A stretch of 63,846 nucleotides of DNA, filler included, from Craspedostauros australis (Eukaryota): NCBI GenBank assembly GCA_030167865.1. It is 13 parts of 13 records of this genome, joined end to end, with 100 filler letters (N's around TTAATTAATTAA, not from the genome) between each part and the next. Parts side by side here need not be neighbours in the genome. Positions count along the whole stretch, not along the records: positions 32,852 to 41,461 come from JALAGF010006484.1; 12 more parts are not named here. The stretch is one strand, 5' to 3'. The notes beneath the pieces were generated by a model. The model worked only from the letters and a program-made list of their open reading frames with translations, did no database searches and was not told where the DNA came from. Made by a program: the position numbers and the translations under genes. This document shows positions 1 to 63,846 of this stretch, one piece after another (position 1 is the stretch's first letter; every line of letters begins with the position of its first letter).

Positions 1-276
1 GACTTCGTGGGAGGCTCTCTTGGACGAACGTGCGCGCTGCTCCGTTCGCCCGGCACTGCAAGCAAGCACGCTCTGGAGGGGAAGGAAACGAGTATCGAGC
101 TGAATGCCCTCCTGTGTGCTGTATCATTCTTGCACGCGTGCTGTTGTGCTCTATCTGGGGAGCCCGTAGTTCACCTTGCGCTCAACACGACCAATCATGG
201 ACATCCAGCCATGGATAGACAACATCGGACCGCGCACTGTCGTGGAGTCTTACCCTTGTCGTGAATCGGTCTTGTA

Positions 277-427
277 CTAGTCGTGCTCACGTCGTGCTCA
301 CGTCGTGCTCACGTCGCGCTGAAGTCGCGTCCCTTGCTCGTCCCCTTGCTCGTCCCTTGCACGTCCCCTTGCTCGTCGATTCCTGAAAAATCGACACCTC
401 CCTTACCGCACTTTACTTATAGAGAGA
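277..427 (-). mobile_element. Non-autonomous mini-Helitron (151 bp)
   Basis: On the minus strand it starts A|TCTCTCTATAAGTAAAG and ends GCACGACTAG|T, i.e. 5'-TC...CTAG-3' between A and T with no TSD. Short GC hairpins lie near the 3' end (CGCG-ACTTCAG-CGCG, CGTG-AG-CACG). Internal 11-12 bp tandem repeats. Confidence 0.5.
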
Positions 428-1454
428 TGTCGCAGTATCGTAGGTGATCAGTCTGGAGTCTCCGCGATGCAAATCTCTGTTATCAACTGTGTTTCAGAAT
501 GATGTTGCAATCAAGATCAAATACGTGTGCTACCATGGTATAGATCGTACGCTTACATTCATGCATTCTAATTTTCGAAAAGTGCACTCTATCGCCCTTA
601 AACATACAACTAGACTAGACATGGTAGTATGGCCCATTTCGCAACATGTCGCACCGACAAAACCGCGGTAATTGCGAGAAATTTGGTNNNNNNNNNNNNN
701 NNNNNNNNNNNNNNNNNNNNNNNNNNNNNNNNNNGTCGATCCGGTCCTCTGTCGTGTCTGTCGCATGTCCATGTCGTGCTTGTCGCAGGTCGATGTCATG
801 TCGGTGTCTGTCCCGACGTGTTACACATGGTGAAACACACGCCAGCCTCACGTCAATGTCCCGTTGGCTCCCCACAAACGAACTCCCCATGTCGTTCCTC
901 ACGAAACACATGGCGACGTGCCAACACGTCAGTGTACTTACATGTGTATACTCCGAGAGAGTGTCGCACACGACAGAAGACCCATGTTTCTCCACAATCG
1001 TCGACTAACAGGAGCAAATCAAATAGATACGTCGAGCGTTGAGTCTAGAGCAACGCTAGATATACACTATACTCATAGGCGTATAGTTCTTGATGCTTGT
1101 AGGAAACATCTATGTTTATTCAATGTATACATTCATTGCACTTGAAATAAATCAAAACGGATATACTATGGGATCTTCCAGGCAAAACGGATGCGTTGAA
1201 CTATAGTAGGGCAGAGTAGACATCTACGTATCCCGTGTTTTTGTGTTTCGCATTATCACGCTGCAACGCGGTGATCGATTGCTCCACGGATCCTCCCAGC
1301 GTGCGTGCTCCACAGCGCAAGGCACCGGTTCATCACACGTCGCACACGAACTCCTCAGGTTGCCGCGGAATGGAGCGAAGTCTTCCTCTCACAAATGACG
1401 TTCATACTCCATCGATCACCTCGTTCACGATTAACAAGTAAGTGCCGATACAAC

Positions 1455-2111
1455 ATGCCACGAAAAGCTGCTCCCACGAAGCACGACAGTTGTGATGGAG
1501 CGGAGTGGAACGAGCAGCTGTACTCCCAGATCCGCAAATTGAGGGCGAAGATCGAGAGCGGCGAAATTCCGATGAAGAAGACCGCGAGGGAAGTGTGGAA
1601 AGAGAATCCCGATTTGGCATTCCTGTCCAGGCGCAACTTCCCTCGGAACCTTCGGAATTTGCGAAATGCAGTGAAGAGAAGCCGCAAGAAGAAGGCAACT
1701 GAGGCCAGTACGTGACTTGAAGTGCATGCCTGAAATTGTCATTTGTTACTCGTTTATTCACGACATCATTTCTCACCCTTCTCAGTGCGCATGGATACCA
1801 AATTCTCTCCCAACGTTTCCGATCTTGTCGCGAACGCAACTGCGTACAAAGATCAATTTGACGAAGCAATCAAAAAAGTATCAACGCAGCAACCCGAAGA
1901 CGCGAAGGAAACCATGAACGCTTTTTCGCGCATGGCCTACAGCCCGGCACCCACCGCTCCAACAAGGCACGGGAAATTCGTTGAAAGTGTGTCCGGAGAA
2001 CGGACAAACGCCCTTCGCCACACCAAACCCGTGTTCGAGACACTCCTCGACGCCAACGAGCCAAGACCAACTCCGATGTTCCAATCTGTGAAGGTTAAAA
2101 AGACGTTATAG
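1455..2111 (+). CDS. Two-exon hypothetical protein, 192 aa (exons 1455-1707 and 1786-2111)
   Basis: 78-bp GTACGT...TCTCAC...CTCAG intron (1708-1785). The phase-1 splice joins ORF 1305..1715 and ORF 1743..2111 in frame. Basic helical N-terminal domain (WNEQLYSQIRKLRAKIESGEIP...NFPRNLRNLR). Confidence 0.65.
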
Positions 2112-2128
2112 GCGGTAACGTCGATTTT

Positions 2129-2288
2129 ATTACTTTCATTGAAACGTCATTACTTTCATTGAAACGCTATTACTTTCATTGAAACGCTATTACTTTCATT
2201 GAATCGTGATTACTTTCATTGAAACGCTATTACTTTCATTGAATCGTGATTACTTTCATTGAATCGTGATTACTTTCATTGAAACGTC
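2129..2288 (+). repeat. 20-bp tandem array ATTACTTTCATTGAA(A/T)CGNN x8
   Basis: Eight consecutive 20-bp units are directly visible. The same unit recurs at 5556-5595 and 5832-5888. Confidence 0.95.
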
Positions 2289-5200
2289 ACGACTGACATC
2301 GAATGTTTGTGGGAGTCNTTTGATTCACGATTTGACGAATCCACGTTTGGACATCCATTCGAACAAAAACAAAATCGTGCGCATGATGCAAACACACGCA
2401 CAACAACAAGTGCTTGCCCTTACTGTGCAACACAATTCATAACATTACCACAAGCAGTAGAAGTAGGGTTCCAGATGTAAAAAATTCTATCTTCCATAGT
2501 ACAACTGTTGCTGTAGTGTTGTTACCATTTTTATTTCTGCTTGTCCTTCTTGCGTTGTTGCTGATACAAAGACTCATTTGGTTGATCGTCCTTGCCATTT
2601 GGTCGATTGCGTCAGTCTCCCATTTGAGTATTTGGCTGTGAGGCAGAATGATGTGATGGGAGTTGGGTGACGGATGCTTGGCTGTGGGTTGATGTGCCAA
2701 CTAGATCAACGGAGTACTACTCCACCACTGGAAAGTGTCTCTGCTCCATGGTGGAAGCTATGGTGCTTGAGACAGGGCTGCCAGAGGTGTAGTCGTGCTA
2801 CCCCAGTAGAATGAAGCATCTCTACACTTCCACATTGTCTACCCGGACGCAGGAAAATGCGTGGCAGGCTGACATGTGTATGTAGGTCTCCATTTCCCCT
2901 CTCCAACCGCCAAGACAGAACAACCAACTCATTAGGGATGCAATCCTCCTAGTAGAATACTCCTAGAAGCAAGAGGCTATGATCAATCAATGCCTGGTGC
3001 ACCTGTAAGCCATATGGAAGTCAGACCTGCTCAACATAAATGGGATGGCCATATGACAGCAAGTCCTACATCCCAGAGAGCACGCCAAACCTCATTTGAG
3101 TCTGAAATGGCTGCTGCTTGGATTGTGGTAGCTATCCCAATGGAAACTATGGTGGTCGGCCATCATCTCCTGGCCAGGAGCCAATATTGTGATCAACAAC
3201 ATCTAAGCTAGGCCAAGGTCCTGATACGGTCTGTTTTCGAGACATCCAGGCTACCTCTTGTTGGAGGATGGCCAGATAGTCCAGGAAGTGGGCCAAAGAT
3301 CATTGTATTGGGCACGTAGCAGAGGGATCAGGGGAGGCACATATCATCACCAGACAGGCACCACCCTCATGAAGCCATTGCTACCAGTTCATGAACACTT
3401 GGCAAGGGGACTAGCTGGTCCCAGGCCACATATTGAACTGCATTGAGCTAACAGTGAGGCAGAATGCAATCATCAGCTAGTTGCTCCACAGCGCCGATCC
3501 CAGCCAATGATGGGCGGTCGAACAAATGGTGTCCACTGGTGGAGAGGAAGGCTTTGTTGCCAGCGTCGGCAACAGGACATGCGTGGCCTGCAGGGACAGG
3601 TCATCCAAAAATGGAATCGTCACTCCAGCCGCAGAAATACAACCACCATTTCTGACCCCTGTCTCCACAGTCACATTTGTGAACGAGGTGCCATGCGGGA
3701 GCCAGCTGATGCAACCGCATCAAGCAGAGCTTGCCGGTATCTACAGCATATTTGCGTGGATCTAGCATGCCGAATTGGTCCATGGGATCAGATGGTGCGT
3801 CCAACTTGCCTGTGACAACGTGTCAGCGCTTGTGGTTCTCGATCCAGCGCGCACCGTCAGGCTGGAGGATGCGGACAGCAATCTAGCAAGCACTACTCAT
3901 TTCATTGCTTGCAACCTGCAGTCTTGAGCTACTGGATGGCATGTCAAAGGGCGCCAGGACAACAAGGGACTTCCTGTCAAGGACGCTTGGGCGCACATGA
4001 ACATGTTGGTGGACATGTTGGCAGGTTTGCACTGGCGGTGCATGGAGATACAAGGAAGCATTGCCTGGACATCAGTGGTGCACGGAGAGAGTATAGCCTG
4101 CTATCATCTCCACACAAAGCTATCCCCCCATCACATATAAGGCCATGCCAGGGCAGCTCTGGAATCGCCAATTCATGGATAGGTTCCTCTGGAGCCAGTT
4201 TATTTGCGAAGTCGGCCAAGACCAAGTTGCATTGGTGGCTGCAATGCCCAGGTTGAGTGAATCCAAACAATGCACCACCTTCAAGCTAGTCCACAGTGAG
4301 ATCGTGTCTGGGAAACAGATGAAGCAGTGGCATGTACGGACCAGCAACAGGTGCCCAACATGCGGAAAGACCAAGTACAGAAATCACATGTGGTTGTGCC
4401 AAGGCCTGCTCATGCAATCCACATGGAGTGAAGATCTTGCAGAGATGTGACAGAAAATGAAGGCCTGGAAAATGCACCCCTCGGTCACCACCGGTATCGT
4501 GGGGAGGCCAAGACAGATCAGCAGAGATGTGCCACCGCTCAGCAGTTGGCAGAACTCTCCCTCCGATAACAATATCCGCAGACAGCAAGTGGATGTTGGA
4601 TGGGACAGTGCGGATGGAACAGCTGCACCCTTTCCTTGGCAATACTGTTGAAGTATCAACTGGGCTATGTAAATGGATGGTCATGCACTCTGGCACTCAA
4701 GTCAGCTCCAACAGATGACCAACTGGATGGCGACAGCTGCCGCATCCTGCACAACTTGCAGTACCACATCACTGGCCACATCACCGGCCACACCAATGCA
4801 GCAACCAGATTCCATACCCCCTCTTCGTGAGTGGAAGAGTAGAAAGGAGGAGGAGAAAAGTGCAGTCGACGCATTCTCATGTGAATTGAGTATAATTCTT
4901 GAGCTGTTATTGTGATTAGACCAATGGTGTGCTCTGCTTCATCTATGTGGCTTGCATGTACAAGGGTTCACTGTGGCCGCAGGTTCAAGCAACAATCAAC
5001 TCCGACATGGATTGTCATGAGGGATAGGTAGACTGGTGCAGTTCTTGTGGTGGGGATGTGGCAGTTTGGAGGGATGGCGACAGACATGCCTGAACACAAG
5101 TGATGGCCAGTACTTATTTATGGGAAATCTCTATATACCTTCAGCAATGGCACTGCTGATGCAGCACTGATAGTTGTGGAGCACTTGTACATACTAGTGT

Positions 5201-5548
5201 GAGCTACTCTGCCATACCACACAAACATGATATAATATAATATAATATAATATAATATAATAGATCGCAGTCTCTCTCGCTCTTGCTCTGGCTTTGCAGT
5301 TGTGCTGTGTCACAACAATGCCAAATAGAGAATGTACCAATCGTGCAAAGTACACAATGGTAGTACTTGCACCAAGAACACATGTATAACCAGCGTTATC
5401 GTTCGCTGCATTCACTGATGCAGGCAGCGCGCACATCAAGTTCTTGTTGTTTTGGAATGACACAAAACTGATTCATCGTGTGCGGTTGTGTGAGTTGTGT
5501 CGAGTTTCGACAAAATCGTGTGAGTCGTGTTTTCGTCGTTCAGTCGTG
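2288..5548. mobile_element. Putative non-autonomous TIR DNA transposon with CAC...GTG ends (CMC/CACTA-like), carrying a LINE remnant
   Basis: CACGACTGA at 2288-2296 is the reverse complement of TCAGTCGTG at 5540-5548, with patchy inverted similarity for about 100 bp inward. GT flanks both ends (2286-2287, 5549-5550). It splits the 20-bp array. Confidence 0.45.
2700..5262 (+). mobile_element. Degenerate non-LTR retrotransposon 3' part (post-RT region, RNase H, Cys/His zinc knuckle; Ambal-like)
   Basis: Broken frames give INQCLVHL*AIWKSDLLNING, RNase H motifs QAELAGIYSI / CDNVSAL / HVKGRQD / NMLVDMLA, then GKQMKQW...RCPTCG...HMWLC and QQVDVGW. Ends in a (TATAA)6 tail at 5231-5260. Many stops and frameshifts; left boundary approximate. 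Confidence 0.75.
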
Positions 5549-5555
5549 GTCCGAC

Positions 5556-5888
5556 ATTACTTTCATTGAAACGTCATTACTTTCATTGAAACGCTATGAG
5601 CCCCTCGAGTGAGTCGACCAACACTTTGAAATGGACCTCTTGGATTTTTGTCTCCGTTGTCCAAACCAAGCACATATTCGTAATCCCTGTACGTCTAATA
5701 CAAATAATTAACCATTACATTTTTGAGTTAGATCCTATTTTAAGTTTTACGGACCGATGGATATGCGCAATTTTCGNNNNNNNNNNNNNNNNNNNNNNNN
5801 NNNNNNNNNNNNNNNNNNNNNNNNNNTCGTCATTACTTTCATTGAAACGTCATTACTTTCATTGAAACGTCATTACTTTCATTGAATC
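5556..5888 (+). repeat. Further copies of the 20-bp ATTACTTTCATTGAAACG unit (x2 at 5556-5595, x3 at 5832-5888)
   Basis: Same unit as 2129-2288, same orientation. Confidence 0.9.
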
Positions 5889-6385
5889 AGTTTGTTGTCA
5901 TTGGAGTTCGCTTTTTGAACATATAGACGTTAAAAACGTTATTCTAGAACGAATGTTGCAATCAGTTGAGTCGAACTTCAACATGGCTTCAGCGATTCAA
6001 AGTAAATCGTCGAAGTGGTCGAACACGCTCTAAGTCGTGTTTCAACGTTTTTCCCGTGCCTTGCGGGATCTCCTCTCGATTCCGCAAGAGCGCAGAGACA
6101 CTGAATTCCTCATGATCGACACACAAGGCCCAAGGCTGTTGCGGAATACGAAGTGATTGGACACGGAGACTCCACAAAGAGAACGATCTAGCCACTCCAA
6201 CAACGACGCCAATCAAAGCTGGGCTTCCACTTTAACAGAACATCGACCACAACCCAGTCGAAGTAAAGTGGAGTGAATCGAGTGGTCGTATAGCAGACCA
6301 GAGTGACGCAACGTACCAGTCGAGTGCAAGACCACAACATCTCTATCACTGGAAGAGAACAACAACAACAGCAGCAACAAGCAAG

Positions 6386-7945
6386 ATGGAGAAGGCTGAC
6401 AACATGACCGGGCGACACACAAAGATCATGAAGTCAGCGGCCTTCATCATTCTGCTGTGCGTCATGTCGTTGTTCTCCGCAACCAAATTGACCCACGTCG
6501 CCCCCGAGAAGCAGTACGCCCAGCAGTCAGTATTTGCCAGCAACTCGGTATCCCACAATGGCAATGACAATGACAATGACAATGGCGGTATTGCAGGTAT
6601 GGAAGAGCAGCAAGCAGAAGAGCAGATGAAGATGGAACGAAGTGCGGAGCCGCAATCTGCAACGACTACGCAACCGACGACTACGCAAGTAACAACGACA
6701 GAAGCAACGACGCAATCACAATCCACAACGACAATATCGACACAGTCGACACCATCAACGTCAGACGCTACGTACTTCCCAGACTTCATCATGCAACAAC
6801 AGCACAATGCCGCCTTCGCGGAGGCGACCGACGCCAACTGCACCATCACGGATCCCGATCTTCCCGGCCGGTACCTTACCGGCAACTTCCCGACCAGTTA
6901 TCCGCTCCATGAATTCATTGGGTGCCTCGACGGCAACTTCAGCAAGTTCCCACCGGGCGACTCCGCCAATCAGCCTGAAACCGTGGCCTGTGCCATCGCT
7001 GGAGGCTCAGTGTTTGGCCCTTTTCCCCACAAGCTGCAGCATCTTCTGCAGTGCTGGTCGTTGTGGCGTCGGTACCCCAACTCCAAGCACGTCATGCTGC
7101 TGGATGACATCCAGAACCGTTCCATGACGACGGGAAGCACCTTCAACCTCGGCCTCACGAGCATGATCACGGCGCAGGGCGTCATCGTGGACTCCAACTT
7201 CACAACACCCAAGAACTACTCACAAACCTACAATGGCGATGCCAACAAGCTCTTCGTGGGCGTGACCAGCAAATTCAAAGGATACAAAATCGCCGATACG
7301 GAGGATCTCAAGGATTTCAGGCAGAAAATGTTGGAATCGATTTCGTCGCATCGCGATTCCATCGAATATTGCTCCAAAAACTTGCACATTGACAATCCGC
7401 TCTTCCCCAGCAATGTCACGAAACCACAGCAGCACGCGCTGCCCATGCCGCGCATCGTTATCATCAATCGAAAGGGCGCACGTCGTTTGCTCGCTCCCGA
7501 TTCCATCGCGCGGCTGTTGCAAGACGAATTGGGATTATCCTACCGGCCGCCCGTCGTTTACTTCGAAGACTTCTCGTTCGATCACCAGGCGGAAACCTTC
7601 CTGCAGGCCGATATCGTCGTAACACCGCACGGCGCGCAATGCACCGGCGCTTTCTTCATGCCGCAGTGCGGATCGCTGATCGAATCGTTTCCGTTGGGAT
7701 TGGATTATCCCGTCTTCTACGGACGCCTGGCGCGCATCTCCCTGCTGAATCATTCCTACATCTACTTGGGCACCAACATGCAAGCAGAGGCGGTCGAGGT
7801 CATGAAGACATTGACATCGCGCAGCGCAGCGCGCAATAAGCAATTGTGCCTGCCGGCGCCGCGGATTTTGGAAGCCGTGCGCACGCAGATTGATGAGTGG
7901 CGACGGTGTTGTGGGTTTGGGGACGAGGCGGCGGTGATGTCATAA
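6386..7945 (+). CDS. Glycosyltransferase family 61-like (DUF563) type II membrane protein, 519 aa
   Basis: Intact ORF with an N-terminal TM anchor (AAFIILLCVMSLF) and a Thr/Ser-rich stem. C-terminal GT61-type motifs: PRIVIINRK..RRL, FEDFSFDHQA..F..ADIVVTPHGAQ....FMP....LIE. Confidence 0.8.
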   Translation: MEKADNMTGRHTKIMKSAAFIILLCVMSLFSATKLTHVAPEKQYAQQSVFASNSVSHNGNDNDNDNGGIAGMEEQQAEEQMKMERSAEPQSATTTQPTTTQVTTTEATTQSQSTTTISTQSTPSTSDATYFPDFIMQQQHNAAFAEATDANCTITDPDLPGRYLTGNFPTSYPLHEFIGCLDGNFSKFPPGDSANQPETVACAIAGGSVFGPFPHKLQHLLQCWSLWRRYPNSKHVMLLDDIQNRSMTTGSTFNLGLTSMITAQGVIVDSNFTTPKNYSQTYNGDANKLFVGVTSKFKGYKIADTEDLKDFRQKMLESISSHRDSIEYCSKNLHIDNPLFPSNVTKPQQHALPMPRIVIINRKGARRLLAPDSIARLLQDELGLSYRPPVVYFEDFSFDHQAETFLQADIVVTPHGAQCTGAFFMPQCGSLIESFPLGLDYPVFYGRLARISLLNHSYIYLGTNMQAEAVEVMKTLTSRSAARNKQLCLPAPRILEAVRTQIDEWRRCCGFGDEAAVMS

Positions 7946-8114
7946 GGAGTGTGGCTGGAGGCACGCACGAAGCAGCGGGCAGAGTTGAAGAACGAGCTGA
8001 GTCGGAAAGGGATACGCACTCAATGAAGCATGATTTTCCTGCTTGCGACTAGTACTCGTACGACCCACACNNNNNNNNNNNNNNNNNNNNNNNNNNNNNN
8101 NNNNNNNNNNNNNN

Positions 8115-8126
8115 TTAATTAATTAA
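8115..8126. other. Artificial scaffold-joining spacer TTAATTAATTAA (first of 12)
   Basis: Six-frame-stop 12-mer embedded in N runs at 8115, 14334, 27798, 29709, 32796, 41506, 42974, 46808, 49493, 57033, 58647 and 60553. Confidence 0.97.
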
Positions 8127-8170
8127 NNNNNNNNNNNNNNNNNNNNNNNNNNNNNNNNNNNNNNNNNNNN

Positions 8171-8251
8171 AAGTGCGTATGAGAGAATAACGGGTGAACG
8201 ATGCACATATACACGTACATCTTGACATATACTCACATGTACATCTCGACA
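8171..8251 (-). mobile_element. 5' (U3) end of Copia family A LTR, cut by gap
   Basis: Reverse complement of 10391-10470 (TGTC[A/G]AGATGTACATGTGAGTATATG...). Confidence 0.8.
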
Positions 8252-8540
8252 CACCCAAGACCACGATCCAGATGACAATAAGTTCCAAGCATCCAAAGGC
8301 AACCATCGAGATGACCGGAGGGAGGAACTGAAATGAAGTGGGACCAGTGAAGTGACAGGAGACCGAAGGAGAGGTACCTACAGGTCTACGAGTATGAACT
8401 TGACGAATGTAGGTACTCTCCAACTCTCAGCTAAGCAAGCGATGAACCACGATGAACGCAAGATGGAGATGCAGACGAAAGGAGCCAAGCTAAAGGGTGT
8501 AACCTTGGGTGGNNNNNNNNNNNNNNNNNNNNNNNNNNNN

Positions 8541-9237
8541 TGGAATCGAAAGGAGATGAGCATGTTGTGCTCACAGTTCTAAAACGGTACAGACTGATAA
8601 CAGATTAGTCTACTACTATAACCCCGGATTTCCAACACAGCGGAATGCGACGTTGGCGTCGGAAAGTTCGGCCTCACGGCCCACAGAGAGCTTTGGGGTG
8701 GCTGCCGCTGCTCCAAGGCTTTCTGCACATGGACTGGCGCAGGCAACAACACGAATGGATGAAACATAATCAGTCCAAGCACAGAACGTCGGAAGCCTGG
8801 GCGGCCGATGTGATACGCCGGATATGGAAGATTCCCTGGGCCGTATGACTCGCCAGGAACAACCTGGTCCATGAAGCTCCAGATTCGGAGGTGGCACGTG
8901 CTCGCAATTTTGCGCGGCGACTTCGCTCCTTCCATCCCCCGGCCTTACCCTGCGCGAATCGCAGGTCCTTCAGCAAGGCGGGGTGGCCGACACTGGCACA
9001 CATCATCAAGTTCTAACATGGATCGAAAAGGCGAAACAGGTATGGCGAGATGCACGGGCACGGCAGAGGCGCCAATCGATGACACAAGAACGCTCTCTGA
9101 TGGCCGGGTGGCTTGTCAAACTTTGATCGCACTTTCGACAGCTCGCTCAACACCGGGCCCTAGCGGGGCCCGTCTAGACGAGGATAAAGCCCTAGCGGCA
9201 CGTAACGTAATCTCTGAGTTATTATTATTATTATTAT
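8541..9237 (+). mobile_element. 3' end of a degenerate LINE (Ambal-like ORF2 C-terminus, 3'UTR and (TTA)n tail)
   Basis: QRALGWLPLLQGFLHMDW...WAADVIRRIWKIPWAV*LARNNLVH, then after a frameshift TWIEKAKQVW...ERSLMAGWLVKL* (stop 9124-9126). GC hairpin CGGGCCC-TAGCG-GGGCCCG in the UTR and (TTA)6 at 9219-9236. Confidence 0.7.
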
Positions 9238-9343
9238 GACCGCAGCCTTCCAGCATCGAACCAGTCCACCGGTTGTACCGGCTGTTGACGAATCTATCCC
9301 AACTCCATGTTATGCGCTTCCTGATCCCCAATAGTACCGCCCA

Positions 9344-10390
9344 TTACATGGCAGCGGTGTAGCGTAGAAACGGTTGGACAAGAAGGTCAAACTGAGCGTA
9401 GTGAAACCTCATGTCTATTTCGTTTCGACGCCCACCTCCTGGTCCTCGTGTTTCCCAACGATTGACCAATTTGATGTCAGATTCGCTTACCTTTTGATCC
9501 AGAGCTCGAGTGTCGGAGGCTCGTCGAAAAGAGCGAAAGCAATGGTAGTTTTCTCGCAATTTGGAAGCCTGAGTGATGTCGGGAGGAAAGAGTGCGCGAT
9601 TGGATTCCCAGATGCTCTCCAAAATGTCGTGAAGTGCGTCATCCAATTCCTTGAGAGTATACAAAACTCCGTCCTTGGAAGAGATCGCCGGTCCAAGACG
9701 TTTCTGTGCCTTGTTTTTGATATGAAGAAGCTCTGCAACGATGCGTTGCACCTTGATACCAGACTTAGTGTTGGTAGACACCGGGATGATGTGTTGATAT
9801 GACTGATGTTCCCCTTTGAATTTGCATTGTAACACGATAGTGAAATGGTTTTTCGGTTTGGGACGTGACCATTCCTTGAGCGTAGCTCCCAAGTCAAGCA
9901 TTTGAGCTTCCGTCCCTCGCAGAGAGAGAGAGAGAGAACGGATGACAGCATTGCGTATGCCATAAACGCGGCCCACTGATGTTGATCTGCGTCCAACGGT
10001 TCGCACTCATCCAGACGTTCCTGTGCGACGTCCAATATGACCAACACCAAGTCTGTAGAGAAACCCCTGTTTGGTCGCCAATCCTGTCCCATGCGATATC
10101 TGCAGCCTTCGTTGAACCTGGTGAACCAGAAAGAACCGCATGGATCAGTGGTGATATGTTGGTACCGACCCTTTTGATCACCCATGCTCAAGGAATGTTG
10201 AGTGGCTGCGGCTGATGCTCTGATGTGATTTGAATAGGTTGCTCGTGCCTTGCGGATAGTATCGTACTGTGTATGCGTTTTCGAGTGTTGTCCAGGCTTC
10301 AGCGACATCAATACCATCAAGATCGCGACTTGGTAGCTGCAATGATCGAACGGAGGTAATGGTCCATGCGCTTCAAATGGACCCTCCAAC
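9344..10390 (-). pseudogene. Tyrosine recombinase (DIRS/Crypton-type), 5'-truncated, one frameshift
   Basis: ORFs 9487..10389 and 9344..10006 join at an (AG)n run (9921-9937). Catalytic-type residues occur in order: LRGTE (R), FKGE (K), RSFRR (HxxR equivalent), NRW (W), MRFHY (Y). Cut exactly by the LTR at 10391. Confidence 0.8.
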
Positions 10391-11199
10391 TGTCAAGATG
10401 TACATGTGAGTATATGCCGAGATGTACGTGTATATGTGCATCGTTCACCTGTTATTCTCTTATACATGTTTGGACGGTAAAACTACATTCGTGTCAATAG
10501 AATGCTGTGATTTGTCAGAATCACAGCGGAAATGGAACACACGAAAATGAGCAGAATTTATGGAGGAAATTTGTAATCAACGATTTCTGAGAGAATCAGG
10601 AACATCGTCCGTCCATCCACCAATGAAAACGTATGGTATCGAGCAAAGCTCAAGGTACCTCCCAACTAAACCCCAGATGATGATATCATCTGACAGACCA
10701 TTGCATCATCAATGGAACGTGACATCTGGAAGAACATGGAATACAACAGCTGACATCGACAGGATGTCATCATGTCACCACATCAACATCTGTCTCCATG
10801 TCAGGAGCAGGAGGCGAAGATCCGAATGACCGAAGGGCATCAAGATCATGGATACAGGAGGTGAAGTTCAAATGGTAAGTACTCATGGAGTAGGGACCAG
10901 CAGTGAACAAACGGAGTGTTGAATGTGGAGTACGCATCGAACACGGAGTGTCGTGTAACATGAACATGATATTGAGAGAGAGACAGAGAATACGAATAGC
11001 AGCGAGAGAGCATGTCATGTACCGACTCATAGTTGGAGACCCAATCTACAAAACAGAGAGACGCGCTGAGAGCATCGGGCAAGAGAACAGAGACACTGAG
11101 AGGATCGGAGTGCCAATGTAATGAAATAGCAAACAGAACGACTATCAACCAACACCATCTTCCACAATCATAGGCATCCAATCATGGAACTTGCCAACA
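10391..11199 (+). mobile_element. Copia family A LTR, full length (about 809 bp)
   Basis: TGTCAAG...GGAACTTGCCAACA termini. Homologous to copies at 14390, 27854, 28403, 48885, 58848 and 59193. No TSD (CCAAC vs CTCTT). Confidence 0.8.
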
Positions 11200-11206
11200 C
11201 TCTTGC

Positions 11207-11699
11207 CAGACTATTGCATCATCAATGGAATGTGGAATCTGGAGGATTGTGGAAGGCAAGAGCTGATGTTGACAGGATGTCATCATGTCACCACGTCAAC
11301 AGCTGTCTCCACATCAGATCAAGAAGGCAGAGATTCGATGACGAAGTGACATCGAGATCGTGGATATACAAGGAGGAATTCGGACAAGACATTGGTGATT
11401 ACTCGCAGAGTAGCAGGCCAATAGAGAACGAGATGATGGAGTATATACCAAATACGGAGTACGTATTGTATATGGAATATCGTGTAGTACCAACATGCAA
11501 CATTGAGAGAGAGAATACGAGCAACAGCGAGAGAGTATCTCGCGTGCCGACTTATAGTCGGACCAACAGCAGATACCAGGAGCATTGGGAGACTCCAAGA
11601 GCATTGGACTAGCAACGCAATGAAATAGCAAACATAACCGTAACAACCACTACCGTCACCTACAGTCGCAAGAATATCTATGAGCGGAACTTGCCAACA
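11207..11699 (+). mobile_element. Copia family A LTR, 3' part of a diverged copy in tandem
   Basis: Repeats 10695-11199 with divergence and ends GCGGAACTTGCCAACA. Confidence 0.8.
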
Positions 11700-12531
11700 T
11701 GCATTACGTGAGCTGTGCGCTGCGCACCGCGAAACGCACAGCCAACACATATTTGAGGACCACAAGGGCGCTGCATGAATCGCAATGGCGTCATAAGGTG
11801 AGAATGATGGTGCACCATGGCAAAGAGGAGCAATGATCCAATGGGTGTGAAGGAAGTAGAGTCGCACAGCAGAGTAGCATCTGGGCAGTAGATGGCGAAC
11901 AATGATGACACTATAGTAGAGTCTACAATAATACTGCATTGCACAATCGCACTCTACTGGAGTCAACGCCGCACACTTCTCTCCCGCAAGATGAAGGAGC
12001 ACTACCGCTTAGCAGACACACACACAAACTACCAGATAGACTAACAAGACAACACAAGATGCTGACATGAAGGTATACCCTACAAGACCGATAGAACTGA
12101 AACCGAAGTCGGGATTGATGTCACTTGATGGGAAGAACCCGGATCTATTTTTCCTGTTGGACGAAAAGAGACATTAATAAGTATGTTGGATTTTACCGCT
12201 GCTCTGTCCGTTGGGCATGGCCGGCGGACACATTTCCGCCTGGTCGGCGTGATGGTTGAATCCTTCCCGGCAAGGCACGGGAATTCCGCTGAAACTGGTG
12301 TCCGGATGTTCGTGATCAGTCCCCGATTCAATCGTGTTTAGGACAATTAATCTNNNNNNNNNNNNNNNNNNNNNNNNNNNNNNNNNNNNNNNNNNNNNNN
12401 NNNGATGTTCGTGATCAGTCCCCGATTCAATCGTGTTTAGGACAATTAATCTTTGGTCGATCTTGTCAATCCCACATCGCTGAATTTGTTGTCACCGTTT
12501 AATTAACGTTATAAGCGTTATTCATCAACGA

Positions 12532-12667
12532 AGTACTTTCAACGTTTGTTAAGTACTTTCAACGTTTGTTGAGTACTTTCAACGTTTGTTGAGTACTTTC
12601 AACGTTTGTTGAGTACTTTCAACGTTTGTTCAGTACTTTCAACGTTTGTTCAGTACTTTCAACGTTT
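12532..12667 (+). repeat. 20-bp tandem array AGTACTTTCAACGTTTGTTN x7 (runs into gap)
   Basis: Directly visible 20-bp period. Confidence 0.95.
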
Positions 12668-13761
12668 NNNNNNNNNNNNNNNNNNNNNNNNNNNNNNNNN
12701 NNNNNNNCCCACCAGGCACTGCAACAACCCCGACTCGCAGAGACCACGCTGTTGCGGAGAGCATCCAAACACGAGTCAATCTGGCCAGAAAAAAAAACAC
12801 AAAAACTCCACAACGAGCGCAATCGGTTTGCGGAGCGAGTGGTGGAAAGTAGAGCAATGGTTGTTGTGCTGCTTCTCGCACTTCCTCCTCGCTGACTTCC
12901 TTCTTCTTGATGTTCCCTGCGTCTTGATTGTATGATGGATGATCAGCGATAGATAATCAGTGATAGATGATCAGTCATGGGCGATCAGTGATTGATGATC
13001 AGTGATGGAGGATGGATGATGACNNNNNNNNNNNNNNNNNNNNNNNNNNNNNNNNNNNNNNNNNNNNNNNNNNNNNNNNNNNNNNNNNNNNNNNNNNNNN
13101 NNNNNNNNNNNNNNNNNNNNNNNNNNNNNNNNNNNNNNNNNNNNNNNAGTTTGCACCGTAATCCCGTTTAAACCGTTTCATACATATTGCTGCTTGGTCC
13201 CCTCGATTCGCTGTGGCTTTGCTGACTGTCGGATTGTCACAATTTCGCTTCTTTTGGTATGTACCTGCTGCATGCCCCATGCATGGGCACCACAGGGCGC
13301 TCATCCCATCCACCATTGCTTGGACCCATGGTCGACCATCCACAGGTACTGTCGTGCAGTCTGTTCGTTAAGAACAAGACTTGTTGTGCTTGGACTTCCA
13401 TCTTGGCCCTGATTGTGGCTTTGTGAGCATGTTGGCGAGGTTCGATTCTGTAGGCTCATACGAGACCACCATCACACCTGTTGCACTGCATTTTTGTACG
13501 AAGTGGTATGCGATGGCTCTTGCTTTCTTTCATAGCTGTGACTCTGGGAGTGAGGTGTTGTTCATGACGCTTTGATTGTCAACTCGCATGTCTGCCNNNN
13601 NNNNNNNNNNNNNNNNNNNNNNNNNNNNNNNNNNNNNNNNNNNNNNTAATCAGTGATAGATGATCAGTCATGGGCGATCAGTGATTGATGATCAGTGATG
13701 GAGGATGGATGATGACAAGTTAGCACACGCTTGAAACGATGTTGAGGGTGACAACATCCAA

Positions 13762-14289
13762 TGATTCAAATTATAAGGGTTATCGTGTCGTGTGGGCTTG
13801 TCATTCAATGCTCTATACTCGTACGCTCAGGCGATACCCGAGTTTGCACCGTAATCCCGTTTAAACCGTTTCATACATATTGCTGCTTGGTCCCCTCGAT
13901 TCGCTGTGGCTTTGCTGACTGTCGGATTGTCACAATTTCGCTTCTTTTGGTATGTACCTGCTGCATGCCCCATGCATGGGCACCACAGGGCGCTCATCCC
14001 ATCCACCATTGCTTGGACCCATGGTCGACCATCCACAGGTACTGTCGTGCAGTCTGTTCGTTAAGAACAAGACTTGTTGTGCTTGGACTTCCATCTTGGC
14101 CCTGATTGTGGCTTTGTGAGCATGTTGGCGAGGTTCGATTCTGTAGGCTCATACGAGACCACCATCACACCTGTTGCACTGCATTTTTGTACGAAGTGGT
14201 ATGCGATGGCTCTTGCTTTCTTTCATAGCTGTGACTCTGGGAGTGAGGTGTTGTTCATGACGCTTTGATTGTCAACTCGCATGTCTGCC
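13762..14289 (-). mobile_element. Degenerate 3' end of a CoDi-type Ty1/copia element (RNase H C-terminus, PPT, probable short LTR); duplicated at 13149-13596
   Basis: Minus strand reads VDNQSVMNNTSLPESQL*KKARAIAYHFV...YEPTESNLANMLTKP (copia RNase H end). This is followed by a GAGGGGA PPT near 13890 and a segment ending ...TGAATCA at 13762. Confidence 0.7.
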
Positions 14290-14389
14290 NNNNNNNNNNN
14301 NNNNNNNNNNNNNNNNNNNNNNNNNNNNNNNNNTTAATTAATTAANNNNNNNNNNNNNNNNNNNNNNNNNNNNNNNNNNNNNNNNNNNN

Positions 14390-14866
14390 TGACATCTGGA
14401 GAGCAGAAGGACGCCTACTGACGTCGACAGGATGTCATCATGTCACCACGTCGACATCTGTCTCCAACTCAGAACAGGAGGCGAAGATCCGATGACCGAA
14501 GGGCATCAGCATCATGGATACAGAAGGTGAACTTCAAATGGCGAGTACTCATGGAGTAGGAGCCAGTACTGAATGAACGGAGTGTCGAATACGGAGTACG
14601 TATCGAACACGGAGTATCGTGTGCGACGAGCACACGATGTTGAAAGAGAGAGAATACAGAGAGGAGCGAGAGAGAGCATCTCGCGTACCGACTCATAGTC
14701 GGAGACTGAATCTACGAAACAGATTGAAGCGCCGAGAGCATCGGGCAAGAGAACGNNNNNNNNNNNNNNNNNNNNNNNNNNNNNNGTAATGAAATAGCAA
14801 ACAGACGACTATCAACCAACACCATCTTCCACGATCGTAGGTTACCGTGAGCGGAACTTGCCAACA
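14390..14866 (+). mobile_element. Copia family A LTR (3' part) inserted in a transposase gene
   Basis: Homologous to 10720-11199 and ends GCGGAACTTGCCAACA directly against the transposase frame. Confidence 0.85.
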
Positions 14867-16371
14867 TGGAAGGCAGCGAGTACCGTTCTACAACAATGCT
14901 CCCTATGATCCATGGCACCACGAAGGTGAAGCGTGACAGGTGGGATATGGACTTCTGCATGTTCTGGGAATCAGCTAAGCTGTTTGAGAATATGCAAGTT
15001 GTTCTTGTCCACATGGACGAAAAGTGGTTCTACTCCGTTGTCGCTTGCAAACATCTCAAACATGTGCCGCAGATGGGAGTTAAGCCTGTGAAGCATCCTG
15101 TGCACCACAAGTGCCACATCGAAAAGACCATGGCAATTGCATCAACAGCATTTGCCCCAACAGATAACTGCTTTGAGAAAGGAGGAAAGGCATATCGGGT
15201 CAACTTCCAACGTGTTGGGCGCATGGCTCCAGTGCAGAAGACCACGTACAAGCGAACTTGGGTCTCGCCAACGGAGTACAGGTACATTCATGATGAAAAC
15301 AAAATCTCTCGTGTGAAGGGTGAACTGTACTTCCAACCACTGGAGATCACAGGCAGCAAGGAATCAGTTGGTGCGCCTGATAAGCCCAAGCCGAAGTATA
15401 GGCTCAAGAAATTCTTCCACGAAAAAGAAATCCCTGCATTGGATTCGCTTGCCAACAAAATCAAAGCCGAAACGGGAAAGAACGTGGTGATTCGGTACCA
15501 GATGGATGGCACAGGGCCACACAGAGACACGGAACTACTCAGATTCATCAACGAGCAGTCCGACAGTCGCGGATGGCACCTACGATTGCAACCATCAAAT
15601 TCTCCCATCACGAATGTGAAAGACGATGCGATATTCCCAGCGGTGTCGAAACACGTGTCAGCATATCAAGGTGAGCACCATGGAAGCCGATTGCTCGCCA
15701 CTGACGCATTGTGGAATGCTTGAAAAACCTGCTGGGAGCAATTCGAGTTGGACACAGTGGCTCGCACGTATGTTCGCCACCATCAGATCGCCTACGCAAT
15801 TTGTGCTGCGAAAGGAGGTGACGAATTTGTGACGGAGCGCAAGGGACTGAACATGAACATGTGGAAACAAACGTTCACTGAATTCGACGAGGATGGCAAC
15901 AAGATCGGCGTTATTGTGTCTCACACGGACTTCGCGTTGGAGGAGGATGAGGCAACCAACGATGCTGCCAAGAAACCAGCTGCAACAGGGAACAAAGGCA
16001 AATCAGCTGGCTTCAAATACGCCAAGCCCAACATCAAAGGTATGTACGATGATGCGCTCAAGGTGATGGCTGTCAGTGGACTGCAGTGCCTGAAAACAAA
16101 CCTGCCAACAACCAACAGCCTCATTCCGTTGCTGGAGAAGCAAATCGTTGAGACCATCAAATGCAATAAGGAGACTGAACAACAGAAGAAGGACAAGAAG
16201 AGAAAGAAGCAACCCAGCAAGAGCAAAGTTGAGATTGACGACAACAACAATGACAACAACAACAAGCCAAAGGCAGCACCCTCTCCAAACTCATTCGAGG
16301 TGGCCTGCCTGGCTGGCAAGACCGAGCATCACAGCAAAGCAGAGCAGGACAGCGACACAGCAGAGATGTAG
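14867..16371 (+). pseudogene. Tc1/mariner-superfamily transposase (DD38D), 5'-truncated, one in-frame TGA
   Basis: VHMDEKWFY, YQMDGTGPH and QPSNSPITNVKD motifs. ORFs 14866..15723 and 15748..16371 are in the same frame, separated only by TGA 15721-15723. Confidence 0.85.
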
Positions 16372-17703
16372 CTGCAAATCGGATTATAGGTATTTTTATA
16401 TTTTAGTTATGCTCATGGTTCATGTGGTTGTGTGCACGTCATCTGCTTGATGGCATGGAGGATTGTGATGTGATGTGTGGTGTGTGTTGTTTTTTGTGAT
16501 GTGGATGGTTTTTGTTGTGCCGTGATTGGTGTGCGCTGTCACACGATCGGTGTGTTGTGTTGCGGAGCTGTCACGTTGTGTTGTGGCACTACTGGTGTGT
16601 GCTGCGCAGCCACCATGTTGCGTCGCGGAGGAAGAGTCACACGCTCTTGGACAATTTCACTCGCTGCGTTGTGAGTGGTTTTGCATGACATGGAATCCGT
16701 TCCCTGTGACGTAGAAGACAGATCAGCGAGAGCAATCACGAAATAGCTCTAAATATGCAATCGCCGCTTCTCCCAAAAGCAAGCAAACCAGTGGCAACAA
16801 GGGGCCAAAACTCCACAACTAGTGTTATCGTGAGTGCATCAACTGCGATCTGGAGCTCGTACAACTATGATCTCTTACACAGAACGAGGACATGTATTGC
16901 CATAGTTGTTGAGTAGTTGTTCTGTGTGACATCAACATCAACAGTTCATTGTTTTTGGTGATGTGAAGAATTGTTGGCGCACTTCAATCGTCTGCCTGTC
17001 ATCCGTGGTTGATCGTGTTTGGGGTATTACGATGCCAGTAGGAATGGTTTGGACTTGGTGACAGGTCCAAATAGAATCAATGTGGATGGTTTGTGGTGTG
17101 CGGATCTGTTGATGTTGATGTCGATGTCGATGTTGATGTCAATGTCGATGTAGTTGCTGTTTGTGTTGATGTCGATGCCCATGTCGACGTTGTGTTCTGC
17201 CAGAGATGTGCATGTTTGTGATAGATCTTTGTGTTGGCCATTTCCGTGTTTGGATTCCGATTTGTTCGCATACCTCTAGCTTGACTGTGACTAGTGTGTT
17301 GTCAACGAAGGATGGTTCTCATTCCTTGTTCTTCCACACACATCACACCCACGCTCCATCGACTTTGGTGGTCCCGCCAGTCATGGATACCCTTGTCTCA
17401 ACATGTCCAGATCAGTACCTCTTCCTCTGTTCCACTTCGTCTCATTTCGTTTCATTTCGTTTCGTTCGTACCCAACACTCCGCACAACTCAGACCTGGAC
17501 ACGACAAGGATCTGCATTCCATGTTGACGGTCCTCCTCAACTAGCCATGTATGGCATGAGTCCATGCTCGTACCATGCCAAGAGGCACCATGTGATACCA
17601 TACAACATCCAACCATGCGATACCATTCAACCAATCAAACAATCATCCAATCATCTGATGCCTGTCCAGCAACCCCTTGACAGCTATCAGCCACCATCTC
17701 AAC

Positions 17704-18090
17704 ATGCCAGATGTCTCAAACAAGCAACTCTTTGCTGCTTCCAGCGCTGGTGATCTGTCAGCATTGAAGAAATGAAAGAAGCAGAATGAAAGAGGTGATA
17801 TCAACAAGGCAACAAGCAGCCAGGGCTGCACTCTGCTTCATTACACATGTGCACATGGCAAGCAACAATGAGGATGGTCGCTAAAGACACACATTTGTTG
17901 TTTACCCATGGAGATTCCAGCAAGTTGTTTTGGAAGCCTCAGCTGATGGGAGATGTCCATGCCCTCTGCTGTGGTGGAACAATGAACCACAGATTTGACA
18001 ACAAGCGTATTGCAATGCCCATGATGGAGTTGTGCAAGGTTATGGATGAAGACAAGTGTACTGGGCAAGTCGATTCATTGGAGTGATGGT
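17704..18090 (+). pseudogene. Internally deleted ankyrin-BTB-BACK paralog
   Basis: Starts MPDVSNKQLFAASSAGDLSALKK*KKQNE (cf. 19640 and 33505) and jumps after one ankyrin repeat to the C-terminal MRMVAK...SKL..KPQLMG...MMELCKVMDEDKCTGQVDS segment. Confidence 0.75.
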
Positions 18091-19639
18091 GACAGCTCAC
18101 AGTGGAAATGGCAATCAGTCCACTGATGTGTTGCACATTCCAAGTCACTCATTGGCTCAACACTTCCATGTGCATGCAGTGAAAAGACGATGGCAAGTGT
18201 GCATGTGGTATAGAAGGTGATGCAGGTGATTCACTTCATCATACAATGGATAGCTCACACTTCATGATTTGGTTCAGTTGCGGATAGCAAGATGGGATGA
18301 ATGTACCCATGAGTGGGTGAGGAGCTTGGAATATCAACAGCATTGAACCTCAGTCGCAGCCACTATTGACACTTTCATTGTCATCACATTGTTGGGTCCT
18401 TGCGGTATGCAAGCATTCACCCGATTGTTCGAACCAGCCATGGGGCAGCTGGTGAGCCAACGAGCGAAGAAAGAGCCATACACCTTGCCAATTGTGCTTT
18501 GGTCAAGCTTGATGCAACCAAAGCATACCTTTGCAATACCCTGGAAGATTTCCAACACTTGTGTCCTCATTTCTGCATCTAACAATACTCTGAATGATCA
18601 CTTGATGAAGCTTGTGAATGTTGCGATGACATCTGACTTGACATGTGTGGGTGGTTCTTGATCTGGATTTGGTGCACGATTGGGATCGAGCTGAGCAATA
18701 AGATAGAACAAGAGACAGCGTGCAAGCAGGAGAGCAGCCAAGGGGATGTCATGTGACACCAATTGAAGATTGTCACTGATGTGATCATGTATGTGCTGAT
18801 AGTGAAACTATGCTCACCTGGCTCTACTCTTGCACCATCTTGGATTGCTCCTGTTGGAGTGTGCAAGGCTTGCTTTGGTCCAACCAATTGGTTGGATTTG
18901 CGAATACTCCAGTGTTCAAAGCGATGTGTTTCGTGTGCAATGTATTGGTACCATATGATGCATTGGCATCAAGCCATTGTTTTTCACATCTCAGGACCAA
19001 TTTGCCTCAGGGTGTGTGTGTCTTGAGCAATGCTCCAGCTTGACAACTTGGCCAATGGCATCATTGGATCAAAGATGTGCAGCATTGGCATCAACGTGGA
19101 GACATCGCACACATCTTCAGCATGATGCATGATCTGGCCTCAGCTCTGCCATCTGTAAGCTTCACGTTTCCGCACAAGGCGTGCATTCTCCACCCGAACT
19201 TGTTCAGATGGGGGAATTGAAGCACCAGCGATCGCGCTCATCATCTGGACAGTGTTTGCAGAAGGAAGTGTACCAGGCAGTTGGACGCACACCCTGCTAT
19301 CCAACACAGTTTGGCACAAACAGGGAAGCTTCTGTCGAATGACTCAATGGACTACAGAAAATCGAGTTTGATCGCACACATTCCTTCTTCGTGCTTCTTT
19401 CGTGTTGTTTGTGTGTGTGTGTGTTTGGTGGTGGATGTCGAGACGGATCCGCACCAACCAGAGTGCGATCATGGAACAGAGAAACAGAACGTGCGAACAA
19501 GACAACGACAACCTTGCTATTCCTTGCAACAGTTTGGTCTCATACCATCAGTCAGCATCTTCATCATAAGACCGTGAACACATTGAGCAATCATCCAGCA
19601 ATGCGTTTTCTGCGAAGAGCTCAACAACCAACGACCAAC

Positions 19640-21068
19640 ATGCCGAATGTCTCAGACGGACAACTCCTTGATGCTGCCAACACAGGTGATCTGTTGGTGT
19701 TGAGGGAATGGAAGGAGCAGAATGAAGGATGTGATGTCAACACGGTCAAAGACGAATTTGGCTGGACTCCACTTCATTGGGCATGCTATGGAGGCAGCCT
19801 GGAATGTGTCAAGTACCTCATCGAATCAACCAACGCCGATGTCAACTGCAAAGCCAACGATGGCCACACTCCACTTCACTATGCATGCGTCAACGGCCGC
19901 CTGGAGTGTGTCAAGTACCTCATCGAATCAACCAAGGTCAATATCGACATCCAAAACGACGACAACAAAACACCCGTCGAATTAATCATCGCGAACAATC
20001 AGGTCGAGATGATGAGATCAATCATGAAGCATCTCGGTCATCTCAGTCGTCGCAACTTGCAACTGCAGACGCAGCTGCAAACAGAGATGCAGGTGCGCAA
20101 GCAAAGACACACAAACACCATCACAACACCAACCAAGCACGACAATCCTAAAATCCACACAACAACCAACATCAGCATCGACCAAGATCGTCGCAGCGCT
20201 GTTCGTTCTGAGGCCAAGGCAGACATCACCTTCCTGTGCGGACAAGGCGACGAACAACAGNCAATCAANGCAAACTCCGGAGTCCTCATGGTCACTGTTC
20301 CGTCCATTCAGACATTGATCGACTCGGGAATCCAACATCAGCATGTCGATGACGGCACTGATGACAGCACTGATTCTGCCACTGCCCTCACCCGCAGGCT
20401 CATCCCTCTTCCCAACCATCAACCCAAACATGTCCAACGTGTCCTCGAATNNNNNNNNNNNNNNNNNNNNNNNNNNNNNNNNNNNNNNNNNNNNNNNNNN
20501 CGATCACAGCACTCCGGACAACGATACTGATACCCGCGATGGCGCTCATGACGATGATGATGGCGCTGACCAGCCAACTTCCACTGCCGATAGACAGGAC
20601 GATCTACAACAGCTGATCCTTGTGGCCAACGAGTTCGGCTTCTGGCGACTCAAGCTTGTTCTTGAAGCAGAGTTGGCCCGCACTCATCTCACAGAGGACA
20701 CCATGGTAGATGCGTTGATCTTCGCTGATCAACACAACTGCGTGGTGTTGAAAGATGCAGCAACGAGGATGGCAGCTCGAAACATGCAGACTTTACTTGC
20801 TCGTGAAGATTGCAGCAAGCTGATTCTACATCCCCAACTGATGGGAGGCATTCAGGCCATCTGCAGTGGGAGAGCGGCAAGCAATGAAGTTGATGACGAG
20901 TACAGTGCCATGTCCATGATGGATTTGTACAAGGTCGTGGATGAAAACGAGGGTACAGCACAAGTGGATTCATACATGGATCGTACAACGTTGGTGAACC
21001 TCGTGCGGTCCGTCGCACCTTCCAGGGTGGCTGAGGCCGCTGGCGCTACTGCTGGAGAAGAGGAGTGA
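19640..21068 (+). CDS. Ankyrin repeat - BTB/POZ - BACK-like protein (gap at 20451-20500)
   Basis: GWTPLHWAC..GSLECVKYLI and GHTPLHYAC..GRLECVKYLI ankyrin repeats. ADITFLCG...ANSGVL (BTB start) and LILVANEFGFWRLKLVLEAEL...ALIFADQHNCVVLKDAA (BTB end/BACK). Start chosen by homology to the paralogs. Confidence 0.85.
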
Positions 21069-21179
21069 ATCACAACAACAGTAGACAGAAGTGAGCGCGT
21101 CATGAAGAAGAGGAAATGAATAGGCTGTAATCAGAGAAGTAACTACACTACCGTATTTCGTAAGATAGCTATCAGTGAT

Positions 21180-22124
21180 ACATCCAATGGTGCGCCCGGC
21201 AAGTCTTGGATCTCGCCTTTGGTGACTCGCGCATCATGATGTTCTATGCACGACCGTATCGTTCGCAGCACAGCCTGGCTGGCTGGACAGCAAGGTGTGC
21301 TCTTTGGCCAATACATTGCTGATGATCACGCCGCTGCGTTGCAGATGATCCTGGTTGGTGAACAGCACGTTGGTGTACCATACAGCATCATTGGGCAGTG
21401 CGGCATGACGACGATGGTCTGGCCACCACTGTTGTTGCCGAGATCGTCGTCGCCAATCAAATGCTTTCCGCGTTCGTTGGTTTCAATGATGTGGAAGGAG
21501 TTGTGTGGAAGGAATTGTGTGGAAACGGATGGTGGTATCCGCTGGCGTCATGCATGGATCGTCGTACTCCACTGCAACTTGACGGCGCAGGATGTATGTA
21601 TCGCGACTGTTGGCTTGTGGGTGTTGCTTCCGCCGTTGTTGGATGGCATCACGCAAGGCGCAAGCGCATGCCAGCTGCCACACGGGCCCCAATGTGGCCG
21701 GCAAGGATGGCGAGCCATGGGAAAAGTTGCTGATGCCGCAACAGAAGATTTCTCCGACTTGTGGATCCGATGACACAGTGCCTCCATCTCATCGTTTGCA
21801 GTTGTGGCTGTGATGCATCGCTTTGAGCTTCAGCATGAGCAGGCGTTGGCGGTAATGATGCGCGTAGTGGTGGCGTAGTAGAAGGAGTATCTACTAACAG
21901 CTGATACTACAAGTCCCGAAGAAGCTGCTGCGTCCGATCTCATGAATGCACTCGTCCAGCAGGTATTGAATCTCAGCTGCCGACGGCGCGTCTGGCGTGG
22001 GCGCCGCGATTGTTCATGTGATTGTTTACCTATGCGATTGCCTTGATTTCTTCCTTTCTGATGTCACCGATCGATGCGATGCGTTTGCGATCGCTCCGTG
22101 CGTCATCATCAACATCATCATCAT
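21180..22124 (-). pseudogene. Decayed convergent gene downstream of ankyrin-BTB copy, interrupted by Copia family B
   Basis: Colinear homology to 35240-36290 (e.g. ATCAAATG[C/G]TTTCCGCGTTCGTTGG, GTGGAAGGAGTTGTG). Homology stops at the LTR start 22125. Confidence 0.5.
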
Positions 22125-22294
22125 TGACAATTCTCACAGAATTCCTTACTTCTTACTTCTTTACTAATCCTATTAGTCAAATACTGGTCGGGGGCTGTCT
22201 TCGGACAGCACTCACAAATAAACANCAAGAGCTCCGACCAGGGCACGAAACAACGGGCCAATACGTCTTTCGTAGTTACTTGCACTGTTTGACA
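22125..22294 (+). mobile_element. 5' LTR of Copia family B (170 bp)
   Basis: TGACAA...TTGACA termini with internal AATAAA. Immediately followed by the PBS GATTAAGAGTCGTGC and gag. Confidence 0.7.
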
Positions 22295-22309
22295 GATTAA
22301 GAGTCGTGC
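22295..22309 (+). promoter_or_regulatory. Primer-binding site complementary to the tRNA-Lys(CUU) anticodon arm (half-tRNA priming)
   Basis: The reverse complement GCACGACTCTTAATC contains the GACTCTTAATC anticodon stem-loop of eukaryotic tRNA-Lys(CUU). There is no TGG after the LTR. Confidence 0.65.
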
Positions 22310-22372
22310 TTACCAACACTGAGCAACACCCAACACCACACCACCTTTTTTACCATCTTACGAGTTATCACC

Positions 22373-23770
22373 ATGGACCGGCCAACCAACATCAACACCT
22401 TCAACAAGATCATCCAAGAGCTGGTACAGCTCGATGACGAAGAGATGGCGTTCATCGGCGAGAAACTCGGGAGAATCGATCGTGTCATCCGCAACTCGGA
22501 CGCCACCATCGTGGCAGCCTTGGCGCTCTCGCCAACGCTGTCGTCAATCAACATTACCAACATCCTGCGCATCTTCGCATACGCAAGATCCAACACCATC
22601 ACTGCACGCACCGATTGGGCAGCAATCGGTGTGTTCAAAAAAGCGAACAGCTACGAACCACTGGAAGTCAGCACACCAGTTGCGAACGCAGCTGCTCAGG
22701 TGCGGTCGGAGATGGCGATCAGAGAGGCAGCCGCAGCAGCGGATGCCACTGGAACAACGGGTCGCGAAATCACCGTCAGCTCACCGAGCCGCACGCGACG
22801 CACCCCACGATCACCACGAACCCCACGGACTCCATCAGGATGGAAGTTCGACAAGATCAGCATGCCAGAGGCACCCGAGTTCACCGGGAACAACAGCGAC
22901 TGGTATGACTGGAAGATCGCATTCAAGCGGCAGCTGGTCACATCCAGATACGCAGCGTACCTCGACGTCGACAAGCCATCGCACTTCAGCAAGGAGATCG
23001 ATGCGCAGCTCTACACTGTCTTGCACACCAAGACAGAACAGGGATGCGCGGCATTCATCGTGGAAGCGCATGAACCGAACGGTCATGACGCCTACCAGGC
23101 ACTCATACGCAACTATGAATCCATCGACCACAAAGCTGAGGCCATCGCAGAAGAAGAACAGAAGATCGCCGAGCTCCGTTACAACGGATCAGAGCCCTTC
23201 CCAGTCTTCGTCAATGACTTCTCCAAATGCATCCATGTCATGGAGTAGAACGGAAAGCAGATGACCGACCAGCAGAAGATCGCGAAGTTCTTTCGCAACA
23301 TCACCGACGATCGCTTCACAAGCAAGATGTCCAGATTCCGCAACACGGAACAATCCTTCAACACAATCCGCGAGGCATTCATGCAACATGATGCGCTCCT
23401 CACGAAGTCGGAAGGACACTACTCTCCCAAGCGCAACCGTCGCTACCAGCAGAAGGACACCAAGGACGACCGCAAGAGGCCACGCGAATCCTCCAAGTGG
23501 GATCGCAAGGGCACCGCATCGTTTCGGTTGCCGGACTCCGTCTTCCGTCGCATGCCGGTGAGCACTCAAGTGCTCCTCGTTGAAGCGTCTCGTCACTTCC
23601 GCACCACTGGGAAACCAATCGATGAGGAAACCCTCAAGCGCAACAAGCCAACAGAGTACGCGCGCAACCTCGAGTTGCCCATGACCCAGCGAGGGCCCAA
23701 GCGGCCTCGCACGGGCGATCACAAGACCGGACGACCCGGCACCCAAGGACCATGGAACGCCGGTTCTTGA
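22373..23770 (+). pseudogene. Gag of Copia family B (in-frame TAG at 23246-23248)
   Basis: ORFs 22373..23248 and 23261..23770 share a frame. FTGNNSDWYDWKIAF and NGHDAYQALIRNY are gag-like motifs. Lies between PBS and pol. Confidence 0.8.
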
Positions 23771-23847
23771 CAATCAAAGACGGGCACAACTCGCCGTCAG
23801 TCGGAGATTGTCATCCACCTCAAACCCCGCGACTGTAGGGGGCGAGC

Positions 23848-26800
23848 GTGACGACCGCAGCAGGAGTGCCCGGACGTGCACATCCGGAGGTACCACAAGA
23901 GTCCCGTCCGTGTACAACCCACCCAACAATGGAGCACTGCATCCGAAGGGCGAGAGTAACGAATAGCCAAGGCTTTATCATCCTAGACTCAGGGGCGGAC
24001 GGAGACATCGTTCATGCGTTGGGCTGGGAGGTGACCCACACACACCAACAAGAGTTTCGTGCCCGAGGGGCGACGATCAACTCACCAATCGAGACATTCC
24101 AGATGGTCGACGCGGTGGCAGCATACGAGCCCCCATCAGACGGCGTGATCCTCATTAAAGCGAACTACGTGGCTCTCGACAAGCATCCACAGCAGACGGA
24201 ATCACTGTTTAACACACATCATATGCGCGCGTCAGGACTGAACGTCTACGATCGCCTAATCGAACATCAGGGACAGCAGCGGGTCTCATTGGATGAAATC
24301 AGCATACCACTGGAGAACCATGAAGGCAACACGCTCCGAATTCCCATCAGAAAGCCAACAGCCCATGAGATGGCGACAGCACGGCATATCATTATATGCG
24401 ACAGACACCAGCGTCTACGGCGCAATGCGGGTCGGGTCGATTTCACGCGAATCTTCCGACACCTTCCACCACACGTGGTGGAGAAGACAATGGCGGCATC
24501 CACTCAGCTGGCGGATACTCCAATCGAGGCAGAGTCACGGCTTATCCCGCGGCAGTATCGAGCTCAGCGAGCAGGAGTGCTGCAACCCAACAGAATCGAC
24601 GGCAGAGTTGACACGGACACGTTCTTCTCTACCGTCCAGTCCGTCCGGCACTACAAGTGCTTCCAGCTATTCTCGCACAACCAATCGAAATTCATCTGGG
24701 CGAAGCCACTGAGCCGCGAGGCCATGGCGCCAGGGGCGCTCACGGATTTCATCATCCGCGTCGGCGCTCCGGATCTGCTCGTTTCAGACAATTCGCAGGT
24801 GCAGTCGGGCAAGGCATGGAAAGCGGTCACATCCCGCTATCTGATCAAGCACCAATTCACGGTGCCAATGAACCAGAACCAGAATCACGCAGAACGGGCG
24901 ATCGGCGATGTCAAGCGGCATGCATACCAGCTTCTGTGGGCCGCCTCGGCGCCACTCTCTTTCTGGTGCTACGCTGTGCAACACGCGATCGACACATGGA
25001 ACTACACGGCGAAAGCAAGCCTCCAATGGCGTACTCCGATCGAGATTCTTCGCGGCAACACTCCCGACATCTCGATGTTTCGTTTCACGTTCTTCCAACC
25101 CGTATGGTTCTTCGAACCCATGACCAAATTTCCCAACCATCCATTCAAGCCGGGGTACTTCCTTGGCATCGCATGGAATCACGGCGATCCATTCACCTAC
25201 ACCATATGGTCTCCACGGGGCGATGACATCACGAAGGGCACCGCGCTTGTGCGCAACATCGTCAAGCCGCGTGTTGTCGAAGACGCCATTCCTCCACGCA
25301 TCACCGACGCGGAGATCAACCGCATCGCTCGACTCGATATAATCCACACCACCACGCGCGGCGAGTCCGGCGAACGCGCCAGAACCAAGACATTGCCGGC
25401 GGAACTCGCTCGACAGGTCCGCGAGGCCATCGACGCGATTGCTGTGCAGTCAGGGGCGGCGGCGGGTCCACCGGAGCCGGAGACGCAGGAGGTCAGGGGC
25501 GTATCCGAGAATAACACTCCAGCAGGCACGGCTGACCGATGGTTCGGTCAACCAAACATAATTCCCAACGACGGCGACATGCCGGAACATAATGCACACG
25601 GCGTCATCTCAGATGACGACGGCGACGCATCCACGGGTAACATCTCTGAGGAGACCGATGACTCCGAAGTCACGGCGATGCCAGATCCTCCGGAGCACCG
25701 CNNNNNNNNNNNNNNNNNNNNNNNNNNNNNNNNNNNNNNNNNNNNNNNNNNCCATCGACGCGATTGCTGTGCAGTCAGGGGCGGCGGCGGGTCCACCGGA
25801 GCCGGAGACGCAGGAGGTCAGGGGCGTATCCGAGAATAACACTCCAGCAGGCACGGCTGACCGATGGTTCGGTCAACCAAACATAATTCCCAACGACGGC
25901 GACATGCCGGAACATAATGCACACGGCGTCATCTCNNNNNNNNNNNNNNNNNNNNNNNNNNNNNNNNNNNNNNNNNNNNNNNNNNNNNNNNNNNNNNNNN
26001 NNNNNNNNNNNNNNNNNNNNNNNNNNNNNNNNNNNNNNNNNNNNNNNNNNNNNGAGAGAGAGCATGACGAGCTGTTCCGAAATCAGGTCGAAAACGAGAA
26101 ATCTGACGACTTGGCAATCAACTCCATCCTCAGCCACGCATTCAGAGACGGACATCTACACTTCAACGTGAAATGGTCCAACACTGAAACGCAGTGGTTC
26201 CGATACGACGTGATTCGAGCAGACCATCCCGAAATGGTAGCACGATACATCATCAACAATGAACCACGACGCAATGGTCGACACAATCGACAATCGCAAG
26301 TCCTACTCAAGTGGGCAAAACACGCTCTGCGAGCCATCAGGCGCAGAATCCGCAGAATCGAGCAGACTCGAGCCTTCACAACGGATGAGAACGACAATAT
26401 CATCATCATCAGACGAATCCGTCCAGGCAAGAAGAAGCCAAAACGAGACTACTTCGCCACTGTATACCAATACGGTGTCGAGGTCCCACGCAACATGAAG
26501 CATGCATTGCAACTGGATGAGGCCAACGGGGATCACCAATGGAGAGACGCAGCGAAGAAAGAGATCGACGCATTGATCGAACTCGACTGCTTCACATTCC
26601 ACCCATCGACATACCAACCACCAGCAGACTATCAGAGCACGAAACTCCGACTCATATTCGCGGTCAAGCAAGATCTGCGACGTAAGGGGCGCTTGGTAGC
26701 AGGCGGGCATCTCATCGAGCTGGCGGACAACATCCGAGTCTACTCTTCAACCGTCAAGTCGACAAGCGTCCGCATCCTTGATGCAATAGCAGATGCAAAC

Positions 26801-27753
26801 AACCTGCAACAGCTATGTGGCGATGTCGGCAACGCATTCGTCAATGCGTACACCAATGAGAAGATCTACGCGACAGCAGGAAAGGCATTCGACAACAAAG
26901 AAGGACAAGTCATTGTGCTCAAGAAAGCACTGTACGGTCTTCGGTCGAGCGCTCAACGATTCCATGCACACTTCGCTAACACTCTCTCATCAATGGGATT
27001 CACGCCATCCCGGCATGATCAAGATGTATGAATCCAGCGCAGAGACGACTCTGGCTACGACTACATCTGCACCCACGTGGACGACTTCAAGATAGTCGCC
27101 AAAGACCCAGATCAGTACATGAAAGCGATCCAACAAGTCTACACAGTCAAAGACATCGGACCGCCGAAGTACTATCTTGGCAATGATTACTCCAGGAACG
27201 CAAAAGGAAAATGGAGCGTCGGATGCGACAAATACATTTCCAATGCTCTGGACAAGATCGAACAGCTCCATGGGGAACTGCATGACCAACATGTGCCCAT
27301 GAAGAGCAAGGATCATCCGGAAACGGATGACACACCACTACTGACACCTGACGAGCAACAACAGTTCCAGCAGCTCATTGGCATGCTGAACTGGGTTGTA
27401 CAGCTCGGACGTTTCGACGTCGCATTTGCNNNNTCTTCTCTCTCACGTTTCACATCAACACCACGAAAAGGGCATCTCACGAGAGCACTTAAGATATGGG
27501 GATACCTCAAGAGCAAATCCACGCTAAGAACCATGATTGACTCAAAACCCATCGCATTCGAGAACTTCAATCCAGAATCGCCCAACCCGGAAATGGTTGC
27601 ACAGATGAAGGAAGAGTACCCTGAAGCGGCTGAGGACATTGACGATCAGGCACCGGCAGCGATATATCCTGAGATCCAGATGTGCGCATTTGTCGATGCG
27701 GACCATGCTCACGATCTGGTCACGCGGAGATCGAACACCGGCATCATCATCTT
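23848..27753 (+). mobile_element. Pol of CoDi-type Ty1/copia (protease-integrase-chromo-like-RT-RNase H), 3'-truncated, one premature stop
   Basis: IILDSGAD (protease); VDTDTFF / LVSDNS / QNHAERAIG (integrase); KGRLVAGGH, GDVGNAFV, LKKALYGL, THVDDF (RT); FVDADHAHDLVTRRS (RNase H). Copia domain order. TGA at 27029-27031 replaces the conserved W. Confidence 0.95.
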
Positions 27754-27853
27754 NNNNNNNNNNNNNNNNNNNNNNNNNNNNNNNNNNNNNNNNNNNNTTA
27801 ATTAATTAANNNNNNNNNNNNNNNNNNNNNNNNNNNNNNNNNNNNNNNNNNNN

Positions 27854-28097
27854 GCGCGACGAGCACACGATGTTGAGAGAGAGAGAATACAGAAAGGAGC
27901 GAGAGAGCATCTCGCGTACCGACTCATAGTCGGAGACCAAATCTACGAAACAGATTGAAGCGCCGAGAGCATCGGGCGAGAGAACGGGCGTACACCGAGA
28001 GCATCGGAGTAGCCAACTAATGAAATAGCAAACAGAAGACTATCAACCAACACCATCTTCCACGATTGTAGGTTACCATGCGCGGAACTTGCCAACA
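27854..28097 (+). mobile_element. Copia family A 5' LTR (3' part)
   Basis: Ends GCGGAACTTGCCAACA and is followed by leader and gag coding sequence. Confidence 0.85.
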
Positions 28098-28221
28098 CGT
28101 TTATAAACGATAGATCAGGGCGAGCCCGCGAATCGTATCGTGCGAGGAAGACGAACATCATTCAAGAGNNNNNNNNNNNNNNNNNNNNNNNNNNNNNNNN
28201 NNNNNNNNNNNNNNNNNNNNN

Positions 28222-29664
28222 CCGACTATCAAGCAAGAAGAAGGTGCGAGTGAGACTCCACCACGAGAAGAGAAGGAAGCAGCCGCGGCTACTGTCCTAT
28301 CAGGCGAAGACGCAAGCGCGATCGACGAGACCGAAGAGGAACGGTCTGCAAGGCAACATCGGGAGAAGGAGAGGATCCTCAAGGCGATCAAGCAAGAGGA
28401 GATGTTGGCAAGTTCCGCTCACGGTAACCTACAATCGTGGAAGATGGTGTTGGTTGATAGTCGTCTGTTTGCTATTTCATTAGTTGGCTACTCCGATGCT
28501 CTCGGTGTACGCCGTTCTCTCGCCCGATGCTCTCGTTGCTTCAATCTGTTTCGTAGATTCAGTCTCTGACTATGAGTCGGTACGCGAGATGCTCTCTCGC
28601 TCCTTTCTGTATTCTCTCTCTCTCAACATCGTGTGCTCGTCGCGCACGATANNNNNNNNNNNNNNNNNNNNNNNNNNNNNNNNNNNNNNNNNNNNNNNNN
28701 NGGCGCAGACGCAAGCGCGATCGACGAGACCGAAGAAGAACGGTCTGCAAGGCTACACCGCGAGAAGGAGAGGATCCTCAAGGCGATCAAGCAAGAGGAG
28801 ACTGGTGTGGCGGAGAGCATTCGCACAACCAAACGAAGTGGTAAAAGTGAGACACCACCAGGAGGAGAATTTGTGAGCAAATCAACCCTCGCGCAACAAC
28901 AGGCGAAAATCGAAGAATCGACAACACAGAAACAGACGGAAATCAAGGGCGCGAGCGCACCAACAACGAAACAACGAATCAACATGGCNNNNNNNNNNNN
29001 NNNNNNNNNNNNNNNNNNNNNNNNNNNNNNNNNNNNNNNNNNNNNNGAAGACTACAGCGCATGGGAGTCCCAAGCGAAGGCATACGCTCGTGCACAGAAG
29101 ACAAGAGACGTGATGTTGGGCAAGACCAAGGTGCCAACAGTGAGTGAGATCGCGGCAGCCGCCGGTGAAGCCAAGGAAGCAATGGAAGAGATCTACGAGC
29201 TGGGATGCGACTGCTTCAGCGATCTGATCCTCATGATGGATGCAGAGAAAGGAAAAGGCAAGCANNNNNNNNNNNNNNNNNNNNNNNNNNNNNNNNNNNN
29301 NNNNNNNNNNNNNNNNNNNNNNNNNNNNNNNNNNNNNNNNGCGGAGAAGTTCCGACCATCCGATGCGGTGACGAAGATCAAACTCAAGCGCCAATTCAAC
29401 AACGAAAAGATGAAGAGAGACACGGACCCCGAAATCTACATCACGCAACTTGAGAGTCTACGATCACGTCTCCACGATGTCAAGTACGAGATCACGGACG
29501 ACGAAATGATCATGCAGATCCTCAGCACGGTGAGCAACGAGTACAGAACTCACATCGTGAACTTCCAACACCAACTCACATTCAATCCGGAACTGGTTAC
29601 CATCAACACGATCAGAGGAGTACTCCGCACTGCATACGCCACTCACAGAGGAGGCAAGGCATAC
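28222..29664 (+). mobile_element. Gag (UBN2/Retrotran_gag_2-like) of Copia family A, fragmented by gaps
   Basis: EDYSAWESQAKAYA, CFSDLIL, KFRPSD...KLKRQF...DPEIYITQLESLRSRL...ITDDEMIMQIL..VSNEY. Confidence 0.85.
28403..28651 (-). mobile_element. Copia family A LTR end inserted in reverse orientation into family A gag
   Basis: TGTTGGCAAGTTCCGC begins directly after the ...KAIKQEE codons and is the reverse complement of 27854-28097. Confidence 0.85.
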
Positions 29665-31548
29665 NNNNNNNNNNNNNNNNNNNNNNNNNNNNNNNNNNNN
29701 NNNNNNNNTTAATTAATTAANNNNNNNNNNNNNNNNNNNNNNNNNNNNNNNNNNNNNNNNNNNNCTTTGTTTTTCTGGCTTGCACAACTTCTTTTTGGAT
29801 GTGGGGTTTGGAGAGTTGGCCTGTGGAGCTTCTTCATCTTCATTTTGTTGAGATGGATGCCCTTGACCTCCATGAATACCGTCCTTGCTGCAATTCATGC
29901 AGCTGTCACATGTGTGGATAGGATCTGTCCAATTTCCACATCGAAGAGGAGAAGATGTTGGATGTTGCCAACAGTCGCACCATGATTTGCAACATCAGCA
30001 GGTTGGATTCTGTGGTTAGTTTGTTGTCGTCCGCGTTGCTGAACAGCTGCTTCCACTGTTCGAAGGATACTCCGTCCGCCAGATCGTCCCTCATCTCCTT
30101 TACAAAGTCAATGGGCTTGTCAAATGTGTCCTCTTCCCCAGATGCAACTTGGAAAGGTTCCAAGCCCCATGTCATCAGGTTCCTCTTGCGGAGGTTGCCA
30201 CCCCAACTTCTCTTGTGCTGATGACTCCAAGTCCAATGGTTCTTGTTTTCAGTGGGTTGTTTTTTGGCGTCTTTTTGCCTGGAGAGTTGCTTGCCACCTC
30301 GGCCTCCTTGTCCTGGACATCCTTGTGCCATGGTCGGCGTCGATCAAGCGCTCTGGTTGACTTTGCCAGAGCCGTTTTGTGCGCCTGTGCGCACCATTGT
30401 CAAAGATTTTGTTCTAGTACTGATTCTACAGGTTCTACGTGAGAATTTTCATACTGGTCCTACGTACGTCATCAACTGTGGAAGAGCCANNNNNNNNNNN
30501 NNNNNNNNNNNNNNNNNNNNNNNNNNNNNNNNNNNNNNNNNNNNNNNNNTGGACAGGGGATGCCGAGGTCATCTGCTGAGCTGTTGGCATGGTGCGGAAA
30601 GAGACTGGTGGCAGTGGTGTTGTTTTCCATGTTGTTTTTGTGTTGTGATTCGTGTGCTTCCAGATTCATTGACACCAAAATAACAAGCCGAGAGGAGAGT
30701 AGATGAACAACAGCCAGCAGCCAGAGATGGCTGTTGGCGACGACGAGCAGAGAGGAGGTCCAAAGGAACAAACAGAGAATAGATCTGAAATGAGGATGAG
30801 GCCGCAATAAGAGTAGGCATATGGAGGGAAGGCAGTGTGTGCTGATTGGGACATGGACAAAGCTCAACGTCACGGAACATAAACGGTAGCAGAACCGAGA
30901 ACAAGGCAGTGTGAAAGTCAAGCTGGGGGTCAAGATCTGGATTACCCACTGACCCACAACTCTGAATTTTGACAACTGATCCATGGCCCAGATGAATCAG
31001 CATCCTTGGCATGCCTACTGCTGCCACGCAATCCTCAACATTTCTTCAAAACCAACCGCCTCACCAACGCGAAATGTGATTGTGTCGATGATAGGCACGA
31101 CTGGATAAGAAAATCGAAGCACGACTGGAGTTTCCAACCCCAATTGCACGTCTACGTCCGCATGCCCAACGTGTTTAGAAATAGACTAATGCGAAAAAGA
31201 TAAACTTTTTAACTACAAGGATCAGGAGCTTGTTACTTCACACATATACTATCTACAACATTTTAGGATGAACGAAGTCCTCAAACTAAAAATCGGCACG
31301 AGAATACCTTTGTATCCTGAATGGGGTCATGCACAGACAAACAAAGCAGCAAAAACACAAACCAGCCACTGTCAAGCAGAGTAGTCGTATGCACGAGCTT
31401 TGATACACACGGATAACGACAACTGGATCCATCTCTTCCTTGCACCCTGCATCCCCTGAATGCTTCTGTTCTCATAATTCGGCACAACAAAGCAACACAG
31501 ACACAGACACGCATTCGCACCAATTCACATCAACACGCACCAGCAACC

Positions 31549-32751
31549 ATGCCGATCATCAAGAAAGATATCCTCGCTCTCGTCGTGGCTCAGAGCCTCG
31601 TCTCCAATGGCGTCGACGCGGTGCTGAACACCAACAAGAAGGCAGTCGCAGATGGCAAAATCGACGCCAATGCCAACGCCGCCAAGGCGAAGCTCATGGA
31701 GTTGGCAGCCAAACACAAGAGGGAAGATGCCAACATTCTATACTCGCAATTGCACTCTCACCTGCACTCTCACGATGGAAAGGTCGAGACCACAACAGAC
31801 AAGATCGCAGACAGCATCCGTGTGGGATAATATGGTATCCGGGAATCACATGCGGGACTCAATTGGTATCCAAGACACGAATCGATCGACTCGAAGGTAT
31901 CCGAGAGTCAAACATGTGACGCGATCGTATCCGAGACTGAGAAGGATCCCAGAAGCATAGCTCTACCGCCCCGCACAGTATACTACTTCAAATCGGATCC
32001 TGGAAGAGAGGCATGATTGGTTCAANNNNNNNNNNNNNNNNNNNNNNNNNNNNNNNNNNNNNNNNNNNNNNNNNNNNNNNNNNNNNNNNNNNNNNNNNNN
32101 NNNNNNNNNNNNNNNNNNNNNNNNNNNNNNNNNNNNNNNNNNNNNNNNNNNNNNNNNCACAGTTACAATGCATTCCTAAGTTGCTAGTTGTCACCAGAGC
32201 CAAGCAGCGTCCTCGTCCAAACCAGGCGAGTCCACTGCTGGGAAACAACAATCCGCCGTCCCCGTCATTCCATCTCCACCAACATCAAGGACAAGTACGC
32301 CGATCTCGGTCGCCTTCAAGCCCAAGATGCGTCCAACGATGAGGATGAGCATGCATCGCACGAGCACAGCACTCTGTCTGTTGGAATGGAGACAGACGAG
32401 ACTCGCGACGCCAACTGTCGTCAGCTCAAGGCCTCGAAATCGGCCAAACCGACCAAATCGTCGAAGTCCTCCAAGTCCTCAAAATCGGCCAAGTCCTCCA
32501 AGGCATTCAAGTCATGCTTCACTGGAACAGCCGAAGCTGTCACAGCCAAGTGCGCGGCCAAGGATGCCAGCTGTTGCGAAGCGTCGGTCAACGCCAGATA
32601 CCCCGCATGCTCTTGGAGCAGTGGGAGCTCTGTCACCGTCTGCCCCGACTCCTGCAACGGCGAGCAGGCTTGCTTCTTCAATCCCAACATCACGACGACC
32701 ATCCAGATTGCCTCCTACTCTTGCAACAGCGACAGAGCCTGCCAGTACACC
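31549..32751 (+). CDS. Secreted silaffin-like (KXX)n / Cys-rich protein, 3'-truncated (probable exons 31549-31819 and 32198-32751+)
   Basis: Signal-peptide-like N-terminus (ILALVVAQSLVSNGVDA). RQL is followed by KASKSAKPTKSSKSSKSSKSAKSSKAFK, then SCNGEQAC / SCNSDRAC repeats. A GT(31820)...CAG(32197) splice preserves frame, but the donor is weak and the intron spans a gap. Confidence 0.6.
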
Positions 32752-33504
32752 NNNNNNNNNNNNNNNNNNNNNNNNNNNNNNNNNNNNNNNNNNNNTTAAT
32801 TAATTAANNNNNNNNNNNNNNNNNNNNNNNNNNNNNNNNNNNNNNNNNNNNCTGGCATGCTTCTTATTCCATTCAACGATGTCAATTGTTGGAAGAAGTG
32901 CGGATGTAGCAATGAGAAGGAGGCCATTGATGCTCATTGATATCCAGTATACTCTACGATAAGAAGTTCAGGTGATTTTATGGTGGACGAACATNNNNNN
33001 NNNNNNNNNNNNNNNNNNNNNNNNNNNNNNNNNNNNNNNNNCCTAAGTACGATGTACACTTTTGTGCTAATCAAACTCGAGACTGCATTTTCAGAAGTCT
33101 ACCCTTGTGTCTACTTTGGGTAGACATTGGTCGTCTGTCGTGCATACGTAAGGTTCTTGAGCACACCACAGAGTTCTGTGTGATTTCCAACTATTGTGCG
33201 TCCTCCAAGGAGGAGACAAACACAGACAAACAGAAGGAGGAGACCATGCGAACAAGACAACAAGACAACAACACACACACACCACTCAACCCCATACTCA
33301 ACCGCGTGAACAACAGACATCGAATTGCCACTCATATTCATCACACAGTGTATGGTACTCATACTCATACTAATACAAGCTGTTGCAGACACAAACATCG
33401 ATATCTCTTCCATAGGCAGCTCCGACCACAGACATCCTCGACAGCCAATCCAACATAAATCGTCCAACGTCTATCGTCCAGCAACCATCCACCACACTCT
33501 CAAA

Positions 33505-35048
33505 ATGCCGAGTGTTACCAACCAACAACTCATTGATGCTGCCAAGGCCGGTGACTTGTCAGTGTTGAAGGAGTGGAAGAAGCAGAACAAGACGCAGAAT
33601 GAAGGAAATGGTGTCGACAATGTCACAGACTGGCTTGGTTGGACTCCCCTTCATGATGCATGCTGGAACGGCCACCTGGAGTGTGCGAAGTACCTCATCG
33701 AATCATGTGAGGCGAACATCAACTGCAAAGACAACTATGGTAACACTCCCCTTCATCTCGCATGCCACAAAGGCCAGCTGGAGTGTGTGAAGTACCTCAT
33801 CGCATCATGTGGAGCCGACGTCAACTGCCAAAACAACCAAGATGAAACTCCCCTTCATGTTGTATGCCGCAACGGCAAGTTGGAGTGTGTGAAGTACCTC
33901 ATCGAATCATGTGAGGCGAACATCAACTGCACCGCCAACAGTGGTTGGACTCCCCTTCATTATGCATGCTCCAACGACCACCTGGAGTGTATCGAGTCCC
34001 TCATGAGAGGACTTTCGCCTTCAGTTCACCCACAACTGCAACAACTGCAGCAACGCTTACAACAAAACGAGCAAGAGAATAAGCAGCCACAAGAACAGTT
34101 GGGACAGCAATTGACACAGAAGGAACAAGAGAATGAGCAACTGCAACAACAGCTGAGACACCAGTTGAAGCGAAAGAAGCAAGAGAATGAGCACAAACAC
34201 AGTACCCACAAGAGGACCAACGTCAGCATTGGAGAAGACAGCTCAGATCCTTCCAAACCGACAACAGGACAGACACCATCTTCTTGTGTGGACAAGGCGA
34301 CGAACAACAACGAATCAAAGCAAACTCTGAACTTCTCATGATCACCGTCCCATCCATTGAGACACTGATCGACAAAGGAATCCAACATCAATGCGCGCAT
34401 GATGGCACTCACGATGGAACTGAATCCATGCAAGTAACCATTCCTCTTCCCAATCTTCAACCAAGGCATGTCCGATAAATCCTCCAATGCATCTACACAG
34501 GCAAGATATTCTTCAATGACAGCGCTCGTGACAACTCTGCTGCTCACGTCAGTGCTCATGTTGGTGCTCACGCCGACACCCAACATGATACCGATGCCTC
34601 TTACCAGCCAACTCCCATCCTCACTGGACAAGATGATCTGCAACAGCTGATCCTTGTGGCCGACGAGTTCGGTTTCTGGCGACTCAAGCTTGTTCTTGAA
34701 GCAGAGTTGGCCCGCAAGCATCTCACAGAAGACACCATGATAGATGTGTTGATATTCGCCCATCAACGCAACTGCGTGGTGTTGAAGGATGCAGCAATGA
34801 GAATGGCAGCTGAAAGTGAGAAGGATACGTTCACTCATCTAGATTTAAGCAAACTGATTCTACAACCTCAACTGATGGTAGGCATTCATATCCTCCGCAG
34901 TGGGGGAGCGGAGAGTGATGGTATTGATGATGAGTACAGTCGTATGTCCATGATGGAGCTGCACAAGGTCATAAATGAGGAGAAGGGTACAGCACAAGTG
35001 GATTCATACATGGATCGGGCAACATTGGTGGACTTTGTCCGTCCCTGA
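33505..35048 (+). pseudogene. Ankyrin (4 repeats) - Gln-rich coil - BTB - BACK paralog with one frameshift and one in-frame TAA
   Basis: Highly similar to 19640-21068. The frame changes before LCGQGDEQQ (about 34270), and there is a TAA at 34476-34478. The ankyrin part alone (33505-34341) is an open ORF. Confidence 0.85.
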
Positions 35049-35249
35049 GTACCAAATCATCCAAAATGATTGAGCCAGATGGTGCTTCTGAAGAAGAGAA
35101 GTGCCAGACCATATCATGCCGTACCACACCACAACAGAAGTCTTTGAGAAGTGAACGCACGACGGATTGAGTTGATGGATAAAATAGTGGTCAGAATAGT
35201 CATTACCACAATATCTGTGTGAAAGGAGCCAGAGCAATAAGTGATCCAA

Positions 35250-36445
35250 TCATTAAATGGTGCGTCCGCCATGACTTGACCGTCGCCTTTGGTGATGTGC
35301 ACAGCATGCTGCTCTGCATGCTGCTCCATGCACTGCCGTATCGTTTGGAGCGCGGTCTGGCTAATCCGCGAGATACGCATGATCTTCTGTGCATGAATTG
35401 CAGATGATCCCGGTTGGTGTTCGGCACGTTGCCGTGCATCATCATTGGCCAATGCGACATGAAGAGGATGGAGCAGCCACCGCTGTCATCGTCGTGGTCG
35501 TCATTGCCGATCAAATGGTTTCCGCGTTCGTTGGCTTCGTTGGTGTGGAAGGAGTTGTGGGGGAAACGATGGCAGACCCCACAGGCGTCATGCATGGCTT
35601 GTTGGACTCGAATCCAACTTGATGAAGTGGAGCGTCCTGCGACTGTCAGTGTGTTGGTGGTGCTGCAGTTCGTGCATGATGTCGCGTAAGGCATACACGT
35701 ATGCCAGCAGCTGTATGGTTTTTGTATGGCCGACAAAGATGACGAGCAATGGGAGAAGTCGCCGATGTCATTGCACACGATATCTCTCATCTGTGGATGT
35801 GACGAGACAGTGCCTCTGTCTCATCGTTTGCGGTTTGTGGCTGCGACGCACCGCTTTGAGCATCGGTATGAACAGGCGTGCCTGGTTGTGGTGCGTGTTG
35901 TGGAAACTGAGGAGCATCTCCGAACACCAGGCTCTGCAGGTCTTGGAAGAAGTCGCTGCGTTTGATCTCACGGATGCACCCGTCCAACATGTGCTGCATC
36001 TCCGTTTCCGACAACGCATCGGACGTTCATGTGCATGCACGCTGCTCCTGATGACTTGAATCCAGACCGCACCACGGGCCATGACATGTCTTGCCATTGC
36101 TGTTGGTTATGTTGTTGATTCTGTTGTTGGCGCTGCCATTGCCCATGTCCCAAGCTCTCCTCTACTCAGGAGCAGTCGGTTTGATATCTTCGTTTCTGAT
36201 GTTGCTGAGCGATGTGGCACGTTGGAGATCGCTGTTCGTCACCGCTTGTCATTCATCATCTGTATCAGCGTCATCATCGGCATCGTCATCGTCTCTTGCC
36301 CATGGTCGCCTTCGTTGGTTCTGGTTGGCGTGCCATAGTTGCGCAGCCGCTGCTTGCTTGAGTACTTCATTGCTTCGCTGCTTTGTTGCTTGAGGTTCAA
36401 TGCGTCAGTGTTGGCTGATACCTCCACCAATGCAAACATAGTCAT
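35250..36445 (-). pseudogene. Decayed convergent hypothetical gene paired with ankyrin-BTB
   Basis: ATG at 36445 (MTMFALVEV...). Broken frames include MQHMLDGCIREIKRSDFFQDLQSLVFG and a Cys cluster CRIGQ**CTATC...IICNSC. Homologous to 21180-22124. Confidence 0.45.
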
Positions 36446-36695
36446 GCCATTTCATCACCCTCTCTTCCCTTCTCTCTTGTTGTGTTGATGTTGTTTGATG
36501 GATCACGACGCAAAATGGAAGATCCGTTGTTTTGGGTGGTGTCAAGAATTGTTGGCGCGTTTGTTGAGTACTCGTCTGTCTGTCATCCGTAGTTCATTCA
36601 ACCAATGACGCACACAAACACTCACAACCAACATCATCTCGCTGTTGTCTTCTGTCAGAACAGGTATTTGTATCTAGACAGTAGCAGTTTCGACT

Positions 36696-36739
36696 AAGGT
36701 GGCCTGGTAGGCAGAGCGGTTCGATTCCGCAGCACCTTA
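36696..36739 (+). ncRNA. tRNA-like RNA module in TRIM LTR1 (acceptor stem, D-like hairpin, T-arm; no anticodon arm)
   Basis: AAGGTG/CACCTT stem, GCC-TGGTA-GGC hairpin (A-box-like TGGCCTGGTAGG) and GCGG-TTCGATT-CCGC T-arm with B box GGTTCGATTCC. A36739 falls at canonical position 73. Confidence 0.75.
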
Positions 36740-36962
36740 TGTCGTAACATGGTAAGGTCGCGGGTTCGAGTCCTCGAAAACATCATGCCTTGTTGGCGAC
36801 TGGGACGAAATGCCGTCTCCCTACAGCGGGAGGATAAACATAGAGTGTGAGCGGTCTGACTACGTAGCCGGAAGGGCTGGTAGGGGCTGAAGGGCTAGTC
36901 TAGTTACCAATAGGAAGGGTGTCAGAACAGGTATTTGTATCTAGACAGTAGCAGTTTCGACT

Positions 36963-37006
36963 AAGGTGGCCTGGTAGGCAGAGCGGTTCGATTCCGCAGC
37001 ACCTTA
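36963..37006 (+). ncRNA. tRNA-like RNA module in TRIM LTR2
   Basis: Identical copy of 36696-36739. Confidence 0.75.
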
Positions 37007-37359
37007 TGTCGTAACAGTCTTCATTCGACGCAACTCTGTTCGACGATGGCGATGGCGATGGTGCTGGCGATGGCAACCCCTCCAACGATGCCGCATCCCT
37101 TCACATTGGTACCACCACCAACAACACAAACAGTCAGACAAGCCATCAGACAAGATGATGAGTCATCGACATCCAAGAGGAACTGTGGGAAGGCTCGCCA
37201 GTTGCTCCGCACCTTGACCCACCCGTCGTACGACTATGAGTATTACTATGGAACCTTCCATGAGCACGATCTACTCTGGGAGTTGTCACAGCAAAGCGTC
37301 CAGCCTGATAGGTACTCTGTTCAAACCTTTGTGCGGTCATGAGGTCATGACGATCGAAG

Positions 37360-39486
37360 TTGCTTGAAGAGGACGGTGTCAGACGGATAGCGGAGAAACA
37401 AACGGAGACCAAGCAACCGCAACCGCAGCAGGCCGACACGAAATCGAAGGCGAGCAAGCCCACCAGCGTTGCCAAAGAGGCCAAAGCAGCTGCAAAATCA
37501 GGTGGTCGTGCCAGTGTCAGCACAGATACACCAAGCAGCGCCAATAGAAGTGCAGCAAAAGATGCGAAAGCTTTGGCTGTGAAACGATCACATGCGAAGA
37601 GTCTGGAGATGCTCGACATGCAAGATCACGAGATGTCATTCAGCTCCCTTGACCCCAACAAGTTCATCAACAACGAATCGATGCCGGTGCCAATCACCCC
37701 AGGTGGACTCAGCTTCGCCACAGCCCCAGCACTTGGCGCAACCCGCGAATGGAGCAGTCAAGACAAGATGATGCTTGCGCAGAGTCGGAGACGCAGGCCA
37801 AGGACACAAAAGAATTCCAACGCAACGACCAGCGGCGACAAATCGAGGAGCAAGAGTTTGGAATTCTTGGAATTCTTGAAGGACGGACGCAACATGCCAG
37901 TCACACCAGACACATCAGGCACATTGAGCGCAGCCAGCACCCCGGCTCTACCTCGAGTTGCGACAACGGAGACGTCACGCAGTGAGAGCCTGGAGTCACT
38001 CTCCAATCTGCCAAGTCTCCACGACGACGACGACGACAGCGCCGGCGTTGCGACAAGTGCTGCTCCAACGAACGGTGGGAGAAGCTCCGCGGCCCCTGTC
38101 ACGCCTGGAGGTTGGAGCACGGCATCTACACCAGCCCCCTTCAACCGCACACATGAAGAAAGACAACAGTCTTCGTTGTTGAACAGGCGCAGGTTGACAT
38201 TGGGAAGTATCCTCAAGGCCAAACGATCATCATTACGTGAAGTGTCATCGACCAATCCTCCCAAATCGAAGCAACGACCATCTCTCGAATCCCGACCATC
38301 GCAATTGGCCGATCTTGCCTTGACCAAAGCATCCGCAAAGGCGCCATCATCATCGTCGTCGCCACCGTCGCCATCATCACAGTCCAAATCCAAACTCAAT
38401 CTTCAACAGTTCGAACACAAACACGAACACGGAGGTGTCTCGGCCACAACCCCAAGCCCCATCCAGTCCTGGAGCCTTGAGTTTGGGAATCGAATGGCAA
38501 TCGAGCAAGAAGGACCGGGTGATTCCTTCTCGCAACAGATCCGCGCGCAGTTCGTTGCGCCCAAGTGAAGACTCGAAGCAACGACGTTCATGCGGACGAA
38601 GCACGGATGCTCTGTGCGATGAGATGAAGGCAAGGATCTCCAAGGTGCTTGGCCATGGGCCCCGACATCACCACTCCAGCAAAACATGAGGTGTGTCATC
38701 ACCATTGATATTACCATCGAGATCACCGTCGCCACGGCATCGGCAGAGAAGCGCACAGCACACCATTGGCAAGCTGCACTCGACATCGTCAAGATCAAAG
38801 AGTGTGGAGCATTCGACATCATTGCGCCATCATCGTGACGGAGCAATTCACATTTGCTCCTCTGGAAGAAGCCGCTGCTCGTCATCGGCGCAGAGTCATC
38901 GAAGTCCGTCCGATCGCGATCACAGAAGACTGCGCAACTATCGATGGACTCATCGCCATCATCACGGCGACAACGAGCATCTGGCAGTTCGGACGATGTG
39001 AACGCAGCCTCACGTTCACGCCAATCCAACTCAAATGCGCACTCCACTGGTACTGGTTTGCACCAACGCAAGGGCTCACCTTCACGAAATCATGTCCGAG
39101 GAAGTTCGCGAACACCAAATCAACGTGACCGTAGCCAATCGACACCACGTGGCGAAGATCAGCGAAGGAAGTCCTCTGATGAACGATCACCATCGGCGCG
39201 ACAACGAAGCAGATCAAGAGGATATCGAAATTACAGCGTCGAACAGCACAGCGATGAGCGAGATGAAGATGGACGGCATGGCAAGGAGCGACATGCCAAC
39301 AACAACATGGCGACAAACGTTCGTCATCACGCGGGGCCCTTCNATCGAATCNTCGTGGACGAAACAGATCGTCGACTCGCGATGCTGTCTACCATGAGAA
39401 GNTNTCTGNNACAAAGCCACTGCAACTCACACCAAAGAAAGCGGTCAGGAGCAAGAGCGCGTCTCAGTACCGCGATCGCTCGATGA
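37360..39486 (+). CDS. Ser/Thr/Arg-rich disordered hypothetical protein, probably frameshifted after 38568
   Basis: 402-codon ORF with recurring SKSLE and P[VI]TP(GG)..[SA]T[AP]PA motifs. Similar composition continues in other frames (38693..39001, 38854..39486). No recognisable domain. Confidence 0.45.
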
Positions 39487-41561
39487 ATGGCACCAAAACT
39501 CCCACCCTGTGATGCATCACGATACGATGGGATGGAATGAGATGTGCGGGCCATTCCGTACTCGTATCATACTCATAGAGGTATGGTAGATCCACATCCC
39601 TGTATGTAATACACCTACGAATGAATTGTAATGTTCTATGATATGTAGGATTGGAACAGTACCGCATACACTATATTTGCTCGTGCGATGGAACACCGTG
39701 ATGAAGTCACCGGATGTTTCAAGAGATTGAAGGGCTGGATACTGCTCCCACGCTGCCTCTGCCTTGTCTGCAACTTGTCTGGTCCGCTCTCTGCGGTACA
39801 AACGCACACAGGGATGTTGTCGATGTCATTCACGAGCAGATTGGACATCTGTGGTTCCATCCGCACTCTGCCATGAGCATCGTTGTTGGTTCGTTGCACA
39901 GACAATGGACGCATGGCGGCACCATTTTCACCAGCCTTGCAGTCGTCGCGGTGCGGTCGTCGCCATGCCGCCGGATTCACACACAGAGCACTCTACTCCA
40001 AGTCACACTGCCAAGCAGATTGAAAGCTACAGTGCCGATGCCAGCCGATCCAAGTTTGTGGAAGAGGCGATCTGCGAAGAGCACATGGCGAACAAGGCAG
40101 AGAGAAATGGTGAGAAGCCGCAAGGAGCATGGTTGCTGCACGGTTCCATCGACCGTCCCATATCGCCCTATCGTTCTCATCTCTCCATGAGTTGCACTCC
40201 CACCATTGTGCCAAAACTGCAGTCGAGACCCTCACCAAGTCCCAGGAGGAGCAATCACTCACCGTTGGGGCAACAATTGCCAGGGTCACCATCCATTCCA
40301 ATCATCAAAGCGACCAGTGCCAGTGTGGTGGAAAGACAAGAACCGACGAGCCAGCGCAGTCCAAGCATCCAGAGAGCTTGACGAGCAACAGAAGAAACCA
40401 ACGAATCAACCAACCAACCAACGAGCAACCCCATGCAGAGTGCGAGTGCAGTATTGCGGATCATGGTTGGCACAGAGTTCCACATGGCGCAAGAAGCACA
40501 CGGTCAGCGATCCATGGCCCATGCGCGCACCGTATCTCCACATGTCCTCCTTCGTGGTGCTCCCAACTTCGTTGATGAGGCGGATGTTCTTGTCGATCAC
40601 CTCGGTTGAGCATCGATGCTCTGCAAGTCGCGAGCCAAGACGGCGGCACTCATGCCTATTGATAGAATGCGCATGGTGTTGTGTGTTGGTGGTCCGCGCG
40701 GCAGGAACAGTGGAGGCGGCACGGTATCACTCCGCCTGATGCTTGCTGGACGTGTCAACTCATCCCAATACGCAATGTGGTGTTGGTTTGATGTTGGGGA
40801 CTCTTGTTACCCGCGCGGATGGTGATGGTTGCAATGCGGTGGGATGGCAACCAGCCAAATCCAAATGAGATGGGTCGCAACCAACGCAGGCAATCAACAA
40901 AGGCAACCAACAAAGGCAACCAACAAACGCAGTCACATGGGTGGCTTCATGGTTGTTCGAGGCATTGGCTCACACCTCAAGTTGGTGCTTGCGATGGCAG
41001 GCGGACGAGGGTCAGCGGTCTTGCAGATGCCACGATGACGCAAGCAAGCGTGGNNNNNNNNNNNCATGGTGGTGGCGGCGGTGGTGGCGACGATGACAGC
41101 TGTCTGTGTTTCCGAAGACTTTCACGTTGTTTGCTTCGGATTGGTGTTGCATTGATTGTGGCCAAACGAGAACTCTGTTGTGGTGCTTCTTTCTTGTTGT
41201 TGGTCGCACGCATTTTCGTGATGGATGGGAACAGAAAGATCCAATCCGCCCAAACCAGACGCGTTTGGGGGGGGGGGGGAGAACGGAAAATCGAGGGTTA
41301 TCCGAAGTATGGAAATTTCACTAAATTTGCGTAAACCAAACACAGTTTGCCAAAGTTATCCGTCAATATGCCTTGTGTTGGACATTTAGCTTATTCTACA
41401 CCCAAAGTATAACAATGTACGCAGTAGGCGACACAGTGGGAAGTTACAAGGGATGCCAAAANNNNNNNNNNNNNNNNNNNNNNNNNNNNNNNNNNNNNNN
41501 NNNNNTTAATTAATTAANNNNNNNNNNNNNNNNNNNNNNNNNNNNNNNNNNNNNNNNNNNN

Positions 41562-42929
41562 ATCCCTTTCGATGGATAGGGTCTGGATGATTGAAGGCTC
41601 CATCGAATGTTGTAGGTTCGATGTGCTTCTCTGGTTCCTTGTTCTTGTCCTGCATCGACAATCCGATGTCGATCGCTGGTGATTCAGTAGTGATTGCATT
41701 CATTCCGTACAGTCCTGTTGTGCTATAGTGAGTGATTTCGATCTCTTCTTCATCTGCAATCTCTTCGTCATCTGTAGTTTCGTTGTTGGANTCGTCGATC
41801 NNNTCGTCGCTGAGTTCNTCACTGTCTTCGTTGGATGATGGATCGCTTTCATATCCTTCTTCTTTTCGACCTAGTTCGTTGAAGTCTGCGAGCTCACGCA
41901 GAGCTCTGGGAATGCTCTTCCCTGTAGTCGGTTTGGGATTAGCTTCTCCCTTCCTGCCTCGTGCTTCGTGACGTCGGATCCTCTCCTTTCTATCTATATC
42001 ACGTTTGCTTGGCTTACTCGGTGGAGGTCTGGATGGTGTGTCATGTGTAGACCTCGCTGGTGTGTTCGGAGGGGTGACGCCTGTGTCATCGTTGGCTTCG
42101 NNNNNNNNNNNNNNNNNNNNNNNNNNNNNNNNNNNNNNNNNNNNNNNNNNTTCATTCCGTACAGTCCTGTTGTGCTATAGTGAGTGATTTCGATCTCTTC
42201 TTCGTCTGCAATCTCTTCGTCATCTGTAGTTTCGTTGTTGGAATGGTCGGTCTCCTCGTCGCTGAGTTTATCGCTGTCTTCGTTGGATGATGGATCGCTT
42301 TCATATCCTTCTTCCTTTCGACCTCGTTCGTTGTNNNNNNNNNNNNNNNNNNNNNNNNNNNNNNNNNNNNNNNNNNNNNNNNNNNNNNNNNNNNNNNNNN
42401 NNNNNNNNNNNNNNNNNNNNNNNNNNNNNNNNNNNNNNNNNNNNNNNNNNNNNNNNNNNNNNNNNNNNNNNNNNNNNNNNNNNNNNNNNNNNNNNNNNNN
42501 NNNNNNNNNNNNNNNNNNNNNNNNNNNNNNNNNNNNNTCATCGTTGGCTTCGTCGCCAGATGGTGTGATCTCGTCATCCTCATGATTGGATTCGCTCCGA
42601 TCTTCCTCGTCGTTATGAATTAATTGAGTTACTACTCCATCGTCCTCATTATCCTCATCGTCGCTGTCCGATAGGATATAGTATCTGTTGTTGTTAGCGA
42701 AAGATACTCTCTTCGCTTCCGATGCTTGACGCGTTGCCGTCCTTGGCGTTGCTCCCTTCCGTCCGATGGTTGTGAAGCCGTCTGCGTCCGTNGTTTCTGT
42801 TTNGTTGGATACGTTCGGTGCTGGTGCCCAGCCACGGAACTGTCCGTATGATTGATTGAGCCACTTGATGTCGCGTGAGCAGATGAGTGACTTGGTCGAT
42901 GGTCTGTACATGTTGTAGACCCCTGATGC
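41562..42929 (-). mobile_element. Ty1/copia pol fragment (integrase C-terminal SH3 region, acidic linker, start of RT)
   Basis: YNMYRPSTKSLICSRDIKWLNQSYG, an acidic linker, then IEPTTFDGAFNHPDPIHRKG. Confidence 0.8.
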
Positions 42930-43813
42930 NNNNNNNNNNNNNNNNNNNNNNNNNNNNNNNNNNNNNNNNNNNNTTAATTAATTAANNNNNNNNNNNNNNN
43001 NNNNNNNNNNNNNNNNNNNNNNNNNNNNNAGGCTCCCTCGTCGCTGCAATGCTGTTGTAGCTGGTGGCTATGCAGACACCTCCAATGACAGCGACACCAC
43101 CTACGACGACAACGACAGGGGGGAAGGAACGCGTGCCAGCAGGAACAGGAGAGGAGGTCAGTTCGGGTATGATCCGCAAGAGGGGGAGAACTGGAGGCGC
43201 CCTGCTGTGATTCGCGTGATGGAGTTGCTCACGGATCACTTCGACATGAACGTGTTTACTTCCATGCCTCCCAAGGGATTCGTGCTTGGCTGGAATTGCG
43301 ACAGGCACACATGGTGGAATGTAACACGTGTGTGGGTCAACGTGGCTTCTGCGCTCTGGGGTGTCTTGCTCCCCCAGGAGGAGTTGCCAACACGCCAGAT
43401 GCAGCAGGTCGTGGAGTTTGTCCGCGCGCGCGCGGATCTACCGCCGCCTGCACTCGGTCCAAATCTGTACACCCTATGTGTTGGGGGGGAACAGACACTG
43501 GCTATCGCAGCTAGAGCTGTCCTTGCTGCATCTACGTCATTCACTAACAGCTCCGCAATCCTGTCTCGTCACATGGAGACCATGTCAGAGGAACAACGTA
43601 TTCGTGTCGAGCCTGCACGCACTGCAATCACCCGGAGTCAACTAACAACATTGCGACGCGCCTATGACATGTTCAGCCGTGGCGAACTCATCCCGCCAAA
43701 GGTTCTCCAGTATCGCGTGCGTGCTTGCAATCTGTCTGGTGTGGCATCGTTTCTCATGACCACNNNNNNNNNNNNNNNNNNNNNNNNNNNNNNNNNNNNN
43801 NNNNNNNNNNNNN

Positions 43814-46763
43814 AGGCTCCCTCGTCGCTGCAATGCTGTTGTAGCTGGTGGCTATGCAGACACCTCCAATGACAGCGACACCACCTACGACGACAACGAC
43901 AGGGGGGAAGGAACGCGTGCCAGCAGGAACAGGAGAGGAGGTCAGTTCGGGTATGATCCGCAAGAGGGGGAGAACTGGAGGCGCCCTGCTGTGATTCGCG
44001 TGATGGAGTTGCTCACGGATCACTTCGACATGAACGTGTTTACTTCCATGCCTCCCAAGGGATTCGTGCTTGGCTGGAATTGCGACAGGCACACATGGTG
44101 GAATGTAACACGTGTGTGGGTCAACGTGGCTTCTGCGCTCTGGGGTGTCTTGCTCCCCCAGGAGGAGTTGCCAACACGCCAGATGCAGCAGGTCGTGGAG
44201 TTTGTCCGCGCGCGCGCGGATCTACCGCCGCCTGCACTCGGTCCAAATCTGTACACCCTATGTGTTGGGGGGGAACAGACACTGGCTATCGCAGCTAGAG
44301 CTGTCCTCGCTGCATCTACGTCATTCACTAACAGCTCCGCAATCCTCTCTCGTCACCTGGAGACCATGTCAGAGGAACAGCGTATTCGTGTCGAGCCTGC
44401 ACGCACTGCAATCACCCGGAGTCAATTAACAACATTGCGACGCGCCTATGACATGTTCAGCCGTGGCGAACTCATCCCGCCAAAGGTTCTCCAGTATCGT
44501 GTGCGTGCTTGCAATCTGTCTGGTGTGGCATCATTTCTCATGACCACCGCTACGTACAAGGCAGGCCTGAGTCACACGGTACAGTTCGGAGGCATCAAAT
44601 TTGAAAATGTCCCCGTCTTCGATCGTGGAAGCACGTCAATCGAACAACTATTCGACATGTACGCGTCAACGACTAACAACCCAGTTGGAATGCCTGCATT
44701 CACCCTCATGACTAACCTGCTCACACGCAAAAGTAAGATCAAGACGGGCCTTTCTTCCTTCGAGAGTTACTTCTGGATGGCGACGGAGAAACTCAAACAG
44801 GCAATTTCGCGCCTAGTAGACCTCCTGAAGGCTAAGTATGAAACAGACGGAGAGGAACAAAACGATGCCAATGACGAGAGCGACAACGACAACGACAACG
44901 ACGAGCCCAATGACGTCATCTCTCCACATGTGCGCACGGCCGATTCCCTCTTGAATGCACTCGAACTGCTTGTTGTGTTCCTCAAATGGGAGTTCACCGC
45001 CTCCCACATGCAGCTTCAGTGCGACGATCCAATGCATTCGGCCGCGTTCGCTCTCACCACCAAAAAGGAGAAGAAGAAGAAGGCAACAACCACCTCAACC
45101 AACCAACGCAAAGCACGCACCAACAAGCACAAACGCAAGAAGACCACTCTCAAAAGCGACACGCCAACCATCACAAATGACATTCCAGTGGTCACAACAA
45201 ACGAACAACCGCGTAAAGTATGCAACCGTTGTGGATCAGCAATGCGATTTGTGAATGATCGTTTTGTCCCATTCGTCGAAATGCTTAAGGACAACGAACT
45301 CGCAGAACACAAGGACGAATTGCAATCAATGCTTGCGGCGGCGCCGGGATTCGCTGATGAAATCACTAATTACATGGCTCACAAAGTGCGTGCCAAAGTG
45401 CAATTCCGACAAATCGCTTTTTATCAATCCGAACTCAATGATAAGCCTGAAAGAGCCTATGTGGTACTTGACCATAAGCAAAAAATTCTACCAACAGGCC
45501 AAAGCGAAGCCCAACAAGAATATTGGGGGAAAAAGGGAATGTCACTGCTTGGGGCGATGGTCATCACGTGTCGCAACGACATTTTTACTTATCGGTTCAT
45601 TGACATTGTGGTCGGTGGAAGACCGACACAAGACACTCTTCAAGTTGGTGCACTGCTTGACATTGTGCAAAAAAAGGTCAAAGACATTCACCCATCCGTG
45701 ACTGAGATCATCCTACAGAGCGATAACGCGTGTTGTTTCGCCAGTCACGAGCACATCGCGCTCATCACATCGGTACTCAACAAGAACCTTGCAACACGAA
45801 AGGCCGCCAAAATCATCGCATGGATTTACACGGAGGCCCAAACCGGTAAGAGCATGCTGGACACCCACTTCGCGTACATCACCCGTGTACTGCGAAAATA
45901 CGTGCAAAGTGGCAAGGACATCAAGACCCCNNNNNNNNNNNNNNNNNNNNNNNNNNNNNNNNNNNNNNNNNNNNNNNNNNNNNNNNTGGTCAACGCAGAG
46001 ACCCTCGAAGGCAACATCACGACGCTTCCTGGCGCACCAAAACGACGATTCCGCGCGAACGGGCAACAGGTGCGTCAAACTCACGAGGTGAAGTATGATG
46101 ATGACCAGGCGCGATTGGTGGCTGCATCTGGCATCACGGAAGACGTCGTTGTGAAGAGCGCTGAATGGGACGGCTGGATCATCAACCAGCTGGGCGTTGC
46201 CGATGTTCACACACACAAGTCCGACAAGCTGCCGATAACGTCCGAATCGTTCAGGAAGACGGACAAGACGCGAAAACTCGGGCGCACAGCGGCAGAGAGC
46301 AAGGGGCTGGTGTTCGGCAAAGCGATCCAAGACGTACAAGGATGCGTGCCGACCGACCGCACCGCGGAGTTGAAGGACAAGACCGCAGAAACCGAACACC
46401 CACCACTCGCAGTGCCAGGCTGGGCGAGCAAAACCGTACGGATCAACGCGAAACTACCAGACTACATCGCGGACAAATTGAAGGACATCAGTGAAGCGTC
46501 CGCGAAGGACTCGAAAAACAGACCGTCCGAACATGAAGCACACGAACAATTGATGGCCAACGAAAGAACGAAAACTGACTGGTACGTACAACTGCACGCT
46601 AATCCCATGCGGGTGAAAGCATCGCTGTCTGCAGCGTACAACGCCAAACAACGCAAAGAAAAGAAGCAGGCTGCCCTCATCAAGGCAGAAACCAACACCA
46701 ACACCAACCCAACAAACAAAGCAACAGCATCTGCAATCATGGCGACCCACAATGCGCCAGCTG
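43814..46763 (+). mobile_element. Large DDD transposase, Sola3-like, open at both ends (43030-43763 is a near-identical duplicate of its 5' part)
   Basis: VVLDHKQKILP...EAQQEYWGKKGMSLLG, ILQSDNACCF and YTEAQTGKSMLDTHF. Upstream His/Cys motif SHMQLQC...HSAAFAL...CNRC. No stop over about 980 codons apart from one gap. Subfamily assignment is from remembered motifs. Confidence 0.7.
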
Positions 46764-47829
46764 NNNNNNNNNNNNNNNNNNNNNNNNNNNNNNNNNNNNN
46801 NNNNNNNTTAATTAATTAANNNNNNNNNNNNNNNNNNNNNNNNNNNNNNNNNNNNNNNNNNNNCGTTGGAGGGGACGCAGGGGTTGGACCGTAGAGAATG
46901 GTTGGGTAGTTGGCGAGGGGTGGGGATGGTACAAAGCGTGCCACTGGAGCGATCATCCTAGATTGGTCATGAGACACCGATGGTACAAAGGGGAGAGCAT
47001 AAGGGTTGAGCCCCTGGCGAGGAGAGTGGACATCGCGACCTTTGAGAGGACGGTGAACCTTTGGTGAAGGCTGGTGGGCGTTGGCGGGAGAGTTTGGGCG
47101 TGGGTGGCTCATGATCTGAAGGTGGTGGCAGGGCAAACAAAGGAGGGTGATGGGTGGCTTGATATAGACAATCGAAGATACTGTTGGAATCGGTGCTTGC
47201 TGGGTGTTTCTGGACATGTGACGAGGAACAGGACAGCCCCAAGAACCGCAGCCTGAGAGATCGCAACAGACATGACAAAGAGAAGGAGGACGACAACGAT
47301 GGTGGAAAGCCCACAGCACACCTGAGATGCCAGTACATGTATGCACACATGTCTGCATTTTCCAAAGTGATGTGCCTGTGGGTGTCATCAAAATGAGCAG
47401 CTGTCCCAGACAAACCGAGTGTCAAACATACCATCTGCAACACGTCGTATGCGACATTTTTTCGATACTGGGACCAGCGGAGCAGAATATTGACAAATGG
47501 AGCTTCAACTATGTTGAATGCACAGGCAGCTGTCTCCTTCGACGATATCGATCGCACAATCATTGATGGGTCTGCCCCAGGAGAAGCATACCATCAGAGT
47601 TGTGAACAGTTGAAGCAAACAATTTGGAGTGATTTTGGCAGTCTATGTTATTCTNNNNNNNNNNNNNNNNNNNNNCTCTCTTCTTGTCTTGTTTACCAGT
47701 CTATTGTATACATATCTATAAGCATCAAGAATCAAGTTGGTTTGATGGTTCAAGGTTGATCTACTACAAACCTTGATACTGTTGCTGCTGTTACTGGTAC
47801 CGTTACTGTCGCTGCTGTTGCTTTGCTGC

Positions 47830-48620
47830 CATCGCTTCGCCGGCATCGTTATTGCCGCCATTGCTTCACCGCTTTTGCGTTCACAGCCATTGCTTCGCTG
47901 CCGTTGCTATCGCAGCCATTGCTTCACCGCCATTGCTCCATCGCCATTGCTTCGCCGCCATTGCTTCGCCGCCATTGCTTCACTGCCATTGCTTTGCCGC
48001 CATTGCTTCGCCGCTATTGCGTTCCCCGCCATTGCTTCGCCGCCATTGCGTTCACCGCCATTGCTTTGCCGCCATTGCTTCACCGCCATCGCTCCATCGC
48101 CATTGCTTCGCCGCCATTGCTTCGCCGCTATTGCGTTCACTGCCATTGCTTTTGCCACGGTTGCTTTCGCCGCCATTGCTTCACCGCCATCGCTCCATCG
48201 CCATTGCTTCGCCGCCATCGCTCCATCGCCATTACTTTGCCGCCATTGCTTCGCCGCTATTGCGTTTCCCGCCATTGCTTCGCCGCCATTGCGTTCACTG
48301 CCATCGCTCCATCGCCATTGCTTCGCCGCCATTGCTTCACCGCCATCGCTCCATCGCCATTGCTTCGCCGCCATTGCGTTCATCGCCATTACTTTGCCGC
48401 CATTGCTTCGCCGCTATTGCGTTCACTGCCATCGCTCCATCGCCATTGCTTCGCCGCCATTGCTTCACCGCCATCGCTCCATCGCCATTGCTTCGCCGCC
48501 ATTGCTTCACCGCCATCGCTCCATCACCATTGCTTCGCCGCCATTGCTTCGCCGCTATTGCGTTCACTGCCATTGCTTTTGCCACGGTTGCTTTCGCCGC
48601 CACTGTCGCTGCTTTCGCTG
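47830..48620 (+). repeat. Complex minisatellite built from 12-15 bp units (CGCCGCCATTGCTTC / GCCATCGCTCCATC / GCTATTGCGTTCACT)
   Basis: About 800 bp of reiterated GCCATTGCTT-cored units with higher-order blocks. Confidence 0.95.
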
Positions 48621-48884
48621 GCGTTGCTTTCACTGTTGTTGCTATCGCCGCCTTGCTGCCGTCGCTGTTGTTGTGGTCGTGACGACGATGAACGTGGCCA
48701 CTCCATTTGATGAAGTGGCGAATTGTGTGCGGATGGGACTGCCCCTCTTTGTCTGCGGGTCGCAAACCGCTGGCGCTGCGTTTGGCCTCAACTCACAGGG
48801 AGCAACGGTAATAATGGCAATTACCATAGGTCGAAAAATAGCTGAAGTGAAACATGTATGCCACAACGACTTGGAGTGACAAGC

Positions 48885-49448
48885 TGTTGGCAAGTTCCGG
48901 ACCTCGGAAGCCTACGATCGTGGATAGTCATTCTGTTTGATATTTCATTACTTGAGCACTCCGATCCTCTTGATGTCTCTGTTCTCTTGCCCGATGCTCT
49001 TGGCGTATCTGTCTGTTTCGTAGATTGGGTCTCCGACTACGAGTCAGTGCACAAGATGCTCTCTCGCTGCTATTCGTATTCTCTCTCTCTCTCTCTCTCA
49101 ATGTTGTGTGTTCATGCTACACGATACTCTGTGTTCAAAGTGTACTCCGCATTCGACACTTTGTTCATTCACTACTGGCTTGCCACTCCATGAGTGCTTG
49201 CCACTTGAACTCCTCCTCGTGTATCCACAATCTTGATGCCCTTNNGTCATCGAATCTTCANTTTCTGCTTCTGACATGGAGACAGATGTCGACGTGGTGA
49301 CATGATGACATCCTGTCGACTTCAGCTGTCGTCTTCCTGTTCCTCCAGATGTCACGTTCCATCGATGATGTCGATGGCTTGATGAGGATGTTGTCATTTG
49401 AGGTTTTGTTGGGAAGTACATCGAGGCTCGCTCGATACCATACGTCTC
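48885..49448 (-). mobile_element. Copia family A LTR (cut by gap)
   Basis: Starts TGTTGGCAAGTTCC on + and is the reverse complement of 10625-11199. Confidence 0.85.
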
Positions 49449-49548
49449 NNNNNNNNNNNNNNNNNNNNNNNNNNNNNNNNNNNNNNNNNNNNTTAATTAA
49501 TTAANNNNNNNNNNNNNNNNNNNNNNNNNNNNNNNNNNNNNNNNNNNN

Positions 49549-50960
49549 TTCCCACAGATACATCAGCAGGCCTACGGAGGCGGATTGGAATACGAAGATG
49601 GCGCTGATGCCAATCATCGCACACGTTAAGAATCAGTGCTTCAGAACGTACTGGTATGGCTTCAGCTCTCTTCCAATACAGACGTGCCCTGCGCTGACTT
49701 GCACATCGTCATTGTAGAGAGCGTCGTCATGCAACGGTGTCCATTCTATCCACGCAGCTGGAGAGCTCGTGCGCTGTGTTCGTTGCCGCCTTTTCGTTCT
49801 GCTCACCAACCAAACAATGATGGACCGTGACGGATGCTGCTTTCGTTCCATGACGTAATGATACGACGGGATCACGATGGTGCGAGTTTCCGGGATAGCA
49901 CCGACGAGAAACGGCACCAGTAGCGTCCATTTTCGAATCAGCGATATCCAGTCACTTTCGTGCAGGCATTGCGTGGATAGCACAGATATTGCAAGGGCCG
50001 TCCCATTTGCGGATTGCAATGTCACGTGCACGCCGAAGATGCCCAACTCTCGGTTAGTCAGCGATTCTGGAAGCTCCAGCGCGATTTCGATGGCGTACGG
50101 TTGGTTTGTCTTCAACGCGGAGCGAGATCGTGGTTTGGGGTGATGACCGTCAAGGTATGGTTCCCATTGCGTGCGCTTGGTGAACAGATCAGCAGTTGCT
50201 CAAGGCGATCGTTGCAAGGCACGCCGCTGATCAACTGAAAGATTGGGTATTTGGTTCTGCGGTGGCATCTGAGGTTGTGCTTGGGCTTGAGCTTGAGCTT
50301 GCCCATGCGATGGTGGTGGTGATGAGTGGGAGACTGTCTCCTGTTGCGACTCGACGCCAGCTTCATGACTGCTCTCGCTGCTGCTGCTGCTGTCATGATT
50401 GATGGCTATATTCGTCTCATGTTGTTTGCATTCTTGTAGCCCCTCTTCTCCATTTGGTGCTTTCCGTCCTCCCTCATCCGCACTCACATCTGTTTCTGCT
50501 ACTGCTCCAGCCACCATTGTTGCACGAGATGATGTTCAGTTGGATGGATGGACATCTCAGTGTAATCGAAGTTGAGCGACATCATGATGTCGTGGGATGG
50601 CATCACAATGATGTGGAACAGTCCGTAGGACGACACGGATGTGGAGAGGATCACCACGACTATGCTCCAGCAGATGACGAGCTTTTGCAACAAGGGAATG
50701 AAGCCCATGAATCCATCTGCGCTGGTTCTGCTGTCATTATTGTTGCCATTGCCGTTTGCACGGTGGTTGCCATCTCCGTCTGTTGCATTGTGCACGGAAG
50801 ATGAGCGATGCAAGATGCTGGAGTTTCCATTGCTCATCGCGATGGCTGTCGTTGCCCATGATGGCACGGGCAGCCCGTACGCAGACGAGAGCAACAGCAC
50901 ATCAGACGCAGTCGAAGCAAGGCGGTGAACAATGTGTTGGTTTTGGGAGGTGTCGGCCAT
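49549..50960 (-). pseudogene. Seipin (BSCL2-like) pseudogene
   Basis: TM1 (LVICWSIVVVILSTSVSSYGLF...MP...LNFDY) and lumenal motif QPYAIEIALELPESLTNRELGIFGVHVTL, then KWTLLVPFLVG..PET and LKPYQYVLKH*FLTCAMIGI (TM2). Stops at 50499 and 49633 plus frameshifts. Confidence 0.8.
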
Positions 50961-53900
50961 GATGGGATAATGAGCCTCGTGATCTTGGTGGCGCCGATAT
51001 CGCTTCTGATACGAATGGAGTCGAGTAGAGCAGAGTAGGTCCTTGCGCTTACATCTGCATTTCCACCTGCGCTTCCACGTCCAAGGATGCTTGCGCTTGC
51101 TCGTCGCAATCAGTATCATCCACGACAACATTCCTTCTATGCTCTGCTTTGCTGCGTCCAACCCTCCTCTTGCTGGTCCGAAACAATCATTGCCGCAAGG
51201 TGCTTCCTCTTGTTGTGTCGTCTTCCTCCTTTGATTTTTGGTAGCGACGTGGTGTTGGGATTGTTGGGATTGTTGGCATACATACGTTGGCCATCGGTTG
51301 GTTCTTTCTCTTCATTCTTGGTCGGATGGAGGAAAATGATGTTGCTTACCTCTTCTGTAATTTCACGCTTGCATCGAGCACCTCCAAATCTGGGCGAAGT
51401 ACGACTACGGATTGCCTTGTGTCTCCAAAGACGTACACTTTGTGAGTGTTGGTAGTCGCAAGGCACATAATTTCACAACTAGCCTCGCTCATCCTGATCT
51501 CAAGTGGCGATTACGAACGGCATGGAGTATTGGCGAGACAGACTCAGCGGACTTTAGTCCTGTGAAACTACTGACTAAATGCATGTTTCACAGAACTCGT
51601 TATGAAATTATGACTGATCTCCCAGAGGCGTTCAAAATCGGAACAACAAATTCATACTTCTCCGATCGGTCGAGATTTGTGTGCGACATGGGATTGGGAC
51701 AGTATTTAACGGAGAAGGGTTATATTGGGATATGCGGTAAAATATTTACTTGTTGCTCCCAATTCTTCTTCCCGAGTGTTGCAGGCTCGCAAGCACGTCA
51801 TCCAGAACCTCATTCTTGTCTGAATGGTGTCGCATTGGTACGTCATCATGTGACGTCATCTGTTCGAACTGTTGCTCAATGAGATACCTTCATATTGGTA
51901 CCATATCTTCGATCAATTTGTCTCAGTTCTGTTCGTGGTGATCATGTGTTGATGCGAGCTTCGTGTGCAGACAACAGCGCAGCTCGTCGCGGCCTACGAG
52001 TCATCATTTTGGGAGTCCCTGATGTGCATCATCATCGCAATTACAGCATTATAATCCATACTGAGTAGATTACACAACTACCTACCACCACTATCAAGGT
52101 GCTCCATCTTACTGGGATCATCGCATTCTCTTTATGTTCATTCAAGCTTCTTGTGTGCATCAAATTAGTGTTTGCTTTGCGTTGCACGCTGGAACTTGCT
52201 CGTTTCGTTCCGTCTTATTGTCATTGACAGTCTCCATAATGCACCTTGCCAATTCCTCAGTGTATAGCTTTGGACGAGAGCCCTTCATGCACTTCATGTC
52301 ACAAGTCTCATCATGACAATGGAATTGGTGGTACGCAAGAAGAGGGAAGTCTCATCTGCAGACGAGCGGATTCAGATCGTGGTGATGATCTTGCTGTCGC
52401 AAGTCCATGGCCGTTGCAAGGACGGGTTGCTCGATCATCTGGAGGCATGCTACAGCACCACAGCCCAGAAAATGATGATCAACGTGAGAAAGGCTGTGGC
52501 CAGCAACTTTCAATCATCTTGGAGCTTGCTGCCACAGTGCCATGAATGTCATGGTGTGTGCAAATGAGGCCGAGAAGACAAATATTCACTCAATCCAGTA
52601 TGTTCAGTAGTTGTGCTTAAATTTAGTCTATCTATTTCACTATCCAACTGTTCTGGATGTTTGAGCGGGGTTGAAGATTGAATCAATACCAGTGGAATGG
52701 GGTCCCACCCACGATTTATACTTCCCATACGATCCTCCAGATCACATTCAATGCGCTCATGATAACACCAGTTGCAGAGTATTGGTCCCTTTTGGACGGT
52801 AGTTTGCTCCATATTGCTTGCTGTTGGGAGAAACGTCGATTGCATATTTAGAGATAGGTAGGATTTTTCTCTCTCCGATCCGTCTCCAACGTCACGCAGA
52901 ATGGATGGTACTGTACGTTGTGAAACACCAACCACGACGCATTGGGGGGCATTATGGGCTGTGTGTTGTTGTGATGGAATGTTTGCGTTGCTTGAATAAT
53001 CACTAAGTGCCTTGTATGTTGTTCCGTGTGTCCATTCGGTATCATTCTGGGTAATCTCCAAGTCCTCCGACAGCAAAACCGTTTGAGGACACCAAACGCC
53101 ACACAACAAGACGTCAATGGAGAAACACAACAACACTCCACAAGCACTCCACAAGCACCGTCGAACGGCATCAACGCCACTACAACAACCATCAGTCCAA
53201 TACAATATCCAAGCACATAGGCGAAACCGCCAAGGAAAGATTGGTGGATGGATCAGAGGGGGCTACCAGAGCGGTTGATTTGATGCCATGGCAGGCCCAT
53301 GTGCAAAGGACACGATTTGGAGGCAAATCTGCTTGGTGGATATGGGCTCTGTATGGAATAAGCAGACCATGGCAACGATTATAGATGGGCAAGACGCATC
53401 CAGGAGGGTAAGGCAAAGGTGCCCACGAAGTTTGTGGCTTGGGGATGGTCTGGAAGGTGGCACCAGGAAGAAACAAGTGGAGAGCAAGAGTTTGTTGGTG
53501 GATGGTAGTGCACGCATCCTGTGACTTTGGCAGTGATGGGTGTCATGCACAAATCACCTAAAATGGTCAAGCCACCCATGCAAGATGTGTTCAGACTGAA
53601 CTCAGGGGTTGGTGGATGAAGCAGCAGAATGTTTTATTTTCTGGAAGAGGCTGCATCCAGGAATGCACACCAAAGGGTCGTTTTTGGTGGTCGCAACAGC
53701 AGCAGAATGGCATCATCATACAGAGGTGTACCCTTGGAGGCATGAATGTCCAGCTCATTCTGCATGCATCAGTGTGTCACCAGAGACTGTGTAATAACAC
53801 ACGAGGGGCACGTGGAGGGGCTGCAATGGTTGTAGGTATGGACAAGATATGGATCCAAGTATGAATTGTGCACAGATCGGAAACAGTTTTCAAAATTGTT

Positions 53901-54472
53901 GGGTTTCAGTTTGGGGAGGCTTTGGGGTTGCAAGGTGGAAATAGCATTCTGTCCTTCATGGAGTAGATGTGGTGCACAGATTGTGGAAATGGCAGGACAA
54001 TGATCATGATCATGGATGCTGAAGGGAGGGCAGCATGTTGGCATCCAGATTGTTGTTGAATCCATGACACAACAGACAGCAAGACAAAATGATGTACAAA
54101 AAGGTTGACATACATTTAACTTCGATATTCAGAATCGCTGATGGTCAGGTGTCTGAATGCATTACTTATTTCTAATCGTAAACAATGTGATGTTGAGATA
54201 TAGCATCAAGATCAGTCATTTGGATGGTTTTGGTTGTGTTCCAGAATAGTCTACTTTAACACCACTCACCACCCACAAAACTCTACAATTGGTGTTATCG
54301 TTCGCTTTTTTTTTTGCGATCTGCAGGTTCTATGTGTGTTGTGTTCTCTATCTACTCGTCTACGAGTGCACAACATGCCACACAACATGCTGATACAACG
54401 CACCAATTGACCCACCCCTCATTGGCGTCGTGCGTTTGGCATCCAACTGCGAGTACGAGTATTGATCCACGA

Positions 54473-56988
54473 TCAAGCGGACGGCAGATCGACGACCTCA
54501 CCCATGGGGTTGATAGTGGATGCATGGCCGGCTGGTGAATCAATTGGTGGCCCTGGTACTTGTCCGTTGGCCGCACCATATTCTGGCGCAGCAGGCAGCT
54601 CCATCTTGTCCGTCACGGCTATTTCGGGTGCAGCGATGATGACTTTGTCTTCACCCACCGCGGAGTTGGCGAGACTTGCGCCTGGATTGACGTTGGTCCG
54701 GGTGCTGGCGGAATACTGTGCGGGTAGCGACTTGGGTTGGTACTTGTTCGAGTCCGCTGCTACCCTCGACAGCAACGACGCCGAGTTCGCGCCGGAGGTG
54801 CCGGTTGGGCCGGATGCTGGATTCAGCCCCGTGATGTGAACTTGCCCTCCGCCGAGATTGGAACGCGCATTCGAAGGTCTCTTGTCATCCCAATACATCG
54901 CGATGAACTTGGGTAGCATCACCAAAAAGATGCTTGCGGCCGCGGTCAGAGTCAGCATGCTTGACAATCCGACGTACGTGCCATCTGTGGACACGTCCTC
55001 CAAGATGACAAAGACGGGGATGGAGACAAGGATGATCTCCATGTGGGCGAAGATGAGGACGAAGATCCAGTAGGCCTCGGAGTACGCGTTGTCGACGTCC
55101 TTGGTCTTCCAGGCCATGAAGCCTGTGAGACCGACAGAGACAAGGATGACAGCTGCCAACGCAGAGGCATAGTCGACAGGATGATCGCAAGTGCAGTCGC
55201 CATGCGATTCGCCGGTGGATTGGTTGACAATGTCTCTCTCCCACGTCAACGGGTCCGCGATTGTCCACGCGGTGAGGATGGCAAATGCCGTCGTCATCAG
55301 CATAGCAATAGGCCAGGCAACGTGCCGCACATCGATCTTCCGTCTTGTGAATGACAGCACGCGGTTCACCCGCCAGAGCTTTGCGAAGAGCGCCCCGTAT
55401 ATGATGATGAATCCACTGGAAACGAGCCAGGGCATGGCGACGCAGAGGTTGGATAGAGTGTCCTGACCCACTCCGCGATTTTCGTCGAAGCCCATCGTGA
55501 TCGCCCCCGTCGCAACCAAAGAAGCTCCGAAGAAGAGCATGTACAGGAAGAGCGGTTGCGACGCCCGGACCACCTTGTGGCTGCGATACACAAATACCCA
55601 GATGGCTGATCCCACGGCTGTTGCATACACCATGCCAGCTAACGCGAAGCCAGCGATGCGAGGTCCTGGTGTGCCAAAAGCAAAGCATGGGAGGAGCAAT
55701 TCGTGATGCCACATTGGGGTTTGATTTGATTTGGAGTGTCAGTCGTACGTGCGAGCATTGTATTGTGAATGTCGGAATGGATCAATGCCATGAAATGCAA
55801 AGCACATATGATGTGACAGCGCATTGTGCGAGAACGAACACGAGCGCGGGCGCGATGTCCATACATGCGGGTGTGTGTGCGGGGGGCGCCAACGGACGTG
55901 AACGATGGCTGAGATACGGCACAAAGAAAATGACGCCAAGTTGCTTTGTGAAATCAAATGCAGAAGAGGTAGATTGCTCCCAATCCTCGCACGAGTAGAC
56001 AGGCATCAGAAATGGCACCACCTTGAGTCTGCAACACAACGAAGCAAAGTGCTGGACGTACCGTCACTCAAGTAGTTCTGCTCTGGCACGGTCCTCAGCA
56101 GTTTGGGCTGATTGGTCGTGCCATCGGCGTACGTGTATGGCTGGAGCTCAATCCATGTCCATGCTCCTGTCTCCCTTGCTGGGAAGTACATGTGGGTCGG
56201 GGCAAATTCGACAGAGATCGGTGAGTCGGTATCTCTCTCAATCGATACCGATTGCAAGATCTCGCTCGGTAAAAGGTTGATGACGATCCACGGAACATTC
56301 TCATGATCGCGAACATAGCCAGTGCTCCTCTGGCTGACCCTCAAGTCAGTGTCTTGGTTGGAGTTTTTGGCATTTGATGCCTCATCGAGGATGGTTGGCT
56401 TGTGGAAGGAAACGTATCCGGAGGCACCATAGAACTGAGCGTCGCGGACTTTCTGGGCGTGGAGCAGGCTGGACACATTGACTTGGACACTGAGATCATC
56501 GTTGCCTGCTGTGTTCGCTGGTATTGGTGTCAGCGGTGTGAAGAAGTCGGGTGACAGGCCCGCTCTGTATCTTTGCTTTGCCGGCCAGGGCTCGGTTGGA
56601 TCCCCAGTGTGGTTGTTCAAGAAGAAGTCTGAGATATAGTTGGTGTACTCTTCAACTCGCTGTTCAAACTGAGGCATCAAATTGGCCTCCTCGTAGTATG
56701 CCAAGCATCCTCCCATGCCAAGTGATATGGTGGCATCAAAGAGCAATGAGCCACCGAGTTCTGGTTCGTTGGTGGCAAAGTAATTTTCGTCACCCATGAA
56801 GTACCCAGGTTCGTTGGGGTCCTGGATCGGATTATTGCGATTGGCCTCGTTGATGATATCGAGCGCTGCAGTTTTGTCGCCGTCATACCCACGCCATCTT
56901 AGACTAAAGGTGGCGTCTTCGGAAACGGCTGGGAAGAACCAGGTGCCGCCCACCAGCAGTTGGTTGACGTTGTCGGTGGTATCGAAGA
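54473..56988 (-). CDS. Class C (GABA-B-like, 7tm_3) G protein-coupled receptor, 5'-truncated (exons <56988-56062 and 55665-54473)
   Basis: Seven hydrophobic helices with KVVRASQPLFL, LFAKLWRVNRV and AWKTKDV...SE motifs. The upstream exon has FYGASGYVSF, typical of the end of a periplasmic-binding-type ectodomain. In-frame phase-1 GTACGT...CAG intron at 56061-55666. Confidence 0.9.
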
Positions 56989-57088
56989 NNNNNNNNNNNN
57001 NNNNNNNNNNNNNNNNNNNNNNNNNNNNNNNNTTAATTAATTAANNNNNNNNNNNNNNNNNNNNNNNNNNNNNNNNNNNNNNNNNNNN

Positions 57089-57494
57089 GCCTTGTGGCAA
57101 GCTGTCTCTTTGTTGTCCTTCTTGTTGTTTGCTTGCTTGCTGGATGATTTGGTGAGTGATGCTTTGAGCTGCTTCGTCTTGGCCCGGAGAGCAAGGAGCT
57201 GCTTGTCGCAAGAAAGACGGTTCCATGTGCTGGCATTGACCAAGCTCTGTTACTTGGTCTCAGCAGTATTCATGAGACTGATGTAGTCTGGAGTACCGCA
57301 GTCGCTGCAGTGCTGGATGTGGCTGACAAACTCTTCATTGTATGATATGTCGTATGCAGTGATGAGTGCAAAGGTGACTTTGCTGCCAACTGTTTTGCCT
57401 TTGGACTGGAGAGTGAAGACTTGGTTGCGAACGTGGTTGTTCAGCTTCTTGATGTTGTTGTTGAAGTCTTTGAGCTTCAACCAATGTAGATTGA
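57089..57494 (-). mobile_element. Degenerate CoDi-type copia gag fragment
   Basis: FNNNIKKLNNHVRNQVFTLQSKG...LITAY....EEFVSHI...LMNTAETK*QSLVNASTW...QLLALRAK resembles diatom copia gag. Confidence 0.55.
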
Positions 57495-57496
57495 TA

Positions 57497-58153
57497 CCAA
57501 CTGCACCACTCCAAGCACACTCCCAAGAGTACGGCCATGGAGCCTGCAGTGTTAGATCCGTCTGGAAGTTATCAAAATATACGGATGCTGATATCACGCA
57601 GTTCTGCATTGGACAAGACTGCACGGTACGATTCACCTTGTACAGCATTATGCATACCAATGCATTGCACAGGCCGTTTTCAGAGATCCAATCAACTGGA
57701 CAACTCCAAGCACACTCCAAAAAGTGCGGTCACCCAGTTTGAATTCCTAGATCAGTTTAGAAGAGATCCAATTCTATGGATGCTGATACCAAGCCGTACT
57801 GAACGGTACGCATTGCGCTGTACAACATTCTGAGCATGTGTGCATACAAAATGTCAATCATACTCCAATCCAACACTTCGATGCCTCTGAATCTCCTCCA
57901 AAGTGTACGAATATTGAGTTCAANNNNNNNNNNNNNNNNNNNNNNNNNNNNNNNNNNNNNNNNNNNNNNNNNNNNNNNNNNNNNNNNNNNNNNNNNNNNN
58001 NNNNNNNNNNNNNNNNNNNNNNNNNNNNNNNNNNNNNNNNNNNNNNNNNNNNNNNNNNNNNNNNNNNNNNTGGTATGAGTACCTTCCAGAAGGATCCAAG
58101 ACCTCAAACTTCGTGGCTGTACCCCATGGAGTGTGCTTGGAGTGGTGGGGTTG
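57497..58153. mobile_element. MITE with about 85-bp imperfect TIRs and TA TSD (Tc1/mariner-type)
   Basis: CAAC..CACCACTCCAAGCACACTCC...GTAC.GCCA.G...GATCC.TCTGGAAG at the left end is inverted at the right end. TA at 57495-57496 and 58154-58155. Confidence 0.75.
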
Positions 58154-58847
58154 TAACAATCAAGTATGCTTGACCTTTTGTATGCACATATGACCAACAC
58201 AGTACACACAGTGACCAAATGGTATCGCAGGAATGGAGTACATGTAGTCTGAAACTCCTTGCAGTTGGATGTAGACCATTCCAAGGTCGGTACATGCCAA
58301 TGGCAATGTCAGCATGCAATCGAAAATAGCTGATTCGACCCTCTGCTCAACAGGATTCATCGACAACATCATAAACTAGAGTACTCTACGCTGTCCAAAA
58401 GGGAAATGGTTGATGTGTACACTTCGTGGCTAAACTAACATTTTCAATGCTGTCGCAGTGATACGCCGACCATTTCAGTCATCCAATCATCGTGCCAGGC
58501 ACCAAAACGACCCGGTTAGTGAATTTGCTCGTTCGGATTTGGCCAGATTCGTGAATTGGCACTAAATCTGCACAAAAAGTCAACGACAACGACAACGACA
58601 ACNNNNNNNNNNNNNNNNNNNNNNNNNNNNNNNNNNNNNNNNNNNNTTAATTAATTAANNNNNNNNNNNNNNNNNNNNNNNNNNNNNNNNNNNNNNNNNN
58701 NNGGAACCAAGACTTGCGGGTGGCTCAGGTTGGGCTTTATGCCATGAGGAAGCTGGTACAGAGTGGTGTCAATGATGGAGTGCCAACGCCTATTCTTGAC
58801 ATACACCGCATGTGCAAGGGCACAAGCCTGGAACTTGGGATGCAGGG

Positions 58848-59456
58848 TGTTGGCAAGTTCCGTTCACGGATGCTCTTGCGACTGTTGACGATGGTGGTGG
58901 TGGTGGTGGTGGTTACGATTCTGTTTGCTATTTCAGTATGTTGCTCCGATGCCTCTCGGAGTCTCCCAATGCTCTTGGTGTCTCCCAACTATGAGTTGGC
59001 ACGCGAGATGCTCTCTTGCTGTTTCTTGTATTCTCTCTCTCTCTCTTGCATGTTGGTACTACGCAATATTCCGTACTCGATATGTACTCCGTATTCGATA
59101 CGTAGTCAGTCCGCTCATCCTCCACTGGCCCACTACTCTGCGTGTAGTTGCCAATATCTTGTCCAAACTCCTCCTTGCATATCCATGATCTCTATTGGCA
59201 AGTTCTGCTCATGGGTATTCTTGTGATTGCATACAACGGTGTTGGTGGTGGTGGTGGTTACAATTCTGCTTGCTATTTCATTGCGTTGCTATTCCAATTC
59301 TGTCTCGGAGTCTCCCGACTATGAGTNGGCACGCGAGATGCTCTCTCGCTGTTACTCATATTCTCTCTCTTTCTTGCGTGTTCGTACTACGCAATATTCC
59401 GTGCTAGATACGTGCTCCGTTGTCAGGATGCACATACACATATTCGCATCCTGACA
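58848..59456 (-). mobile_element. Two stacked Copia family A LTRs: short 3' LTR 59193-59456 and partial older LTR 58848-59192
   Basis: On minus, PPT CAGGAAGGG is followed by TGTCAGGATG...ACTTGCCAATA, then a mid-LTR fragment ending GGAACTTGCCAACA. Confidence 0.8.
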
Positions 59457-59476
59457 CCCTTCCTGTGTGCATTTGG

Positions 59477-60508
59477 TCATTCGAATGTTCTCGATGTATC
59501 AAGGTACGACTTCTCATGTTCTCGTTGCAAGTCGGCCTTGATGTTCTTGGTGAATCCGTCGCTTGTGTTCTGCTCGGATTTGACGAAAATGATTGGGATG
59601 GTCTTGTTGGTTACCATGTTCCTCACGTAGTGATGGCGCACGTCGATGTGCCGCGATCGTTGGGATGTTGATGGGTTCTTNNNNNNNNNNNNNNNNNNNN
59701 NNNNNNNNNNNNNNNNNNNNNNNNNNNNNNGATGAAGATCGCTCCGATGTTGTCCACGCGGACCTTGATCGGTGTCTTCACTGGGACGCCCACACTTTCG
59801 AGTAGCTGCACGACAAAGAAGATCTCCTTTGCTGCTTCGGAAAGGGCAACGTATTCTGCTTCGGATGAGCTGAGTGTCACAGCCTTCTGTGCCTTGGATT
59901 GCCAAAGGATTGGTACTTTGCACAGGTATAGGATGAACCCTCCTACGCTGATTCTCGTGTTCTTGTCTCCTGCATATTCGCTATCACAGAAGAGCTCCAT
60001 GTCCCAGCTGTCGTCGTCTGGACGTGCTGGATGGATCTTCAATCCATAGTCCTTTGTATCGATCACATATTTGATGATCCAATACATCTCCTTCATTGCG
60101 GCCTTGGTGGGCCCGATCAATACCTTGGAGAGTTCCCTCACAGGGTTTGCGATGTCTGGTCGCAAGTGCTTGATGAGGAAGAGTAGCATACCGACACCTT
60201 GGGGGTATTCGGCATGTTCTTCCGGTCCGACCTTCTGCAGTCCGTTATCTTCGGATGGTTGCACGATGATTTGACCCGGGGTTCCCGGTGTCCCATAGCG
60301 TTGCATCTTCTCAACCTTGGTTCCGAACTCTTCGATGAGATGTCGGATGAGGTGTGGTTGACGCAACGTTGCTCTGGTCTTGTCATGGTTCAGTTCGATG
60401 TTGCAGCTGAGGTAGTCTCCGAGTCCGCGCTCGATTGTTACCTTGAACTTGCTGCCTTGGATGTCCTTCAGGAATGTCTCCAATGCCTTGGAGTCTCCGC
60501 AGCAGAAG
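59477..60508 (-). mobile_element. Ty1/copia family A pol C-terminus (RT thumb and RNase H)
   Basis: RPDIANPVRELSK, FCDSEYAGD, VTLSSSEAEYVAL, VDNIGAIF, RSRHIDVRHHYVR and NTSDGFTKN. The stop at 59477 is followed by PPT and LTR. Confidence 0.95.
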
Positions 60509-60608
60509 NNNNNNNNNNNNNNNNNNNNNNNNNNNNNNNNNNNNNNNNNNNNTTAATTAATTAANNNNNNNNNNNNNNNNNNNNNNNNNNNNNNNNNNNN
60601 NNNNNNNN

Positions 60609-63516
60609 TTTGGCTCGTTGGATGCTTTCGCCCCATCGTCCACGTTATTGCAAGCGTGCCCTTGTGGCAGAATAGATGTGGTTTCCAGACACCGCGGCGT
60701 GTCATGTTCGTCGTTGCAGATCATGTCCTGCGCGAGCATGTTGATGAAGGTTCGCAGTGTAACCTGTTTGTGCCTGTGGCGAGAACCGAGATGACACGTG
60801 TACGCCTTCATTGCATCCACGACAGTGAGGGCGAACAAAGTTGTCACCAGGCGGAAATACCCGTCCTTTGTCACCCAGATCCTCTCNNNNNNNNNNNNNN
60901 NNNNNNNNNNNNNNNNNNNNNNNNNNNNNNNNNNNNNNNNNNNNNNNNNNNNNNNNNNNNNNNNNNNNNNNNNNNNNNNNNNNNNNNNNNNNNNNNNNNN
61001 NNNNNNNNNNNNNNNNNNNNNNNNNNNNNNNNATGCCCCCAAATGTCCTGATCCAGAGGAGAACACAAATGGAATCACTGAATTGCGCGAGTACTTGTAT
61101 CCCAGGGCGTATATTTCTGATGCGGTATCATCACGATCAACATCCCCATCGTCGCGGTTGCGTTTCAGAAGCAGCTGTGTTCCGGAGGGCCAGTCACTCA
61201 TCTTTTCTTGGAGGAACTTGAGTGGGAAGCCGGCGGACGAGGTTTTGATGATTCCAATGAATCCTGAATTTGCCTTCACAGCNATCTCCGAGCACGTCTG
61301 CACAGAGGCGAACCACGAATCTCCAATGAAAATGCTTCTTGGGAAGGAAAACTCTGACGTGTCGATGTGGATGTTGTTTCGCCCAATGTCATGCGTTGCC
61401 AGAGCCATGCGCAGAGAACAGGCAATAGTTGCTTTCCCACAATCTCTCACGTGATCGGCCTTGTCCATCTCTCGCTTTCCGCGTTGAATCTCCAAATGAA
61501 GCATGATACCGGTTTCGCCATCAGCAACGGTTTTAAACTCCACCCCAAGTGGTTCCGGCTTGCGCGGAATGTGCGTCAGATGTGGAAGGTTTCCAGTGGG
61601 NNNNNNNNNNNNNNNNNNNNNNNNNNNNNNNNNNNNNNNNNNNNNNNNNNATGCGGAAGGTTTCCAGTGGGTGTCAGACGAGGCTTATACGCAGTCATGC
61701 TTTCGTCCATGACTTTTACCTGACCCGGAATGATTGTGTCACAACGACGTTTGTTGAATAACTCCACCCCAGGTTGAATTTGCCACCACTTGTCGCTGTG
61801 TTGCCTGGCCGGGTCAGAGAACAGGTAAGGAATGAAGTGTTCGCGGATGTGTTTGAATCGGTGGAAAGGCATGTGCTTCATGAGATCTCTTACGTCACAG
61901 AAGCCTTCACTCATCCAGTCGCCCCAGAGCTTCGTGGTGGAATCCAGCTTGCCAACAAGCATGATCCCAAAAAACACCCACAATTCGCGCTCTGATACAG
62001 GCTGTTCGTTGCGACGGCCGCCAACATCAATTACGCCTGCATTGATTCGCCTGTTGAGAGCGTCAATTTGTCGCTTCCAATCACCTGGCCACAGATGTTG
62101 CACCAGTCCCAGGAGGTTGATGCGGTCACGATTGGTGTCATCTCGCAAACATTTTTTGCTGAAGTCAAAACCTGCCACACCAAGCTTGGTTTGAGGCTCG
62201 TCGTCGCGGTGTTGAATAGAATCGTCATCAACTACTGTCCATGACACTGCATGCTTCTGCTTGCCAACTGTGACTGTAGTATTCATCAATTCATTCTTCT
62301 CCTCCATGTGTGAGTATCCTGCTGGCTCTTGTTCGCGTAGCATGACGTAGTCCAATTCATCACCCGCGAGCAAATCGCCTGTGCTCGGGTCAAACATTGA
62401 ATGCAGGTCACCTGTTGCATCATCATCGCCGCAAATCGAGATTCCTGGCGCAGATCCATCCGCGTTTCGGTTGGAGACGTCCATGTCTGCGCCATGGCTG
62501 GCTGATGCGNNNNNNNNNNNNNNNNNNNNNNNNNNNNNNNNNNNNNNNNNNNNNNNNNNGATTCGCCTGTTGAGAGCGTCGATTTGTTGCTTCCAGTCGC
62601 CTGGCCACAGATGTTGCACCAGTCCCAGCAGGTTAATCCGGTCACGGTTGGTGTCATCTCGCAAACATTTTTTGCCAAAGTCAAAACCTGCCACACCAAG
62701 CTTGGTTTGAGGCTCGTCGTTGCGGTGTTGAATAGAATCGTCATCAACGACTGTCCACGATGTTGCATTCTTCTGCTTGCCAACTGTGACTGTAGTATTC
62801 ATCAATTCATTCTTCTCCTCCATGTGTGAGTATCCTGCTGGCTCTTGTTCACGTAGCATGATGTAGTTGAATTCATCACCCGCGAGCAAATCGCCTGTGC
62901 TCGGGTCAAACGTTGAATGCAGGTCACCTGTTGCATCATCGTTGCCGCAAATCGAGATTCCTGGCGCAGATCCATCCGTGTTTCGGTTGGAGACGTCCAT
63001 GTCTGTGCCATGGCTGGCTGATGCGCTGTTAGGAAGGGATGAGACATTGGAGCGTTGCGAGTAAGATGTGTCACTGAACGTTGATGTGGTGTGACAGAGC
63101 TTGTGGTATCGCGAAGTCTTGTACAGTTTGTCTAGATCAGCTGATCCTTTCCCAACACTCTGCGTGCGGATGAGCTCCTCGACACAGCTGCTGTCCAAAT
63201 CGACTCGCGTCTTGTCCAGGAGAGTCAGCTTGGTACCTGCATGTTCACACACTGCGTTGATGGAACGCCAGTGCACAACCCAGTGATTCTTGGGGAGGGA
63301 CTTGAGGACGACACCGTACAGGATGCTTCGGACCTTGCCCTTGCTGTTTGCAGAGGTCACAAGAGGTCCGCAGGGACTAGATACATGGCTTCCAGGGTGG
63401 ATCTTCATGGTGCGATGTTCAGTGGAGAGTAGATAGAGAGGAGGGCGATGTCGGTTGGGGTAGAGAAAAGCTGGTGCTGCACCTGTTGTTGGTGTTGCAT
63501 CTGTTGCTGTTGCCAT
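60609..63516 (-). mobile_element. piggyBac-like transposase (DDE_Tnp_1_7), gapped, with duplicated N-terminal block
   Basis: KVMDESMTAY...NLPH...RKPEPLGVEFKTVAD, FIGDSWFASV, GIIKTSSAGFP and ERIWVTKDGYFRL. The third Asp falls in the N gap. Confidence 0.9.
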
Positions 63517-63846
63517 GGTCGCAGTCGTGTTGCTATGTCCTCCTCATGACGTCATGATGACGCGAACAACGGAATTTAATTTTCAGACATGCTTCCGAGA
63601 GTGGATCCGAGTGGTCAAATAGCATTCCGATTGGCATGGGAGCACTAAACGCAAGCATACCTCCATATCATCGCACTCAAACACAATATAGACCATATGG
63701 TTGTGACCAACTCGGAGAGAGGATTCTGAAATGATATCTATTGTGCAGATTGGGCCAAAGATCGCTAAGTCCGGAGACTTCAAAGATGGCGAGTCGAATT
63801 TCTCGAAAAAAGAGGCCAGATCCTACCGGACTCCTGTAGAATTCTA

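Follow-up and report, generated by a model that had tools for sequence, protein, structure and literature searches.

A miniature LTR retrotransposon, probably of the Helenus type, with a tRNA-like LTR module complementary to its own primer-binding site

Results

A non-coding miniature LTR retrotransposon in a draft scaffold

The window (the whole 63.8-kb stretch of DNA that was analysed) encodes ankyrin proteins, a family-3 GPCR and a glycosyltransferase-61 protein, the last of which resembles clusters with Oomycota as the commonest phylum. The host was accordingly taken to be a eukaryote, probably an oomycete or a relative of one. It also holds an ORF with a piggyBac-type transposase domain, gap-broken fragments of a Copia-type reverse transcriptase (RT) and gag, at which no primer-binding site (PBS) could be read, and a family of LTR-like repeats that occurs in both orientations and partly as tandem units of ~513 bp (Table 1). 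This repeat family was considered as a sharer of the PBS described below and was rejected, as it is tandem, gap-ridden and has no readable PBS. Two ankyrin-repeat genes (19391-20530 and 33325-34341) are part of a segmental duplication (19.7-22.0 kb and 33.6-36.0 kb), whose copies are ~14.03 kb apart and share 61-83% identity. It ends at 36026, ~630 bp before the element reported here; a paralogous empty site was sought through this duplication and discarded, because the duplication stops short of the element. Arrays with 14-bp and 20-bp periods are present at 47781-48579 and at 2109-2328, 5536-5931 and 12512-12671, and the array at 47781-48579 lies inside long ORFs without Pfam matches.

The element is 364 bp in total and is bounded by two LTRs of 97 bp each (36653-36749 and 36920-37016), which are 100% identical, have a spacing of 267, open with TG and close with CA. 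The target duplication is 6 bp long, within the range of 4-6 bp, and the bases just beyond the two GTCTTC copies differ. The PBS, with TGG at 36750, directly follows the 5' LTR, the purine run AGGAAGGG directly precedes the 3' LTR, and no ORF of at least 60 aa was found inside the 170-bp interior (36750-36919). The identical LTRs argue for a recent insertion. Overall, these data indicate that the element is a real, recently inserted, non-autonomous and non-coding miniature LTR retrotransposon (TRIM). The initial annotation had already recognized a TRIM here; identical LTRs, TG..CA ends, 6-bp target duplication, PBS, purine tract and absence of coding capacity all support this claim, with the target duplication and the purine run being additions to the anatomy given there. 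As a side observation, the end of the interior (36894-36912) repeats, in inverted orientation, a sequence close to the LTR start (36932-36952, and also 36665-36685). The local alignment between 36894-36912 and 36932-36952 was reached by 18 of 1000 shuffles, and a hairpin of these two stretches could enclose the polypurine tract and the first LTR bases.

The draft scaffold has N runs throughout, with linkers TTAATTAATTAA between N runs, and the remaining 100%-identical short-spaced repeats of the window adjoin such runs (for example, 13148-13596/13841-14289 and 25427-25610/25752-25935). These N-adjoining duplicates are assembly artefacts of the draft scaffold. In contrast, the element is located inside a gap-free stretch (33042-39342), and it is therefore no assembly artefact of this type. 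A 297-nt contig of one sequencing run (X1) equals 36720-37016 without any difference and spans the junction between the interior and the 3' LTR; this is weak independent support, since X1 is the only public run holding the locus and may be the source of the assembly itself. The depth of this contig in X1 was 66.1, compared with 21.5 for a flank contig (36987-37198), which hints at two to three element copies only if the run, whose kind is uncertain, consists of DNA.

No other copy of the element was found within the 63.8-kb window. A metagenome scan with a two-B-box pattern gave at least 119 loci, and none of the 119 listed was related to the element beyond T-arm matches of 14-29 nt (blastn). 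Viral contigs contained no match for the LTR end or for the PBS string, and no match was found in prokaryote genome contigs either.

Table 1 Features of the element and of its surroundings in the window
Feature	Position	Strand	Basis or remark
Target-site duplication, left copy	36647-36652	+	GTCTTC, identical to 37017-37022
5' LTR, 97 bp, TG...CA	36653-36749	+	100% identical to 36920-37016
Hairpin at LTR start, putative U3 (36920-36947 in the 3' LTR)	36653-36680	+	Predicted folds
Y-shaped LTR domain, acceptor stem extended by leader and trailer	36687-36748	+	Fold in the context of the 3' LTR
tRNA-like module: acceptor stem, D-like hairpin and T arm, without anticodon arm	36696-36739	+	Fold
A-box-like motif (TGGCC, then TGG)	36700-36711	+	Sequence read; Helenus signatures TRGCY and YGG, compressed
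Imperfect 23-bp junction hairpin, LTR T arm and acceptor 3' strand against PBS region	36714-36775	+	Fold
B box GGTTCGATTCC in the 5' LTR (second copy 36985-36995)	36718-36728	+	Pattern search
Non-coding interior, 170 bp	36750-36919	+	ORF search
PBS, TGG right after the LTR	36750-36764	+	First 9 nt complementary to module 68-73 plus CCA
Second B box GGTTCGAGTCC, sense, interior	36763-36773	+	Pattern search
Polypurine tract AGGAAGGG, adjoining the 3' LTR	36912-36919	+	Sequence before the 3' LTR
3' LTR, module at 36963-37006	36920-37016	+	Repeat comparison
Target-site duplication, right copy	37017-37022	+	GTCTTC
Copia-type reverse transcriptase (RVT_2) and gag (Retrotran_gag_2) fragments, gap-broken	25592-27031, 28633-29712	+	
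ORF with piggyBac-type transposase domain	61576-63516	-	DDE_Tnp_1_7, E 2.4e-06
LTR-like repeat family, TGTTGG...-type ends	10691-11338, 14390-14866, 27860-28097, 28404-28650 (-)		
Same LTR-like family, further copies	49021-49092, 58973-59044, 59303-59374		

A reduced tRNA-like module with a perfect B box in each LTR

A tRNA-derived module that includes a perfect B box is present in both LTRs. When folded, the module (44 nt) has an acceptor stem of 6 bp, a D-like hairpin of 4 bp and a T stem of 4 bp that closes a 7-nt loop; folding and motif search thus reproduced what the initial annotation had described for each LTR, including the missing anticodon arm. When counted from the T loop, 36727-36738 correspond to tRNA positions 61-72 and A36739 to position 73, the discriminator, which also agrees with the earlier assignment. 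However, the fold energy (-16.1 kcal/mol) is unexceptional by itself (z -1.64, with 10 of 200 shuffles folding equally well), and the helices are imperfect, with a G.G mismatch in the acceptor helix and an A.A mismatch in the T helix. The B box is a stronger signal, because all three matches in the 63.8-kb window to the pattern GGTTCGANTCC, based on the B-box consensus, fall within the element (0.15 expected; none of 100 shuffles reached three).

The 5' half of the module is out of tRNA register, as the box-A signatures overlap the acceptor stem. These signatures (TRGCY and YGG, at 36700-36707), together with GGTTC of box B at 36718, are those of the Helenus elements discussed below. The A-box-like motif starts just 18 nt before the LTR B box, whereas the distance between the starts of the two boxes in a standard tRNA gene is 44 nt. 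ARAGORN found no tRNA in the whole window, and Rfam gave no tRNA match in it even at E<=10. Hence, judged by ARAGORN, Rfam and the fold, the module has no complete cloverleaf and does not qualify as a functional tRNA gene.

In the context of the whole LTR, leader and trailer sequences prolong the acceptor stem to a helix of ~14 bp (36687-36689/36746-36748, 36691-36694/36741-36744 and 36695-36701/36733-36739), for which z is -2.42 and 2 of 200 shuffles fold equally well. The supposed discriminator A36739 is paired with T36695 in this extended helix, and processing of the module end would thus be expected to be hindered. No TTTT that could act as a Pol III terminator was found on the + strand in the element or up to 39000 (36653-39000, ~2 kb downstream), which is odd for a supposed Pol III unit.

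The interior carries its own T-arm-like sequence, which includes a perfect B box in sense orientation. This B box starts 63 nt after the A-box-like motif does, giving the tRNA-gene-like spacing that is missing for the LTR B box. Reading the PBS region beyond 15 nt as an imprint left in antisense by a canonical tRNA was also considered, and was rejected because the T loop would be 2 nt off register and would lack G53/T54. Given the perfect sense B box and the mismatched antisense T loop, the interior T arm is best taken as a sense tRNA-derived piece and not as a copy of a primer. The possibility that the LTR and interior sequences are sense paralogues was dropped as well, since 189 of 1000 shuffles reached the score of their local alignment.

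The module 3' end is complementary to the PBS

The element has TGGTAAGGT at 36750-36758, and its PBS sequence reads TGGTAAGGTCGCGGG. With CCA added, the module 3' end (...ACCTTA-CCA) pairs with nine contiguous bases of the PBS in tRNA register, as the initial annotation had stated. Six of these nine bases are templated (about five of them informative) and three come from CCA, and the perfect pairing ends there. For comparison, 188 ARAGORN-predicted tRNAs from the 119 unrelated metagenome loci listed were reduced to 186 distinct 3' ends, to which CCA was added. These ends are bacterial and were found via the B-box pattern, and they therefore serve as a control for T arm plus CCA and not for the host repertoire. 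Of these 186 ends, 131 matched the PBS over 3 contiguous complementary nt, 44 over 4 nt and 11 over 5 nt, the longest match seen, and none had more than two templated matching bases. The duplex of the module with 36750-36780, which comprises ~25 bp when bulges are allowed, reached -33.1 kcal/mol, compared with a mean of -22.0 kcal/mol (sd 4.1, best -31.1) for the bacterial controls, none of which (0/186) attained the value of the module.

It may be asked whether this complementarity is a coincidence or a product of decay in a dead, single-copy relic, or whether the repeat itself is an assembly artefact. The single copy in the window, the lack of any copy in the metagenome (119 loci listed), viral and prokaryote sets, the many artefactual identical repeats of the draft and the very large number of windows covered by the first-stage screen all speak for such an explanation. 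Against it, the artefactual repeats all adjoin N runs and those of the element do not; the 6-bp target duplication, TG..CA ends, TGG and purine tract are all correctly placed; and the identical LTRs argue for a young insertion. Moreover, a match of 5-6 nt in a fixed register is expected by chance in about 1 in 1000-4000 cases, and the controls (n=186) show at most two templated bases. We therefore regard chance or artefact as quite improbable.

The complementarity extends beyond the nine bases when both strands are read in one RNA. The strands 36714-36740 and 36752-36775 form an imperfect hairpin of 23 bp (19 Watson-Crick and 4 G-U pairs, with three bulged bases), which places the junction between LTR and interior inside its 11-nt loop. 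This junction hairpin (-25.7 kcal/mol) is the minimum-free-energy structure of 36690-36800 and is statistically the strongest structure of the locus, with z -3.56 (1 of 200 shuffles folding equally well) against z -1.64 for the tRNA-like fold. Some of this pairing is to be expected of any T arm, since T-arm sequences are close to palindromes.

The module fold and the junction hairpin compete, as seen from base-pair probabilities across windows of different extent. When the PBS region follows the LTR (5' context), the mean base-pair probability of the acceptor stem was 0.00-0.66 in all five windows; the junction hairpin took 0.32-0.92 in the four of these without the 3' LTR and 0.00 in the window of the whole element. 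When no PBS region follows (3' context), the acceptor stem reached at least 0.97 in four of six windows, with 0.58 and 0.04 in the others.

Possible routes of self-priming

One explanation of these findings is that the element makes its own primer, with the module being freed by RNase P and RNase Z, gaining CCA and priming in trans at its own PBS region. A precedent for such processing is MALAT1/mascRNA, in which a tRNA-like fold in a longer transcript is recognized by the CCA-adding enzyme as well as by RNase P and RNase Z. The element likewise has a tRNA-like fold within a longer sequence, with processing of its module being hypothetical; mascRNA is a full cloverleaf, and to our knowledge it has no role in priming. 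Control of PBSs by tRNA fragments is known as well. Self-priming in trans would fit the nine contiguous pairs in exact tRNA register, the bulged duplex of ~25 bp (-33.1 kcal/mol), which surpasses those of 186/186 control ends, and the reduction of the module to acceptor stem and T arm only. It would also fit the base-pair probability of the acceptor stem, which is 0.00-0.66 in five of five 5'-context windows and at least 0.97 in four of six 3'-context windows, although this preference fails in the other two. On the other hand, the perfect pairing is just 9 nt, 3 of which come from CCA; the acceptor and T helices contain the G.G and A.A mismatches; the acceptor stem continues into the 14-bp leader-trailer helix, in which A36739 is paired; ARAGORN and Rfam do not recognize the module as a tRNA; and the T arm of the PBS region is sense and not antisense. 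Taken together, these points make priming in trans by the module unlikely.

A possible refinement is that the tRNA-like fold forms only in the 3' LTR, with the 5' copy being held in the PBS hairpin, so that the template is spared. In its full form, this would mean that the module of the 3' LTR is excised and CCA-tailed, while the 5' copy is locked in the 23-bp hairpin. The cuts of RNase P and RNase Z in the 3' LTR would then at the same time fix the 3' terminus of the genomic RNA, and the released CCA-tailed RNA of ~47 nt would invade the hairpin and prime the minus strand. We hold this context-decided route, too, to be unlikely.

Another route is self-priming in cis, as in Tf1, where the genomic transcript supplies the primer from its own 5' end (its first bases), which RNase H cuts off. 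Here, U5 would pair with the PBS region in one RNA, and a cut in or beside the loop would leave an extendable 3' end. As in Tf1, any self-made primer would come from the element's own RNA and pair with the PBS; however, Tf1 priming involves no tRNA-like fold, RNase P/Z or CCA addition. The junction hairpin, being the strongest structural signal and having the LTR end and TGG in its loop, speaks for this route. Nevertheless, the paired strand is located 10 nt upstream of the LTR end and does not, as in Tf1, consist of the first transcript bases. Extension would thus copy ~10-13 nt and then run off the template, leaving almost no terminal redundancy for strand transfer. For these reasons, priming in cis appears very improbable.

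Discussion

TRIMs with tRNA-derived sequence in their LTRs are already known as Helenus, and the statement in the initial annotation that tRNA-like TRIMs exist is borne out by Kojima 2024 (PMC10886601), where the name "TRIMp3" is proposed for TRIMs with Pol III promoters. According to that paper, Helenus elements occur in fungi, animals and one lycophyte (Selaginella), have sizes of 311-1263 bp and target duplications of 5 or 4 bp, have their tRNA-like part toward the 3' side of the LTR, and show the signatures TRGCY and YGG (box A) and GGTTC (box B). Their PBSs are assigned to host tRNAs and are held in common with autonomous Copia or Gypsy elements. The element described here is very probably a Helenus-type TRIM. 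Compared with the published Helenus families, it nevertheless differs in several respects: its module lacks an anticodon arm and is not recognized as a tRNA, its A and B boxes are compressed to 18 nt from start to start, its interior holds an additional B box, no T-rich terminator lies behind the module, the target duplication is 6 bp and not 4 or 5 bp, and the host lineage is outside Table 1 of Kojima 2024. What is new relative to the known class is the complementarity extended to a 23-bp hairpin, the interior sense B box and the acceptor stem prolonged by leader and trailer.

The complementarity between PBS and module deserves particular attention. In Kojima 2024 (PMC10886601, Results 3.6), the use of the LTR tRNA-like sequence as a primer is raised and dismissed, with no PBS complementarity having been found. 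The self-primer idea, of which the initial annotation knew no earlier description, had thus been voiced and set aside before; the complementarity itself, which that paper reports for none of its Helenus families, is unusual for the class, and the fact that the match is not routine also lends some support to self-priming in trans. Six motifs of the element (9-15 nt; two from the PBS and four from the LTR module) had no match in one supplementary sequence file of Kojima 2024; among ten strings sought in this file, generic T-arm strings and one 7-mer were matched. Full-text literature searches with the PBS string, its complement and their RNA forms returned only unrelated primers, those on oomycete TRIMs, PBSs or SINEs gave nothing pertinent, and no report of an LTR-encoded tRNA-like primer was found in the literature searched.

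Other elements share parts of this design. Cassandra and Ajax, as described in Kojima 2024, are TRIMs whose LTRs likewise contain a module from a small-RNA gene, with its Pol III promoter; however, their LTRs are 5S rRNA-derived, whereas the module reported here is tRNA-like. Retrozymes are TRIM-like elements with an RNA-processing module in the LTRs, for which the present module is a candidate counterpart, but theirs are hammerhead ribozymes that give circular RNAs. Rfam found neither 5S rRNA nor a ribozyme in the window.

Among the readings considered, we favour that of a Helenus-type TRIM primed by a host tRNA, in which the match to the module reflects a U5-PBS inverted repeat or shared tRNA ancestry, and we consider it probable, if by no means assured. 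According to this explanation, the RT and integrase of an autonomous LTR element would copy the TRIM, and a host tRNA that anneals at TGGTAAGGT... would prime reverse transcription with its CCA end. The tRNA-derived module would be the remnant of an internal Pol III promoter and/or a structured U5, and the interior sense B box, at its tRNA-gene-like distance, may supply the missing part of a promoter that is active at the 5' LTR alone. The complementarity of the module 3' strand to the PBS would then be a cis inverted repeat (a U5-PBS hairpin) and not the signature of a self-made primer; it may have arisen because module and primer derive from the same tRNA species, or because the hairpin was selected. 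The Copia-type RT and gag fragments in the same window, which are possible sources of RT in trans, were counted in favour of this reading, as was the statistical lead of the junction hairpin over the tRNA-like fold. A host tRNA primer is further favoured by the end of perfect pairing at 9 nt, by the sense orientation of the T arm in the PBS region, and by the poor tRNA mimicry of the module, with its G.G and A.A mismatches and over-long stem. In addition, the published Helenus families all fit host tRNAs.

Several observations nonetheless stand against a host tRNA as the primer. None of the 186 bacterial control ends pairs with the PBS region as well as the module does, and the module keeps exactly the parts that are read by tRNA-end-processing enzymes. 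A tRNA ending in ...ACCTTA-CCA would have an acceptor stem opening with two A-U pairs, which is unlike an ordinary elongator tRNA and presumably unusual for a cytoplasmic one. The departures from the Helenus elements published in Kojima 2024 (no T-run, a 6-bp target duplication and no anticodon arm) and the single copy seen within the sets searched also weigh against the reading.

Nearly all LTR retroelements rely on a host tRNA primer. On the ordinary reading, which we prefer, the element would extend Helenus-type TRIMs to a lineage beyond the fungi, animals and one lycophyte named in Kojima 2024, would represent a minimal version of the tRNA-derived module, and would offer a concrete case for the published question of whether an LTR tRNA-like sequence ever primes. 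Helenus-like elements are also of practical concern, as they inflate or confuse tRNA gene predictions. If self-priming by the module were true, an element with its own primer gene would be free of the dependence on host tRNAs, and tRNA-processing enzymes would have been recruited for retrotransposition. It would then be the first retroelement found to encode a tRNA-mimic primer, and a positive case of the possibility that Kojima 2024 sought in Helenus without finding it.
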